The notes beneath the pieces are model-generated. The model ran no database searches, was not told where the DNA came from, and saw nothing but the letters and a program-made list of their open reading frames with translations. DNA of 64,000 nucleotides. Source: an uncultured Chloroflexia bacterium. GTDB lineage: Bacteria > Chloroflexota > Anaerolineae > Anaerolineales > Anaerolineaceae. Numbering within the stretch: the first letter of the stretch is position 1; each line of letters begins with the position of its first letter. Where the stretch lies: assembly GCA_963828285.1 (NCBI GenBank), contig CAWHEB010000002.1, positions 376,297 to 440,296 of the forward strand. The letters run 5' to 3'. This document shows positions 1 through 64,000 of this stretch, piece by piece. The position numbers and the translations under genes were made by a program.

Positions 1-2130
1 AAGAAGCCGGTGCTTTCCTGAACCGGATGATGCACCTTGATCTCTCATCAGACAGCATCGCTGCTCTCGATGCCCGTACCGAAGGCTGGATCACCGGTCT
101 GCAGTTGGCTGCACTCTCCATGCAGGGACGATCCGACACGGCTGCCTTTATCCAGGCTTTCACTGGCAGCCATCGTTTTGTGCTCGATTACCTGGTCGAA
201 GAAGTCCTCCAGCACGAGCCAGAACCCGTCCGCAAGTTTCCTGCTGCAAACCGCCATCCTCGACCGTTTTTGTGCTCCGTTATGCAATGCGGTCACCGAA
301 CGCAGTGACAGCAAGGATATGCTGGACACGCTGGAACGCGGCAACCTGTTCCTCATTCCGCTGGATGACCAGCGCCAGTGGTACCGCTATCATCACCTCT
401 TCGCCGAGGTGCTGCAATCGCATCTTTTGGAATCCCAGCCGGATCAGATCACCGCCCTCCATTCGCGGGCAGGCAGGTGGTTTGAACACAACGGTTATCG
501 CTCCGATGCCATTCGCCACGCCCTGGCTGCCAGAGACTTCGAGTTCGCAGCAGACCTGATCGAGCTGGCCTGGTCAAATATGGATATCAGTTACCAATCC
601 CCTACCTGGCTCGGTTGGGTCAAGAGGCTCCCCGAAGCGTTGCTTCGCAACCGGCCGGTGCTCAGTGTGGGGTATGCCTGGGCTTTGTTGGATACCGGTG
701 AGATGGAAACCTGCGAATCTCTTTTGCTGGATGCCGAACGGATTCTGGACGCGCCACCAGAAAAGATGATCGTGGTGGACCAGGAACAATTCCGATCGTT
801 GCCGGCATCGATCGCGACTGCCCGAGCCTATCGTTCCCTCGCATTTGGGGATGTCCCCGCTACGATGAAGTATGCCCGACAGGCACTTGAATGCCTCCCT
901 GCAGATGACCCCATCAGGTATGTCCAGGCTACCTCATTGTTGGGACTAGCCCAGTACACCAGCGGAGATCTGCAGGCAGCAGAACAATCCCTATCGGAAT
1001 TTCATATATACCTGCAGAAAACCGGAGACATCAACACTCTGATCGGGATCACCTTTCTTCTGGCTGATATCCGCGTCACCCTTGGACGCCTGCGGGATGC
1101 TGAAAGTATCTATCAGCAAACCTTGCACCTCGCCAACGAAACAGGAGGACACTTGCCTCTTGGAACGGCTGATTTATACCGCGGTCTCGCTGAGTTGGCC
1201 GTTGAGCATGGCGATCTGAATACCGCTGAGCAATATTTGTCCACCTGCCAGAAACTGAGCGAGCTGTCCGCGATGACGGATTGGCCGTACCGCTTGTGCA
1301 TTTCACAGGCTCGGTTGAAAGTGGCGCAGGGAGACCTGGATGGCGCGCTCGCTCTCTTGGCTGAGGCTGAACGCGTACATATTCGAGGACCCTTGCCCGA
1401 TGTGCGTCCCATTGCTGCCTCGAAATCGCTGATCTGGCTCAAACAAGGTAGGCTGGATCAATCCCTTGGATGGGCTAGCGCTCAGGGTTTATCGGTTGAC
1501 AACGAGCTTGACTTTTTACACGAGTTTGAGCTTATCATTCTGGCTCGGGTTCTCATCGCCGCTGGCAAAAAAGATCGGATTATTGATTCCTTTGAGAAGG
1601 CTGCCGTGCTGTTGGATCGTCTGCTGAAAGCCGCAGAATCTGGCGGTCGGATGGGCAGTGTACTTCACATTCTGCTGCTGCAAGCCCTCGCATTCCAGGC
1701 GCAGGTCGACCTTCCCCATGCCCTCGAAAAATTGGAACGTGCTATGACCCTGGCTGAACCGCAAGGCTACGTCCGCACCTTTGTGGATGAAGGTGAATCA
1801 ATGCGATTGTTGATTGAAAAACTATCGCGTAATCGGACCCATCCACTATTTAGTTATGCGGATAGACTGCTGTCTGCCTTCGCACAACCGCAGATCCCAC
1901 TGGATTCAACCCTCCCCCACCAAGGATCAAACCTGATCGAGTCATTGAGTGAACGTGAACTTCAGGTGCTCAGACTACTCCGCAGCGAGTTAAGCGGCCC
2001 GGACATTGCCGCAGAATTGATCGTTTCGCTCAACACATTGCGGTCCCACACCAAAAGTATTTTCCACAAATTGGGAGTTAACAACCGCCGGGCAGCCGTC
2101 CGCCGTGCCGAAGAGCTCAAATTGCTCTAG
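1..2130 (+). pseudogene. LAL/MalT-family LuxR-type transcriptional regulator, copy 1 (5' end outside window; +1 frameshift near 231-240)
   Basis: Two overlapping frames (27..308 and 37..2130) together match the middle and C-terminus of the intact paralog 11287..14022 (MMHLDLS..EGWITGLQLAALSM..HRFVLDYLVEEVLQHEP then LLQTAILD..). Copy 1 reads cgcaAgtttc where copy 2 reads cgcagtttc, so there is one extra A. C-terminal LuxR HTH (LSERELQVLRLL..LGVNNRRAAVRRAEEL). Confidence 0.8.
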
Positions 2131-2153
2131 CCAAATAAGAATCTCCATTTTGT

Positions 2154-2194
2154 ACTCCGGTAGATGGATCAAACCATCTTCCGGAGATTTTTAT
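2154..2194 (+). terminator. Rho-independent terminator after LAL regulator copy 1
   Basis: Hairpin CTCCGGTAGATGG-atcaaa-CCATCTTCCGGAG followed by ATTTTTATT. Confidence 0.6.
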
Positions 2195-2206
2195 TCCCTC
2201 CAGAAA

Positions 2207-2240
2207 TCACCACATCAATCACATCATGTGGTGATGACGT
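2207..2240. promoter_or_regulatory. Conserved palindromic motif (putative operator) upstream of small-protein gene, copy 1
   Basis: ATCACCACATCAATCACATCATGTGGTGATGACG. Shares the TCACAT..ATGTGA-GATGACG core with 14110..14150 in the paralogous cassette. Confidence 0.45.
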
Positions 2241-2291
2241 CTCCCCACCTGCGGAGATATCCTTAGCCTAGATCAACCACGACTGAAAGAT

Positions 2292-2555
2292 ATGAGACAC
2301 GAAATGATTGACAAATCGAATTTGAATGGACAATATTGCGAAATCCGATTAAAGGGACATCTGGATTCCCGTTGGGTGGAGTGGTTTGATGGATTGTCAA
2401 TCACACTGGAAGAGAATGGCACCACGCTTCTGAGAGGTCAATTAACCGACCAGGCTTCCCTGCATGGTGTGCTCAAAAAAGTCCGTGATATTGGCCTGCC
2501 TTTACTCTCTGTTAATATCTCCGATCCGGACGCAAAGGAGGGTAACAAACCATAG
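2292..2555 (+). CDS. Conserved small (~85 aa) hypothetical protein downstream of LAL regulator
   Basis: ORF with a paralog at 14221..14499 (EIRLKGHLD.RW...F......TLE.NG.TLL..Q..DQ..LHG.LK.VRD.G.PLLSVN). The paralog and the conserved upstream motif argue it is a real gene. Confidence 0.55.
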   Translation: MRHEMIDKSNLNGQYCEIRLKGHLDSRWVEWFDGLSITLEENGTTLLRGQLTDQASLHGVLKKVRDIGLPLLSVNISDPDAKEGNKP

Positions 2556-2627
2556 TTCGTCGTATTGATTGACCTTCCTGAAAGGTTTATTGAACAAAAT
2601 AATTGTATTCACAATAAGGAGTAATAA

Positions 2628-3323
2628 ATGAAAGACTTACAGAAATTCGGTGGAATTGCCGCCTTTTACATGGCTTTGGCGCACTTGATGGGATTGATCA
2701 TCTTCATTGCCATTTTGGATTACATCAGCATTACCGATTTAGCTCAAAAGGTCGCCGTGAATGTCGCCAACCAAAACATTGTTTTTTCGACCAATCTGAT
2801 CATGTATGTTTTCTTTGGCTTTTTCCTGATCGTATTTTCACTCGCTCTGTATGACAGATTGAAAGCTGACGCACCCGCCCTGATTCAAGTGGCAACTGCG
2901 ATTGGGATCATCTGGGCTGGCTCATTGATCGCCAGCGGAATGGTCGCGAATGCTGCGCTCAGCTCAGTCGTGTCACTTTATGCTACTGACTCAACCCAGG
3001 CTATGCTAACCTGGCAGGGAATTGAACCCGTGATAGACGGACTGGGCAACGCAAATGGTGAAATACTTGGTGGTCTTATGACGTTATTGATCAGCTTGGC
3101 AGCTTTGCGGGCAAGTGAATTTTCCAAAGGTTTGATTATCCTCGGGTTTGTGGTTGGCGCAGTAGGAATCATCTCTCTTGTCCCGGCATTGACCGGTATG
3201 CTGGGTCCGGTGTTTGGCCTGGCCCAAATCATCTGGTTCATCTGGATGGGAATTAGTCTGCTTCGTAATGATCCAGGCAAGTCAGTGGAAAAAATTGATA
3301 AATCCGCATTGCCAGCAAAATAA
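2628..3323 (+). CDS. DUF4386-like polytopic membrane protein
   Basis: 231-aa hydrophobic ORF with RBS aaggag. Similar architecture to the neighbouring DUF4386 protein. Confidence 0.55.
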   Translation: MKDLQKFGGIAAFYMALAHLMGLIIFIAILDYISITDLAQKVAVNVANQNIVFSTNLIMYVFFGFFLIVFSLALYDRLKADAPALIQVATAIGIIWAGSLIASGMVANAALSSVVSLYATDSTQAMLTWQGIEPVIDGLGNANGEILGGLMTLLISLAALRASEFSKGLIILGFVVGAVGIISLVPALTGMLGPVFGLAQIIWFIWMGISLLRNDPGKSVEKIDKSALPAK

Positions 3324-3377
3324 ATAGTTATTGAATGAACTGCACTTCAAAAGTTAGATGCAAACTGACAATTTGGA

Positions 3378-4103
3378 GTGCAGTTCAAAGAAAGAAGAAA
3401 AATGAGAGCACTTAAAAGTACCGCAAGACTTGCAGGGATCCTGTATATCATTATGGATGTATTCATGATATTCGGCGGAATGTATGTTGATGCAAGAATT
3501 TTTGTACCCGGCGATACCGTGGCCACAGTTAGTAATATTCTGGAATCTGAGTGGCTATTCCGTCTCGGCTTCGTGAGCTTTCTAGTCGGGCTAATTCTTC
3601 AATTGTATTTGGTCCATGTTTTATACGAGTTGTTTAAGTCAGTAGAAAAGGACCAAGCCAGGATGATGGTCATACTCATTGTTGCCGGTGTCTCAGTAGC
3701 TTTTATGAATATGCTAATTCAGTATGCTCCCCTTCTAATCTTAAGCAATGCCGGACATCTCTCAGCTTTCAATCCGGCCCAGTTACGATCGCTGGCGATG
3801 GTATTCCTCGATTTGTACAACGATGGGGTTCAGATTGCTGAGGTTTTCTGGGGCTTATGGCTAATTCCTCTCGGGTTGCTTGTTTACAAATCTGAATTCG
3901 TTCCAAAAATACTGGGGGTTCTGCTTTTCATTGGCTGTTTGGGGCATCTGCTCAGCTTCCTATCGACTTTCCTTTTCCCAGGGTACAGCACAATCCTCAT
4001 GCCAATTGGGGAAACCGCCATGTTTTGCGAGATGCCAATTTTCCTTTGGCTATTGATCAAAGGTATTAAAGATCAACAACGATCCACATCTCTGGCAGTT
4101 TGA
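3378..4103 (+). CDS. DUF4386 family membrane protein
   Basis: N-terminal K.TARLAGILYIIM.. and FWGLWLIPLGLLVYKS motifs typical of DUF4386. Start may be the internal Met at 3402. Confidence 0.6.
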   Translation: MQFKERRKMRALKSTARLAGILYIIMDVFMIFGGMYVDARIFVPGDTVATVSNILESEWLFRLGFVSFLVGLILQLYLVHVLYELFKSVEKDQARMMVILIVAGVSVAFMNMLIQYAPLLILSNAGHLSAFNPAQLRSLAMVFLDLYNDGVQIAEVFWGLWLIPLGLLVYKSEFVPKILGVLLFIGCLGHLLSFLSTFLFPGYSTILMPIGETAMFCEMPIFLWLLIKGIKDQQRSTSLAV

Positions 4104-4150
4104 TGGTCGGGTAAGATGTGATTGCAATTAACAAATATAAGGATAAAAAA

Positions 4151-5104
4151 ATGAAAGCAATTGTTTACACAAAATTCGGACCAGCGGAAGTTCTTCATCT
4201 CAAAGAAGTAACGAAACCTACACCCAAAGTGAATGAGGTGCTGATAAGAATTCATGCAACAGCAGTTACCAAGGAAGACCCGGATATGAGGGCTTCCCCG
4301 GGGATCAACGGTATTTTCAAACCCCGAAACCCGGTTCTGGGGCAGGAGCTGGCTGGGGAAATCGAAGCAATAGGTAAAAATGTGACCCGCTTTAAGCCAG
4401 GTGACAAGGTATTTGGAATGGAATCGTTTGGCGCTTATGCTGAATACAAATGTATGTCAGAAAACGGAGCAATAACCATCAAGCCGGTCAGGATAAGCTT
4501 TGAAGAAGCAGCCAGTATTCCAAACGGGGCATTAACGGCTTTGCCCTTTCTGCGGGATAAAGGGAAGATCCGGGGTGGACAATCCGTCCTGATCTATGGC
4601 GCATCCGGATCGGTAGGCACTGCTGCGGTACAGTTGGCCAAATACTATGGAGCTGAGGTGACCGGGGTGTGCAGTACCAATAATTTGGAATGGGTTAAAT
4701 CTCTGGGTGCAGATCAGGTGATTGATTACACCCGGGAGGACTTTACAAAAAATGGCAGGAACTATGATGTTGTTTTTGACACTGTGGGCAAGACTTCGTT
4801 TTCTACTTGCAAAGATTCACTGACGGATGATGGTACTTACCTTTCCACCGTCCCAACACCGGAAATATTGTTCCAGGCGATAAAGACTGCAAAAAGTGGT
4901 GGCAAAAAGGTAAGGTTTGCGGCTGCAGGTCTGAGATCGGCAGGTGAAAAGACCAAGGATCTTGGTTTTCTTTCAGGGTTGATCGAGGCGGACAAATTCA
5001 AACCGGTGATCGATAGGTGTTATCCCATGGAACAGATCGCCGAGGCTCACCGTTACGTCGAACAAGGCCACAAAAAGGGAAATGTCATCATCGCCATCGT
5101 CTGA
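4151..5104 (+). CDS. Zinc-binding alcohol dehydrogenase / NADPH:quinone oxidoreductase (MDR superfamily)
   Basis: MKAIVY..GPAEVL N-terminus, [27 protein letters not shown]ossmann motif, RBS aagga. Paralog at 16948..17877. Confidence 0.85.
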   Translation: MKAIVYTKFGPAEVLHLKEVTKPTPKVNEVLIRIHATAVTKEDPDMRASPGINGIFKPRNPVLGQELAGEIEAIGKNVTRFKPGDKVFGMESFGAYAEYKCMSENGAITIKPVRISFEEAASIPNGALTALPFLRDKGKIRGGQSVLIYGASGSVGTAAVQLAKYYGAEVTGVCSTNNLEWVKSLGADQVIDYTREDFTKNGRNYDVVFDTVGKTSFSTCKDSLTDDGTYLSTVPTPEILFQAIKTAKSGGKKVRFAAAGLRSAGEKTKDLGFLSGLIEADKFKPVIDRCYPMEQIAEAHRYVEQGHKKGNVIIAIV

Positions 5105-5226
5105 AATACCTTAAAGACCAGGAATCGCAGGAATTCTAAAAAAAGCCGCGAATCATTTCCCTTGACAACTTATGCTTGTTGTTTGATAATATGGGTGACT
5201 GCCCACCCATATAAATAAAGGTAACC

Positions 5227-5832
5227 ATGGCTAGATACAAAAATGAAGAGCGTGATCGAATATTCAAGGATACCCGCCAGGCGTTGTTGTCTGCGGCTGC
5301 GGAAGAGTTCGCACTCCGTGGCTATGTTGGAGCCAACATCAATCACATCTCCCTCGCGGCTGGGTTGGCTAAGGGCACCATCTACAATTACTTTGAGAGT
5401 AAACGGGCTTTGATGCTGGCGTTGATCGATGAGATTGCATCAACCCATTCAGCATCGATCACTGAGCAGATTTCTCACGAGAGCGACATCGTTCGTAGGC
5501 TGGAGCGTTTCTTTGAGGCTGGTTTCGATTGGGTAACCACCCACCTCGCCCAGACCAGGGTGATCTTTATCACTTTGAATGGTCCTGAAATGGAATTCAA
5601 ACAATATATGTATCAACGCTACCAACCCATGCTCCAAATGGTTGGAAAAGACATCCTCGCTGCCGGTATGGCGCAGGGGATTTTCCGTCAGATGGATGCC
5701 GCAACGACCGCGGGACTGATCATGACCATCTATCTGGGCAGTATCTCCTACCTTGATGAACAGGGACGTTTATGGATGTCCTCCAGCCAGGTTGCTGATT
5801 TTGTTTTAAATGGGCTCCGGACAAGCAAGTAA
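5227..5832 (+). CDS. TetR/AcrR family transcriptional regulator
   Basis: N-terminal HTH R..LLSAAAEEFALRGY.GANINHISLAAGLAKGTIYNYFESK. Confidence 0.85.
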   Translation: MARYKNEERDRIFKDTRQALLSAAAEEFALRGYVGANINHISLAAGLAKGTIYNYFESKRALMLALIDEIASTHSASITEQISHESDIVRRLERFFEAGFDWVTTHLAQTRVIFITLNGPEMEFKQYMYQRYQPMLQMVGKDILAAGMAQGIFRQMDAATTAGLIMTIYLGSISYLDEQGRLWMSSSQVADFVLNGLRTSK

Positions 5833-5878
5833 CGGACAATATAATTTCTGATGGGGGGGAAAAAGCGGGATTCAAAGA

Positions 5879-6076
5879 ATGAAAATAAAAGGACTTGTTG
5901 TTGAATTTGTAACCGTGTTCGTTATAGCCCTGGTGACCACAGCTATTGTGACTTTTCTTTGGAATGTTATCGGGCATGGAGAAAGTAGCGTCGACTGGGA
6001 AACATCATTCCGCTCTGCTATCCTGTTCGGCGTTATCTTGACTTGGGTAAAGTTTAGGAAAATAAAAGAAAGCTGA
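5879..6076 (+). CDS. Small two-TM hypothetical membrane protein
   Basis: 65-aa hydrophobic ORF in an intergenic gap. No homology recognised. Confidence 0.3.
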   Translation: MKIKGLVVEFVTVFVIALVTTAIVTFLWNVIGHGESSVDWETSFRSAILFGVILTWVKFRKIKES

Positions 6077-6108
6077 TCGATGATAAGAAACATCAGAAAG
6101 AGGGGAAA

Positions 6109-7239
6109 TTGAAAAAAAACTTAATCTTCACAATTTTATTAATGGCTATGACAGCCTGTACGGCTCTCCAAACTCAGGCGATTGGGGATCCTTCCACACC
6201 GGATGTATCTCAGGCAAGTACATTAAATCCTGCCTCCTTGCGGTGCACGAAGGAAGGGAACAAACTCGAGATTCAAACAGCAGCCGATGGCAGCCAAACC
6301 GGTATTTGCGTTTTCCCGGACGGCAGCACCTGTGAAGAGTGGTCATACTACCGTGGTGAATGTAACCCCGATGAAAAAGCGATCATCACACCTGTCACGA
6401 CAGTCGAAGCAGACATGGATGCGAGCGAAAATGCAACTGCAGGAAACGATCCGGTCAGTACCTTGACCCCCGAGGTGACAGAAACAGTTTCCGATTTGTC
6501 CGACCAAAAAGTGGAGGGGGTTCTAGTGACGTATATCGGCAATTCGGGATTTATGATCTCCACAAGTCACAAAAAGATTCTCATTGATGCGATTTACTAT
6601 GGAATTAATCCTGTCTACAAATTGCCAAAGGATATTCTAAGCAAACTTGAGCTCGCGCAACCACCATTCGATCATATCGATTTAATTCTGGTTTCCCACA
6701 CCCACCGGGATCATTTTTCCAGTGGTCCTGTCAAGGAACATTTAGTGAATGATCCAAACGCCGCCTTTGCTTCACAGGAAATGATTACCTCACAATTTTC
6801 AGTACTGCCAAACAAGATCGTATACTTGGATCCGACTCCAGAAGAACCTGTACTAGTTGAGATTAATGGAATTCAAGTGGAAGCGCTATCCCTTTCGCAT
6901 GGGGCAGGACAACCGGCCAACATCGGATTTGTGATCACAGTTGATAACACGAAGATATTTTTTTCCGGAGATGTCGACTTCAGTCAGGTTGATTACAAAC
7001 AATTCCGGGCTTATCAGCTTCCAGAGCAAAAAATCGATATTGCATTCATATCACATTTTTACTTCACCAATATTGCTTCCGAACAACAATTCATAAAAGA
7101 CGGGATTGGAGCAAAATATTTAATTCCCACACACTACTTTTTCACTGATCCACCGTTCAATCGAACTTCAATACTAAAAAACTATCCTGACGCGATTTTT
7201 TTCGATGGTGAACTTTCAAGCTGGGTAATGCCAGAGTAG
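6109..7239 (+). CDS. Lipoprotein: DUF333 (putative hemolysin-like) domain fused to a metallo-beta-lactamase-fold hydrolase
   Basis: TTG start with RBS. Lipobox LMAMTAC. DUF333-type motif NPASLRCTKEGNKLEI..DGSQTGICVFPDGSTCEEWSYYRGEC. MBL motif ILVSHTHRDH. Confidence 0.7.
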   Translation: MKKNLIFTILLMAMTACTALQTQAIGDPSTPDVSQASTLNPASLRCTKEGNKLEIQTAADGSQTGICVFPDGSTCEEWSYYRGECNPDEKAIITPVTTVEADMDASENATAGNDPVSTLTPEVTETVSDLSDQKVEGVLVTYIGNSGFMISTSHKKILIDAIYYGINPVYKLPKDILSKLELAQPPFDHIDLILVSHTHRDHFSSGPVKEHLVNDPNAAFASQEMITSQFSVLPNKIVYLDPTPEEPVLVEINGIQVEALSLSHGAGQPANIGFVITVDNTKIFFSGDVDFSQVDYKQFRAYQLPEQKIDIAFISHFYFTNIASEQQFIKDGIGAKYLIPTHYFFTDPPFNRTSILKNYPDAIFFDGELSSWVMPE

Positions 7240-7321
7240 TTTGATTTGTTGTGTTAATGTGTTCATGCTCAATAGCGCCCAGGCTGCTGCATGATTAAAA
7301 CGAATTTATTATGGAGAGAAA

Positions 7322-8677
7322 ATGAAAATAGGAATTGAGATATTAATTGCCGCTGTTTTTAGTACTGCTACTCTGGTAGGCTGCGCTCCCGTAGCCAGGC
7401 ACCAGAATCTACATCGACTGATGTCCCGCAATCGAATATGCCAAATCCCGCTTCAGTAAATTGTACCGAGAAAGGTAACAAACTCGAGATCATCACTGCC
7501 GATGATGGCAGCCAAACCGGTATTTGCGTTTTTCCGGATGGCAGCAGATGTGATGAGTGGGCATATTATCGGGGAGAGTGCAGTCCAACAGTACAACCAA
7601 GCCCGACTCCTGCCACCTATAGTGCCATTTACCTTTGTTGACAGCGGACAGGATCTTGGCCAGGGGGATGGCGCTTCAGTCGTCGTTGGCGATGTGGATG
7701 GTGATGGGGATATGGATGCCCTAATCAGCAACACCGACAAAAACAGTACCCTGCTGTTGAATGATGGTAAGGGTAAATTCACACCGGGCACTACAGAATT
7801 CAAACCGAGCACTGGTGCAGCATTCGGGGATCTCAACGGAGATAAATTTCTCGACATCTTCTTAACCGAAGTGACAACCAACGAGGTCTGGTTAAATGAT
7901 GGTAAAGCTGCATTTAGTGTAGTCGATCAAAGTCTTGTCAGCTCTGAAACCACCTCAGTAGCTTTGGGTGATCTGGATAATGACGGCGACCTGGATGCAT
8001 TTGTCACCAATTGGAATGGTAAACCCGATCAGGTTTTCTTGAACGATGGGAGTGGTAAGTTCAGCGATAGCGGCCAAAAACTGGGTTACTGGTTTGGGAC
8101 AGCCGTATCCCTGGGAGATGTCGACCAGGATGGCGACCTCGATGCATTGGTCGCCAATAACGGAGAAAAATCTGACAACGCTCCTGTATTATGGTTGAAC
8201 GATGGAAAAGGCGTGTTCACAGACAGCACCCAGAGACTAGGATTCACTAATGCATATGCCGCGGTTCTGGGGGATCTGGATGGAGATGGCGATCTGGATG
8301 CATTCATCGCAAATTCTAGCCACATGGGCGCCAAACCGGCAGATAAAGTCTGGTTGAACGATGGCAAAGGAATATTCACCGATAGCGGACAAAAGTTGGG
8401 TTTCTTCTATAGCATGACTGCTGCAATGGGTGATCTGGATGGGGATGGCGACCCGGATGTGGTAACCGGCAGTTGGAAATCCAGTCCGGAAATTTGGTTG
8501 AATGATGGCAAAGGTAATTTTTCAGACAGTAAAATCAAGCTGGCTTCACTGAATATCTCTGCAGTGGCGATTGCGGATCTGAATGGTGACGGTGATTTGG
8601 ATATGTTCGTTTCCACTAACACGTGGCCAGGGGGTGATGGAAAACATAGACTCTGGTTGAACCAGCTAAATCCATAA
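7322..8677 (+). pseudogene. DUF333-domain + FG-GAP/VCBS-repeat lipoprotein, interrupted by two frameshifts
   Basis: Signal peptide MKIGIEILIAAVFSTATLVGC in frame 2 (7322..). DUF333 domain NPASVNCTEKGNKLEI..CVFPDGSRCDEWAYYRGEC in frame 1 (to 7641). At least six GDLDGDGDLDA FG-GAP repeats in frame 2 (to 8677). Confidence 0.6.
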
Positions 8678-9175
8678 CATCCCGTTTCCAGACTGGCTGG
8701 AAAGCCAAATGGAATTAGCAAAGATCATAAATCGGTGCCAATTGCTTGATTAGATTCTGCAAACACTTTCACCTGCGGCACACTTGCCCTGGATGCAAGT
8801 GCCAGGGAGTGCAGATGTCAGTAAAACCGACGAAAGCTGGTTCTTGCTTGATAGCCATGCAACAGTTGCTGATCGATATTAATATAGTGTCCGAAAAATT
8901 CTATCCGTTAAGGATTAAGTAAATTTAATGCCCTCGCTCTTGCTAAGTAGTCGTCATGAATTCTTAACAACATTGTGCTTTGAGTTACTAACCTATTAAT
9001 TTTTTGTAATTGGACTTACTCTGACAGATCTATATTGGATCAAATTCCAATTCTTCAATAAAGGATGCATGACTATCAAACCATAATATATCGCGCTATA
9101 ATAATTTTTAATCCCAATAATCATAAAACGATAATTTGAGTCCATTGGGGACAGTGCAGAATCGATCATCTCTTA

Positions 9176-11068
9176 TTGAGGTTGGTAGTAAATATGATGC
9201 GATTTCTGATTCTGCCATTAGTTCTAGCTATTCTGATTAGTGCATGTGAAACAGCATCACCGAGTACCCCTGTACCTACCGAAATTTCTATCTTAGTCCC
9301 CACGCTTGAAGACACAGTTATCCCTCTGCCGGAGGTGGAAGACGTTCCCATCTACCAGAATTCTTTCGAGGGCATCACCGACCTCGCCGCCAGTGGCATC
9401 ACCAGTGAATACACTGTGACCGTGAATACGGAAAACTTCAACTATCCTGGTACAGGTGCAGCCCTCGAGATCACCGGCACGCTTCCTGCCGCGCAGTATA
9501 CCGGAATCCATGTAGATCTCTCCATAAATGCGCTGACCGGCGAGGAAAGCCTCAACCTTACTAACAAAACGATCTACTATTCTTTTTTCATCCCGGAAGA
9601 TTCAGCCATAGACAACATTAGTATTTTCGCAGGGAAAGATGGGCAGTTCGTTAACATTGGCGGTATCAATATGGATGACTATTGGAAGAAGGGCATTTGG
9701 AATAACATTCGCTTTAACCTGTCGAATGAGCCGCGGGCGATAGAAGACTGCGACACCCTCCGCATCGCGGGAATGCGGAACCTTTCTTTCGGGGAGGCGG
9801 TCCTAACCAGTTTTCTTATCGATGACCTGAAGTGGATCGGCTTAGATATCAATAACATCCCCCTGGATAACGATGTCGATTCGCTGCGCAAGTATGCTGC
9901 CAGTCAGCACTTCACTTTCGGAATGCACGCTGAAGCTAGGACCATTGTGGGTGATGATAATGACCCATACTTAGGCTCACCTTACGAAGTGTTCCGTGAT
10001 CCGTGGGTTGCCTACCTTCTCGTTCAAGAGGGCAGCGTGAATACCATCGGAGGCTTTGCCTACAGAGAAAATGAAGATTATAGTGTTTTTGAGTATGACA
10101 ACCTCGAGGATTCCATGCTGGTAAGATCTTATGAGTTTGGCAAAGCCAATCACTTGACCATGATGGGGTATACCATGGGTGCTCTGTATTACACTGCGCC
10201 GCAGTGGGTACGCGATCTGCCTTACCCAGAATCCACAAAAGATTTCCTGCTTTATCACATTGAGAAAGATCTGCGTTACACCAGAGGAGAGCAGCCCATC
10301 TGGTTGTTATTCAATGAATTTATATTAACTCCCGAGTATGGGGCCAACGGACTTAAAAACCGAACTAATCGTACTTCCGGTTTGAATGGATTCGAATTTG
10401 ATGAAGCAAATTACTACTCTCCATGGGCAGGGTCGCCTGATGACACATCCTTGATAGAGGCTGCCTTTATTCGGGCACATGAGATCGATCCGACCGCCAT
10501 ACTTATGTTGAATGATTATAATGCTGAACAGATCGGCTTGTCGAAATCGGAATATTTCTATGAACTCTCCTCAGGTTTGAAGACAGACGGCATTCCTATC
10601 AACGGGGTTGCATTTCAGATGCACATCTTGCTTGATCCTGATGGCACTCTCAGTTACTATATCCCGTTTTCGTGGCCATGGGAGTTCGAACACATCCCGC
10701 TGGATGTTTACTTAGAAAATGTGGATTTGAATGTCAAACGCTATGCCGAAGTGGGTTTGAAAGTTGCTTTCACTGAGGTGGATGGCTACATTAAAATCGA
10801 CGATCTCGATCTCAAATCAGCCGAAGGCAAAGCAGAGTACGAAAACCGGCTGAAGTGGCAGGCAAAGTTCTACGCCGGGTTAATGCAAATCGCTATGGAT
10901 AATGAAAATGTCATCCTCTACCATACCTGGGGAGTAACCGACCGCTGGCCTGATTCTGTTTCAGCGATGTCCCAGGGTTATGGTGACATGCACCTGTTCG
11001 ACAAGAACTTCAATCCAAAACCCGCCTATTATGCATTGCTGGACTTGCTAAAGAACTCCAAGCCCTGA
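9176..11068 (+). CDS. Glycoside hydrolase family 10 (endo-1,4-beta-xylanase) lipoprotein with N-terminal CBM-like region
   Basis: Lipoprotein signal ..LAILISAC. GH10 motifs WLLFNEF (acid/base), LMLNDYN, INGVAFQMH, AFTEVD (nucleophile). Confidence 0.8.
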   Translation: MRLVVNMMRFLILPLVLAILISACETASPSTPVPTEISILVPTLEDTVIPLPEVEDVPIYQNSFEGITDLAASGITSEYTVTVNTENFNYPGTGAALEITGTLPAAQYTGIHVDLSINALTGEESLNLTNKTIYYSFFIPEDSAIDNISIFAGKDGQFVNIGGINMDDYWKKGIWNNIRFNLSNEPRAIEDCDTLRIAGMRNLSFGEAVLTSFLIDDLKWIGLDINNIPLDNDVDSLRKYAASQHFTFGMHAEARTIVGDDNDPYLGSPYEVFRDPWVAYLLVQEGSVNTIGGFAYRENEDYSVFEYDNLEDSMLVRSYEFGKANHLTMMGYTMGALYYTAPQWVRDLPYPESTKDFLLYHIEKDLRYTRGEQPIWLLFNEFILTPEYGANGLKNRTNRTSGLNGFEFDEANYYSPWAGSPDDTSLIEAAFIRAHEIDPTAILMLNDYNAEQIGLSKSEYFYELSSGLKTDGIPINGVAFQMHILLDPDGTLSYYIPFSWPWEFEHIPLDVYLENVDLNVKRYAEVGLKVAFTEVDGYIKIDDLDLKSAEGKAEYENRLKWQAKFYAGLMQIAMDNENVILYHTWGVTDRWPDSVSAMSQGYGDMHLFDKNFNPKPAYYALLDLLKNSKP

Positions 11069-11286
11069 GCGTCCCATCAGAAGGGAAAGGATGTTCCGGG
11101 TAGTGAAGAAAAGGTAGCTCGGTTTAGGCAATGTTGTCTTCATTGTAGCAACGACGTCGGTCATTTTTCTATTGAGAAGGACAAATATTTCGAATTAAAC
11201 AACCTTTACAACTACATAATAGCCTCCTCAGGTTGATTCGCGTCTTGCGGATGAGCATTAAGGAGGCTGTGCCGTATAATTAACCT

Positions 11287-14022
11287 ATGCCTGCGCCTAT
11301 TTTGGCCACCAAGCTTTATGTAACCCCACCCCGGTCCGGGATTGTTCCGCGTCCGCGCCTGATCGACAAACTGACTGAGGGTCTTGACCGCAAACTGACC
11401 CTCATTTCTGCCCCCGCTGGTTTTGGGAAAACCACCCTGGTCAGTGAGTGGATTGCCGAACTTCAGCAGAATACGTCAAAGCCTTCCATCCCAATTGCCT
11501 GGTTGTCGCTCGATGAAGCAGACAGCAACCCCGCCACCTTTTTCACATACCTGGGCGCTGCTTTACATACCGTCTCGTCAGATGTCGGCAAGAATCTCCA
11601 AGTCGCAATTCAATCCTCGGCGCCCCTCAATGAATCACTCCTTGCATCCCTGCTCAACGAAATTGCTGCCATCCCGAACGATTTCGTCCTGGTTCTGGAT
11701 GATTATCATGTCATCGATTCTGAACCTGTCGATCAGGCTCTCTCCTATTTACTCGATCATCTACCTCAGCAGATGCATCTGCTCATCACAACCCGCGAAG
11801 ATCCTTCCCTGCCCCTGCCGCGTTACCGCGCAAACGGACAAATGATCGAGATCCGTGCGGTCGATCTGCGTTTCACCCCTGAAGAAGCCGGTGCTTTCCT
11901 CAACCAGATGATGCACCTCGATCTTTCCGCAGAGAGTATCGCCGCACTCGATGCCCGCACCGAAGGCTGGATCACCGGTCTGCAGTTGGCTGCCCTCTCC
12001 ATGCACGGACGATCCGACATGGCTGGCTTTATCCAAGCGTTCACCGGCAGCCATCGTTTTGTGCTCGATTATCTGGTCGAAGAAGTCCTCCAGCATGAGC
12101 CAGAACTCATCCGCAGTTTCCTCCTGCAAACGGCCATCCTCGACCATTTTTGTGCTCCGTTGTGCAATGCGGTCACTGAACGCAATGATGGCAAGAAAAT
12201 GTTGGACACTCTGGAACGCGGCAACATGTTCCTCATTCCGTTGGATGATCAACGCCAGTGGTACCGCTATCACCACCTTTTCGCTGAAGTGCTTCAGACG
12301 CACCTTTTAGAGTCCCAGCCTGAACAAATAGCCTCCCTGCATTCGCGTGCAGGCAGGTGGTATGAACAAAACGGTCTGCGATCCGATGCCATCCGCCATG
12401 TCCTATCTGCCAAAGATTTCGAGTTCGCCGCGGACCTGATCGAGCTGGCCTGGCCGTTAACAGAGGATAAAACCATCCAGCCGTCTGTTTGGCTTGCCTG
12501 GGTAAAGTCCCTTCCGGATGATTTGGTTAAGCATCGGCCCGTACTCAATGTTGACTATGCCTACGGTCTGTTGGGCAGTGTTGAAATGGAATACGCACAA
12601 GAGAGATTTACAAAGGCCGAAGCTTTAATAAGTAACCCGACTGAATCGATCGTCGTGGTGGATCAGGAACAATTTAAGTCTCTACCGGCAACAATTGCGG
12701 TAGGTCGTGCCTACATCGCCCAGGCACACGGGAATATTCCGGATACGGTGAAATATGCCAACCAGATACTCGATCTCGCTCCTGAAGGGGATTCCTACAG
12801 ACGTGGACAGGCATCCATGCTTCTGGGGATGACCTACTGGGCAAGCGGAAACCTGAAAGCCGCCGACAGCATCTTTGCCGATTACACAATGAGATTGCGG
12901 ACTTCCGGGAACATCCCGGACGCGATTGCCACAACCGTTGTGTTGGCGGATATCCGCCTGGCTTTGGGACATCTCCACGATGCAACCAGTACCCTCGAGG
13001 AGTTATTACAATTTGTATTAGCTCGCGGTGAACCGATTTCGCCCGATGCAGCCGACCTGTACAGGGAATTAAGTAAGTTCTACATCGAACAGGGTGATTT
13101 GCAAGCTGCGGAGCTAAGCTTACAGCGAAGTAAAGAGTTAGGCGTGAAGGCGCATCTACCTGTTTGGCATTACCGCTGGTGTATCGATCAGGCTCGGTTA
13201 ATGGAATGCATGGGCGATCATGATGGCTCTCTCCACTTTTTGGATGAAGCGGAGCGCCTGTATATCCGCACGCCATTGCCCGAAGTTCATCCCATACCTG
13301 CCATCAAAGCCCGTATCTGGTTAGCCCAAGATAGGTTGGATAAAGCTCTGGAGTGGGTCCGCGAACAGGGACTCTCCCCCGACGATGACCTTTCCTACCT
13401 GCGCGAATTCGAGCATCTCACCTTGGTCTGTGTCCTCATCGCCCAATACCAAAACGATCACATCTATGGCTCAATCCAGTTAGCCCTTCATTTTCTGGAT
13501 CGCCTGCTTGCAGCCGCCCGGGCTGGTGACCGGACCAGTAGTGTGATCGAGATACTGGTCTTGCAGGCTCTCGCACATCACGCTCAGGGCAACATCCCTC
13601 CTTCTCTTGCACTTTTGGAACGAGCCCTGACCCTGGCTGAACCGCAGGGCTTCGTCCGGAGTTTTGTGTGTGAGGGAAAATCAGTCGAGGAATTATTGAA
13701 AAGGCTTGATGCAAAAGCCGCATCCATCCCCGTCAAGCAGTACATTCGACGATTGCTTTCTGTTTTAGATCATCCTTCCGGCATTGTAACCACTGTGAAA
13801 AAGCAGTCGATCGGTCCGCAGGTTTTGGTCGATCCGCTCAGCGATCGCGAGCTGGACGTACTCAGGTTGCTAGGAACTGAACTGAGCGGACCGGAAATTG
13901 CCAATGAACTCACAGTCTCGCTGAGTACCGTACGCACACACACCCGCAATATCTTCGCCAAGCTGGGAGTGACCAACCGCCGGGCTGCCAACATCCGAGC
14001 CGAAGAACTAAATTTAAAGTAG
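11287..14022 (+). CDS. LAL/MalT-family LuxR-type transcriptional regulator (intact, 911 aa)
   Basis: Walker A LISAPAGFGKTTLVSEW, long TPR-like middle region, C-terminal LuxR HTH LSDRELDVLRLLGTELSGPEIANELTVSLSTVRTH. About 85-90% nt identity to copy 1 over the first ~500 nt of overlap. Confidence 0.9.
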   Translation: MPAPILATKLYVTPPRSGIVPRPRLIDKLTEGLDRKLTLISAPAGFGKTTLVSEWIAELQQNTSKPSIPIAWLSLDEADSNPATFFTYLGAALHTVSSDVGKNLQVAIQSSAPLNESLLASLLNEIAAIPNDFVLVLDDYHVIDSEPVDQALSYLLDHLPQQMHLLITTREDPSLPLPRYRANGQMIEIRAVDLRFTPEEAGAFLNQMMHLDLSAESIAALDARTEGWITGLQLAALSMHGRSDMAGFIQAFTGSHRFVLDYLVEEVLQHEPELIRSFLLQTAILDHFCAPLCNAVTERNDGKKMLDTLERGNMFLIPLDDQRQWYRYHHLFAEVLQTHLLESQPEQIASLHSRAGRWYEQNGLRSDAIRHVLSAKDFEFAADLIELAWPLTEDKTIQPSVWLAWVKSLPDDLVKHRPVLNVDYAYGLLGSVEMEYAQERFTKAEALISNPTESIVVVDQEQFKSLPATIAVGRAYIAQAHGNIPDTVKYANQILDLAPEGDSYRRGQASMLLGMTYWASGNLKAADSIFADYTMRLRTSGNIPDAIATTVVLADIRLALGHLHDATSTLEELLQFVLARGEPISPDAADLYRELSKFYIEQGDLQAAELSLQRSKELGVKAHLPVWHYRWCIDQARLMECMGDHDGSLHFLDEAERLYIRTPLPEVHPIPAIKARIWLAQDRLDKALEWVREQGLSPDDDLSYLREFEHLTLVCVLIAQYQNDHIYGSIQLALHFLDRLLAAARAGDRTSSVIEILVLQALAHHAQGNIPPSLALLERALTLAEPQGFVRSFVCEGKSVEELLKRLDAKAASIPVKQYIRRLLSVLDHPSGIVTTVKKQSIGPQVLVDPLSDRELDVLRLLGTELSGPEIANELTVSLSTVRTHTRNIFAKLGVTNRRAANIRAEELNLK

Positions 14023-14109
14023 CGCTATCCAACATACAACCCACGCCTGACGGTGATATTCTACTTCCCGCCAGACTTTTTTGATTCCCCTCGCTTCTCC
14101 CGTTTAAAA

Positions 14110-14150
14110 GATCATCACCTCGTTCATCACATGTGACGATGACGCCTCAT
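14110..14150. promoter_or_regulatory. Conserved palindromic motif (putative operator), copy 2
   Basis: ATCATCACCTCGTTCATCACATGTGACGATGACG. Contains the perfect 10-bp palindrome TCACATGTGA plus GATGACG. Confidence 0.45.
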
Positions 14151-14220
14151 CATGTTTTTCGGTATCTTTGGTGTGCAAAGGGAATTCACATCAAAAAAGG
14201 TAATTTGCCCGAGGCACATC

Positions 14221-14499
14221 ATGAGTAATCTAAATCTACACGCAATATCTGAATACTACGACCAATCCGGACTGTACGAGATTCGTCTCAAGGGTCATCT
14301 GGATGCCCGCTGGGCTGGCCGGTTCGGGGATGTGCGCATCACACTGGAAGACAATGGTGACACGCTGCTGCTCTGCCAGGTGATCGACCAGTCCGCGCTG
14401 CATGGATTGCTCAAGAGAGTCCGTGATCTGGGTATGCCTCTACTCTCGGTCAATTTCGTTCGCCCCGGTCAGGCAGATACACAGGAGGTCGAACCGTAA
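14221..14499 (+). CDS. Conserved small hypothetical protein (paralog of 2292..2555)
   Basis: YEIRLKGHLDARW..TLEDNGDTLL..LHGLLKRVRDLGMPLLSVN. The ATG at 14221 aligns with the paralog; the ORF track starts upstream at 14152. Confidence 0.55.
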   Translation: MSNLNLHAISEYYDQSGLYEIRLKGHLDARWAGRFGDVRITLEDNGDTLLLCQVIDQSALHGLLKRVRDLGMPLLSVNFVRPGQADTQEVEP

Positions 14500-14572
14500 A
14501 TCATATCAAACCATCTCTTCAAACCGTATCAATCAAAATCAAACAAGATCAATAACTAAAAGGAATTAATGA

Positions 14573-15295
14573 ATGAAAACATACAGAATAAATGCAGTAA
14601 TGACAGGTATCCTCTACTTCCTGGGGACAGCTTTTGGGATCTCGGGTGGACTCTTAGGCGGTGATGTGCTTCAATCGCTCATTTCCGGCGTACCGTTGGT
14701 CGGTGTGGATATGCTCAGCCTCGCGGCCACCGATTCGTCCAAGCTTACATGGGGTGCTTGTTTAACCATCCTGATGGGAATTTCTCTGGTGGGGATGACG
14801 GTTTTCCTCTACCCGGTTATGAGAAAGGCGAGTAAAGAACTGGCAATGGGAATGGTCCTATTCCGCGGTGCTATCGAAGGGGTCTTCTATTTCTTATCAG
14901 CACTTAATATTTTGACATTGGTCGCCATTGGCAACCTATACATGACTGGTGGGGGAGATTCGGTTGTACTGCAGACTATAACCAATGTCTTGTATAAGTA
15001 CGCAAACCTCCAGGTCCCGGTCAGTTCCTTCATGTTTCTCATTGGGGCGATGTGTATTTACATCACCTTTTACCGCACCCGATTGATCCCGCGCTGGTTG
15101 TCTATCTGGGGCTTCATCGCCGTGGCAGCATCTCTTACTTCAGCCCTGTTGAAATTCTTTCATCTGGATACCGGCATTGGTTTCTTTCTGGAAATTGGGA
15201 GTATGTTCCCTCAGGAAATAGTCATGGCGGTCTGGTTGATCGTGAAGGGATTCAATCAATCTGCAATCACTGCCCTCTCTACCAAAACAGAATAA
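14573..15295 (+). CDS. DUF4386-like membrane protein
   Basis: 240-aa polytopic ORF beginning ..INAVMTGILYFLGTAFGI. RBS aaaggaa. Confidence 0.55.
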   Translation: MKTYRINAVMTGILYFLGTAFGISGGLLGGDVLQSLISGVPLVGVDMLSLAATDSSKLTWGACLTILMGISLVGMTVFLYPVMRKASKELAMGMVLFRGAIEGVFYFLSALNILTLVAIGNLYMTGGGDSVVLQTITNVLYKYANLQVPVSSFMFLIGAMCIYITFYRTRLIPRWLSIWGFIAVAASLTSALLKFFHLDTGIGFFLEIGSMFPQEIVMAVWLIVKGFNQSAITALSTKTE

Positions 15296-15418
15296 CGGTG
15301 TGATCTTACACACTTGGGACTGGCTGTTCGGAAATAAAAACTGGATTGCCAGTCCTGCAAAACATGGGCGACTGGTTGATTCAATTAAACTCTCAAAATC
15401 GTTCAAAAAAGGAAACAA

Positions 15419-16285
15419 ATGAACACAAACATAAATACCGACAAAATGGATCTGAAAATTTCTTATTACGTCACAAACCGACCGCATGTGGTAAAAGAAC
15501 TGGTTTTGTTTTTTCTGATTACTTTCATGATCATGTTCGGGCTTGGTGGGCTTGGTATGGTATTTCGAAGCCAGGTTGAAAAATTATTCGGCCCTATAAG
15601 CAATAACAATTTATTTGTCATGCTCCTTATTTATGCGCCTACCATCGCGGGACTAACACTGACAATTATTTTTGAGAAATGGAGCGGCCTTGTTGCTCTA
15701 TTTAAAAGAGGCGTATTATTCACTAAACCTAAGTGGTTGTTAATTGCCATATTTATTATCCCTTTAGTTCTGCTGGTTTATGGACTTTTTACTTATCTGA
15801 CCGGAATTGGAGCAAGCTCATTTAACTGGATTGCATATTTCGGTACTTTCCCATTACTCATATTTAGTCTTAATATTTTTACCGATGCTGGTCCACTTGG
15901 GGAAGAACTAGGATGGAGGGGTTATGCTCTTCCCAGATTACTTCAACTCCATTCACCGATCGCTGCAACAAGTATTTTGTCAGTTTTCTGGACCGTATTT
16001 CATCTGGTTGCTTTTTTGTCACCAGGTACTAGGCAATCAGGAATGTCATTTGTCTGGTTTATATTGTTCGTTTTTTCTCTAGCTTTTATCATGACATGGC
16101 TTTATATGAATACCGGCGGAAACTGGATTGTTTCAGGATTATTGCAGCATTATATGATTAATTCATTCCTTATAAACGGTGCAAACGGTGCAGCAAAAGT
16201 TGACGCTGGATTATCTATTTCTCTTTGTCTTGCAGTATCAATAATATTTCTATTCAGAGGTTTTTCAACAAAAGAGCATTTATGA
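15419..16285 (+). CDS. CPBP family intramembrane glutamic endopeptidase (CAAX protease / bacteriocin-immunity type)
   Basis: Motif 1 GEELGWRGY (EExxxR), motif 2 FHLVAF (FxxxH), polytopic. Confidence 0.8.
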   Translation: MNTNINTDKMDLKISYYVTNRPHVVKELVLFFLITFMIMFGLGGLGMVFRSQVEKLFGPISNNNLFVMLLIYAPTIAGLTLTIIFEKWSGLVALFKRGVLFTKPKWLLIAIFIIPLVLLVYGLFTYLTGIGASSFNWIAYFGTFPLLIFSLNIFTDAGPLGEELGWRGYALPRLLQLHSPIAATSILSVFWTVFHLVAFLSPGTRQSGMSFVWFILFVFSLAFIMTWLYMNTGGNWIVSGLLQHYMINSFLINGANGAAKVDAGLSISLCLAVSIIFLFRGFSTKEHL

Positions 16286-16487
16286 AAGTGGCGTAATCCT
16301 GAATGGTGGATTAGCAGATGCGCCTGAGGTCAAACAGTAAATGGATATTTGTTACTTGGAATGGAAGTTTGCCAGCGATAACGTTTCTGGTTCTTTTCAA
16401 CCCTTGGTAACCGAGAGATGTCCATAATTTTATTGAAGTCTGTCAAAGCAGATTAATCTAAAGAAAATAATAATTGGAGAAAATATA

Positions 16488-16913
16488 ATGGAATTAACAA
16501 GTAATGGCAAAGTAGTTGTCTCGACATCACTTTTCCGGATGATCTTTGGGGGGTATCTTATAGGAAATGATCTATATCGCTTTAACGATGCAAACAGCGC
16601 GTTACAGGTCCTTTTGATTTATGGCGTGATTAGCCTATTCGTAACCCTGTTCATTATAAGCAAAAGACATGGAAGATTAGGTCTCTTAGGTCTTATGGGT
16701 ATGGATGTCCTTTTCATCGGGGCTCAGTTTGTTTTCACGTTCCTTTCTGTAAGTAAATTAGTAGACCCGGGTTTGCATGACCCGGTGACCAATTTGTGGT
16801 CGTTGTTGTTGACGTTTTCTTTTGCCCTGGTGACGCTCATATTCTCCCTCAGAGCTTACAGAGAAACCAGAAACTCCAACGCGGACAATTTAAAATCTAC
16901 GATTAACTCTTGA
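16488..16913 (+). CDS. Hypothetical 4-TM membrane protein
   Basis: 141-aa hydrophobic ORF with RBS ggag. No homology recognised. Confidence 0.4.
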   Translation: MELTSNGKVVVSTSLFRMIFGGYLIGNDLYRFNDANSALQVLLIYGVISLFVTLFIISKRHGRLGLLGLMGMDVLFIGAQFVFTFLSVSKLVDPGLHDPVTNLWSLLLTFSFALVTLIFSLRAYRETRNSNADNLKSTINS

Positions 16914-16947
16914 AACAAAATAGGTTCAACCTGAAAGGTGGTTATCG

Positions 16948-17877
16948 ATGAAAATGAAAGCGATTGTTTATGACAAATATGGGTCACCGGAGGTTCTGCA
17001 ACTCAAGGAGATAGAAAAACCTACACCCAAAGACAATGAGGTGCTGGTCAAAGTCCATGCCACCACCGCCCACATTGGGGACACGATCATGCGCAGCCTA
17101 AAAATCCCCGGGCCTCGTTGGCAGAGACTCTTATCTCGGATTTACCTGGGTATTAGAAAACCTAAAAGAACCATACTGGGTATGGAGCTGGCTGGAGAAG
17201 TTGAATCCATTGGCCGGAAGGTTACACGCTTCAAACCGGGAGATCCAGTTTTCGCCTCCACCTTCGCGGTCAATTTTGGCGGTTATGCAGAGTATAAATG
17301 CCTTCCCGAAAACGGGGTGATCGCTATCAAACCGAAAAACAGCTCTTACGAGGAAGCAGCCGCTGTCCCAAACTCGGGGATGACAGCATTGCATTGCCTT
17401 AGAAAAGGAAATATCCGGAGCGGACAAAAAGTTCTTATTTATGGCGCTTCAGGAGCAGTGGGAACTTTTGCAGTCCAGCTTGCCAGGTACTACTTTGGAG
17501 CAGAAGTGACCGGTGTATGCAGCACCACGAATTTGGAATTGGTTAAATCTCTGGGCGCAGATCAGGTCATTGATTACACGCAGGAAGATTTTACCCAAAG
17601 CGGCGAGACCTACGATGTTATTTTTGACGCGGTTGGCAAACTTCCATCTTCTCAAGGAAAAAAGGCTCTAAAGAAAACGGGTATCTATCTTAATGTTCAT
17701 ACCGCTTCAGACGGCGGTAATAATGTTGAAAACCTGATCCTCCTTAAAGAGCTCATTGAGGAGGGAAAGATAAAAGCGGTCATCGATAGGTGTTATTCAT
17801 TGGAGGATGTGGCCGAGGCACATCGATATGTTGAAAAGGGGCACAAAAAGGGAAATGTCATCATCATAGTGGGATAA
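16948..17877 (+). CDS. Zinc-binding oxidoreductase (MDR superfamily), paralog of 4151..5104
   Basis: [44 protein letters not shown]-terminus HKKGNVII matches the paralog. Confidence 0.85.
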
Positions 17878-18072
17878 AATCCCCAAAATGGCAAGGATAT
17901 GATTCCAATTATGAGAAATATCTCATAAGTAAATCAGAATTTATTAAGAAAGCGAATATTTATTTCATATTAAGTGTATGGATTGAAACTATATATGATA
18001 TAAAATTGTCTTGATGAATGGAATACTTTTAGTAAATCCTCTTGTTATATGCCTTGAAATAAAAAGGAAATT

Positions 18073-18885
18073 ATGAAAAAACCAACAAAATTCCCCTACC
18101 AGTTTTTTGTAGTTACCTTCCTCTGGTCCTGGCTGATCTGGCTGCCACTGGTTTTGGCAGGCGCGGACATGTTGCCGCTGGAGAAAAACCTTCTTACCAC
18201 ACTGACCATACCAGTGACCATGCTGGGAGTCTTCGGTCCGGCGGCAGGAGCTATTTACTGCCTGAAGACATTGCATGGCAAAGGTGCCATTCGCGACTAC
18301 CTGCGTGGATTGTTGGACCTGCGTTTTGGCTGGAAAGCCTGGCTGATCCCCATCCTGGTCTATGGCGTCAGTACCTGGTTGGCGTGGATCCTGCCGGAAC
18401 TCTGGGGAGAACCGCGCCTGAAAATGCTTCTGCCTTCAGTCTGGGTTTTTCCACCGTATCTATTGATCATGATCGTGTTAGGCGGCGGACAGGAAGAGCT
18501 GGGCTGGCGAGGATACATTGTGGACCACATGGAAGAGAAACTCGGCACCTGGTGGGGAAATCTGGTACTCGGTGTGATCTGGACTTTCTGGCACTTACCA
18601 TTGTTCTTTATTCCAGGAGTCAGCCAACCTTACATGCATTTTGGCGGTTTTATGTTGCTGATTATCGGATACTCCTGGTTCCTGGCATGGGTTCGACAGG
18701 TCTCAGGTAAACGCACCATGGCACCATTGGTTGCCCACGGTGTTGCCAATGCGTTCATTCCCCTCTTCCCTACATTGGTGATGGTCCAGGGAGTGGAGCA
18801 GCCGCGTTTTTGGCTCTGGGTCAGTCTTTCCTTTTTGATTGGGTTGGTAACCCAGTTCCTGCGCTCACGAACACGGAAAAAATGA
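18073..18885 (+). CDS. CPBP family intramembrane metalloprotease
   Basis: GQEELGWRGY and WTFWHLP motifs. Confidence 0.8.
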   Translation: MKKPTKFPYQFFVVTFLWSWLIWLPLVLAGADMLPLEKNLLTTLTIPVTMLGVFGPAAGAIYCLKTLHGKGAIRDYLRGLLDLRFGWKAWLIPILVYGVSTWLAWILPELWGEPRLKMLLPSVWVFPPYLLIMIVLGGGQEELGWRGYIVDHMEEKLGTWWGNLVLGVIWTFWHLPLFFIPGVSQPYMHFGGFMLLIIGYSWFLAWVRQVSGKRTMAPLVAHGVANAFIPLFPTLVMVQGVEQPRFWLWVSLSFLIGLVTQFLRSRTRKK

Positions 18886-19181
18886 GCAAATAGTCTCGAG
18901 ATCTTGTCATCCGGATGTTCTCCTAATTATCCCGGTCCATGCGCTTTGACCCCGGGAACCTTCACCATTACACAGTGGTATTGCACAAACTCCGATTCGG
19001 ACCAAAATGAGTATATACATTGAAAATATGGAACCAAACCTTTTCCGTTTGGGTCTTTGGCATGTATTGGCTGGATGCTTTTGGAAAAGATTTAGCGGAT
19101 CGTCAGACAGATGGGGGTGGGGAGGTGCGTTCCAGTCTTCCCTAAATTGGAAGTGTAATTTCGATAGAGGAGTACAAACGA

Positions 19182-20010
19182 ATGCCATTCAATAAGAATT
19201 CCCAATTGGATTCTTCACAGGTTGATGACCGGCGCGGACGTGGGATGGGAACTACCGTGGCACTGGGCGGTGGTGGGTTAGGTCTGATCATCCTGGTGAT
19301 TGCTTTGCTGACGGGAGTGAACCCGGGCGACCTGTTGGGCGCAGCCCAGCAGGGACCATCAGCGTCGATTGATAACCCCGCCGAAATAAGCAGCCTCGCG
19401 GATGTCTGCCAGACAGGCGCGGATGCGAACTCCCGTAAGGATTGTGAGGTAGTCGGCTTTGTCAACAGCATCCAGGCTTTCTGGACGGACGAATTTGCCA
19501 ACCAGGGCGCTGAATACACACCTGCCAGAACCGTTCTTTTCTCTGGTTCAACCGAAGGAGCCTGTGGATATGCTTCCGCTGCTACTGGTCCGTTTTACTG
19601 TCCTCAAGATCAGCAGGTTTACCTTGACCTCGCTTTCTTCGAGCAGTTGCAATCGCAATTTGGAGCGCAAGGCGGCGCATTTGCCGAAGCCTATGTGTCT
19701 AGCCCACGAGTACGGACATCACGTTCAGGACCTTGCAGGTGCCCTGGACACCTCAGGGAACTCAGGTGCGACCGGACCACAGAGCGCATCAGTGCTCACC
19801 GAATTACAAGCGGACTGTTTGGCCGGCGTCTGGATTTTCCACGCCACCGAAACCGGTTACCTCACTCAGCCAACTGATGCGGAGATTGCCCAAAGCCTTG
19901 ATGCCGCGGCTTCCGTGGGTGATGACAATATCCAAAACATGAGCCAGGGATATGTCTCCCCGAATCCTGGACGCATGGATCGTCCGAGCAACGTCAGCAG
20001 GCTTTGTTGA
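19182..20010 (+). pseudogene. YpfJ-like neutral zinc metallopeptidase (PF04228-type), +1 frameshift near 19697
   Basis: N-terminal part in frame 3 (..[30 protein letters not shown]). HEXXH part [21 protein letters not shown] in frame 1. Deleting one T from gtgtctagcc restores [10 protein letters not shown]. Confidence 0.75.
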
Positions 20011-20174
20011 CCGGGATGAAATCAGGTGATCTAAATTCTTGCAATGCGAATTGATCGTCATCAGGGAAAACCAGCTTTATAGAATCCAACCATCTTCTTG
20101 GAAGTTTTGGGGTGGTCAATCCAAGGGGATACCGATCGGTATCCAATGCACAATCCTGTGCGAATGGAGATCAA

Positions 20175-20588
20175 ATGGATAGTCCCAACAATTGGAATCA
20201 GGCAATCATTGACGAGTTCCGTGCAAATTCCGGCAAGGTTGGCGGAAGGTTCGCCGGCAAAACTTTGCTGATCCTGCATACATCTGGGGCAAAGAGTGGA
20301 CAGGAACGCATCAATCCAACTGCTTATGTCATGGATGGTGACCGTCTGGTGATTATCGCGTCTAAAGGTGGAGCACCCACCAATCCGAACTGGTACCATA
20401 ACATCGTCGCTAATCCCCTGGTCAACGTGGAAGTCGGAACCGAACAATTTCAGGCTCAGGCGGAAGTCGCAGCCGAGCCGGAACGAACCCGTTTGTTTAA
20501 CAAAATGGCGGAAATGATGCCCGGTTTTTTAGAGTATCAGCAGCGAATCACGCGTGTGATCCCCGTCATCACCTTGACCCGTGTTTGA
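20175..20588 (+). CDS. F420H2-dependent nitroreductase/quinone reductase family (DDN/PPOX-class split barrel)
   Basis: NWNQAIIDEFRANSGKVGG..LLILHTSGAKSGQERINP..MDGDRLVIIASKGGAPTNPNWYHN. Typical of PF04075. Confidence 0.7.
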   Translation: MDSPNNWNQAIIDEFRANSGKVGGRFAGKTLLILHTSGAKSGQERINPTAYVMDGDRLVIIASKGGAPTNPNWYHNIVANPLVNVEVGTEQFQAQAEVAAEPERTRLFNKMAEMMPGFLEYQQRITRVIPVITLTRV

Positions 20589-20610
20589 CCCGTCAACCAG
20601 GTAGGGGTGA

Positions 20611-20705
20611 AATGAGTGTAGGGGCGGACCTGCGTGTCCGCCCATCTTTCCTCCTCGTCATTGCGAGACCGAGTGCACCTGCTTCGGTCGAGGAGCAATC
20701 CCCAA
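20611..20705. repeat. GC-rich hairpin repeat element, copy A
   Basis: GTAGGGGCGGACctgcgtGTCCGCCC followed by GTCATTGCGAG-[hairpin]-GCAATCCCCAAC. Confidence 0.7.
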
Positions 20706-20756
20706 CAGCTCTTCTACCCAGGCACGTTGCATTCCTACCGGTTTTGAAGGAATGGG

Positions 20757-20870
20757 TTGGTAGGGATGGAATGTCCAGACCTCCATCCCTACCAGTTAAA
20801 GCCCCTCCCGCATAAACATCTTTGGTATAGATCGAAATTACTTGCGGGAGGGGTTGGGGTGGGCAATGTA
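20757..20870. repeat. Pair of long perfect hairpins (12-bp and 11-bp stems)
   Basis: GGTAGGGATGGA-atgtccagacc-TCCATCCCTACC and CCCCTCCCGCA-(30 nt)-TGCGGGAGGGG. Confidence 0.6.
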
Positions 20871-21085
20871 GCTGATAGGTTAGGTTTCCTCCGCGAAACC
20901 CCATAGAAATACTATCCTTGCCACTATGCCTTCGAGAATCAGGATAATTTTTTCCCTATAAGCATATAATCATCTAAAGAGATCGTTTCTAACTTACGTT
21001 GGTTTTCCAATCAGAACTCGATTTCCCGCACTTTCCAGAGGGGATAAATGCAAACCATTCGCCTCACAAACCTAATGGAGCAGCC

Positions 21086-21655
21086 ATGGATGTGAAAATA
21101 CTCATCATCATCGGATTCTCATACCTCTACGGATTCTTTGAACTGTTTATGAATCTACGCCAACGGGGAAAAAGCAAAGTAAAAACTTCCAATGACAAAG
21201 GGAGTTTATGGGTTTTGTATCTACTCATCACCATTGGTTTTACCCTGTCATTCGTGATTGGAGCGACAAAAATTGGCAGGGTGCAACCCTGGAACACTTT
21301 CTTTGCCGTTGGAGCCGTCCTGGTGGTGATCGGATTGTTCGTCAGGATCCAGTCCATGCTCACCCTCAAACGATACTTCACCTATTCTGTGTCTCAGGTT
21401 GAGGATCACAAACTCATTGAAACGGGATTATATAAGACCATCCGGCATCCCGGGTATCTGGGTCAATTGTTGATCTTCGTCGGGCTCTCGATCTCATTAT
21501 CGAATTGGTTGTCCGTTCTGCTCATGATGATCCCGGTTGGTTTTGGATACTTGTATCGAATGAACGTGGAAGAAAAGTTTATGCTCGAACAAATGGGAGA
21601 AAAATACCTGAATTATCAAAAACGGACAAAACGAATCATCCCCATGGTTTATTGA
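21086..21655 (+). CDS. Isoprenylcysteine carboxyl methyltransferase (ICMT)/phospholipid methyltransferase family protein
   Basis: C-terminal RHPGYLGQLL..EE..L...G..Y..Y...T.R.IP signature. Polytopic. Confidence 0.8.
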   Translation: MDVKILIIIGFSYLYGFFELFMNLRQRGKSKVKTSNDKGSLWVLYLLITIGFTLSFVIGATKIGRVQPWNTFFAVGAVLVVIGLFVRIQSMLTLKRYFTYSVSQVEDHKLIETGLYKTIRHPGYLGQLLIFVGLSISLSNWLSVLLMMIPVGFGYLYRMNVEEKFMLEQMGEKYLNYQKRTKRIIPMVY

Positions 21656-22076
21656 ACTTTGCCTGTTGTAGGGGATCTTTCAGTTGGTAGTTCATACACT
21701 ATTCCATATTCTGTCAGAACCCAATCCGAACAGCTTATGATAAATCTTGAGCTATTGGGATTGAATTCCAAATTACCTTGCGACTGGAACCGAATCTTAA
21801 ATCACTGGGTTATATAAAGAGATTATATATACTGAATTAATTGAATCAAGAAAATCATCCGCATCGGTGGGATTTCAGGATACTTGGTTGTATGATTAAG
21901 TAAGCTCGCTCTTTGCCAATTGTCATAATGAACCTTTAATAATATGTAAAAATCACACAGCTAATATGGAACATCATCAAAATACGCACTTTACAAAATA
22001 CTTTCCATCCTCCCTTCGGTCGTTCTGGGAGGTTCGTTCATGATGTCCTTTTATTACATAATTAAGCTGGGTAAAT

Positions 22077-30995: not shown

Positions 30996-33005
30996 TTATG
31001 CAGGTGCAGTTCCGCTGGTATCAGCTTCTTTCTTGGGCGGAGTTTCCTTCGCAGTCTTTATGCTTTCACGGATCTCATTCCGTAACATCTCAATATCCGG
31101 GTTCGGAACACGATCAGGCTGTTTCGTCACCTCCACGCCCAATTTATCCGAGAGCAGCATGGTCAGCAATCCTTCCATAATGTTACTCCCTGATGCAGTA
31201 CCACCTTCAGCTCCACCACCCGACACAACTACCCGTGGAACGATATCCACCTTGGCTTGTTGAATGGCTTCAGCAAAGCGGAACATGACCTGTTGAGTCA
31301 CCTGATATTGCGGTCCGCCATATGCTGCAACCTGCTCTTCTGTGGCAATAGCCTGGGCAATACCCAGACGAGCAATCTTTTCTGATTCGGCTTGAGCCAG
31401 AGTCTTGATCTGGGCTGCTTGTTGCATCGCCCTCTGATATTCTGCTTTACCCTGGTTGGTCTGAACCGTGATGCTCAATTCCGACTCGGTGATATTGCGC
31501 TGTTGTTCTGCCCGAGCCTGGGTTTCACGCAGTTCGCGTTCCTTGGCTGCCGCAACTTCCTGGCGGGCATAGGTCTCGATCTGTTCCACTGCGATCTGAC
31601 GGGATCGCAATTGGTTCAGTATCATCTCGATCTGCTTATCCTCGCTGGGTGAGGTTGGTGTGCCGATCAGAACTTCTTCCAGTTCCAGGTTGTAGTGAGC
31701 GAATTTGTCTTTCATCTCCTGGCTGGCTATCTTCTGGATCTCATTTCTTTCCTGCAGCAGTTGGATGATCGTCCGGGTCTGCCCTACATTCTTAAAATAT
31801 GCAGATACCATCGGGTCAAGAGTTTGCTCCACCAGCTTTTTCACATCCCCGAAACGTTGGATCACAAGTGGAGCTTTTTGGTAATCGATATGGATCACTA
31901 CTGACAACGGCAGGGATGGTTCGAATGCGTCCTTGGTGATCAGCGAAACTTCGGTAAGGTTTTCATCAAACCGGTGTGCGCCTGTCTCGGTGCTAATCCA
32001 CTTGAGGATAATGTTGGTGGTAGGAACCATGACCACATTTCCAGCATAAGTATTGAATGCATACTTACCTGGCAGCAGTGGTTCATTCCACACACCACGG
32101 TTGCCGCGTGAAACCAATTCACCATGTCTGTAATCCAACCCGGAAAGGTCTGTACCACGGTTGCCGGTGTAAGATACGACCACACCTACCCAACCCACTT
32201 CGACGATCGTCTTGGGGATCTTTTCCACAGTGGCGAAAAGGCAGTTGAGGTAATATGTGCCTTCTACTAAAACCTGCAGCTGTCGACCACGCCGTCCACC
32301 AGCCGTGATGAACCGGTCAGGCATCTGGAAGTTGTTATGGTAAATCTCTGGGTTATTGGAGTCTTCACCCACGATGGACGCGATGATTTCTCCATCCGCG
32401 AGTGATGGACCATCGTGTATGGTTACGATACCGGCTAGGTCGTCCGAATCTTTGATGACCATCGGGCTAAAGCCTTCACGCTGCAAGATCACCTCAGCCA
32501 TGGTACGGATGGCCAGATCGTCATCCTTGCTGAGCGGGAGGAAATAGGTCTTTCCCAGGGTGATGACCACAAATTGAGCCAGGTTGATGGCATAGGTTCC
32601 TTCACGTAGGATCTGACGTTGAGGTCCACGCTGCCCGCCATTTGTGAGGAATTTGACGACATCCTGAAAGTCGTCCGCTTTTAGATTAGATGCGAGTACC
32701 TGCATGGCACTGAGTTGTCCACCGTCACGGGCGTACACATAGCCGATCTTTCCCTGCGGGATGGTGACCAGTGGTTCTATATGGACCCGGTATTGGAATG
32801 GAACCAAATAGTGGATGCCACCACGCAAGACATTGGGCTGGAAGCCGGCTTCTCCGTGAAGTGCAATAAAACCGCCTTCAATTGATTTGGCACCAAATAT
32901 TTTTTCTACGATTCCTATTCGGTTGTTTGGGATGAAGCGGATCCCGGATAACAGGATTATGATCAAAATGACCACAACCAAAACGAGTAAAACTTGTAGA
33001 AGCAT
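30996..33005 (-). CDS. Flotillin/SPFH-domain (YqiK-like) membrane protein
   Basis: N-terminal TM helix, SPFH domain, long Ala/Gln/Glu-rich coiled-coil (..EQIETYARQEVAAAKERELRETQARAEQQR..). ATG at 33005 with RBS aaggag. Confidence 0.85.
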   Translation of the reverse strand: MLLQVLLVLVVVILIIILLSGIRFIPNNRIGIVEKIFGAKSIEGGFIALHGEAGFQPNVLRGGIHYLVPFQYRVHIEPLVTIPQGKIGYVYARDGGQLSAMQVLASNLKADDFQDVVKFLTNGGQRGPQRQILREGTYAINLAQFVVITLGKTYFLPLSKDDDLAIRTMAEVILQREGFSPMVIKDSDDLAGIVTIHDGPSLADGEIIASIVGEDSNNPEIYHNNFQMPDRFITAGGRRGRQLQVLVEGTYYLNCLFATVEKIPKTIVEVGWVGVVVSYTGNRGTDLSGLDYRHGELVSRGNRGVWNEPLLPGKYAFNTYAGNVVMVPTTNIILKWISTETGAHRFDENLTEVSLITKDAFEPSLPLSVVIHIDYQKAPLVIQRFGDVKKLVEQTLDPMVSAYFKNVGQTRTIIQLLQERNEIQKIASQEMKDKFAHYNLELEEVLIGTPTSPSEDKQIEMILNQLRSRQIAVEQIETYARQEVAAAKERELRETQARAEQQRNITESELSITVQTNQGKAEYQRAMQQAAQIKTLAQAESEKIARLGIAQAIATEEQVAAYGGPQYQVTQQVMFRFAEAIQQAKVDIVPRVVVSGGGAEGGTASGSNIMEGLLTMLLSDKLGVEVTKQPDRVPNPDIEMLRNEIRESIKTAKETPPKKEADTSGTAPA

Positions 33006-33509
33006 AGTAGTCTCCTTTACTATATCTACGAAGATCAAACATATTGGTTCTAAGTATGATGCGGATTTGTTTTGTTGGCAAACAGATAATTGCGCTTTCT
33101 GATCTCAATATACCTTCATAACTAGATATTTCATTATTTGGTATTCTAAGATTGTTCAGTATAAGAAAAAAAATTTTCAGCTTTGAATCTTAATTTTATT
33201 ATCAAAAAAGAAACAAGTTGGCAAATTCGTCCCAATGCTAATTTGTTTACAGGGGAGATTTTGTTTTACTCCGTATCCAAATCCAAATGAATGCGTCAAA
33301 ATAGATATACACTTCCATGCCTGTAGCATTGTATACCGAAGACCGATGATACATCCTGCGGCATTTGAAGTGCTCCCTGGATCGGTATAATCCGAATACA
33401 AATCGGCTGGCCGGAATTTGACAGTACGGTTGGCTTCAGGGAGAAAGTTCCTAAGGTAATTGTTAGGTCAGTACATTCATCCTCTGCTTATAATGGAATC
33501 AAGAGGCTC

Positions 33510-33956
33510 ATGAGAATAACAGCAGTCATAATGGTTTTGGTTTTCGTCCTCGCAGCCTGCAATGTAAATACCAACGGATCAACTCCACAGAAACAACAAA
33601 ATCCAGACTTATCTGCTCCAACAGTTGAAATCCAAAATGAAGCAGTCGTATCAACATCCGAATCGCAGCAATCTGGATCTACGAATGGTATTGAAATCAC
33701 CAGTGGTGATTACTGGCTGCATCTGTTCTCTCCACAGGATGGCGATGTAGTAAATCAACCTTCTATAGACCTCAACGGTGAGGTCCCTTCCGAAACTGTC
33801 CTTTCGATCAATGATGATATTTCCCTTATCCAGGGCGGAGGTAAGTTCTCCATCCCGGTCGAATTGGAAGAAGGACCAAATGTGATCGAAGTGGTTGCGA
33901 GTGATCTTTCTGGAAATGAGATCTCTTTAGTACTGACAATCGTGTATGAGAAGTAA
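33510..33956 (+). CDS. Hypothetical lipoprotein
   Basis: Lipobox VFVLAAC. Confidence 0.5.
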   Translation: MRITAVIMVLVFVLAACNVNTNGSTPQKQQNPDLSAPTVEIQNEAVVSTSESQQSGSTNGIEITSGDYWLHLFSPQDGDVVNQPSIDLNGEVPSETVLSINDDISLIQGGGKFSIPVELEEGPNVIEVVASDLSGNEISLVLTIVYEK

Positions 33957-33971
33957 AAAGGAGTATAAGAA

Positions 33972-34739
33972 ATGAAAACCAAACGAATCTTTATCCTGCT
34001 TTCTGTGATCGTGGCTCTGTTCATGGTCTCGACCCAGGTGCTTGCTGCACCTGAGATGCCTGCCCCGAAGAAAACACCGCCGGGTCAGATGAAAACCCCT
34101 GGTGTAAAAGCCACGGAAAAATCAGTTGAAAAGTCGACCCGTCAGGCTGGTAAGCTTAACGGCAAACCGGAGAATTACAAAGGTACCATTTCAGCAGTTG
34201 ATGCGACCAGTATCACCCTCGATCTTGGCGGTGGAAGCTTGATTTCTGCAGCCATCGTCCCTGAAACACGTATCAATATCCCGACCGTAAAAGGCGCACA
34301 ATTCAGTGGGCTTCTCCCGGGAATGAAGGCTATGGTTCAGGCAATCCGTGGGCAAGATGACACACTGACTGCCCGATTTATTCATGTCATCCCTGGAAAA
34401 CCACTCAAGATTCACCGTGTCGGATTTGTAGTTGCTTATACAACCGGTGTAACCATAACGATCCAGGATCAATATGGGGAACAGTTCACCTTCTTGCTGA
34501 CGCCGAATACCAAGATCCTGCCCGCTGAACGTGCTTCAATGCTTGTGATTGGTGCCCGTGTAACGATCATCTCTCCCCGTGATGTATCTTCACTGGATCG
34601 GACTGCAATGGGCATCGTAGTACATCCCGATGCAGTGATCACCCTCACTCCAACCCCCACCGAGACGCCAACTGCGACTCCCACTGAAACACCGACCGAG
34701 GTTCCTACTGAGACTCCGACAGAAACTCTATCTGTCTAA
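33972..34739 (+). CDS. Secreted hypothetical protein with C-terminal (TPTE)n low-complexity tail
   Basis: Signal peptide. C-terminus TPTPTETPTATPTETPTEVPTETPTETLSV. Confidence 0.5.
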   Translation: MKTKRIFILLSVIVALFMVSTQVLAAPEMPAPKKTPPGQMKTPGVKATEKSVEKSTRQAGKLNGKPENYKGTISAVDATSITLDLGGGSLISAAIVPETRINIPTVKGAQFSGLLPGMKAMVQAIRGQDDTLTARFIHVIPGKPLKIHRVGFVVAYTTGVTITIQDQYGEQFTFLLTPNTKILPAERASMLVIGARVTIISPRDVSSLDRTAMGIVVHPDAVITLTPTPTETPTATPTETPTEVPTETPTETLSV

Positions 34740-34771
34740 TAATAACTGAAAACCTCATAGTCAGTTACCAA

Positions 34772-34816
34772 AAATAAGAGACTTCTCCAAAATAGAAGTC
34801 TCTTATTATGTTTTTT
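34772..34816. terminator. Strong bidirectional Rho-independent terminator
   Basis: AATAAGAGACTTCT-ccaaaatag-AGAAGTCTCTTATT then ATGTTTTTTCC. Confidence 0.8.
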
Positions 34817-34831
34817 CCGTTTTTCTTGTTT

Positions 34832-35737
34832 TCAGAGCACAAATCCATATTGCCCGAGTACATTTATGGGGAATTCGAAACGGACAGTCTTCTCAGGATC
34901 AACAATCTGACAGAACTTAAGGTCACCGGCGATACTCATCAACATCCCAGCATCGTTCAAGGACAGTTTCACGACCTCAGTCAGGAATTTTGCCATGGCA
35001 TGGGTCGCACCGCTAGCGGCTTCATCTAATGTTGGTGCGCTGAAGATTGTTGCGACAACCTGTTCATTCTTTAGAAATGGTGTTGGCAAGCCCTTAAGGT
35101 TGTCCTCCACTTGAGCTTTGAAGCGGAACTCTCCTGGAGTTTCCGCGCCACATACTACGATCTCGCCATCACCCATCACAGCGTGGAAATCACCCGCACC
35201 AAACAAGGCTCCTTCCACCCCGACTGTGAAGTAGAGACTGGCTCCTTCGCTGATGAGAGTACAATCCATGTTCCCGCCATGGGGTCCCGGTGTACCATTG
35301 GGTACAGATCCACTCGCCGGAGCCACACCAATCACTCCGATCATCGGCTTTTTCGGGACACGAATTTTATTCTTAAAAACTACTTCGTTGCCATCCATTT
35401 TTAGAAAAGTAGTCTCCATTTCAGAGATCACATCCCCCAATGCGCCTTCGCCTGGTAATGTGACCATAATAGATTGCTCCCCAATTTCCACTTTTAACAG
35501 GTCAACACGGAGTACATCACCAGGTTTTGTACCACCTATATATACTGGACCAGTCGCGGGGTTGACATGGTCCCAATCTAATTTATCAATCAGATCCTTT
35601 TCGCTGTGTAACTGCCCTTGAAAACAATCATGGGTTTCCATCACCACTTCCTCACCTTGATCCACATGAAGCACAGGTTTCAACAAGGGATTGAAAGAAA
35701 AAAAGACATGGTCACGTGAAACTTTCTGAGTTATCAT
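34832..35737 (-). CDS. Acetamidase/formamidase (FmdA_AmdA) family protein
   Basis: Whole-length resemblance to PF03069 (..GPVYIGGTKPGDVLRVDLL.., ..GNMDC.., ..FGAGDFHAVMGDGE..). Confidence 0.8.
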   Translation of the reverse strand: MITQKVSRDHVFFSFNPLLKPVLHVDQGEEVVMETHDCFQGQLHSEKDLIDKLDWDHVNPATGPVYIGGTKPGDVLRVDLLKVEIGEQSIMVTLPGEGALGDVISEMETTFLKMDGNEVVFKNKIRVPKKPMIGVIGVAPASGSVPNGTPGPHGGNMDCTLISEGASLYFTVGVEGALFGAGDFHAVMGDGEIVVCGAETPGEFRFKAQVEDNLKGLPTPFLKNEQVVATIFSAPTLDEAASGATHAMAKFLTEVVKLSLNDAGMLMSIAGDLKFCQIVDPEKTVRFEFPINVLGQYGFVL

Positions 35738-35763
35738 TCCTCCGGTATCGAATATTGGATCAA

Positions 35764-36783
35764 CTACCCGGTGATCAAACCGAGAACTAATTGTTCGGTG
35801 AAGTTACCAATTTGTAACTGGTTTAGTATCATTCCGGTCATAATTACTGTAACGATCACAGCCATAACCAGATAATCTTGACGATGGAATTCAAACTCGC
35901 GACGATACGTGCGTGCATGGATGTTGTAATCAAATCCACGTGAAAGGATCGCAATTGAAATATCTTGTGAGCGTTCCAAAGTCGCTAGAAAGATGGGGAT
36001 CAACAAAGCGGTAAGCACCTGGACCCGGCGGATTAAATTCTTCGGTTTTACATCATATCCACGAGCCTTTTGAGCATCAGTGATCTTTTGTGTTTGTTTG
36101 GTCAACAATCCCACCGTAGAAAATCCAAGTGTAAGCGCCACTCCCATCTCTGGCGGCAGTCCCCGGGAAGCAATGGCATGGACAAAAAAACCTGCAGCGA
36201 GACAAATGGCAATGATCATCAAGTTTCTGTAAAAAGGATCTAATGCTAGGATTGTGGTCTCTTTAATGAGCATCATTGGTAAAGAAGATACGAGTAGTAT
36301 TGACGCGATCACCAGTGATGATCCCAGATCAAGCCATTTAAATTTCCTTTTTCCCTGTTCGGTGATGGTCAAAGCTAATTCAACCGGAGGTGTACTATAT
36401 AGCATCAAATGGACGGCAAGTACAACCGCAAAAAAACGAAAGAAAACTGCCACTCCACGAATCAGACCTTGCACAGTCACCGGAACATAATTGGTGAAGG
36501 GGATAAGATGAAACAAGAAGTAAGCGTCATCCGGGGTGAAAAATAAAATCTGGAAGAATGAAAAAGTGAGAAATACTACAACCAGGACCCGCAGGTTTTG
36601 ATTGAGAAGTTTTTTATCCACTGCTTTTGTGCCGAGTGTGTATAAACCAAGAAATAATAATCCCATCAGAATAGGATCTGCTATGACCACCGCAGTTACT
36701 GTTGCACCTATGAAAAGTAAAAGTTTCGTCCGGGCATCCAAATCATGAAGGAAAGAGCTATTCTTCTGATATTCAATTGACAT
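35764..36783 (-). CDS. ecfT: ECF transporter transmembrane (T) component EcfT
   Basis: CbiQ-like polytopic protein. Overlaps the upstream ATPase gene by 11 nt. Confidence 0.75.
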   Translation of the reverse strand: MSIEYQKNSSFLHDLDARTKLLLFIGATVTAVVIADPILMGLLFLGLYTLGTKAVDKKLLNQNLRVLVVVFLTFSFFQILFFTPDDAYFLFHLIPFTNYVPVTVQGLIRGVAVFFRFFAVVLAVHLMLYSTPPVELALTITEQGKRKFKWLDLGSSLVIASILLVSSLPMMLIKETTILALDPFYRNLMIIAICLAAGFFVHAIASRGLPPEMGVALTLGFSTVGLLTKQTQKITDAQKARGYDVKPKNLIRRVQVLTALLIPIFLATLERSQDISIAILSRGFDYNIHARTYRREFEFHRQDYLVMAVIVTVIMTGMILNQLQIGNFTEQLVLGLITG

Positions 36784-38485
36784 GATGCTGCTCCCCCGTT
36801 ATCTGGCTTAGGAAATCTTTCATATCGTCAAATGCTACTGTCCACGGAGGAATACCATAATCGGATAATCTAAGTGAAAGCTTGGTGATCTCAGGAAGAT
36901 CCAAGGAGTTTTCTTTCATCATTTTGACATCAGATAACATATTGCGGATAGGGCCATCAAAAACAAGATTCCCGTGATTAAGGACTATTGCTCGTTGAGC
37001 GAACATGGCTGCGTAATCAATCCGATGGGTGACTAATAATATGGTAGTTCCCTGGTCATTCAATCGCTTGATAATTTGAAAAATACTTTCTATCATCTCC
37101 GGGTCCTGACCGGTAGTTGGTTCGTCGATTACTAGGATCTTCGGTTTAAGGGTCAATACAGAAGCAAGCGCGATCCGCTGCTTTTGCCCTTTTCCCAGGT
37201 CAAACACTTCGGTATCTAGATAGTCAGTCATATCAACTATATCCAATGCTTCATGGATTCGATTATCAAATTCGGTAGGATTGATATTGTGTGATTTTAA
37301 TCCAAAGGACATTTCATCTCGGACATTAAACGACACAATCTGATGATTTGGATTCTGAAAACAGAAGCCTACATCTTGGGCAAGGATGTGGGTTGGTGTC
37401 TCAGCGACATCTTTTCCCATCACTTTCACTTTTCCAGTTGATGGTTGATTTAACCCGATAATATGACGAACAAATGTTGTTTTCCCTGATCCATTTCGTC
37501 CGAGGATGGCTACCATCTCGCCGGAATGAATTGTCAGACTTAGATTTTGTAAAGCGGCTTTTTCCGCATTGTAATAAAAAGAGACATCCTCAACTTCGAT
37601 AACTGGAAGGTTATCTTTACGTTCAGGCAAACGATGATTATTCAACATCAGCTGATTCAACTTGTATTTTTTTCTGAATTCCACAGAAAATCCCTCAGGA
37701 GTTAGCGGATCATTGGGAAGATGGAAGCATTCGGATAGACGGAGAATATCTGGACGTTTGAATACATGGGGAATATCACCGCCAGCTATAACATCTTTAG
37801 TCTTACCATCCCGAATGATTTGTCCTTGATTTATGACTATGACACGATCCACCTGAGGAAGAACATCTTCCAGTGCATGCTCCACGATCAGTAGAGTTTT
37901 CCCCCGTTGTTTCGCAACCTGAATTACTAATTTCAGTATCTGAATACGTCCAGCAGGATCCAGGTTGGCAAGAGGTTCATCCATTACATAAATTTCGGGG
38001 TGCATTGAATATGTTGCTGCGATCACACAAGCTTGTTGTTCCCCACCTGATAAGTTGTGTGGTTCACGGTCTTCATAACCCGTCAACCTGGTCGCGGCAA
38101 GCGCATCTGCTACGCGGAGATTAATTTCATCACGGGGAATGCCCATGTTTTCGGGACCAAAAGCAACCTCGTCCATTACGGTGTTCGTAACCAACTGACT
38201 TTCCGGGTCTTGAAATACCATCCCGACAATGGAGGCTAGACCTCCAACCCTTGCTTTTTTTGTATCATAAGGACCAACTGTAACTGTCCCTCGTAAATCA
38301 CCATCATGGTAATGGGGGACCAACCCATTTATGCAGGAACACAGAGTGGTTTTTCCACTGCCTGCCGGACCGGTAACAAGGATGATTTCCCCAGGGTGAA
38401 TTTTAATGTTGATGTTCTTCAGGGCTAATGTCTCGCTTCCTGCATAAGAAAATGAAACATCGTTGAAATTGATTTCGTAAGACAT
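36773..38485 (-). CDS. ECF transporter fused tandem ATPase (EcfA1-EcfA2)
   Basis: Two complete ABC NBDs (GPAGSGKTT..LSGGEQQ..VMDEP and GRNGSGKTT..LGKGQKQRIALA..VIDEPTTGQD). Confidence 0.9.
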   Translation of the reverse strand: MSYEINFNDVSFSYAGSETLALKNINIKIHPGEIILVTGPAGSGKTTLCSCINGLVPHYHDGDLRGTVTVGPYDTKKARVGGLASIVGMVFQDPESQLVTNTVMDEVAFGPENMGIPRDEINLRVADALAATRLTGYEDREPHNLSGGEQQACVIAATYSMHPEIYVMDEPLANLDPAGRIQILKLVIQVAKQRGKTLLIVEHALEDVLPQVDRVIVINQGQIIRDGKTKDVIAGGDIPHVFKRPDILRLSECFHLPNDPLTPEGFSVEFRKKYKLNQLMLNNHRLPERKDNLPVIEVEDVSFYYNAEKAALQNLSLTIHSGEMVAILGRNGSGKTTFVRHIIGLNQPSTGKVKVMGKDVAETPTHILAQDVGFCFQNPNHQIVSFNVRDEMSFGLKSHNINPTEFDNRIHEALDIVDMTDYLDTEVFDLGKGQKQRIALASVLTLKPKILVIDEPTTGQDPEMIESIFQIIKRLNDQGTTILLVTHRIDYAAMFAQRAIVLNHGNLVFDGPIRNMLSDVKMMKENSLDLPEITKLSLRLSDYGIPPWTVAFDDMKDFLSQITGEQHHVN

Positions 38486-38575
38486 ATTTGCTTTCGTTTT
38501 TCATCAGGATACCCAGGCCGCATTTAGATAAATGCGGCCTGAGATTTACAGCATAATTTCTCAGTTAATAATTGC

Positions 38576-39157
38576 TTACCACAGAGGTCTACGAAACCTT
38601 TCTGGAAGTGCAGCCATGATCACCGTTGTAACAACTGTGGTCAGTAAAGCTTCTGGCATCGCACCTACTTCGAGTGCCCCCAGGAAGGCGAAGAAACCAC
38701 CATATTCCGGATCTGGATAGAAAATAGACAAGCCAACTGCAAATAGAGGGATGACCACGACAGTATAGTAAAGGAATACTTGCACAGCCCAGGCAGCCAG
38801 GCTTAATACTTTCTTCTCATGGAGACGCCAACTGAAGTTCTTATACACAAATCCGTTGAATACCCCACCCACAACATGGGCAAGCAAGCTGGCCAGCGGA
38901 ATCCCGGGTTCAGCAATTCCAGCCAGAAGACCAATGACCACACCACCAACAGGACCTGTCAGAGATGCGCCAATGCTGGTAAATATCTCACGTGGATCAG
39001 TAACCACTGGTGTACCCGGAATGGGAATGGTCACCCCGGCTAAAACAAGGGCAAGGGCAGCTCCACCAAATGCTGCAGCGACTCCGACCTGTCGAGCATT
39101 CATGACAGGTTTACGTTTGCTTTCAACCAAATTCGAAACGGTAGATTGTTCGCTCAT
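38576..39157 (-). CDS. ECF transporter substrate-specific (S) component, substrate unknown
   Basis: 193-aa, ~6-TM protein at the head of the S-A1A2-T operon. RBS aaggaga. Confidence 0.6.
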   Translation of the reverse strand: MSEQSTVSNLVESKRKPVMNARQVGVAAAFGGAALALVLAGVTIPIPGTPVVTDPREIFTSIGASLTGPVGGVVIGLLAGIAEPGIPLASLLAHVVGGVFNGFVYKNFSWRLHEKKVLSLAAWAVQVFLYYTVVVIPLFAVGLSIFYPDPEYGGFFAFLGALEVGAMPEALLTTVVTTVIMAALPERFRRPLW

Positions 39158-39288
39158 CTTAAATTCTCCTTAGAAAAAATAATTGCCTAAATTAATTACT
39201 ACTTCCGATTCTTTAGAATTTCGATCCCTGCTCCTTTCATTCAAAATTTTCCTCCTAGTTTCTCGCCCACTCTCCAATGGGGTAATGA

Positions 39289-39325
39289 TAAAAAAAGCCA
39301 CCTATGATTGGGTGGCTTTTGTTTG
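39289..39325. terminator. Bidirectional Rho-independent terminator
   Basis: AAAAAAAGCCACC-tatgattg-GGTGGCTTTTGTTTG. Confidence 0.7.
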
Positions 39326-39668
39326 ACTTATGGTATTTTTGTAAAACTTTTATTCGGTTGCTTCAGCCATCCATACGAGTATTCTTCTCTCCAGAATAAT
39401 AATGGAAAGAATGATTACAACAAGAATGAAGTAGTACAGATTATTCATTAATTTTCTCTAGCTGAAACAAGTTAATTTGTCCAATTATACAGATGTAATT
39501 ACATATGTCAATACCCAGGTTAATTTTAAGTTTAATTCTAAACAGAATTAGCAAGGAAAACGATACGCAACTCTATTAATCGGGCAAGATGGTTATTTTA
39601 ATTTGAAAGTACTAGAATCAGAATACTCTTTGGGATATACTTTTTACTCTCATATGAAAGGATGCCAC

Positions 39669-40337
39669 ATGATCACTGACCAGGAAATCATATTTCGAAT
39701 CATTATCGGAGCATTATTGGGTGCCATGGTAGGTTTCGAACGCGAACGTCAGGGACAGCCAGCGGGGTTACGTACTCACATTATTCTTGTTGTTGGGGCC
39801 ACGCTTGCCATGACGCTGTCGATTAATATGGCTATCCAATTCAATCCCATGGTACCTAATGGAGATCCTGCCCGACTTGCTGCCCAGGTGATTTCAGGGA
39901 TCGGATTTCTCGGCGCCGGTGCAATCCTCCGCTATGGGTCAAATATCAAGGGTTTGACAACAGCTACCTCCCTATGGACGATGGCCATTGTGGGATTGGC
40001 GATCGGTGCCGGGCACTACTTATCTGGTTTTGCTGCAACCGGGATGATCCTCATCGCCTTGATCCTGTTGAATGTCTTTGAAAAACATTACATCAAAACG
40101 TATACCACCATGGTTCTGGATGTTTCCGCTGAAGATAAGGAAACATTACCCGACGAAATCCGCAAAACATTGCACGGCATCGTCTCCTCCATGGTAGCAA
40201 CGAGTATTGAAAAAAATCTGGCCACGAAACAGATTCGTTTAACTTATACAATCAAGCTTACAGCGAAGACCTCAATACAAAACATAACCGAAACTCTCGA
40301 AAAAATGACTGGTATCCATTCCATTAAGATTTCATAG
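39669..40337 (+). CDS. mgtC: MgtC/SapB family membrane protein
   Basis: ..RIIIGALLGAMVGFERE..GLRTHILVVGATL..GIGFLGAGAIL motifs. ORF track starts earlier at 39603. Confidence 0.75.
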   Translation: MITDQEIIFRIIIGALLGAMVGFERERQGQPAGLRTHIILVVGATLAMTLSINMAIQFNPMVPNGDPARLAAQVISGIGFLGAGAILRYGSNIKGLTTATSLWTMAIVGLAIGAGHYLSGFAATGMILIALILLNVFEKHYIKTYTTMVLDVSAEDKETLPDEIRKTLHGIVSSMVATSIEKNLATKQIRLTYTIKLTAKTSIQNITETLEKMTGIHSIKIS

Positions 40338-40358
40338 AACACTGATTGTGGGGTAAAT

Positions 40359-42275
40359 ATGCCTGGAAAAGGCGGAATGAAGAGCATAATTGCAGCACCG
40401 GATGAGAAACCGAAAGTCACAATTTCGTTACTCAACCGTGTATTGAAGTATGCCCTACCGTACAAATTACTCATCATCGGAACTCTTGCGCTCATCCTGG
40501 CAAATACAGGACTGACGATATTAAATCCTCTCATCATGCGCGACTTGATCGACCGGACCATCCCTGAGGCGAACATCCAACGTTTGGGCTTTCTTGCGTT
40601 AGCTATGCTGTTGATCCCGGCGATTAATGGTGCTTTCAATGTTCTCAGAAGACGGTTCACCGCAAGGATCGGCGAAGGGGTGATCTACGACCTGCGTGTC
40701 TCTTTGTACGCTGCTTTACAAAGGATGTCACTGCGGTTTTTTACCAATACCAAGGTCGGCGAGTTGATGAGCAGGTTGAACAATGATGTCATCGGAGCTC
40801 AGAATGCGATCAGCGATACGATCGTCGGTATCATCACAAACATAGTCCAAGGATTGGCTGTACTGGGGGTAATGCTCAGTCTCGAATGGCGGTTGTCACT
40901 GATCAGTGTTGCCATCCTTCCGTTGTTCATCCTGTCTACACGATTGATAGGAACTCGATTGCGGGATGTCGCCCGCAATCAAATGGAAGCGAACGCAAAG
41001 ATGAATGCATTAATGGGCGAAACGCTAAATATCGGTGGCGCGCTTTTAGTGAAGCTTTTTGGTCGTTCACAGTTTGAAGTATCCCGCTTTGGAAACAGAG
41101 CCGGTGCAGTCAAGGATCTTGGTATCCAACGTGCTTTTATGGGATCTATTTTCATCACAATTATTGGTTTGCTCACAGCGATCGGTTCTGCCCTAGTATA
41201 CGGACTAGGCGGTTACTATGTGATCAAAGGTGAATTCACAATAGGAACAATCGTTGCACTAGGCGCATATTTAGGCACTCTATATGGAGCTTTGCAGAAC
41301 CTTGCAAATGCTCCAGTCGAATTTGCCACCTCCATGGTTAGTTTTGAGAGGGTGTTTGAAGTCATCGATCTACCTGTGGATATAGCTGAGACAAAAACTC
41401 CGATCGAACTCAACCACATCGATGGAGAGATTCAATTTGATCATGTCACATTTATTTACGAGATCGGTGATGAATACCTGTTAAGTGATGTTCGGCGTTA
41501 TGGCAGTGTAGATAATGTAAAAACTGTGTTATCAGGTCCAATGGACGAAAGCGGACTCGTTAAACCAACCTCTCACAGTCAGGCACGAGGAAATGCATTG
41601 GATGACGTTACCTTCCGGGTTGAATCAGGTCAGCTTGTCGCTTTGGTGGGTCCTAGCGGTGCTGGTAAGACCACCCTTACCTATCTGATTCCCAGATTAT
41701 ATGATCCCACGACCGGGGTTATCCGGATTGATGGTCATAATATAAAAGATGTGTCTCTTGCTTCTTTATCTAAACAGATCGGCATGGTCACCCAGGAAAC
41801 ATACTTATTCCACGACACGGTCATAACTAATCTGCTGTATGCAAAATTGAATGCCACCCAGCAAGAGATGGAAAATGCTTGTAAAGTTGCCAACATTCAT
41901 GACTTCATTCAGGACCTTCCTGATAGATACGACACAATCGTAGGTGAACGCGGATATCGTCTCAGCGGCGGAGAAAAACAACGTCTCGCTCTAGCCCGGG
42001 TGATCCTGAAAGACCCTAGAATATTGGTTCTTGATGAAGCAACCAGTAATTTGGATAGTGAATCAGAACAACTAATTCAAGAAGCTTTAAGCCGGGTAAT
42101 GGCACAACGAACCAGCATTGTCATTGCCCACCGTTTAAGCACCATCCTGGCTGCGGATCAAATTCTGGTAATAAATCGCGGTCAGATCGTCCAACAAGGT
42201 ACTCATTCAGAACTGGTCGAACAAAAAGGTTTGTATTCTAAACTTTACAAAACGCAGTTTAAGAATTCAAGGTGA
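40359..42275 (+). CDS. ABC exporter, fused permease-ATPase (MsbA/ABCB type) with an insertion at the start of the NBD
   Basis: 6-TM domain then Walker A GPSGAGKTT, signature LSGGEKQRLALAR, Walker B LVLDEATSNLD. Confidence 0.9.
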   Translation: MPGKGGMKSIIAAPDEKPKVTISLLNRVLKYALPYKLLIIGTLALILANTGLTILNPLIMRDLIDRTIPEANIQRLGFLALAMLLIPAINGAFNVLRRRFTARIGEGVIYDLRVSLYAALQRMSLRFFTNTKVGELMSRLNNDVIGAQNAISDTIVGIITNIVQGLAVLGVMLSLEWRLSLISVAILPLFILSTRLIGTRLRDVARNQMEANAKMNALMGETLNIGGALLVKLFGRSQFEVSRFGNRAGAVKDLGIQRAFMGSIFITIIGLLTAIGSALVYGLGGYYVIKGEFTIGTIVALGAYLGTLYGALQNLANAPVEFATSMVSFERVFEVIDLPVDIAETKTPIELNHIDGEIQFDHVTFIYEIGDEYLLSDVRRYGSVDNVKTVLSGPMDESGLVKPTSHSQARGNALDDVTFRVESGQLVALVGPSGAGKTTLTYLIPRLYDPTTGVIRIDGHNIKDVSLASLSKQIGMVTQETYLFHDTVITNLLYAKLNATQQEMENACKVANIHDFIQDLPDRYDTIVGERGYRLSGGEKQRLALARVILKDPRILVLDEATSNLDSESEQLIQEALSRVMAQRTSIVIAHRLSTILAADQILVINRGQIVQQGTHSELVEQKGLYSKLYKTQFKNSR

Positions 42276-42366
42276 TTTGCTTCAAATCTGTGATGCTCAC
42301 TAATAGTTGCCTAAGTCAAAGAATAATCATATAATCTCTGCATACACTCATTACGGATACACAATA

Positions 42367-43481
42367 ATGCAGATCAAAAAAGTTGACAGCAAAGCAGACC
42401 TGAAAACATTTATAGAATTTCCCTTATCAATTCTACCGATCAGATCCGAATTGGGTACCCCCGCTGAGAGACGAGGTTACTGGACAATTTGACTCTGTCC
42501 GCAATCCATTGCTGGATCATTGTACTTATACACTCTTTCTTCTTTACGGGGAAAACGAGGTGATTGGTCGGATTGCAGCATTTATCGACAATCTGGCCGT
42601 GGACTATTGGAAAGAACCGATTGGGCTGTTTGGATATTATGAATGCATAGATGATTCTGAAGCATCGACACTATTACTCAATTCAGCCAGGGATTGGCTT
42701 TTGGAAAATGGGATGGAATCCATGCGTGGACCGTGGAGTTTTGTCTCGCAAGAATGGGGGTCAGTGATCGAAGGATTTACTCCTCCACCGTGCGTGATGG
42801 CTCCCTATAATCCCGAATTATTATGATGATCATTACACCAGGTTTGGCTTGAGCAAGATCAAAGATCTTCTCGTATATTCGATCAACGCCCGCGATGGTT
42901 ATCAAATCCCGGAACGGATCATTCAACTGACCGATAAAGTTGCCAACAGGTATGGAATCAAGATTCGTCAGATCAAGATGAAGAATTTGGATGATGAGAT
43001 TGAGACTATCATGCAATTATCCAATGACAGTCTGGGTGATAACTGGGGATATTCACCGGTAACTGATGCAGAAGTCCGCGCTATGGCAAATGATCTCAAA
43101 CCAGTCATCCAACCCAAAGGAGTTCTTTTTGCGGAGGATTCCAACGGTAAACCAATAGGGTTTGCCATCGTAATACCAGACGTGAACGTGCTTATAAAGA
43201 AAATGAATGGAAATCTTATGCCATTTGGCTGGATTAAGTTGCTAACAGGTATACCTCGATTAAAACAATACCGTATGTTCGCGTTGGGAGTGATCCCCGA
43301 ATATCACGGTAAAGCCATTGACAGTCTGCTGTACCGGGCATTGTATGAATCTTTGTTCTCCCCTGAGTTACGGATGGAGATCAATTATGTTCTTGAAGAT
43401 AACTTTCCGATGAACAATGCCATTGAAAAACTGGGTGCTAAACCATTACGCAGGTATCGGATTTATCAGCGTGAAATCTAA
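42367..43481 (+). pseudogene. GNAT-fold N-acyltransferase-like protein (~370 aa) interrupted by two +1 frameshifts (~42425 and ~42820)
   Basis: Three consecutive ORFs in frames 1, 2 and 0 read as one protein: MQIKKVDSKADLKTFIEFPLS / ..YRSDPNWVPPLRDEVTGQFDSVRNPLLDH..PYNPE / YYDDHYTRFGLSKIKDLLVY... An extra T at gaatTattat restores NPEYYDDHY. Confidence 0.55.
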
Positions 43482-43554
43482 TCCTGGTATCACTCGTATA
43501 CCTTACAACCAGTGAGTTGACTTTCCTGCCAATACCGCTATAATCAACTGCAAC

Positions 43555-43800
43555 ATCAGCCTGGAGTAATGGTTATTTAAGCTTTGCAGAGAGTCTGCGG
43601 CAGGTGAAAGCAGACAGGCAAAAATGACAAACTCCGCTCCAGCAGCCCTATTATAGGGACAGATTCTTCTGAATGCTTATTAGCAATAAAGAAGACGGAA
43701 CGCCCGTTATCGCGGTTGAGGCCTGGAAATCTTCCCTGGCGAATGCAGGTGGCACCACGAGAATACTCTCGTCCTGCAGTCGGAGGGATTTTTTGTTTAC
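43555..43800 (+). promoter_or_regulatory. Probable T-box riboswitch leader of serS
   Basis: AGAGA box (GCAGAGAG), GA/K-turn-like TGAAAG, candidate Ser specifier UCC (..acaaacTCCgc..). T-box-like AATGCAGGTGGCACCACGAG (consensus AATTAGGGTGGNACCGCG). Followed by a hairpin and a T-run (..GGAGGGATTTTTTG). Confidence 0.45.
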
Positions 43801-43815
43801 ATTAGAGGAGAAACC

Positions 43816-45096
43816 ATGTTTGACTTGAATCTGATCCGAGAAAATCCTGATTATGTTCGTGAATCGCTTCGTAAACGCCAGATGGATCCTGCTCCAGTGG
43901 ATGAGATCCTTGCACTGGATTCCAAAAGACGCTCCATCTTGATGGAAGTTGAATCCCTTAAAGCCGAGCGTAACTCTGTATCCAAAGAGATCAGCAAGAT
44001 GAAAGATCCAACAGAGCGACAGGCGAAGATCGATGCATCTCGTGAGTTGGGTGATCGTATCTCCGGGTTGGATGGCGAATTATCCACTGTCGAAGAAGCT
44101 TTGAGCGGGTTGGTGGCGCTCGTACCCAATGTACCTTCCGATCGGACCCCTTATGGCAAGGATGAACATGATAATCAAGTGATTCATACCTATAAAGAGC
44201 CCTCAGAGCTGCCTTTCCCGGCTAAGCCCCATTGGGACCTTGGACCGGAATTGGGGATTATTAATTTTGATCAGGGTATTAAGTTAACAGGGTCGAGATT
44301 TTACGTCCTCAGTGGCGCCGGCGCCAGATTGCAGCGTGCTTTGATCGCATGGATGTTGGACCTGCATATTCGTCAGGGATATACCGAGAAATATACCCCA
44401 TTCATGGTCAAGAGTGACGTTCTATTCGCCTCAGGGCAGCTTCCAAAGTTTCGGGACAATCTGTACCATGATGCAGAAGAAGACTTCTGGATGGTGCCTA
44501 CCGCTGAGGTGCCATTAACCGGTTTGCATGTAGGCGATTTCATCGAAGAAGACCAACTACCGCTCCACTATACTGCTTACACTCCCTGTTTTCGCAGGGA
44601 AAAAATGTCTGCCGGCCGGGATGTCAGAGGCATAAAACGTGGCCACCAGTTTGACAAAGTGGAAATGTACAAATTCTGTAAACCGGAAGACTCCATGGAT
44701 GAACTGGATAAAATGCTTCATGATGCCACTCAAACTGCTGAACTGCTGGGACTACCTTACCGTGTCTTACAGTTATGCACCGGCGATATTGGATTCAATG
44801 CCAGCATCACTTATGATGTAGAGGTCTGGGCTCCAGGCTGTGCAGAGTGGCTGGAAGTTTCCTCTGTCTCCAATGTGGGTGACTTTCAGGCAAGAAGGGC
44901 AAACATCAAATATCGCCCGTCAGATGGCGGTAAACCCCGCCTGGTGCATACATTGAATGGTTCAGGTCTTGGATTACCAAGGACCTTAATCGCGGTTATG
45001 GAAAATTATCAGCAACCAGACGGTTCAATTTTGATCCCGGAAGTGCTCAAACCGTGGATGGGTGGAATCGAGCGAATCTCATCGGAGAGTAAATGA
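43816..45096 (+). CDS. serS: Seryl-tRNA synthetase
   Basis: N-terminal coiled-coil [10 protein letters not shown]... Class II motifs (..FRRE..., GLGLPR). 426 aa. Confidence 0.95.
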
Positions 45097-45605
45097 CCCC
45101 CTGGTTGGAGGCACTTCTATTTGGATTGATCACAGCCACCATTATTGTGGGTTGGGTTGGTCTGATCATACCAATTTTTCCAGGGTTGAACATTATATGG
45201 CTGGCAACACTGGTATGGGGTCTTGTTAATAGCTTCGCATTCCCGGGATGGCTGATTTTCGCACTAATTTCCATTTTGATGGTTATTGGCAACTGGGCTG
45301 ATAACATTTTTATCAGCGGAAAAGCCAGATTAAGTGGAGCCAGTTGGTGGTCGATACTGGCTGGAAATATTGCCGCCATTATTGGAGCCATCGTTTTGCC
45401 ACCTCTGGGTGGAATCTTATTCGCTGTGTTGGGTGTATTCATTGTTGAGTTTATCCGTGACAAGGATTGGCGCAAAGCTCTAATCACTTCCAAAGAGATG
45501 ATGTGGGGATTTGGATGGGCAATCGGTGCCAGGTTAGCCATCGGGGGGTTGATGGCGTTATTGTGGATCATCTGGGCGTTTATCATCCCGATCCTCTTTA
45601 AGTAG
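45093..45605 (+). CDS. DUF456-like small membrane protein
   Basis: 170-aa, 4-TM ORF overlapping the serS stop (ATGA). PGL/GW-rich. Confidence 0.55.
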
Positions 45606-45619
45606 TAGAAGGATCATAT

Positions 45620-45656
45620 AAAAAAGACCGGTTTTCACCGGTCTTTTGATTTATTC
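45620..45656. terminator. Bidirectional Rho-independent terminator
   Basis: AAAAAAGACCGGT-tttca-CCGGTCTTTTGATTTATT between convergent operons. Confidence 0.75.
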
Positions 45657-45666
45657 TCGTCCTACT

Positions 45667-46086
45667 TCATCCTTCTTCAGTTATCTCGTATTTGGTTTTG
45701 ATTTCTACGACTTTTGAAAGCATCGCTTGCGCTGGGCAGTATTTGGTGGATGAGAGATCAATCGCTCGTTCCACTGCCATGGGGTCTATATTTTTCCCGG
45801 ACAGCTTGTAGGTGATCATCGCTGAAGTAAATACTCTTGGATGTTCACTTGCACGCTCCGTGTGGACATCCACTTCAAACTTGGTAATTTCCTGTCGCTT
45901 CTTTTCCAGAATCGAGATCACATCCATCGCTGTACAACCAGCAAGCCCAATGGCAAACAGTTCCATCGGTTTGAAACCTTCACTAGATCCTCGATCAGGA
46001 GATCTTGATGAGAGAGGAACTGTCATCAAGCTTCCAGCAAGACCGTCGAACTCCATTCCGCCCTTCCAGTTCACTTTCGCATCCAT
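45667..46086 (-). CDS. OsmC/Ohr family peroxiredoxin-like protein
   Basis: ..LFAIGLAGCTAMDVISIL.. and second Cys CPAQAM. Confidence 0.85.
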   Translation of the reverse strand: MDAKVNWKGGMEFDGLAGSLMTVPLSSRSPDRGSSEGFKPMELFAIGLAGCTAMDVISILEKKRQEITKFEVDVHTERASEHPRVFTSAMITYKLSGKNIDPMAVERAIDLSSTKYCPAQAMLSKVVEIKTKYEITEEG

Positions 46087-46098
46087 GTTTTTCCCTCC

Positions 46099-46800
46099 TT
46101 ATTCCTTCAATACTTTGACGATCTCATCCAACAACATTACCTCTGGTCCAGAGCCGATCATCTGACCTGCATTGTGATTAATTGCAGTATGAGGTACGCC
46201 AGATACCTGATAGTCTCCGGCAAGCTTCTGGAATTCTGTAGCTTCGATCATTTCCGCTTGGACATATTGGCTTTCGAGAGCCATCGCATGAGCGAGCGTC
46301 ACGGCTCGCGGACAGTATGGTCAGGTTGGGGTGGTAAACACCTGTAACAGAATATCTTCTTTATTCTTTTTAAGGAAAGCTTTTGTTGCAGGCGAAAGCC
46401 CTGATTCTCGTGACGAAACCAATATGACGTCATTGATCAAAGATGTAAACTCATGACCGGCTGGAATACCGTAGAATCGGATTCCATAATCCACGATCTC
46501 TTCCGCATTTTTCGCAGCCAAAACTATACCCGGAGCCTTATCAACATGATATTGTTTTGCTATTTTTGCATCACCATGAAGATGTTTTACTTCCAAGCTT
46601 AGCCTTGAATCCAAAGGGACGATCTCTTCAAGGATTTGTCTCGTCTGGGCACAAAAATCACAATGTTCATCATCTTCGAAAAATAATATTTTTACAGGTT
46701 CTAATAAATTCTCAGCAAGGACATCTTTTACCTGTGTGGTAATATCTTCATTCAACATTCTTTCCATATGTTTCCCATTCTCCGCGACGCGGGGAGGCAA
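46099..46800 (-). CDS. Predicted selenoprotein: two-domain glutaredoxin-like protein disulfide oxidoreductase (PDO-like) with UxxC in the second thioredoxin unit (in-frame UGA at 46321..46323)
   Basis: ORFs 46321..46800 and 46099..46302 are in the same frame, separated only by TGA. Joined, they read ..ILLQVFTTPT-[UGA]-PYCPRAVTLAHAMALE... That aligns with the second active site of archaeal/bacterial PDO (TPTCPYCP). First unit has CDFC. Confidence 0.65.
46292..46309 (-). promoter_or_regulatory. Candidate bacterial SECIS hairpin
   Basis: mRNA: UGA-ccauacugucc-GCGAGC-cgugac-GCUCGC. The 6-bp stem starts 11 nt after UGA. The loop contains GU. Confidence 0.45.
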
Positions 46801-46806
46801 AATTTA

Positions 46807-47013
46807 TCAGGTAAAACAGCTAGCTTCAACATACCCACAGTTATCGCAGCATAAATTTAGAAAATAATCATACTTGAGATTCCCATGGTCACAAACAGGA
46901 CATGGACGTTCACCGCCATCATTCCCAAGGTCAATATCAGGGAGATTGGTAAATTCTCCTTCGCTTGTATTATCTTCATGGTTTATCTTTTTTTGAATTT
47001 CAGCCATGATCAT
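46807..47013 (-). CDS. Small Cys-rich zinc-ribbon protein
   Basis: CPVC..(18)..CCDNC motifs. Translationally coupled to the anti-sigma gene. Confidence 0.4.
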   Translation of the reverse strand: MIMAEIQKKINHEDNTSEGEFTNLPDIDLGNDGGERPCPVCDHGNLKYDYFLNLCCDNCGYVEASCFT

Positions 47014-47258
47014 TCTTTCATAAAATTAGATATATCCAACGTCTTATGCAATCTTTCAACTACTGAGTTTGGTACATGCTGGTCTTCAGCAAGTTGATGA
47101 TAAAGGGAAATGGTCTTTTTGGTCGTATCCACAACAATACGACAGTTTGTACAAGTTAATATATGTTCATCCAATTGAGCTACCAATTCAGGAGGCAGCT
47201 CACCATCAATGTAATCGGATAAACAATCGACTAATTGTTCACAACAGGGTTTATTCAT
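47010..47258 (-). CDS. Zinc-associated (ZAS) anti-sigma factor, RsrA/ChrR-like
   Basis: HxxxCxxC motif EHILTCTNCR plus N-terminal CC. Immediately downstream of the ECF sigma gene. Confidence 0.7.
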   Translation of the reverse strand: MNKPCCEQLVDCLSDYIDGELPPELVAQLDEHILTCTNCRIVVDTTKKTISLYHQLAEDQHVPNSVVERLHKTLDISNFMKE

Positions 47259-47269
47259 TTCGTACCTTC

Positions 47270-47851
47270 CTATTGGGAATCTCCAAAGTATTGCGTCAAG
47301 GATTCCCGCAATGACAACCTCGCTCTGAGTAAACGGGTTTTAACTACTTCCTCTGAGACACCCAATAATTCTGCTGTTTCCAGGATGCTCAAACCTTGAA
47401 TATCGCGCAATATGAAAACCACCTTTAATTTTTCCGATAATATTTGAATTGCTTTATCAAGTTTTACCTTTATTTCTGCACCAATAACTTTTTCCTCAGG
47501 CAGTAATTCCCACGATCTGATCTCGCGTGGTGAACTAATTTCTTCATTTTCATCCTCATCAAGCGAAGCTATGATCTGCTTCCCTTTTCGCAAAACCTGT
47601 ATGGATTCATTCACTGCGATCCGGTATATCCAGGTATAGAGAGAGGACTTTCCTTGAAAACTGCTAATACTTCGAATTACTTTGATGAATGTTTCCTGGA
47701 GGACATCTTCGGCATCGAGAGTATTTCCAGTGATATTCAACGCCAATCGATAAATCGGATCAGAGTAAACTTCGATCAGCCTATTAAATTCATCCTTATC
47801 ACCTTTAACTAACAATTCAGCCGAAATGGTTGCATCCATGATTGTATTCAT
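47270..47851 (-). CDS. ECF-subfamily RNA polymerase sigma-70 factor
   Basis: Region 2 (..DVLQETFIKVIRSI..YTWIYRIAVN..) and region 4 HTH (LSILETAELLGVSEEVVKTRLLRAR). Confidence 0.9.
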   Translation of the reverse strand: MNTIMDATISAELLVKGDKDEFNRLIEVYSDPIYRLALNITGNTLDAEDVLQETFIKVIRSISSFQGKSSLYTWIYRIAVNESIQVLRKGKQIIASLDEDENEEISSPREIRSWELLPEEKVIGAEIKVKLDKAIQILSEKLKVVFILRDIQGLSILETAELLGVSEEVVKTRLLRARLSLRESLTQYFGDSQ

Positions 47852-47874
47852 TAGATACCTATTGCTTAGAAAAG

Positions 47875-48918
47875 TTACACGGACAACAATGGCCAGGTTG
47901 GAATAGCATCCAGATCCAATGATGAAGTATGTCCATTACTGAGTCGATAAAATCCAGCGCACGCAATCATCGCGGCGTTATCTGTGCATAAAGTAATATG
48001 CGGGATGTGAACAGGGATTTGTGATTGCAATGTCATTGAATCACGCAATGCCTTATTTGCAGAAACGCCGCCTGCCAAAATAATCTCGTTTGCCTTGAAT
48101 TCTTGAGCTGCTTTCAGGGTTTTTGCAACTAGCGTATCGACAACGGCAGCTTGAAAACTCGCTGCCAGATCATTCACAGGAATGGATTCTTTGTTTTCTT
48201 GAAGATGATGGACTGTTCTCAAAACTGACGTTTTGAGTCCGCTGAAAGAAAAGTCCCATGGATTATCAAGTCTCGCTCGTGGAAAATTGAAAGCGGTCGG
48301 ACTACCATTCTCAGAAGCCTTTTGGATGGAGGGTCCACCCGGATATGATAAACCTAACAATCTAGCCACTTTATCGAATGCTTCGCCGGCTGCGTCATCC
48401 ATGGTCTTTCCGAGTTGCTTATATTGTAAATGACCAGAAATTAATATCAACTCGGAATGTCCACCTGAAACCAGGAGAGCAAGCAAAGGGAAATTGGGCT
48501 CTGTAGGAATTGGTTTACCTTCCAAAACACTTTTCTGAGTGTAAACCCATGCGGAATAAATGTGCCCTTCAAGATGATTTACACCAATAAGAGGGATATT
48601 TCTTCCAAGAGCTAAACCCTTGGCCATGTTCAAGCCGACCACAAGCGACCCAGCCAGACCTGGACCTTGCGTCACTGCGATGGCATCAATATCGTGTAAT
48701 GTCATGTGGGCTTGTTGCAATGCCTGATCCACAACACCATACACGGTTTTAATATGTTGCCGGGATGCTACCTCAGGGAACACACCTCCATATTGAACGT
48801 GAAGATCGATCTGGGATGCAACCACATTGGATAGCAACATCCGGCCATTTTCAAGAACTGCCGCAGCCGTCTCATCGCATGAGGATTCAATTCCCAAGAT
48901 TCTCATCGGGGTGTCCAT
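47875..48918 (-). CDS. tsaD: tRNA N6-adenosine threonylcarbamoyltransferase
   Basis: MRILGIESSCDETAAAV.. and metal-binding HLEGH region. Confidence 0.95.
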   Translation of the reverse strand: MDTPMRILGIESSCDETAAAVLENGRMLLSNVVASQIDLHVQYGGVFPEVASRQHIKTVYGVVDQALQQAHMTLHDIDAIAVTQGPGLAGSLVVGLNMAKGLALGRNIPLIGVNHLEGHIYSAWVYTQKSVLEGKPIPTEPNFPLLALLVSGGHSELILISGHLQYKQLGKTMDDAAGEAFDKVARLLGLSYPGGPSIQKASENGSPTAFNFPRARLDNPWDFSFSGLKTSVLRTVHHLQENKESIPVNDLAASFQAAVVDTLVAKTLKAAQEFKANEIILAGGVSANKALRDSMTLQSQIPVHIPHITLCTDNAAMIACAGFYRLSNGHTSSLDLDAIPTWPLLSV

Positions 48919-48919
48919 A

Positions 48920-50158
48920 TCATTTTCCTTTTACTGGAATGACTAGATCCATCGGATACTCAACAAACCGTTGGATTGCGCCATCAGCTGTTACATAGAA
49001 GGTATCCTCAAGTCTGACACCAAATCCATTTTCTGGATAATACAAACCGGGTTCAATAGTAAACACCATACCTGGAGTTAGATTATCTTCTGCAGGCATG
49101 AATTGACTGAACCACGGTCCTTCGTGGACGCGTAATCCAAGCCCATGACCAAGACTGTGGTTATATCCATTGGTTGTATTGGGATCTTTTGCTATCGTTA
49201 CATGTCCCATGGATTCAAATAGTTCGCAGGTTCGCTGCTGGTATACCTGGCAAAGTACACCTGTCTTCAGTTCTCCGAGGATGGTGTCGTACACAGATTT
49301 CACTTGGTCGTAATGCTTTTGAATTTCAGGGGTGGCATACCCCAGGCACCAGGTTCTGGTGAAATCGTAAAAATAACCCCCACCTTTTTCACAGGGAAAG
49401 ATGTCGAAAACGATTGTTTGTCCAGCTCGCAGTTGATCTGATGTTGTACCGGAAGAATGACCGATCCCGGCATCACGGCCGATTGAAAAGATTGTCCCTT
49501 CCGGGTTTTCCGCGCCTGCTTCAGCAAGCCATAGATCGATCCGTGATTTCACGTCACCTACTGTAATTGCATTACCTTTCTCATTGACTAATACTCCATC
49601 TCTCAAACAATTAGAGGACAAGTATTGTTGGACTTTTCCAACCACATTTACGGTAACCTCACCCATTCTTCTAATACGGTCTATTTCATCTGGTCTTTTA
49701 AGAATCGCTGAAGCATCCAATACAGATTTATCCATTTCACCAGTTAATATCAAGCCTGGCATTATTGCCTTCAATTCATTTAATACCGCCCAATCGTGAG
49801 TCAGATCCACTTGACCATACAATCCAACTTTCCCAGTGGTAAGTTGATACTTTTCCAGATAGTGTTTAAGCAAGAGAGCACTCCCCTTTGCTTTATTATC
49901 CGGGTGTTCTTTCATAAACTTGATCAATATCTCAAAATCGAAAGTATCCACTAACAGACCCGACCTGGCGGCTTCTTCACGTTCCATACTGTTTGCCACC
50001 AATACAGGGGCAGATCCATATTTCTTAATCAGCATTGCATTGGTAAAATGGCCCCCGCCGGTAAGATAAACCATGGATGGATTATGATCGCCATTTCCAA
50101 AAACGATGATTCCTTCCATATCCTTTAATTTAAGTAATTGATCAAGATCAGTATTCAA
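48920..50158 (-). CDS. M24-family Xaa-Pro aminopeptidase/prolidase-like peptidase
   Basis: Pita-bread fold motifs (..HGLGHGLGLRVHEGP.., ..TIEPGLY..). Confidence 0.8.
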   Translation of the reverse strand: MNTDLDQLLKLKDMEGIIVFGNGDHNPSMVYLTGGGHFTNAMLIKKYGSAPVLVANSMEREEAARSGLLVDTFDFEILIKFMKEHPDNKAKGSALLLKHYLEKYQLTTGKVGLYGQVDLTHDWAVLNELKAIMPGLILTGEMDKSVLDASAILKRPDEIDRIRRMGEVTVNVVGKVQQYLSSNCLRDGVLVNEKGNAITVGDVKSRIDLWLAEAGAENPEGTIFSIGRDAGIGHSSGTTSDQLRAGQTIVFDIFPCEKGGGYFYDFTRTWCLGYATPEIQKHYDQVKSVYDTILGELKTGVLCQVYQQRTCELFESMGHVTIAKDPNTTNGYNHSLGHGLGLRVHEGPWFSQFMPAEDNLTPGMVFTIEPGLYYPENGFGVRLEDTFYVTADGAIQRFVEYPMDLVIPVKGK

Positions 50159-51515
50159 AGTAACCCTCCGTCTTCATAAGTCGTATCGTCGCAATCAGTT
50201 CGTTTTCCTGTTCTGCAAAGATTGTTCTGGGATCCAATACCAGTTCGTCATGATCGATCCTCCCAATGACTGGAGGATCAGCTGACCGTAATCGTTTCAT
50301 ACATTTTTGCGGATTCTTGGGCTTGATTGTCAGCAACCATGTAGGAAGCGTATCACCTGGAAGACTACCTCCACCTACAGTGGAAAAACCGGAAGTGATC
50401 CGTCCAAATCCCAACTCGGTCTGCCATTCTTCAGCCTTTTTTTGAATATCAGTCGCGGATTTCGAGATCATTGACCATACAGGGATATCAGATAAAGCTG
50501 TTCCGCGAAGATAATCAATCACTGTTGCGTGTAAAGCGCTCAAGCAGAGTTTATCAGCCCGGACTGCTCTGGCTAATGGATGGCGTTTGACTTTATCGAG
50601 AAGTATCTTTTTTCCCAGGATGATCCCTGCTTGAGGGCCACCCAATAATTTGTCACCGCTGAAACAGATCACATCTACTCCAGCAGATATGGATTCCTGT
50701 ACCATGGGTTCATGCGATAATCCGAATTCTTTGGTGTCGAGAAGCGCCCCGGAACCAAGATCATCAATGAAAATTGCACCATACCGGTGGGCAAGTTCAA
50801 CCAAATCGATTAATTCGGGTTCGCTTGTGTAACCGATGATTTTAAAATTTGACGAATGAGCCCTGACAACGATCTTGGCACCTTCGATCAGTTTGTCTTC
50901 GTAATCGTCCAGGTGAACCTGATTTGTGGTCCCCACTTCGATCAGTTTTACACCTGATTGCCGCATCACATCAGGGATTCGAAATCCGCCACCAATTTCA
51001 ACTAGTTGACTGCGTGAGATGATCGCTTTTTTTCGGTTTCCTAGCGAGGTTAATACTAATAGCACAGCTGCAGCGTTGTTATTGACAACCAGAGCTGCTT
51101 CAGCATGAGTTAATTGAGTCAATACCTGATTCAGATGGTCGTGGCGGGAGCCACGGGTCCCTTTATCTAGATCAAATTCGAGCGAGGAATATCCTATTGA
51201 TGTCTCGCGTACCCTATACAATGCCTCCAGGCTTATGGGCGCCCTTCCTAAATTAGTATGGAGAATCACGCCAGAAGCATTGATGACTGGACTCAGCGTT
51301 GGCATTGTCCACTTTGTTAATATTTTTCTGATTGTTGAAATGATGGCAGGTTTTTCGGAAGAAAACATAACCTTCTCGTTACGCATATCATCCAGAACAT
51401 GGCGGGCAGCTTCAACAGTCAGGTTATGTCCGAATTCCGCAACCAGTTTTCCACACTCTGCTTCGTTGAGAATAGTTTCAATGGATGGCAGAGTGCGAAG
51501 ATCATTCATTTTCAT
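50148..51515 (-). CDS. selA: L-seryl-tRNA(Sec) selenium transferase
   Basis: PLP-lysine signature FSGDKLLGGPQAGIILGKK. SelA-length (455 aa). N-terminal LPSIETIL region. Confidence 0.9.
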   Translation of the reverse strand: MKMNDLRTLPSIETILNEAECGKLVAEFGHNLTVEAARHVLDDMRNEKVMFSSEKPAIISTIRKILTKWTMPTLSPVINASGVILHTNLGRAPISLEALYRVRETSIGYSSLEFDLDKGTRGSRHDHLNQVLTQLTHAEAALVVNNNAAAVLLVLTSLGNRKKAIISRSQLVEIGGGFRIPDVMRQSGVKLIEVGTTNQVHLDDYEDKLIEGAKIVVRAHSSNFKIIGYTSEPELIDLVELAHRYGAIFIDDLGSGALLDTKEFGLSHEPMVQESISAGVDVICFSGDKLLGGPQAGIILGKKILLDKVKRHPLARAVRADKLCLSALHATVIDYLRGTALSDIPVWSMISKSATDIQKKAEEWQTELGFGRITSGFSTVGGGSLPGDTLPTWLLTIKPKNPQKCMKRLRSADPPVIGRIDHDELVLDPRTIFAEQENELIATIRLMKTEGYFEY

Positions 51516-51981
51516 TCTGAGGAGGATTGATGGTGGTTGATGAATCGGACTCAGATGCTGATTCTTTGGATGCCGGAGACCATTGGCTTTTTTCTCTAAA
51601 GCGAATTAATCCCTCTATAATGACTAATCCAATCGCAATGATTACACCTACTGTTGGCGTAAGTATGCGGCCTAATTGAAGCCAGGTCAGAATACCGGCA
51701 TAAACTCCAATCCAACATGCCTGCCGGATTACAACAGGTGAATCGATCGGTGGATAGGATGGGAAGCGTAAGTTGAGGAAAACGATAACGGGTAGACCTG
51801 TTCCTGTCATCGCTACAGTAATGAAAAAAAAGAACAACCAACGCGGTCCTAGAGTTGGCAGTGTGGTTATGATCAGATAGATAACACCCAACCAACCTAC
51901 CAAAGCCAAAAGAATTGAAAACGGCAGAAATGAGCCGAAAGCAGGTAATTTTCGATGCACCGGGATAGGTTCCATATTCAT
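51502..51981 (-). CDS. Hypothetical 4-TM membrane protein (start uncertain)
   Basis: Hydrophobic core ..FGSFLPFSILLALVGWLGVIYLIITTL... The long ORF to 52281 overlaps the divergent lipoprotein gene, so the internal Met at 51981 is preferred. Confidence 0.35.
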   Translation of the reverse strand: MNMEPIPVHRKLPAFGSFLPFSILLALVGWLGVIYLIITTLPTLGPRWLFFFFITVAMTGTGLPVIVFLNLRFPSYPPIDSPVVIRQACWIGVYAGILTWLQLGRILTPTVGVIIAIGLVIIEGLIRFREKSQWSPASKESASESDSSTTINPPQNENE

Positions 51982-52081
51982 TTTGATTATATCCTGATTT
52001 GGGTTGAGGGTATCTGCTAAAGATTTGTGAACTGTATATAATGGACTGGTACAATCAGATGAAAATGGAGAAGATGCACTC

Positions 52082-53641
52082 ATGAGAAAATTTCTTGTCA
52101 TTGTTTTAGTCATCGTTTCCTTATCAGGTTGCAATGGTTTTGAGAAAAGGCTGAATCCTCCCGATAATACAATGACTGAATATCCACAGGATACTCCTGA
52201 AGTTGAATCCTCAAGTCCATTAATCGATGTGTTAAGTTTGGACTGGAATGATTCAAGGAATTTTATTTCCAGGTTACGCAAGGGTCACCAGGAATTATTA
52301 CTCGGGATAAAAGATGCGCCAGAATATCACATCAAAGTCGACATCTCATCCAATTTGAAAGTGATCACAGGAGAAGAGACTATTCAATTCGTGAACACAG
52401 AGGACCAATCCCTTAACAAACTTGTTTTTCACATCTATCCATCTCTTTTTGGCTCAAAGGTTACCATCTCCAATCTCAAGATCAATCAAATCCCATCTTC
52501 TTATCAACTTGATAGTTCCAAAGGGTTGCTAACCATTGATTTAGATTCTCCATCCAAAGTCGGAGAAATTGTAATTGTTAGTATGGAATTTTTATACTCA
52601 ATGCCGTCTGATTCTAGCTCAAATTACAATATTTTCAGTTCAAAGGATGGACTAGTTACTCTCGCACACTTCTATCCTATGTTGGCTGTTTTTGATGAGG
52701 ACGGTTGGCATGAAGAGTTACCAGCATTGTTGGGTGACGTAACATACTCGGACGCTGCTAGCTATATTGTTGCGGTAACTGCTCCCAAAGAACTTATCCT
52801 TATAGGTTCAGGATCGATTATTAATTCAGCATCGGACAAATATCGCCAAACTGTGGTTTTTTCAGCTGCGCCTGCCCGTGATTTTTTTCTGGCAGCCGGA
52901 AATGATCTCCAGAAACAAAGCACTAAGTTCATGGATATCACCATCAATTCATATGCGCCATCTTCATTGAATGCAGGATCGCTTGCAGCGGTCTCTACTG
53001 CAGAAAAAGCGATCGAGGTATTTGATAAATTGATTGGAGAATATCCATATTCGGAATTCGATGTGATAGCCACACATACTTCTGCGTTAGGTGTTGAATA
53101 TCCCGGCTTGACGACGATCAACCAGGATCTCTACTATGTTGACGATACAACCAATGGGATTCCGGTTCGGGTGTATCAGGAATCTGTAATTACACACGAG
53201 GTTGGGCACCAATGGTTCTATAACATGGTGGGGAATGATCAACTAAATGATCCCTGGCTGGATGAATCACTTACTCAATTCATTACTTATGATTTCTACA
53301 GGACTCAATATGGGGAAAAAAGCGCAAAAAATTACCTTAATTCATTTTACGATCGTTGGGATTCTGTGAGTCGGGAAGGAATACCAATAGGTTTGCCTGT
53401 ATCAGAATACTCTGATTCAAATTATGGTGCAATCATTTACGGCAGAGGCCCCATTTTCTTTTCTATTTTGGAATCAAAAATTGGCGAGGAGAAAATGGGG
53501 AGATTCTTGGAAGAATATTTTAAAGAATATTTATGGAAAAATGTAACACCAATGGATCTACAAGCAAAGATTGAGTCGATTTGCGAGTGCGACCTCTCTT
53601 CAGAGTTTATCAGCTGGGTTGGTAAGGACTTCACTCAATAA
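52082..53641 (+). CDS. M1-like gluzincin metallopeptidase lipoprotein
   Basis: Lipobox VSLSGC. HEXXH..E: VITHEVGHQWFYNMVGNDQLNDPWLDESLTQF. Confidence 0.75.
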   Translation: MRKFLVIVLVIVSLSGCNGFEKRLNPPDNTMTEYPQDTPEVESSSPLIDVLSLDWNDSRNFISRLRKGHQELLLGIKDAPEYHIKVDISSNLKVITGEETIQFVNTEDQSLNKLVFHIYPSLFGSKVTISNLKINQIPSSYQLDSSKGLLTIDLDSPSKVGEIVIVSMEFLYSMPSDSSSNYNIFSSKDGLVTLAHFYPMLAVFDEDGWHEELPALLGDVTYSDAASYIVAVTAPKELILIGSGSIINSASDKYRQTVVFSAAPARDFFLAAGNDLQKQSTKFMDITINSYAPSSLNAGSLAAVSTAEKAIEVFDKLIGEYPYSEFDVIATHTSALGVEYPGLTTINQDLYYVDDTTNGIPVRVYQESVITHEVGHQWFYNMVGNDQLNDPWLDESLTQFITYDFYRTQYGEKSAKNYLNSFYDRWDSVSREGIPIGLPVSEYSDSNYGAIIYGRGPIFFSILESKIGEEKMGRFLEEYFKEYLWKNVTPMDLQAKIESICECDLSSEFISWVGKDFTQ

Positions 53642-53700
53642 CAAAAAATTCTCCAAATTGTATTGGAGAATTTCGTCGTTCAATTAGTTTTTGGACTGAA

Positions 53701-54417
53701 CTAACCCTGGGTTTCTAAAGGTTCAGCGATGATAAATAACCTTCCCCATGAAGGTTCACCATCTTTGGCAACGCAAGTTTGAAGGACCAGATGGGGTTCT
53801 CCCTGATACATTTTTTGGAAGAGCTGCCCTGCGGTGATTTGTTCTTCTGATTCCAAGTCAACGAACTTTGATGATGTGCTATTCGGTGAAAGCGCCTGGA
53901 ATTGGTTTATGGATGTCACAACATACTGTGTTCCCAAACCATCCCCATTTGCCACTGTGATTACATCACCCTGTACGACCGAACTGAAACTGCTGCCCGC
54001 CAGGTAGTTGTGTGCCAATAAGCCAATTACGCCGTAATCGGATGCGGGAGCAAATTGAGTAACTACTCCCTGAATTGTTGAAACAAAACCTGCCTGTCCG
54101 GTTGGTTGCTGAACAATACGGAGGGCGAAAGTATCCTCCAGATAGATCCCTTTAAGTACTGTTTCATCTGTATCAAGAGCTAAAATGAATTCTGTAACCG
54201 AGATATTCGGAGCCAGTGATGATACTAATGTTGTTGTACTATCTGTGACAGGGATAACAGAAGCCGATACTGCTGAAATCGGAAAAACACTCATCAGTAA
54301 GATTGCTGAAAGTGAAGAAATTTGAATTAATTTACGCAAAAGACTTGTCATCGTATCCTTTGATGACAAGGGCATTGAGATTTCTCGGGATTGAAAGGAG
54401 GGGAGGAGGAAATTCAC
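53701..54417 (-). CDS. Sortase-family transpeptidase
   Basis: Signal/TM anchor. Catalytic His (LAHNYLAG), TLxTC-type Cys motif (HLVLQTCVA), conserved Arg downstream (WGRLF). Confidence 0.65.
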   Translation of the reverse strand: MNFLLPSFQSREISMPLSSKDTMTSLLRKLIQISSLSAILLMSVFPISAVSASVIPVTDSTTTLVSSLAPNISVTEFILALDTDETVLKGIYLEDTFALRIVQQPTGQAGFVSTIQGVVTQFAPASDYGVIGLLAHNYLAGSSFSSVVQGDVITVANGDGLGTQYVVTSINQFQALSPNSTSSKFVDLESEEQITAGQLFQKMYQGEPHLVLQTCVAKDGEPSWGRLFIIAEPLETQG

Positions 54418-54863
54418 CGCAGACGAAGGTTCGGCGGCTTGGCAATCATGGCTGGAAACTCCCCAACTTTAGATCCATAGCTTTGCGACCCCGGTTTTCA
54501 CCAGGTGTGCCCTTGTCGGTCATTCGTTTGTAAATGTGCGAGTTGTTTCGTTAGTAAGATTATAGGTTAGGCGTGCGTTAGGTTTAGGATATACACCTTA
54601 CAAGAACCTTACAAAACGGTTGAGTCTAATATATTAAGCATATTTGCATCATCTTTGTCTAATTTCAACCAATTCCTTATCCTATATCGGAAAAATAAAG
54701 TGGAATTTTTCTTTAAGTACACATTATGCAAACATTCTCCATTCGTGTTGCATTTGTCTGACATTTGGATATATAATTTTATTGATTAGCGATAAATCTG
54801 CCTGAAAGTTATAAATATCCAAGAACAAAATCCTTATCAAGTAGACGAAAGGAATAAAAATCC

Positions 54864-56774
54864 ATGTCAGCCGCTCCGAAGAGATTTACACCTACCGTAT
54901 TAAAAATTCTAAGTCCTGTACCATCAGATATTGACATAGCTCAAGCAGCAACTCTGAAACATATTTCTCAAGTTGCTGAGGAAGTTGGGATACATCCCGA
55001 GGAGCTGGAGTTTTACGGACCATACAAAGCAAAGGTAAAACTTGAAATTTTAGAGCGGTTAAAAGATCGGCCGAATGGTGTTTATGTGGACGTTACAGCG
55101 ATAACACCCACTCCCCTTGGCGAAGGTAAAACCACTACGACAGTTGGATTGAGTCAAGCGTTAGGTGCCCACCTTGGGAAAAAAGTTATCACATGCATCC
55201 GTCAGCCAAGCCAGGGTCCTACATTTGGAATCAAGGGCGGCGCCGCGGGTGGTGGATACAGCCAGGTGATCCCCATGGAAGATTTCAACCTTCACCTGAC
55301 CGGGGATATTCATGCAATCACAGCCGCTAATAATTTGATGGCAGCAGCTATCGATGCCCGTATGTTGCATGAATCCGAAGCCACAGATGAACAGTTATTC
55401 AATCGGCTTTGCCCTCCAGACAAGAAGGGAAACCGTCGATTTGGAAAAGGATTAATAGGCAGGCTCAAGAAACTAGGCATCACAAAGACAGATCCAATCC
55501 AACTGACTGCCGAGGAAAAGCATAAGCTCTGCAGATTGGATATCGATCCCGACACCATCACCTGGAAACGGGTTTTTGATACTAGTGATCAATTCATGCG
55601 AGCCATCACCATTGGTGAAGGGGATGAAGAAAAAGGTCACGAAAGGAAGACTGGTTTTGACATAGCTGTCGCAAGTGAGATTATGGCTGTATTAGCACTC
55701 ACCACCAGTCTGAAAGATATGCGTGAGAGACTCGGAAAAATGGTCATTGGCCTCTCCCGCTCAGGCGAAGCGATCAATGCAGATGATATGGGGATTGCAG
55801 GCGCTCTGACAGTATTGATGCGCGATGCCATCAAACCCAACCTGATGCAGACTCTGGAAGGAACTCCTGTTTTTGTCCACGCTGGACCTTTTGCCAATAT
55901 CGCTCATGGGAACAGCTCTATTCTGGCAGATCAGATCGCTTTGAAATTAGCTGATTATGTCATTACCGAATCCGGTTTTGGTGCGGATATTGGTATGGAA
56001 AAGTTTATGGATATCAAGTGCCGCGCTTCTGGACTTGTACCCAATGTAGTTGTTCTTGTAGCCACTGTTCGAGCCCTGAAGATGCACGGCGGCGGTCCTA
56101 AGGTGGTAGCAGGCAAACCTTTGGACCCAGCATATACGGACGAAAATCTTGAATTATTGAAAGCCGGTTTACCCAACATGCAGCATCATATCAAGATCGC
56201 ACGTAAATTCGGAGTCCCGGTAGTGGTTGCGGTGAATACATTCGCCACTGATACCCCGGCGGAATTGGAAATGATCCGCAATGGCGCGTTGGAAGCAGGT
56301 GCGGAAGATGCAGTGGTAGCAAAACATTACGGTGAAGGCGGAGCAGGGGCGAAAGCTTTAGGTGAAGCAGTCATTAAGGCAGCTGAAAAACCAGCCAAGT
56401 TTAAATTCCTTTATCCTCTTGAGAAAACAATTAAGGAGAAGATCGAAATCATTGCTACAGAAGTCTACGGAGCAGATGGTGTCGATTATTCTCCGGAATC
56501 TGAGGAACAAATCGCTAATTACACAAGGCTTGGATTTGATAAATTGCCAATTTGCATGGCGAAAACTCATTTATCTTTGACCGCTGATCCATTGATCAAG
56601 GGAGTTCCAAAAGGATTCAGGATCACGGTCCGCGAGATTCGGGCATCGGTCGGTGCTGGTTTCCTTTATCCTTTGCTGGGGAAGATGAGCACTATGCCTG
56701 GTTTGCCGACCAGACCAGCCTTCTATGATATCGACCTGGATCTGGAAACCGGCAAGGTTTTGGGCTTGTTCTAG
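54864..56774 (+). CDS. fhs: Formate--tetrahydrofolate ligase (long form with insertion)
   Basis: Signature [15 protein letters not shown]. Full-length FTHFS. Confidence 0.95.
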
Positions 56775-56797
56775 AATTTCTAAGTTTTGTTCAAGTG

Positions 56798-56828
56798 AAA
56801 GGGCAGACACAGAGGTCTGCCCTTTTTG
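56798..56828 (+). terminator. Rho-independent terminator after fhs
   Basis: AAAGGGCAGAC-acagag-GTCTGCCCTTTTTG. Confidence 0.8.
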
Positions 56829-56939
56829 ACTAATTTTTCATGGCTTAACCAATTGAGAACCAGCCTAAAACAACTCATAAGCAGGTTTTTGGTTGTGCTT
56901 ATTTAGGAAATGATTACAGAATACAATTCACGACTCTGA

Positions 56940-59753
56940 TTATCCCTCGTTCAACCACTTTTCCACAGTCTTTGGTAGATCAAGCGAACTACCCGATCGT
57001 TGGGTGCAATGGGGTAATGAATCGATGAACATCCGGCCGTATTTCTTAGTCAGAATGCGCCGATCCAGAATGACTACTGCTCCGCGGTCAGATTTATTGC
57101 GAATCAAACGCCCAAATCCCTGTCTGAAACGCAAGATCGCTTCCGGGAGACTATATTCATTGAATGGATCATCGAATGTCTCCGATCGAGCGGCGATGAT
57201 CGGGTCACTGGGTACATCAAATGGTACTTTTGTGATCACAACCACAGAAAGAGACTGTCCTGGGATATCCACCCCTTCCCAGAAGGAACGAGTACCCAAC
57301 AATACACTCTTTTCATTCGATTTAAAGCTCTCCAGCAAACTAGCAGCAGAGGCTCCCTCACCCTGCTCATACACGGTGATCCCTTTCTCAGCCAGAATAG
57401 GATTAAGATAATTAGATGTCTGTTTTAACTGGGAATAGTTCGTGAAAAGAACCAGCATTCTACCGTGCGTCTGTTTGGCAAGCCGTACAAGTGTATTGTT
57501 CAACTCCGCCTGATATGGTTGCCCAGTGGTCGGTTCAGGGATGTCATTCACCAGATATAGCAATGCTGAATTCTCATAATCAAACGGAGAATCCACAGCC
57601 AATTCATCCGCATCCTCTGCATTCAACCTGCCGCGGATATACGAGAAATCACCGGCAGCGGTTAAAGTCGCCGATGTCACGATAATGCTGCTCTTTTGAA
57701 GCCAGAGGTGTTTTTCCATCAGCGAACCAATATGTAGCGGAGCGGCGTTCAGGCTTAGCTGAGTTCCCGTATTATTGATCTCAACCCAGTAGATCTGGTC
57801 GGATGATGGAGCGGAAACCAAACCATTCACATTACGTTGAACATCGGTAAATCTGCGGATCAGCGTGCCCAGATTCGCCTGAACATCCAATAAATCGTCA
57901 CCGGGCTCTTTGAATTTCTCTCCGATCCATTGGTGGATCTCAACAAGACGCAATAACAGAACTTTGAAGGTTTCGTTAAGTTCATCCCAGGCCATCTCCA
58001 CTTCAGTCCAATCCGGTTGAGCTCGGACAGCGGGGATGACACGTATCTGTTGACTGTATTGAACTACCTGTCTGCCGGATGATTGAAGTTTGATAAATTC
58101 ATCTATCGAGCGAAAAAACTGGATGGCATTGTTTTGTAATCTCGCAGCAGAATCAGTGGATTGCTTAATAGCTTTTTCCTGCTGTGCGAGTTCGGAAGGT
58201 TGAACTACCTTATAGATTACATTCAGATAACGACCCAAAACACCTGTGGAAGAACCACCTAACTCACGCAACATGCGGTCAAGCTCATATTGTGTGACAC
58301 GGAAGGATAACGCATTTGTCGTGGCATCCTCGAGATGATGACCTTCATCGATCACCAGATACTGATATTCCGGCAATACCCGGCTGCCTGTGGCAATATC
58401 TGCGAGTAGTAAGGCGTGGTTCACAACAATCACATGAGCAGATTGAGCGGCCATACGGGCTTTATAAAACGGACAGGCACCACCAGTTCGTTTGATGCAA
58501 TTCTCCATCGAACAGCCTTCATCATCTGCAGAAAGGCGGTTCCAGGCATCCCGTTCATCGGGTCCGGTCAAGTTGATTTCAGTCCGGTCGCCAGAGCCTC
58601 CCTGATTCAACCAAACCATGATCTTCGCCAACACCCGCAGCTCTTCCTCGCTGGATGGAGGACGCATGCGAGCCGCTTCCAATCGTCTTGGACAGAGGTA
58701 ATTACCTTTTCCTTTTAATACGCTGGCTCTGAAGTCAATTCCCGTGGCAGCTTTTAGATCTGGAATATCTTTTGAGATCAGCTGCTCCTGCAAGTTGATC
58801 GTGTTCGTAGAGATGATCACCCGGCTTTGGTTCTGTGTAGCCCATAGTACAGCAGGGATCAAGTAAGCAAAGGATTTGCCGGTTCCTGTGCCGGCTTCGA
58901 CGAATAGGTGAGCCTGGTCATTGAACGATTGAGCCACCTTTTTCAGCATCGCCACCTGTTCAGAGCGGTGTTCATACCCATTGAAGTATTTGGAGAATGC
59001 CCCATCCCCTTCTAGGATTGCAGCAGCTTCATCCACATCCAGAGGGGTGATCGTCTCCACTGGTTTCAATGGTGGCAACGGCATCCCCGATTTTTCAAAA
59101 AGCCCATAGATATCCATATTGCCAGATTTTCGCGGAACAATTCCAGCTTTCATTTTCTGCTGGAACGCCCATTCAAAGGGAAGCCTGCCATCCCAGGTCC
59201 GGGATTTGCTGAGATGGAGGATCTCCCGCAAAAGATCCGTACTCAACCCGTTTTCTGGATCCATAATTCTTTCAAAAAGCTTTTGGTAAACACGAGCTGT
59301 CAAGCGTGCGTCATTTACAGCACGATGCAGTTCATCATCCAGTGGAATACCGAGTTCCACTCCCAAGGCTCCCAGGTTATAACGGCGCGCTTGAGGAAGA
59401 ACCACCGAAGCGATATCAAATGTATCAATGGTGGGATTCTCAGTAAAAACTGCATACTTCCGAAGGAATCCAAGATCAAAACCCAGGTTTTGGCCAAGAA
59501 TGGGGGATTTATCTACAAATACGACCAATTCGGGGATAGCAGATCGTATATCGGGAGCGTTGACGACTTGTTCATTCTTGATACCAGTCAACTGGGTAAT
59601 AAAGGGAGGGATTGGTTTACCGGGATTAATAAAGGTCTGGTATTCATCCTGAATACCATTTTCATTAAACCGAACCGCGCCGATTTCTATTATGGAGTCG
59701 CGGCGCGGATCTAATCCTGTCGTTTCGAGATCTATGGCTACAATGGATTGCAT
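56940..59753 (-). CDS. dinG: DnaQ-like 3'-5' exonuclease fused to DinG/Rad3-family Fe-S helicase
   Basis: N-terminal exonuclease motif VAIDLETTGLDP..EIGAV. Helicase DEAH box VIDEGHHLED. Four-Cys Fe-S cluster region. Motif VI QGFGRLIR. Confidence 0.9.
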   Translation of the reverse strand: MQSIVAIDLETTGLDPRRDSIIEIGAVRFNENGIQDEYQTFINPGKPIPPFITQLTGIKNEQVVNAPDIRSAIPELVVFVDKSPILGQNLGFDLGFLRKYAVFTENPTIDTFDIASVVLPQARRYNLGALGVELGIPLDDELHRAVNDARLTARVYQKLFERIMDPENGLSTDLLREILHLSKSRTWDGRLPFEWAFQQKMKAGIVPRKSGNMDIYGLFEKSGMPLPPLKPVETITPLDVDEAAAILEGDGAFSKYFNGYEHRSEQVAMLKKVAQSFNDQAHLFVEAGTGTGKSFAYLIPAVLWATQNQSRVIISTNTINLQEQLISKDIPDLKAATGIDFRASVLKGKGNYLCPRRLEAARMRPPSSEEELRVLAKIMVWLNQGGSGDRTEINLTGPDERDAWNRLSADDEGCSMENCIKRTGGACPFYKARMAAQSAHVIVVNHALLLADIATGSRVLPEYQYLVIDEGHHLEDATTNALSFRVTQYELDRMLRELGGSSTGVLGRYLNVIYKVVQPSELAQQEKAIKQSTDSAARLQNNAIQFFRSIDEFIKLQSSGRQVVQYSQQIRVIPAVRAQPDWTEVEMAWDELNETFKVLLLRLVEIHQWIGEKFKEPGDDLLDVQANLGTLIRRFTDVQRNVNGLVSAPSSDQIYWVEINNTGTQLSLNAAPLHIGSLMEKHLWLQKSSIIVTSATLTAAGDFSYIRGRLNAEDADELAVDSPFDYENSALLYLVNDIPEPTTGQPYQAELNNTLVRLAKQTHGRMLVLFTNYSQLKQTSNYLNPILAEKGITVYEQGEGASAASLLESFKSNEKSVLLGTRSFWEGVDIPGQSLSVVVITKVPFDVPSDPIIAARSETFDDPFNEYSLPEAILRFRQGFGRLIRNKSDRGAVVILDRRILTKKYGRMFIDSLPHCTQRSGSSLDLPKTVEKWLNEG

Positions 59754-59775
59754 GAGGGAATTATACCAGCCGTCT

Positions 59776-60385
59776 TTATGGGGTATCTGACGGTGTGGAT
59801 TGCCTGGGTGGTAGCATCTCCTTTAAAGCAGCCCGGGCAAGTTTATACTTTGGATCAATCTGCAAAACTCGTCTAAACAACGCCGCCGCCTTAACATTCT
59901 CAGCCAATGATTGAAATACCCTGCCAAGCAAATACAAACCATCCGTATCAGAATGTCTGAGATTTAGATAATCCACTAGGAGATTCATTCCTTCAGTCGC
60001 TCGAGATTCAATCTGGAGCAGAGCTTGAACTTTATTTTTAATGATCTGTGGATTTTCAGGATCAGTCTCTAGTGCATGCTCGATCGCTGCAAGAGAAAGC
60101 TCAGCAGCTTCCATTTAACAAGTAAGCAACACCAAGATCATTCCAAGCGGCAGAATGATCCGGGACCATCCTCGTTACTAATTCCAGTGACTCGATCGCA
60201 TCCTGATATCTTCCGGAATTAATAGAAGTTTGGGCATGTTGCCGTAGATCATCCACATTCAAGTTGAACTCATCCGGGAGCAACTTTATAAAGTCTTTTG
60301 ATGTCATATGATCCACCTGATAAATAGAATATTGAAGTAATTTTACACGATACTCTCGAGAAGCCCAGCATCGAATCAAGGTCAT
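59776..60385 (-). pseudogene. TPR-repeat protein, apparently split by a +1 frameshift near 60105
   Basis: TPR motif ..AAWNDLGVAYLLNG runs straight into ..MEAAELSLAAIEHALETDPENP across the junction of ORFs 60101..60385 and 59776..60114. Confidence 0.45.
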
Positions 60386-60538
60386 GAGTTAACAATACAC
60401 CCAGTGCCGATGTTGTATACGATGGATGATACGTGGCCAAAATAAATAAGAATCGTTCAAATTAATTCTCTTAATGTCGAAACCAGGTTCGAAAGGTATA
60501 ATTAATAAGATTAAAAAGTTTGATTTCAGACGGATCAT

Positions 60539-60547
60539 GGGGGGGGG
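60539..60547. repeat. Poly-G homopolymer (9 G) in promoter region
   Basis: catGGGGGGGGGaac, 90 nt upstream of the 60638 start. Confidence 0.9.
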
Positions 60548-60637
60548 AACTGTAAAAGCTTTTTTTATACAAGATGCATTTATTCACGCAGTCAAAAATG
60601 ATCTCATTATTCAATAAAATAATTCATTGGGGCAGTC

Positions 60638-61444
60638 ATGTGGAATTGGATTAAGCAATTATTCTCAAAACAACCTATTAATACCAAAGAACCGGATGAA
60701 CCAGCAGTAGGGAATTCCCGGTCATTGATCAACAGGCAGACCTCCGACGTGGAAGTAAACCCAAAGCCGGTCATCATCACTACCCAAAAAGATCTGGATA
60801 CGGGATCTACGGACACCACTGTTGTGAATCGAAAGTTTCTGGATCAAAAAGAAGCTCAAGCATATATAACCAAGGTCAAATCGAAACTGGCTTCCCTTGC
60901 AGATCGTTTCTCAAGGGGAGATATCAACCGGACCCAGTTTCAAGAGTTGTATGGTCATTACCAATCCGAAATTCTAAACATCGAATTGAGTCTCGCAGCA
61001 GACCCGGGTGGTGAGCAATGGAAAAAAGGAATTAAAGAAGGGCAATCCATGCTGCTTCGGCACCGACTGACCGCACAGGCAATTGGATTCGCTATATACG
61101 ATATTCAAACAGGTATGCCATTAAAAAGCCTGGGGAACTTCCGGGTGGATCCGGCATTATTTGTGCCCATGTTGTCCGCCTATCAGTCTGCAACCACTGA
61201 GATCTTCGGCGGGGGAATCCGTTCGACTGAAATAGAAACCGGACGGTGGTTGTGTTTCATCCCAGGTAAGCGCACTACAACATTAGCGCTCTTTACCATG
61301 GAACCTGCCAGCCGGCAGCTTCGAGTACTCGAAGAATTGCAGTCCATTTTCGAAGATGCAAACGCCAAGCATCTGCAAACTTCGATCATCGATGCAGATG
61401 CGCTTGTCTGTCCACACGAATACTACCTTAAGCACCTGATATAA
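60638..61444 (+). CDS. Roadblock/LC7 (MglB-like) domain protein with ~130-aa N-terminal extension
   Basis: C-terminal half ..AIGFAIYDIQTGMPLKSLG..SAYQSATTEIFGG..ETGRWLCFIPGKRTTTLALFTM.. resembles Roadblock/LC7. 10-nt gap to the GTPase gene. Confidence 0.5.
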   Translation: MWNWIKQLFSKQPINTKEPDEPAVGNSRSLINRQTSDVEVNPKPVIITTQKDLDTGSTDTTVVNRKFLDQKEAQAYITKVKSKLASLADRFSRGDINRTQFQELYGHYQSEILNIELSLAADPGGEQWKKGIKEGQSMLLRHRLTAQAIGFAIYDIQTGMPLKSLGNFRVDPALFVPMLSAYQSATTEIFGGGIRSTEIETGRWLCFIPGKRTTTLALFTMEPASRQLRVLEELQSIFEDANAKHLQTSIIDADALVCPHEYYLKHLI

Positions 61445-61453
61445 TCAGGCGGT

Positions 61454-61960
61454 ATGAGTGATATCCCATTATACAAAGTGATCATCGCCGGCGATGGTGC
61501 GGTTGGTAAAACCTCGCTTGTTCGCCAGTATTGTGAAGGGAAATTTGATACTTCCAGGGTGATGACCATTGGGGTGGACTTTCAAACTCACGTTGTGGAT
61601 CTTCCCGAAGGCAAAGTCAAATTATCCATTTGGGATATGGCAGGTCAGGATAGATTCGCTGTTGTCCGAACCAGTTTCTATCGGGGTGCAAGGGCATGTG
61701 CCCTGGTATATGACCTTACTGTGGAAGATAGTCTGGAGCATGTATCCCGATGGTATCTGGAGATCCATGAAGTCCTACCGGATGTACCTTTTTTACTTAT
61801 AGGCAACAAGCTCGACCTTGTCTCGGACCCAGATATAACTATCGCCAGAAAATTTGCTGAAATCATTCATGCTCCATTGATCTTAACCAGTGCGGCAACC
61901 GGTATTGGTGTTCCTGAAATGTTTGAACACCTTGCACGTCTTCCCCATAAAATCTCTTAA
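61454..61960 (+). CDS. Ras/Rab-like small GTPase
   Basis: G1 GDGAVGKTS, G2 TIGVDF, G3 WDMAGQDRF, G4 GNKLD, G5 TSAATG. Confidence 0.8.
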   Translation: MSDIPLYKVIIAGDGAVGKTSLVRQYCEGKFDTSRVMTIGVDFQTHVVDLPEGKVKLSIWDMAGQDRFAVVRTSFYRGARACALVYDLTVEDSLEHVSRWYLEIHEVLPDVPFLLIGNKLDLVSDPDITIARKFAEIIHAPLILTSAATGIGVPEMFEHLARLPHKIS

Positions 61961-62254
61961 TAACCAAAATAGTTAAATGTCATATGAATCAAGGGATCCC
62001 TATTTGGGAATCATATTGTATTAATCCATTGAATCAAACATTTATGCAAATATTACGGTGGTTACCACTAAAGGTATATGTAGTATTTACGATAATAGAA
62101 ACTGATACCAAAATCTTATTCAGGTAATTCATTAATGGAGGTTGATATTAGTAAAAGGTATCCTGCGAAATATTCTTTCATCAAACAAATTCACCAGGTG
62201 ACCATGGCTTAGGTCTGGTGAATCAGTGAATAGTAAGCCGTCAATTTAGTAAGC

Positions 62255-62302
62255 CAAAAATAGGGGAAGGATCCCCGCCAAACACAAACATGGAGGTTTG
62301 AA
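62255..62302 (+). promoter_or_regulatory. Flagellin 5'UTR with CsrA-type sites (GGA in hairpin loop plus GGA in SD)
   Basis: GGGGAAGGATCCCC hairpin 26 nt upstream of SD GGAGG. The entire 56-nt block is identical upstream of the second flagellin gene (63905..63956). Confidence 0.4.
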
Positions 62303-63556
62303 ATGGCTGATAATGATGTAACTCGAATTGCAGGTAATATTGGCGCTATGAACGCGCTGAATGCTCTGACCGTGATCAACAAACAACTTTCGGTCCATCA
62401 GAGCCGCCTGGCGACAGGCAAACGCATCAACTCCGCAGCTGATGATCCCGCCGGTCTGACAATCGCTACCAAAATGTTAGCCCGCTCCGAAGGTTTGAAA
62501 GTCGCCCTCGGTAACATCGCTGATGCCAAGAACTTGCTGTCCGTTGCCGAATCTGGCTTGGGCCGGATCAACGACATCCTGGTTCAGATGCGTAACAAAG
62601 CGGAAGCCGGCGCTTCGGATACCATGGGTACTTCTGAACGAAAAGCCCTGGTCGACCAGATGCAGGCTTATTCAAAACAAATTGATGATGTCGTTGGCCA
62701 GACCAAATGGACCAGCGGAACCGCTGGAAGCAGCTTGATCGATGGTACTTACTTAAGCACCGCCCTCACCTTCCAGACCGGTGTTGATCAGGGTAACACC
62801 ACCACCCTCAACGGTTTGGCTGATATGCGCGCCAGCAACGGTGCCGGCTCACTCGATATCGCCCAGTCCGTCGCCGCAGCCCGCTCCACCGCCAATAACA
62901 GTGGCGCTGTCGTTTCTTCAATGGCACACGCAGCATGCAATAGTAATCTTACCGAATTGTCTTCCGGAACTTACCGTGTAGCTGTTGATTACGGTGCCGA
63001 TGGTACGACCGCACAGGTTCAACTCTTCGCCCTTGGCTCCAGCTCCCCGTTGTTCATCGACTCCGATAACAACTTCACTACTGAACCCATCAATACTTCC
63101 GTCACCGTCAACCTCAGTGGTGGCAATGTCTCAGTTGACTTTGGGAATGGCTTGATCGCGACCGTAGCCCAGGGAGTCACTGGCACCGCATCCGGTACTG
63201 TGGATTATTCCAAGAGTGGTGGAACCTACGAACTGAAATCAAGCGTTGGCGTCATCACTGAGAACTCCTCAGCCGCTGACTTCGCCACCTACATGAATGA
63301 CATCAGCAACAAGCTCGATGTTGTCTCCCGCCAATTGGCCCAGATCGGCTCCATGAACGGTCGCTTAACCTTCAAAGAAGATCAGATCTCTGAATCTCAG
63401 ATCAACGTCGAAGGCGCTTACAACCGTATCATGAACGCCAACATGGCCGAAGAACAGGTGAACGCTTCCAAGTTCCTCATCCTGCAGCAGACCGCTACCG
63501 CGATGTTAGCTCAGGCCAATGCCGCACCCCAGTTCCTCCTATCCCTCTTCAGATAG
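62303..63556 (+). CDS. fliC: Flagellin
   Basis: N-terminal D0/D1 (..QSRLATGKRINSAADDPAGLTIATKM..). C-terminal D1/D0 (..GSMNGRLTFKEDQISESQINVEGAYNRIMNANMAEEQVNASKFLILQQTATAMLAQANAAPQ..). Confidence 0.9.
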   Translation: MADNDVTRIAGNIGAMNALNALTVINKQLSVHQSRLATGKRINSAADDPAGLTIATKMLARSEGLKVALGNIADAKNLLSVAESGLGRINDILVQMRNKAEAGASDTMGTSERKALVDQMQAYSKQIDDVVGQTKWTSGTAGSSLIDGTYLSTALTFQTGVDQGNTTTLNGLADMRASNGAGSLDIAQSVAAARSTANNSGAVVSSMAHAACNSNLTELSSGTYRVAVDYGADGTTAQVQLFALGSSSPLFIDSDNNFTTEPINTSVTVNLSGGNVSVDFGNGLIATVAQGVTGTASGTVDYSKSGGTYELKSSVGVITENSSAADFATYMNDISNKLDVVSRQLAQIGSMNGRLTFKEDQISESQINVEGAYNRIMNANMAEEQVNASKFLILQQTATAMLAQANAAPQFLLSLFR

Positions 63557-63956
63557 GCTAACGACTCAAGAAATATAGATATCAAATTGTAACGAAGATG
63601 AGGGCGCTCAATACAAGCGCCCTCATTGATTCTTTCCCCAAGTAATTGTGAGCAACCTGACAACTTTCACATATCATCTCTTTTATCTTTACGTGATATT
63701 AATGACATTCATCCCTAAAGAGTCTGGCTGCTCTTACGATAATAGAACTAGATATCAAAGATCCATTGCAAAACAATTTAAGAGGAGGCTGATATCGCAG
63801 AATAACTAAATGAATATCGGAAGTTCACCATCGTGCGGCAGCGCCAGGTGACCACAGGCTTAAGGTCTGGCGCGCTGAGAAATGATAAGCCAAAGATGTT
63901 ATCAAAGAACCAAATAGGGGAAGGATCCCCGCCAAACACAAACATGGAGGTTTGAA

Positions 63957-64000
63957 ATGGCTGATAATGATGTAACTCGAATTGCAGGTAATATTGGCGC
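63957..64000 (+). CDS. Second flagellin gene (5' end only; continues beyond window)
   Basis: Identical N-terminus MADNDVTRIAGNIGA and identical 5'UTR. Confidence 0.8.
   Translation, partial: MADNDVTRIAGNIG

What the first reader, a model, noticed from the sequence alone, without database searches (positions are those of the whole stretch)
45667..47851. Redox-stress operon: ECF sigma, ZAS anti-sigma, Zn-ribbon, Sec-PDO, OsmC
Five co-directional, tightly spaced or overlapping genes (4-nt overlaps at 47010/47013 and 46800/46807) end at a strong terminator at 45620..45656. The ZAS anti-sigma factor (HxxxCxxC) is the thiol-redox sensing class, as in RsrA, whose regulon classically includes thioredoxin-system genes. 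Here the regulated oxidoreductase appears to be a selenoprotein, which ties Sec use to a thiol-stress sigma circuit.
Basis: inference. Interest (0 to 1): 0.65.

Follow-up and report, generated by a model that had tools for sequence, protein, structure and literature searches.

The report
Thiol-stress sigma operon with selenoprotein
An Anaerolineae bacterium carries a stress-sigma-factor/zinc anti-sigma pair joined to a selenocysteine-containing disulfide oxidoreductase, a small zinc-ribbon protein and an OsmC protein; this extends a known kind of thiol-stress circuit to a new phylum and is not a new principle.

Summary
Five co-directional minus-strand genes (45667-47851) encode an ECF sigma, an 82-aa RsrA-like zinc anti-sigma (ZAS), a 68-aa zinc-ribbon protein (Znr), a two-domain protein disulfide oxidoreductase (PDO) with an in-frame UGA, and an OsmC/YhfA-like protein. 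They end at a strong hairpin terminator.

The UGA codes for selenocysteine. It replaces the first Cys of CPYC. 28 of 82 related loci have TGA there and the rest have TGC or TGT. A hairpin 11 nt downstream is kept by synonymous codon choice only in the TGA forms. selA lies 2.3 kb upstream.

The regulatory link is supported. Sigma-ZAS sits directly upstream of the PDO in 70 of 81 Anaerolineae loci. One ECF-type motif, TGTAAC(T/C)TTT-N12-CATCTAA, precedes the sigma gene. In most species a second copy precedes Znr-PDO, and elsewhere it precedes thioredoxin genes.

Corrections:
- The PDO starts at ATG 46767, so there is no overlap at 46800/46807.
- The single five-gene operon is specific to this lineage.
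- Sec is optional in this circuit, since two thirds of species use Cys.
- The selenoprotein family (TIGR02187) is already known.

One point is unexplained: the sigma promoter's -10 element abuts the sigma start codon.

The parts
47850..47879 (-). P1, an ECF-type promoter-like motif. TGTAAC (47879-47874) overlaps the tsaD stop codon. TATCTA (47857-47852) abuts the sigma ATG.
   Evidence: It is the only PWM hit of at least 9 bits in the 64-kb window, at 27.5 bits. The core pattern matches once against 0.23 expected. The same motif sits at the sigma start in 59 of 70 species.
47270..47851 (-). ECF sigma factor, 193 aa, SigW/RpoE-like.
   Evidence: Pfam Sigma70_r2 at 65.6 bits and r4_2 at 50.7 bits. 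TIGR02937 at 113.9 bits against a cut-off of 42.9. Best solved relative is B. subtilis SigW 5WUQ at 99 bits, versus SigR 1H3L at 41 bits.
47010..47258 (-). Soluble zinc anti-sigma factor (ZAS), 82 aa, with C6-X25-H32-X3-C36-X2-C39.
   Evidence: Pfam zf-HC2 at 42.3 bits. The four ligand positions are invariant in 72-73 of 73 orthologues. The profile's best PDB match is RsrA 5FRF at E = 1.1e-5 over the full length. No hydrophobic segment is visible in the sequence.
46807..47013 (-). Znr: 68-aa zinc-ribbon protein (CPxC...CxxC) with a conserved C-terminal Cys (ASCFT; GGCFT or GGGGCT in relatives).
   Evidence: No Pfam or NCBIfam match. 585 homologues were found; every listed one that carries an organism name is from Anaerolineae/Chloroflexota, and none has a functional annotation. 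C38, C41, C56 and C59 are invariant, and G65, C66 and F67 are kept in at least 90%. The AF2 model shows a zinc-ribbon C-terminus with pLDDT about 90 and a disordered N-terminus. The fold search found only generic zinc ribbons.
46099..46767 (-). Protein disulfide oxidoreductase, 222 aa, two thioredoxin folds. N-terminal motif CDFC, C-terminal motif UPYC (Sec at codon 149).
   Evidence: TIGR02187 at 255 bits against a cut-off of 185. P. furiosus PDO 1A8L at E = 3.9e-40. 64-65% identical to full-length Cys homologues.
46321..46323 (-). In-frame UGA read as selenocysteine.
   Evidence: It aligns with the first Cys of CPYC in homologues. The codon is TGA in 28 related loci and TGC or TGT in 52.
46292..46309 (-). 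Bacterial SECIS-like hairpin GCGAGC-CGUGAC-GCUCGC, starting 11 nt after the UGA.
   Evidence: All six stem pairs form in 27 of 29 Sec genes but in only 3 of 54 Cys genes, although the encoded peptide is the same. Compensatory variants GCAAGC/GCUUGC occur in L023 and L076, and a shifted paired variant in L008. The loop CGUG is conserved.
45667..46086 (-). OsmC-family protein, 139 aa, YhfA-like, with both family cysteines (C51, C116).
   Evidence: Pfam OsmC at 70.2 bits. Best solved relative is E. coli YhfA 1ML8 at E = 1.9e-22. Both Cys are present in 76 of 76 orthologues.
45622..45647 (-). Intrinsic terminator hairpin followed by a U run, shared with the convergent DUF456 gene.
   Evidence: -17 kcal/mol, z = -3.7.

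Best explanation
This is a cytoplasmic thiol/oxidative-stress module of Anaerolineae.

Proposed mechanism:
1. A SigW/RpoE-like ECF sigma is held inactive by a small soluble RsrA-like zinc anti-sigma.
2. Oxidation or alkylation of the zinc-ligand cysteines would release the sigma (inferred).
3. The free sigma directs RNA polymerase to promoters of the type TGTAAC(T/C)TTT-N12-CATCTAA.
4. These promoters drive a zinc-ribbon protein with a C-terminal cysteine (Znr), a two-domain protein disulfide oxidoreductase (PDO) and an OsmC/YhfA-like two-cysteine protein. In other species they also drive thioredoxin, glutaredoxin and a membrane-anchored TlpA-like redoxin.

In this genome the C-terminal active site of the PDO is UPYC. 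The UGA is recoded to selenocysteine by a SECIS hairpin 11 nt downstream, and the organism carries selA nearby.

In the window's lineage the genes have fused into one transcription unit behind the single promoter at the sigma gene, and the unit ends at the hairpin at 45622-45647.

By analogy with archaeal PDO and the AhpF N-terminal domain, the PDO most likely passes reducing equivalents to partner thiol proteins, with OsmC and/or Znr as candidates (inferred).

What is shown: gene content, Sec recoding signals, conserved linkage, and the shared cis-motif. What is inferred: redox sensing by the ZAS, sigma recognition of the motif, and electron flow.
For: Gene identities.

Selenocysteine:
- The UGA aligns with the Cys of CPYC.
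- TGA appears in 28 of 82 orthologous loci.
- The hairpin is kept by synonymous-site selection only in Sec forms, with compensatory changes.
- selA lies at 50148-51515.
- The family is already listed as the UxxC selenoprotein TIGR02187 (PMC13188914; PMC1794560).

Linkage:
- Sigma-ZAS is directly upstream of the PDO in 70 of 81 loci, and OsmC is downstream in 76. Only about 24 loci share the upstream tsaD.
- The same order occurs in the cultured Anaerolinea thermophila UNI-1.

Cis-element:
- The motif is at the sigma gene in 59 of 70 loci and upstream of Znr/PDO in 64 of 81. This includes loci where the sigma is not adjacent: L015, L042, L046, L050.
- Of 195 high-scoring copies in 160 loci, by my reading of the listing about 191 lie just upstream of, and co-oriented with, a sigma, Znr, PDO, thioredoxin, OsmC-like or DUF302 gene.
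- There is a single copy in the 64-kb window.
- The Znr start codon lies 6-9 nt after CATCTA in about 25 loci, which fits a promoter giving a leaderless mRNA.

Redox flavour: the genes inserted between PDO and OsmC in about 48 species are a WCPPC redoxin, a glutaredoxin and a NifX-like protein.
Against: - No experiment exists. The redox sensitivity of this ZAS is unproven, and many ZAS proteins do not sense redox (for example RsiW, the second-best match).
- The RsrA equivalog model scores below its cut-off, 29.9 against 62.5.
- The sigma is not of the SigR/SigH clade.
- At the sigma gene the -10-like element abuts the only usable start codon, and the spacer holds a Shine-Dalgarno-like sequence. 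A transcript from this promoter may therefore not encode the sigma. Classical positive autoregulation is thus doubtful.
- Seeded on the ZAS instead of the PDO, only 30 of 51 informative metagenome loci have the PDO next door.
- selB, selD and tRNA-Sec are not in the window.
Confidence: 0.7

Rival explanations
1. The motif is not a promoter recognised by this sigma. It is the operator of an unlinked transcription factor, or an RNA-level element, shared by the sigma and the redox genes.
For: At the sigma gene the motif overlaps the Shine-Dalgarno-like sequence and the start codon, a typical place for an operator. The geometry is wrong for a promoter that must produce a translatable sigma mRNA.
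Against: The two blocks (TGnAAC, then 16-17 nt between AAC and CATCTA) resemble ECF promoters of the SigW/SigM/SigX and RpoE type (my own knowledge), and the sigma is SigW/RpoE-like. The motif is not palindromic. At Znr the start codon lies 6-9 nt after CATCTA, as expected of a -10 element. The motif travels with the sigma-ZAS pair across species.
Confidence: 0.1
2. The module is an ECF/ZAS pair responding to a signal other than thiol oxidation (metal, singlet oxygen, envelope or electrophile stress). Zinc would be purely structural, and the redox genes a downstream protective output only.
For: The HxxxCxxC motif alone does not predict redox sensing (general knowledge; PMC7406223, notes mixed zinc and non-zinc groups). 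RsiW is nearly as good a match as RsrA. The RsrA model scores below its cut-off.
Against: The anti-sigma is short and soluble. It keeps the RsrA C11/H37/C41/C44 spacing, and in 67 of 73 orthologues a further Cys sits six residues before the His; from memory this matches RsrA C31. The predicted regulon is almost purely thiol-redox proteins, including thioredoxin.
Confidence: 0.15
3. The UGA is a true stop codon. The PDO would then be split into a 148-aa N-terminal protein and a separately translated C-terminal thioredoxin-fold protein, as public annotation has it.
For: Public gene calls stop at the UGA (P0002, 148 aa). A GTG lies 18 nt downstream in frame. No tRNA-Sec, selB or selD is in the window.
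Against: The UGA sits exactly at the catalytic Cys of CPYC, and the reading frame and sequence stay conserved across it. TGA recurs at this one codon in 28 species. The SECIS-like stem is maintained only in TGA genes. selA is present. A GTG start would delete the active site.
Confidence: 0.03
4. The five genes are merely the tail of a long housekeeping operon (selA-pepP-tsaD-...), and the sigma/ZAS adjacency to PDO/OsmC has no regulatory meaning.
For: selA, pepP, tsaD and the sigma gene are co-directional, with an 11-nt overlap, a 1-nt gap and a 23-nt gap. No separate housekeeping promoter is visible in the window lineage.
Against: The sigma-to-OsmC block is conserved in about 46 species that lack tsaD upstream. 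The shared motif marks the PDO even when it is detached from the sigma.
Confidence: 0.05

Closest known systems
SigR-RsrA (Streptomyces coelicolor) and SigH-RshA (mycobacteria): ECF12 thiol-oxidative-stress modules
   Same: A small soluble zinc anti-sigma with C-X25-H-X3-C-X2-C, encoded right after its ECF sigma. The predicted regulon is made of thiol-redox proteins including thioredoxin. RsrA is the best solved relative of the anti-sigma.
   Different: The sigma is SigW/RpoE-like, not ECF12. The promoter is TGTAAC-N16-CATCTAA rather than GGAAT-N18-GTT (the latter from my own knowledge). The phylum is Chloroflexota and there is no mycothiol context. The RsrA equivalog cut-off is not reached. 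The leading targets are Znr, PDO and OsmC. The promoter at the sigma gene abuts the start codon.
SigW-RsiW of Bacillus subtilis
   Same: It is the closest solved sigma (5WUQ, 99 bits), and the anti-sigma N-domain also matches. The promoter shape TGAAAC-N16-CGTA is similar (my own knowledge).
   Different: RsiW is a membrane protein inactivated by regulated proteolysis. The protein here is 82 aa and soluble. The regulon content differs.
[quoted passage not shown]
   Same: The same NCBIfam model scores above its cut-off. The Sec position (UxxC) is the same. The family is listed as a predicted selenoprotein family (PMC13188914, PMC1794560).
   Different: Here it is found in Anaerolineae, with TGA in 28 of the 82 related loci examined, and embedded in an ECF sigma/ZAS module. 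The literature search found no paper that makes this link.
Archaeal/Aquifex protein disulfide oxidoreductases (P. furiosus PDO 1A8L, A. aeolicus 2AYT) and the AhpF N-terminal domain
   Same: Two thioredoxin folds with a CxxC in each. E = 3.9e-40 to 1A8L.
   Different: Those proteins use Cys. Their reductant is thioredoxin reductase, or a fused one in AhpF. The partner here is unknown.
OsmC/Ohr family, YhfA subgroup (E. coli YhfA, 1ML8)
   Same: The OsmC fold with both conserved cysteines.
   Different: It scores below the YhfA equivalog cut-off, 101.6 against 138. The activity of this subgroup is not established.

Membership tests
Bacterial selenoprotein gene (Sec-UGA recoding) | In-frame UGA at a position occupied by a redox-active Cys in homologues, with conserved coding sequence on both sides | tested here: met
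   The motif is UPYC versus CPYC, with TGA in 28 related loci and TGC or TGT in 52.
Bacterial selenoprotein gene (Sec-UGA recoding) | SECIS stem-loop immediately downstream of the UGA (about 11 nt spacer, G/U in the apical loop) | tested here: met
   The element is UGA-N11-GCGAGC-CGUGAC-GCUCGC. Six of six pairs form in 27 of 29 Sec genes against 3 of 54 Cys genes, with compensatory changes. No Rfam model matched.
Bacterial selenoprotein gene (Sec-UGA recoding) | Sec machinery (selA, selB, selC, selD) in the genome | tested here: inconclusive
   selA is present at 50148-51515. There is no tRNA in the window and no selB. selB is seen in related metagenome contigs. The rest of the genome is not available.
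Bacterial selenoprotein gene (Sec-UGA recoding) | Selenium incorporated into the full-length protein | not testable with these tools
   Needs 75Se labelling or mass spectrometry.
TIGR02187 protein disulfide oxidoreductase (AhpF N-terminal-domain homologue) | Score above the curated cut-off, and two thioredoxin folds each with CxxC | tested here: met
   255.1 bits against 185. The motifs are CDFC and UPYC. 1A8L at E = 3.9e-40.
ECF (group 4) sigma factor | Only regions sigma2 and sigma4, of about 190 aa | tested here: met
   TIGR02937 at 113.9 bits against a cut-off of 42.9.
ECF (group 4) sigma factor | Co-transcribed cognate anti-sigma factor | tested here: met
   The ZAS starts 11 nt after the sigma stop codon. 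The pair is conserved in 70 of 81 loci.
ECF (group 4) sigma factor | Autoregulated from an AAC...CGT-type promoter upstream of its own gene | tested here: inconclusive
   The motif is present and conserved. However, its -10 element abuts the start codon, so the transcript may not encode the sigma.
RsrA-type redox-sensing ZAS anti-sigma | HxxxCxxC plus an upstream Cys ligand (C-X25-H) | tested here: met
   C6, H32, C36 and C39 are invariant in 72-73 of 73 orthologues.
RsrA-type redox-sensing ZAS anti-sigma | Soluble, about 80-110 aa, no transmembrane segment | tested here: met
   The protein is 82 aa and orthologues are 81-91 aa. No hydrophobic stretch is visible in the sequence.
RsrA-type redox-sensing ZAS anti-sigma | Reaches the RsrA equivalog model (TIGR03988) and pairs with an ECF12 SigR/SigH sigma | tested here: not met
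   29.9 bits against a cut-off of 62.5. The sigma is closest to SigW at 99 bits, versus SigH at 60 bits and SigR at 41 bits.
RsrA-type redox-sensing ZAS anti-sigma | Oxidation-triggered zinc release and sigma release | not testable with these tools
   Needs biochemistry.
OsmC/Ohr thiol peroxidase family | OsmC fold with the two conserved cysteines | tested here: met
   PF02566 at 70.2 bits. Both Cys are present in 76 of 76 orthologues.
OsmC/Ohr thiol peroxidase family | Membership of a characterised subgroup (OsmC, Ohr or the YhfA equivalog) | tested here: not met
   All score below their cut-offs: PRK10738 at 101.6 against 138, OsmC at 19.1 against 85.8, Ohr at 17.5 against 88.9.

The most novel reading that the evidence does not exclude
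The ECF-type promoter at the sigma gene fires about 6 nt inside the sigma reading frame. The sigma-dependent transcript would then encode the anti-sigma and the effectors (Znr, seleno-PDO, OsmC) but not the sigma itself, which is made only from housekeeping or read-through mRNA. That would be an ECF module wired for negative feedback alone. In addition, Znr, with its flexible C-terminal GGC(F)T tail, would be a dedicated thiol partner of the (seleno)PDO. The repeated neighbourhood of selA or selB would reflect co-expression of Sec machinery with this stress circuit.
Probability: 0.15. Interest if true: 0.6.

Novelty: new member of a known kind. Interest (0 to 1): 0.35.

Why it matters
- It gives Anaerolineae, which are abundant in digesters, sediments and wetlands and are hard to grow, a concrete and testable oxidative/thiol-stress regulon with a defined promoter motif. 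Cultured carriers exist: Anaerolinea thermophila UNI-1 and Bellilinea caldifistulae.
- It shows that an RsrA-like soluble zinc anti-sigma can pair with a SigW/RpoE-like sigma outside the Actinobacteria.
- It corrects a systematic annotation error: the PDO is truncated at the UGA in public records.
- It documents a clean natural series in one fixed regulatory context. There are 29 Sec and 53 Cys orthologues, and a SECIS visible purely through synonymous-site constraint. This is useful for studying why Sec is kept or lost.
- It flags an uncharacterised family of small proteins with five conserved cysteines (Znr) that always travels with the PDO.

Tried and rejected
- Rfam found no SECIS or other RNA family in the region, either at gathering thresholds or at E up to 10.
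- The sigma-70 consensus scan gave no more promoter-like sites than shuffled sequence, 9 against 7.2. It listed the terminator only on the + strand; folding the minus strand confirmed it there too.
- Assignment to an ECF group was not possible. The main text of the reclassification paper does not mention thioredoxin, glutaredoxin or OsmC contexts, and its supplements are not held.
- Literature searches for a link between selenoproteins and ECF/anti-sigma factors found nothing relevant.
- Znr gave no functional lead. It has no Pfam or NCBIfam family, and the fold search returned only generic zinc ribbons with best E = 0.33.
- I looked for an alternative in-frame start codon that would let P1 yield a translatable sigma mRNA. 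None exists within 30 codons in at least 11 species. The window itself has a second ATG at codon 5.
- I considered a TTG start at 46800 for the PDO and rejected it in favour of the conserved ATG at 46767.
- I considered the tsaD/selA linkage as part of the unit. It is confined to about 24 of 81 loci.
Full report
**1. What is in the sequence**

On the minus strand of 45667-47851 there are five consecutive ORFs.
- Sigma: 47270-47851, 193 aa.
- ZAS anti-sigma: 47010-47258, 82 aa.
- A 68-aa protein with CPVC...CDNC (Znr): 46807-47013.
- A glutaredoxin/thioredoxin-like ORF that stops at a TGA (46321-46323) but continues in frame to 46099.
- OsmC: 45667-46086.

Pfam and NCBIfam give the following.
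- Sigma: Sigma70_r2 and r4_2, and the ECF superfamily model above its cut-off.
- ZAS: zf-HC2.
- Znr: nothing.
- The read-through protein: TIGR02187 'PDO_seleno_TRX' at 255 bits against a cut-off of 185.
- The last gene: OsmC.

Spacing is tight. There is an 11-nt gap between sigma and ZAS, a 4-nt ATGA overlap between ZAS and Znr, and a 12-nt gap with AGGAGGG before OsmC. Every homologue begins MERMLN..., which puts the PDO start at ATG 46767 and leaves a 39-nt gap.

The cluster ends 19 nt after the OsmC stop codon, at an 11-bp hairpin (45647-45622) followed by a U run. Its energy is -17 kcal/mol with z = -3.7. The hairpin lies between convergent genes.

Upstream on the same strand are tsaD (47875-48918), an M24 peptidase gene (pepP, 48920-50158) and selA (50148-51515; PF03841 at 434 bits).

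**2. The PDO is a selenoprotein**

The TGA replaces the first Cys of the C-terminal CPYC motif. The closest full-length homologues (64-65% identity) have CPYC there.

Across 82 orthologous loci from Anaerolineae genomes the codon is TGA in 28, and TGC or TGT in 52.

Eleven nucleotides after the UGA there is a 6-bp stem with a 6-nt loop, GCGAGC-CGUGAC-GCUCGC. In Sec genes all six pairs form in 27 of 29 cases. In Cys genes this holds in 3 of 54, even though both groups mostly encode the same peptide (PYCPRAVVLAH). So the stem is maintained through synonymous codon choice. Compensatory GCAAGC/GCUUGC variants occur.

[quoted passage not shown] Its best solved relatives are the P. furiosus, P. horikoshii and Aquifex PDOs.

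Public gene calls truncate this gene at the UGA (P0002, 148 aa).

On a neighbour-joining tree the Sec and Cys forms are interleaved, with at least 16 changes among 82 sequences. Because the SECIS is nearly identical throughout, repeated Sec-to-Cys loss is the simplest reading (inference).

**3. The sigma and the anti-sigma**

The ZAS has C6-X25-H32-X3-C36-X2-C39. All four positions are invariant in 72-73 of 73 orthologues, which are 81-91 aa long and show no hydrophobic segment. In 67 of 73 orthologues a further Cys sits six residues before the His, which from memory matches the position of RsrA C31; the window protein has Val there.

A profile of the family finds RsrA (5FRF) as the best solved match over its whole length (E = 1.1e-5), followed by RsiW. 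The RsrA equivalog model scores below its cut-off, 29.9 against 62.5.

The sigma is closest to B. subtilis SigW (99 bits), then to the RpoE/AlgU type. M. tuberculosis SigH scores 60 bits and SigR 41 bits.

So the architecture works like SigR-RsrA, but the pair is not a member of that clade.

**4. Linkage across genomes**

A scan of one genome per species, seeded on the PDO, returned 80 Anaerolineae loci. tblastn with the window's proteins gave these results.
- Sigma-ZAS lies immediately upstream of the PDO on the same strand in 70 of 81 loci.
- OsmC lies downstream in 76.
- Only about 24 loci share the upstream tsaD/pepP/selA.

The conserved core is therefore sigma-ZAS-(Znr)-PDO-...-OsmC.

In about 48 species one to three genes are inserted between PDO and OsmC. 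These are a membrane-anchored WCPPC redoxin (PF00578/PF08534), a glutaredoxin (PF00462) and a NifX-like protein (PF02579).

Anaerolinea thermophila UNI-1 has selA-pepP-tsaD-sigma-ZAS-Znr(ANT_12040)-PDO(Cys)-OsmC.

Seeding on the ZAS instead, in metagenomes, 30 of 51 loci with at least 1.1 kb downstream have the PDO and 4 have OsmC and/or Znr only. The rest have other neighbours, among them a convergent selB seen in 10 of the 80 loci. The pair is therefore not always next to the PDO.

**5. A shared ECF-type cis-element**

Unbiased two-block counting on the 200 nt upstream of the sigma genes recovered one motif, with consensus TGTAAC(T/C)TTT-N12-CATCTAA.

In the window it is TGTAACTTTTCTAAGCAATAGGTATCTAA (47879-47851). 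It fills the tsaD-sigma gap and overlaps the tsaD stop codon. It is the only hit of at least 9 bits in 64 kb, at 27.5 bits; the core pattern matches once against 0.23 expected.

A second copy (P2) lies between the ZAS and Znr/PDO in 64 of 81 loci. This includes loci where the sigma is several kb away, on the other strand or absent from the fetched stretch: L015, L042, L046, L050.

The window and its closest relatives (L003, L005, L006) lack P2 and have fused the genes into one unit.

A two-block PWM scan of all 160 fetched loci gave 195 hits of at least 19 bits. By my reading of the listing, they break down as follows.

| Gene immediately downstream | Hits |
|---|---|
| Sigma | about 99 |
| Znr | about 62 |
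| PDO | about 25 |
| Thioredoxin (PF00085, 109 and 100 bits) | 2 |
| OsmC-like | 2 |
| DUF302 | 1 |
| Unclear | 4 |

The motif resembles the SigW/SigM/SigX (TGnAAC-N16/17-CGTC/CGTA) and RpoE (GGAACTT-N16-TCAAA) promoter types (my own knowledge). This agrees with the sigma's nearest relatives.

At P2 the Znr start codon lies 6-9 nt after CATCTA in about 25 species, which fits a leaderless mRNA. In the Bellilinea group it follows a roughly 30-nt leader with a Shine-Dalgarno sequence.

**6. An unexplained point**

At P1 the hexamer CATCTA ends 0-1 nt (range 0-5) before the sigma ATG. An in-frame TAA often precedes that ATG. In at least 11 species no other ATG, GTG or TTG exists in the first 30 codons.

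The P1 spacer, unlike P2 spacers, usually carries AGG or GAGG 8-12 nt before the ATG. Loci without tsaD upstream show a housekeeping-like -10 box (TATACT, TACAAT or TAGAAT) 15-40 nt upstream of P1.

With the normal 5-8 nt between an ECF -10 element and the transcription start, P1 transcripts would begin just inside the sigma ORF. The sigma would then be translated from upstream or read-through mRNA, and P1 would serve the ZAS and, in this lineage, Znr-PDO-OsmC. In the window itself a second ATG at codon 5 could rescue translation. This needs 5'-end mapping.

**7. Znr**

The family has 585 members; every listed one that carries an organism name is from Anaerolineae/Chloroflexota, and all are 'hypothetical'.

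It has a variable, disordered N-terminus and a CPxC...CPxC zinc ribbon. It ends in an almost invariant GGCFT (or GGGGCT; ASCFT in the window).

The fold search gives only generic zinc ribbons.

Its constant position as the first gene of the P2 unit, directly before the PDO, suggests a redox partner or substrate of the PDO. This is inference only.

**8. Mechanism and comparison**

The most likely reading is a cytoplasmic thiol/oxidative-stress module. A zinc-thiolate anti-sigma releases a SigW-like ECF sigma on oxidation. The sigma then transcribes Znr, the (seleno)PDO, OsmC and, elsewhere in the genome, thioredoxin-type genes. The PDO acts as a disulfide reductase for partner thiol proteins, as archaeal PDOs and the AhpF N-terminal domain do.

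- Shown here: gene identities, Sec recoding signals, linkage, and the shared motif.
- Inferred: redox sensing, sigma-motif recognition, and electron flow.

**9. Verdict**

The circuit regulates the PDO whether it carries Sec or Cys. The five-gene operon is a lineage-specific fusion. The selenoprotein family and the ZAS-ECF principle are both known.

It is a new member of a known kind, with two open curiosities: the P1 geometry and Znr. Interest: 0.35.

Noticed in passing
window 54429-54520 (-), with ORF 53701-54417 (-): A c-di-GMP-I-GGC riboswitch (RF03167, 63.4 bits against a gathering score of 59) sits directly upstream of a 238-aa ORF that has a weak Sortase-domain match.
   Followed up: no
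window 47875-51515 (-): selA (50148-51515), an M24 peptidase gene (pepP, 48920-50158) and tsaD (47875-48918) run co-directionally into the sigma gene, with an 11-nt overlap, a 1-nt gap and a 23-nt gap. The selenocysteine synthase gene and the stress-sigma cluster may therefore share read-through transcripts. The same order is found in 23 of the 80 species loci, and also in Anaerolinea thermophila UNI-1.
   Followed up: partly
L089, L117, L130, L139, L143, L157 and four more metagenome loci (for example L130 6259-8163, -): In another lineage the same kind of sigma-ZAS pair is followed by a convergent selB (SelB winged-helix domains confirmed in L130). Sec-machinery genes thus neighbour this sigma pair in two different arrangements.
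   Followed up: partly
window 46807-47013 (-); family alignment A4: This is an uncharacterised small-protein family (585 homologues; those with an organism name are Anaerolineae/Chloroflexota). It has a zinc ribbon plus a near-invariant C-terminal GGCFT or GGGGCT tail, giving five conserved cysteines. It is always placed just before the PDO and is often translated from a leaderless mRNA.
   Followed up: partly
window 47849-47879 (-), and the matching stretch in L005-L084: The ECF-type -10 element abuts the sigma start codon, and the promoter spacer contains a Shine-Dalgarno-like sequence. Loci without tsaD have a housekeeping-like -10 box 15-40 nt further upstream. The sigma-dependent transcript may therefore not encode the sigma.
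   Followed up: partly
window 46321-46767 (-); protein P0002: Public records (NCBI, ENA, Logan) annotate the PDO as a 148-aa protein ending at the Sec UGA. The C-terminal thioredoxin fold with the active site is left unannotated.
   Followed up: yes
L152 about 4296 (-), L155 about 4528 (-), L136 4827, L140 2343, L162 4570: High-scoring copies of the same promoter motif precede thioredoxin (two loci), a second OsmC-like gene (two loci) and a DUF302 gene. These are probable further regulon members.
   Followed up: partly
window 43816-45605 (+): serS (seryl-tRNA synthetase, which also charges tRNA-Sec) and a DUF456 membrane protein overlap by 4 nt and converge on the same terminator as the OsmC gene. 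This pairing is conserved only in the closest relatives.
   Followed up: no

What the first reader, a model, noticed from the sequence alone, without database searches (positions are those of the whole stretch)
46099..46800. Predicted UxxC selenoprotein: PDO/glutaredoxin-like oxidoreductase with in-frame UGA and SECIS-like hairpin
Two ORFs on the minus strand share one frame and are separated by a single TGA at 46321..46323. Read through, the product is a 233-aa two-domain PDO-like protein. The first unit has CDFC. The second reads TPT-[UGA]-PYCP, the exact position of the N-terminal Cys of CPYC in characterised PDOs. A 6-bp hairpin GCGAGC-cgugac-GCUCGC begins 11 nt after UGA, which is the canonical bacterial SECIS spacing, and has GU in the loop. 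selA lies at 50148..51515 and serS at 43816..45096. The gene sits in an ECF-sigma / ZAS anti-sigma operon. Standard gene callers would truncate it at the UGA and report two fragments.
Basis: partly seen in the sequence, partly recalled or inferred. Interest (0 to 1): 0.9.

Follow-up and report, generated by a model that had tools for sequence, protein, structure and literature searches.

The report
Selenocysteine disulfide oxidoreductase gene, known family
The in-frame TGA is very probably a real selenocysteine codon in a two-domain disulfide oxidoreductase, with a conserved recoding hairpin just after it. This selenoprotein family has been known since 2004, so the gene is a correctly spotted but mis-annotated new member and not a new kind of thing.

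Summary
One minus-strand gene (46767..46099, 222 codons) is interrupted only by TGA at 46323..46321, in the context TPT-UGA-PYC. A 6-bp hairpin, GCGAGC-CGUGAC-GCUCGC, starts 11 nt after the UGA.

In 80 orthologous loci from Anaerolineae/Chloroflexota genomes, 29 carry TGA at this exact codon and 51 carry TGC or TGT. All six stem pairs form in 26 of 28 TGA genes tested and in 0 of 49 Cys genes (Fisher p = 1.6e-18). There are compensatory changes, and the loop is CGUG in 27 of 28. The reading frame after the TGA is as long and as conserved as in the Cys forms. TGA is otherwise the commonest ordinary stop in the window. An intact selA lies 3.8 kb upstream.

It is not new. The joined protein scores above the cut-off of NCBIfam TIGR02187, "PDO_seleno_TRX". 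[quoted passage not shown]

- The start is ATG 46767, not TTG 46800.
- The link to selA is shared synteny that Cys forms also have.
- selB, selD and tRNA-Sec are not in the window.

One addition: the gene lies in a conserved operon (ECF sigma, ZAS anti-sigma, small Cys-rich ORF, PDO, OsmC) that has its own ECF-type promoter.

The parts
46099..46767 (-). [quoted passage not shown] 222 codons including Sec149, ATG start, TAA stop.
   Evidence: sequence and translation. TIGR02187 PDO_seleno_TRX, 255 bits against a cut-off of 185. N-terminus MERMLN shared with homologs. PfPDO 1A8L, E = 3.9e-40; pLDDT 94.6, TM 0.91-0.92 to 2AYT and 1A8L.
46321..46323 (-). UGA read as selenocysteine (residue 149). 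It is the first position of the C-terminal redox motif U-P-Y-C.
   Evidence: aligned with Cys in all 18 closest homologs. TGA in 29 and TGC/TGT in 51 of 80 orthologous loci. TGA is otherwise an ordinary stop, ending 16 of 38 window genes.
46312..46323 (-). UPYC redox motif of the C-terminal thioredoxin-fold unit (Sec149, Cys152).
   Evidence: In the model it lies between strand 139-145 and helix 152-165.
46651..46662 (-). CDFC motif of the N-terminal thioredoxin-fold unit (Cys36, Cys39).
   Evidence: Both Cys are invariant in the 19-sequence alignment.
46292..46309 (-). SECIS hairpin: 6-bp stem GCGAGC/GCUCGC with loop CGUGAC. It starts 11 nt after the UGA, and the loop starts 17 nt after it.
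   Evidence: 6 of 6 pairs in 26 of 28 TGA genes and 0 of 49 Cys genes; 97.6% paired, pair 17:30 covaries as GC, AU or CG. Fisher p = 1.6e-18.: -9.4 kcal/mol; meets the bSECIS model constraints; the same hairpin is present in L015 and L049.
45667..46086 (-). OsmC-family peroxidase-like gene, 12 nt downstream of the PDO gene. Last gene of the operon.
   Evidence: PF02566, E = 2.1e-19; an OsmC homolog lies downstream of PDO in 68 of 76 related loci.
45622..45647 (.). Palindromic terminator-like hairpin between the convergent OsmC and DUF456 genes. Likely end of the operon.
   Evidence: 11-bp stem, with T runs on both sides.
46807..47013 (-). Small Cys-rich ORF of 68 aa (CPxC ... CxxC ... CFT at the end) between the anti-sigma and PDO genes. 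No family match.
   Evidence: no hits; homolog at the same place in 18 related loci. L003 5738..5947.
47010..47258 (-). Soluble ZAS-type anti-sigma factor of 82 aa, with H32-x3-C36-x2-C39 and N-terminal Cys residues.
   Evidence: zf-HC2, E = 7.9e-11; weak RsrA-like match, 29.9 bits, below the cut-off of 62.5; conserved next to the sigma gene in 60 of 76 loci.
47270..47851 (-). ECF-family sigma-70 factor.
   Evidence: Sigma70_r2 and r4_2. TIGR02937, 113.9 bits against a cut-off of 42.9; present in 62 of 76 loci.
47850..47880 (-). ECF-type promoter-like motif gtGTAACTTTT-N14-TATCTAA, directly upstream of the sigma gene. The tsaD stop codon lies inside its -35 element.
   Evidence: the same bipartite motif lies upstream of the sigma gene in most related loci; strict motif in 44 of 80 loci. 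PWM score 25.5, the only hit of 14 or more in the 64-kb window.
50148..51515 (-). selA, L-seryl-tRNA(Sec) selenium transferase. Intact. It shows the genome carries Sec-synthesis machinery.
   Evidence: PF03841, E = 6e-130. TIGR00474, 524.7 bits against a cut-off of 267.9.

Best explanation

Proposed decoding mechanism: during translation the UGA at 46323..46321 is decoded as selenocysteine. The mRNA hairpin 11 nt downstream (6-bp stem, loop CGUGAC) recruits SelB carrying Sec-tRNA(Sec). That tRNA is charged by SerRS and converted by the SelA encoded 3.8 kb upstream.

Proposed chemistry: Sec149 replaces the attacking Cys of the C-terminal CPYC site, giving UPYC. This site would cycle between a selenolate/thiol state and a selenenylsulfide. 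It is the site that, in AhpF and the archaeal PDOs, takes electrons from a thioredoxin-reductase-type flavoprotein and passes them to a client.

Proposed regulation and role: the gene is co-transcribed with an ECF sigma factor, a soluble ZAS anti-sigma factor, a small Cys-rich protein and an OsmC-family peroxidase, from an ECF-type promoter at 47880..47850. The module is therefore most likely a thiol-oxidative-stress regulon, with the PDO keeping OsmC and/or other oxidised proteins reduced.

Shown here:
- the gene structure;
- the Sec/Cys pairing across species;
- selection for the hairpin in TGA forms only;
- the PDO fold;
- conservation of the operon and its promoter motif.

Inferred:
- actual Sec insertion;
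- SelB binding;
- the identity of the electron donor and of the client (OsmC);
- redox sensing by the anti-sigma factor.
For: Family membership and fold:
- TIGR02187 'PDO_seleno_TRX', 255 bits against a cut-off of 185.
- PfPDO 1A8L, E = 3.9e-40, with CPYC aligned to the U site.
- AF2 model pLDDT 94.6. TM 0.91-0.92 to the PDOs 2AYT and 1A8L, and 0.83 to the AhpF N-terminal domain 5H29.

Sec/Cys pair:
- All 18 closest full-length homologs have Cys at the TGA column.
- Of 80 orthologous genome loci, 29 carry TGA and 51 carry TGC or TGT.

SECIS:
- All 6 pairs form in 26 of 28 TGA genes and in 0 of 49 Cys genes, p = 1.6e-18.
- 97.6% of cells are paired, against 19-52% when the 3' partners are slid by 1-3 columns. 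There are compensatory G-C to A-U and C-G changes.
- Synonymous codons are fixed only in TGA forms. Ala GCC is used in 27 of 28 TGA genes against 8 of 49 Cys genes. Leu CUC is used in 20 of 28 against 7 of 49.
- The hairpin satisfies the published bSECIS limits of loop 3-9 nt, stem 4-16 bp, G in the first two loop positions, 16-37 nt from UGA to loop, and MFE of -7.5 or lower (PMC13188914). Here the values are 6 nt, 6 bp, CGU..., 17 nt and -9.4 kcal/mol.

The downstream part is translated:
- 72-80 open codons follow the TGA in all 28 TGA genes measured.
- C-terminal identity is 0.644 in Sec forms and 0.645 in Cys forms.

Not a code change: TGA ends 16 of 38 family-matched genes in the window.

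Not a one-off error: the identical truncated 148-aa product occurs on three contigs from different sources.

Sec machinery: intact selA, TIGR00474, 525 bits.

Operon:
- Gaps of 39 nt or less between the genes from sigma to OsmC.
- A terminator-like hairpin only after OsmC.
- The order sigma, anti-sigma, PDO, OsmC is conserved in most of 76 loci.
- A conserved ECF-type promoter motif.
- Extra thiol-redox genes sit in the same cluster in L003.

Literature: the family is listed as a UxxC selenoprotein 'predicted with high confidence' (PMC13188914; PMC9312934; PMC1794560).
Against: - selB, selD and tRNA-Sec are not in the 64-kb window. The rest of the genome could not be read, so completeness of the Sec machinery is inferred from selA alone.
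- No experimental evidence exists for Sec insertion in this gene. According to the 2026 review the family is still classed as 'predicted'.
- The stem is short (6 bp). In longer sequence contexts its pairing probability falls to 0.25-0.5.
- The apparent lower stem is a by-product of the coding sequence: 78.6% paired in Sec forms against 87.5% in Cys forms.
- The window has no second promoter motif directly upstream of the PDO gene, unlike at least 13 related loci.
- The OsmC client and the flavoprotein donor are guesses from gene order and from what is known of AhpF and PDO.
Confidence: 0.88

Rival explanations
1. The gene is a pseudogene, or the TGA is a sequencing or assembly error. A TGC/TGT Cys codon has become, or was misread as, TGA, and only a dead 148-residue fragment is made.
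For: Public gene calls record only the 148-aa fragment (P0002). The closest full-length relatives at 63-65% identity all have Cys. A single base change turns TGC or TGT into TGA.
Against: The same TGA is present in 29 other species. The downstream frame is intact and as conserved as in Cys forms. The hairpin is kept only in TGA forms, p = 1.6e-18. The identical truncated product occurs on three independent contigs.
Confidence: 0.03
2. The UGA is recoded or read through, but not as selenocysteine. Possibilities are near-cognate Trp or Cys insertion, or a regulated balance between a truncated and a full-length product. In that case the hairpin would act as a general read-through stimulator.
For: selB, selD and tRNA-Sec were not found in the window. 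The stem is short, and no experiment exists for this family.
Against: The UGA sits exactly at the catalytic Cys of a CxxC site, which is the classic Sec/Cys position. An intact selA, which has no known role other than Sec synthesis, lies in the same gene string. The hairpin fits the bSECIS model in spacing and has the GU loop. The family is a recognised selenoprotein family.
Confidence: 0.06
3. Two separate polypeptides are made: an N-terminal 148-residue single thioredoxin-fold protein ending at TGA, and a separately initiated C-terminal 67-residue protein.
For: ORF listing gives two ORFs. The second could start at GTG 46302.
Against: The GTG lies in the hairpin loop, and no Shine-Dalgarno-like sequence precedes it or the next two ATGs. 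The 67-residue piece would lack strand 1 and the first redox residue of its fold. Cys-form orthologs are single 220-230-residue proteins. The frame is never shifted between the two halves in the 28 TGA genes measured.
Confidence: 0.02

Closest known systems
[quoted passage not shown] UxxC motif, example ABB15282.1 from Carboxydothermus hydrogenoformans (Kryukov and Gladyshev 2004, as listed in PMC13188914, PMC9312934 and PMC1794560).
   Same: The same HMM family, scored above its cut-off. The same UxxC motif in the C-terminal thioredoxin-fold unit. The same Sec/Cys pairing with Cys homologs. A SECIS immediately downstream of the UGA inside the coding region.
   Different: The host lineage. The 2006 survey found the family in only two bacterial genomes, Carboxydothermus and Symbiobacterium. 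Here it is in 29 of 80 Anaerolineae/Chloroflexota species loci, embedded in an ECF sigma / anti-sigma / OsmC operon. I could not fetch the founding members to compare their SECIS elements or their gene context.
Archaeal and Aquifex protein disulfide oxidoreductases: PfPDO 1A8L, PhPDO 1J08, Aquifex aeolicus 2AYT/2YWM, Aeropyrum pernix 2HLS.
   Same: About 225 residues, two fused thioredoxin folds, CxxC in the N unit and CPYC in the C unit. E = 3.9e-40 to 1e-22. TM 0.89-0.92, rmsd 1.2-1.7 A.
   Different: The solved proteins all have Cys at the site (CPYC). Here the first residue is Sec. They come from hyperthermophiles, whereas this genome has 46% G+C and comes from an uncultured Anaerolineae-type bacterium.
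N-terminal domain of alkyl hydroperoxide reductase subunit F: AhpF 1HYU, 1ZYN, 4O5Q; E. faecalis 5H29.
   Same: The same double thioredoxin fold (TM 0.71-0.84; TIGR03140, E = 4.4e-17). In AhpF the redox-active CxxC is in the second unit, which is the unit that carries Sec here. By established knowledge, that domain shuttles electrons from a TrxR-like flavoprotein module to a peroxidase. This suggests an analogous PDO-to-OsmC relay here.
   Different: This is a free-standing protein with no fused FAD/NADH module. Its scores are far below the AhpF cut-offs (62 bits against 503). The N unit keeps its own CxxC. The neighbouring peroxidase is OsmC, not AhpC.
SigR-RsrA type thiol-stress regulons (ECF sigma plus ZAS anti-sigma controlling thioredoxin-system genes).
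   Same: An ECF sigma gene followed by a small soluble anti-sigma with H-x3-C-x2-C. Thioredoxin-fold and peroxidase genes in the same unit. An autoregulatory ECF-type promoter.
   Different: The anti-sigma scores only 29.9 bits on the RsrA model, against a cut-off of 62.5, so it is not an RsrA ortholog. Redox sensing is untested. The promoter consensus TGTAACTTTT-N-CATCTAA was derived here from sequence alone.
Escherichia coli fdhF-type bacterial SECIS and the bSECISearch consensus model.
   Same: The hairpin is inside the coding region, its stem begins 11 nt after the UGA, and the small apical loop has G followed by U near its 5' side. All four published model constraints are met.
   Different: It is much shorter than the about 40-nt fdhF element: only a 6-bp stem with no conserved bulged U, and no Sec-specific lower stem. 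SelB binding is untested.

Membership tests
[quoted passage not shown] | Full-length match to the family HMM above the curated cut-off | tested here: met
   255.1 bits against a cut-off of 185. Residues 7-218 match profile positions 2-208 of 209. Sec was written as Cys in the query.
[quoted passage not shown] | UxxC motif: an in-frame UGA aligned with the first Cys of the C-terminal CxxC of Cys-containing homologs | tested here: met
   TPT-UGA-PYC. Cys in 18 of 18 aligned homologs. TGC/TGT in 51 and TGA in 29 of 80 loci.
[quoted passage not shown] | [quoted passage not shown] | tested here: met
   72-80 open codons after the TGA in all 28 TGA genes measured. C-terminal identity 0.644, against 0.645 in Cys forms.
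Bacterial selenoprotein gene (general) | bSECIS element downstream of the UGA: loop 3-9 nt, stem 4-16 bp, G in the first two loop positions, 16-37 nt from UGA to loop, MFE of -7.5 kcal/mol or lower | tested here: met
   Model taken from PMC13188914. Here: loop 6 nt (CGUGAC), stem 6 bp, 17 nt, -9.4 kcal/mol. Conserved only in TGA forms.
Bacterial selenoprotein gene (general) | The genome encodes the Sec-decoding machinery: selA, selB, selC (tRNA-Sec), selD | tested here: inconclusive
   selA is present and intact. No tRNA in the window, no Rfam tRNA-Sec hit, and no SelB or SelD domains in any ORF of about 170 aa or more that was scanned.
Bacterial selenoprotein gene (general) | Sec is actually incorporated (75Se labelling or mass spectrometry) | not testable with these tools
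   This needs an experiment. The 2026 review lists the family under 'predicted with high confidence'.
PDO structural family (PfPDO-like) | Two fused thioredoxin folds in about 225 residues, with a CxxC in each unit | tested here: met
   two beta-alpha-beta-alpha-beta-beta-alpha units, pLDDT 94.6. TM 0.91-0.92 to 2AYT and 1A8L. C36/C39 and U149/C152.
AhpF (alkyl hydroperoxide reductase subunit F) | N-terminal double thioredoxin fold fused to a TrxR-like FAD/NAD(P)H module of about 520 residues | tested here: not met
   TIGR03140, 61.8 bits against a cut-off of 502.9. The protein ends at residue 222 and has no flavoprotein module. It is homologous to the domain only.
RsrA (mycothiol-system anti-sigma-R factor) | Match to TIGR03988 above the cut-off | tested here: not met
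   29.9 bits against a cut-off of 62.5. The generic ZAS motif H-x3-C-x2-C is present (zf-HC2, E = 7.9e-11). It is therefore a ZAS-type anti-sigma but not an RsrA ortholog.

The most novel reading that the evidence does not exclude
In Anaerolineae the PDO selenoprotein may be the ancestral form of a class-wide, ECF-sigma/ZAS-controlled thiol-stress module (sigma, anti-sigma, small zinc-ribbon-like protein, PDO, OsmC). In that reading the Sec-PDO is the dedicated reductant of the OsmC peroxidase, giving a selenium-dependent, free-standing analogue of the AhpF-AhpC relay. The Sec form would then have been replaced by Cys many times independently: at least 20 Sec/Cys changes on a neighbour-joining tree of 77 sequences, while all Sec forms share one homologous minimal 6-bp SECIS. 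That would make this one of the densest natural Sec/Cys replacement series available for asking what selenium buys a thiol oxidoreductase.
Probability: 0.3. Interest if true: 0.5.

Novelty: new member of a known kind. Interest (0 to 1): 0.3.

Why it matters
There are three practical points.

1. The public gene call for this genome is wrong. It records a 148-residue fragment where a 222-residue selenoprotein is encoded. The same error probably affects the other TGA-form loci found here.

2. The comparison gives an unusually clean natural control for a bacterial SECIS. There are 28-30 TGA genes and about 50 Cys genes of one orthologous family, and the 6-bp hairpin is kept only where the UGA is. 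That defines a minimal SECIS (stem 6 bp, loop CGUGNN, 11-nt spacer) which could be tested directly.

3. The conserved ECF sigma / ZAS anti-sigma / PDO / OsmC operon and its promoter motif give a testable hypothesis for what this 'predicted' selenoprotein family does in vivo.

None of this changes what is known in principle. The family, the UxxC motif and the decoding mechanism were described in 2004-2006.

Tried and rejected
- The single-sequence MFE fold of 46270..46330 gave a longer alternative hairpin (GAGCCGU/AUGGCUC). I rejected it because only 57% of cells pair across the 28 TGA genes, no better than shuffles.
- A lower stem (CCAU.CUG / CAG.AUGG) that would extend the SECIS towards the UGA looked attractive in several folds. 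I rejected it as evidence because it pairs at least as well in Cys forms (87.5% against 78.6%). It is a by-product of the P-Y-C...Q-M-A coding sequence.
- selA proximity as a specific link to the selenoprotein gene. I rejected this because the same string (membrane protein, selA, M24, tsaD, sigma) precedes Cys-form genes too: 10 of 49 loci, against 7 of 27.
- A search for tRNA-Sec, selB and selD found nothing. There is no tRNA in the window or in 39 related loci, no Rfam tRNA-Sec, and no SelB or SelD domains in 40 window ORFs.
- Genome-wide TGA reassignment was rejected. TGA ends 16 of 38 genes.
- Other selenoprotein genes in the window. There are 65 TGA codons with at least 40 open codons on each side, 20 of them in a redox-like context. 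Judged by coordinates, the others appear to lie outside the frames of family-matched genes. This was not checked case by case.
- A classical GGAAC/TGAAC...CGT ECF promoter pattern upstream of the sigma genes matched only 3 of 52 loci. The real conserved motif turned out to be TGTAACTTTT...CATCTAA.
- Name and accession look-up for the truncated product gave no name. The window's SelA sequence is not in that collection under this exact start.
- The founding paper (PMC1299047) is not held. The family history is therefore cited through the reviews.
- The look-up of encoding contigs returned gene tables but no DNA for the two Logan contigs.
Full report
**1. The observation**

On the minus strand, one reading frame runs from 46800 to 46099 and is interrupted only by TGA at 46323..46321. 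The context is VFTTPT-TGA-PYCPRAVTLAH. The N-terminal half carries CDFC.

Eleven nucleotides after the UGA comes GCGAGC-CGUGAC-GCUCGC, at 46309..46292. Every homolog starts at the equivalent of MERMLN. The start is therefore ATG 46767, preceded by GGAG, and the product has 222 residues, not 233.

**2. What the protein is**

I wrote Cys at the UGA and scanned the joined sequence.

- It scores 255 bits on NCBIfam TIGR02187, an equivalog model with a cut-off of 185 that NCBI names "PDO_seleno_TRX, protein disulfide oxidoreductase". It has weaker domain-level matches to AhpF.
- Pfam sees thioredoxin and glutaredoxin domains in the C-terminal unit.
- Against solved structures it matches Pyrococcus furiosus PDO 1A8L at E = 3.9e-40, with CPYC of 1A8L aligned on the U-P-Y-C site.
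- An AlphaFold2 model built on 19 sequences has pLDDT 94.6 and shows two thioredoxin folds. Residue 149 lies between strand 139-145 and helix 152-165.
- Foldseek gives TM 0.91-0.92 to the PDOs of Aquifex (2AYT) and Pyrococcus (1A8L), and 0.83 to an AhpF N-terminal domain.

**3. Is the TGA a selenocysteine codon?**

A search of the protein database returned more than 3,400 relatives. The closest full-length ones, at 52-65% identity, are from Anaerolineae and other Chloroflexota. All 18 that I aligned have Cys at the TGA column, and the sequence after it is strongly conserved. The window's own product is on record only as a 148-residue fragment, P0002. That fragment is seen on a 1.63-Mb NCBI contig and on contigs assembled from two other sequencing runs. 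This argues against a one-off base error.

The decisive evidence comes from DNA. A scan of one genome per species returned 80 orthologous loci. At the aligned codon 29 have TGA and 51 have TGC or TGT.

In the TGA genes the frame stays open for 72-80 further codons. The C-terminal part is as conserved as in the Cys genes, with mean pairwise identity 0.644 against 0.645. TGA is not reassigned in this genome. It is the commonest stop among 38 family-matched genes of the window, ending 16 of them.

**4. The hairpin**

The six stem pairs are all formed in 26 of 28 TGA genes (window included) and in 0 of 49 Cys genes. Fisher's exact test gives p = 1.6e-18. The two further TGA loci, L015 and L049, also have the perfect stem.

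Across the 28 TGA genes, 97.6% of cells are paired, against 19-52% when the 3' partners are slid by 1-3 columns. The middle pair covaries: G-C in 20, A-U in 5, C-G in 2. For example, an Arg-to-Gln change (CGA to CAA) is matched by a synonymous Leu change (CUC to CUU).

The loop begins CGUG in 27 of 28. Synonymous positions that are free in Cys forms are fixed in TGA forms. Ala GCC is used in 27 of 28 TGA genes against 8 of 49 Cys genes, and Leu CUC in 20 of 28 against 7 of 49.

The element meets each constraint of the published bacterial SECIS model (PMC13188914):

| Constraint | Model | Here |
|---|---|---|
| Apical loop | 3-9 nt | 6 nt |
| Upper stem | 4-16 bp | 6 bp |
| G in first two loop positions | required | CGU... 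|
| UGA to apical loop | 16-37 nt | 17 nt |
| MFE | -7.5 kcal/mol or lower | -9.4 kcal/mol |

Two other structures were considered and dropped. The longer MFE hairpin is not conserved. A lower stem pairs as well in Cys forms as in Sec forms.

**5. Sec machinery**

selA at 50148..51515 is intact: TIGR00474, 525 bits against a cut-off of 268. No tRNA, no Rfam tRNA-Sec, and no SelB or SelD domains are in the window. The rest of the genome cannot be read with these tools.

The string of membrane protein, selA, M24 peptidase and tsaD upstream of the sigma gene is found next to 7 of 27 TGA-form and 10 of 49 Cys-form genes. The neighbourhood therefore shows that the lineage keeps Sec machinery. It does not show that selA is coupled to this particular gene.

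**6. Context and likely function**

From the sigma gene to OsmC, the genes are separated by 39 nt or less:

- ECF sigma, 47851..47270
- ZAS-type soluble anti-sigma, 47258..47010, with H32-x3-C36-x2-C39 (zf-HC2, E = 7.9e-11)
- a 68-residue Cys-rich ORF, 47013..46807
- the PDO gene
- OsmC, 46086..45667

The only terminator-like hairpin follows OsmC, at 45622..45647. The order sigma, anti-sigma, PDO, OsmC is conserved in most of 76 loci, in Sec and Cys forms alike.

A bipartite motif, TGTAACTTTT-N12-14-(G)CATCTAA, lies directly upstream of the sigma gene in most loci. In the window it sits at 47880..47850 and is the only match in 64 kb (PWM score 25.5). At least 13 loci have a second copy just upstream of the small ORF or of the PDO gene. 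In L003 the same cluster also holds a Grx-like protein, a TlpA-like thioredoxin and a rhodanese.

Two steps here rest on established knowledge, not on a test made here. In AhpF, the second thioredoxin-fold unit carries the redox-active CxxC that relays electrons from a flavoprotein to a peroxidase. Archaeal PDOs are reduced by thioredoxin reductase.

Taken together, the most likely reading is a thiol-oxidative-stress regulon. In it, the UPYC site of the PDO is reduced by a TrxR-type enzyme and keeps OsmC and/or other oxidised proteins reduced. That functional chain is inference.

**7. Comparison with what is known**

[quoted passage not shown] The motif is UxxC and the example is ABB15282.1. 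The family is credited to Kryukov and Gladyshev 2004 and classed as "predicted with high confidence" (PMC13188914; PMC9312934).

The 2006 survey found it in Carboxydothermus hydrogenoformans and Symbiobacterium thermophilum, and counted three selenoproteins in all of Chloroflexi (PMC1794560). The 2026 review also reports the family in Asgard archaea. A full-text search found no paper that describes it in Anaerolineae.

The gene is therefore a new member of a known selenoprotein family. What may be new in detail:

- its frequency in Anaerolineae (29 of 80 species loci);
- the minimal conserved SECIS;
- the sigma/anti-sigma/OsmC operon;
- the strong interleaving of Sec and Cys forms on a protein tree, with at least 20 changes by Fitch parsimony on a neighbour-joining tree. 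That tree is rough, so the number is only indicative.

**8. Verdict**

- Novelty is low: a new member of a known kind.
- Confidence that this is a genuine selenoprotein gene is about 0.88. The remaining doubt is the unverified rest of the Sec machinery and the lack of any experiment.
- Interest is 0.3. The value lies in correcting the annotation, and in a clean comparative data set for a minimal bacterial SECIS and for Sec/Cys exchange.

Noticed in passing
window 47850..47880 (-), and upstream of the sigma genes in L002-L080: Conserved ECF-type promoter-like motif TGTAACTTTT-N12-14-(G)CATCTAA. In the window the tsaD stop codon lies inside the -35 element. The -10 element abuts the annotated ATG of the sigma gene, so the true start may be the second ATG at 47839..47837, with a very short leader or none. 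At least 13 related loci have a second copy upstream of the small ORF or the PDO gene. The window has none.
   Followed up: partly
window 46807..47013 (-); L003 5738..5947: A 68-residue Cys-rich ORF with no Pfam or NCBIfam match, conserved between the anti-sigma and PDO genes in 18 related loci. The pattern is CPxC ... LNLxCxxC ... and a C-terminal CFT, which looks like a small zinc-ribbon or redox protein.
   Followed up: partly
L003 6694..8823: In some relatives, extra thiol-redox genes sit between the PDO and OsmC genes: a Grx-like protein with CSYC, a 124-residue protein of unknown family, a membrane-anchored TlpA-like thioredoxin with WCPPC, and a rhodanese after OsmC.
   Followed up: no
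window 54429..54520 (-): c-di-GMP-I-GGC riboswitch aptamer (RF03167, 63.4 bits against a gathering score of 59, E = 1.3e-12). It lies just upstream of a 238-residue ORF (53701..54417, minus strand) that has no Pfam match.
   Followed up: no
window 61454..61960 (+) and 62303..63556 (+): A bacterial Ras-family small GTPase (PF00071, E = 7.8e-43) lies next to a 268-residue ORF with no family match (60638..61444) and is followed by a flagellin gene.
   Followed up: no
window 37..2130 (+) and 11287..14022 (+); 3378..4103 and 14573..15295; 15419..16285 and 18073..18885: Duplicated gene sets in the first 19 kb: two MalT-like LuxR-family regulators, two DUF4386 proteins and two Rce1-like CAAX protease-family proteins.
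   Followed up: no
L001-L080 (tree): Sec and Cys forms of the PDO are interleaved throughout the protein tree, for example L002 (Sec) next to L001 (Cys) and L027 (Sec) next to L033 (Cys). Sixteen Cys-form genes keep 5 of the 6 stem pairs, possibly as remnants of a lost SECIS.
   Followed up: partly
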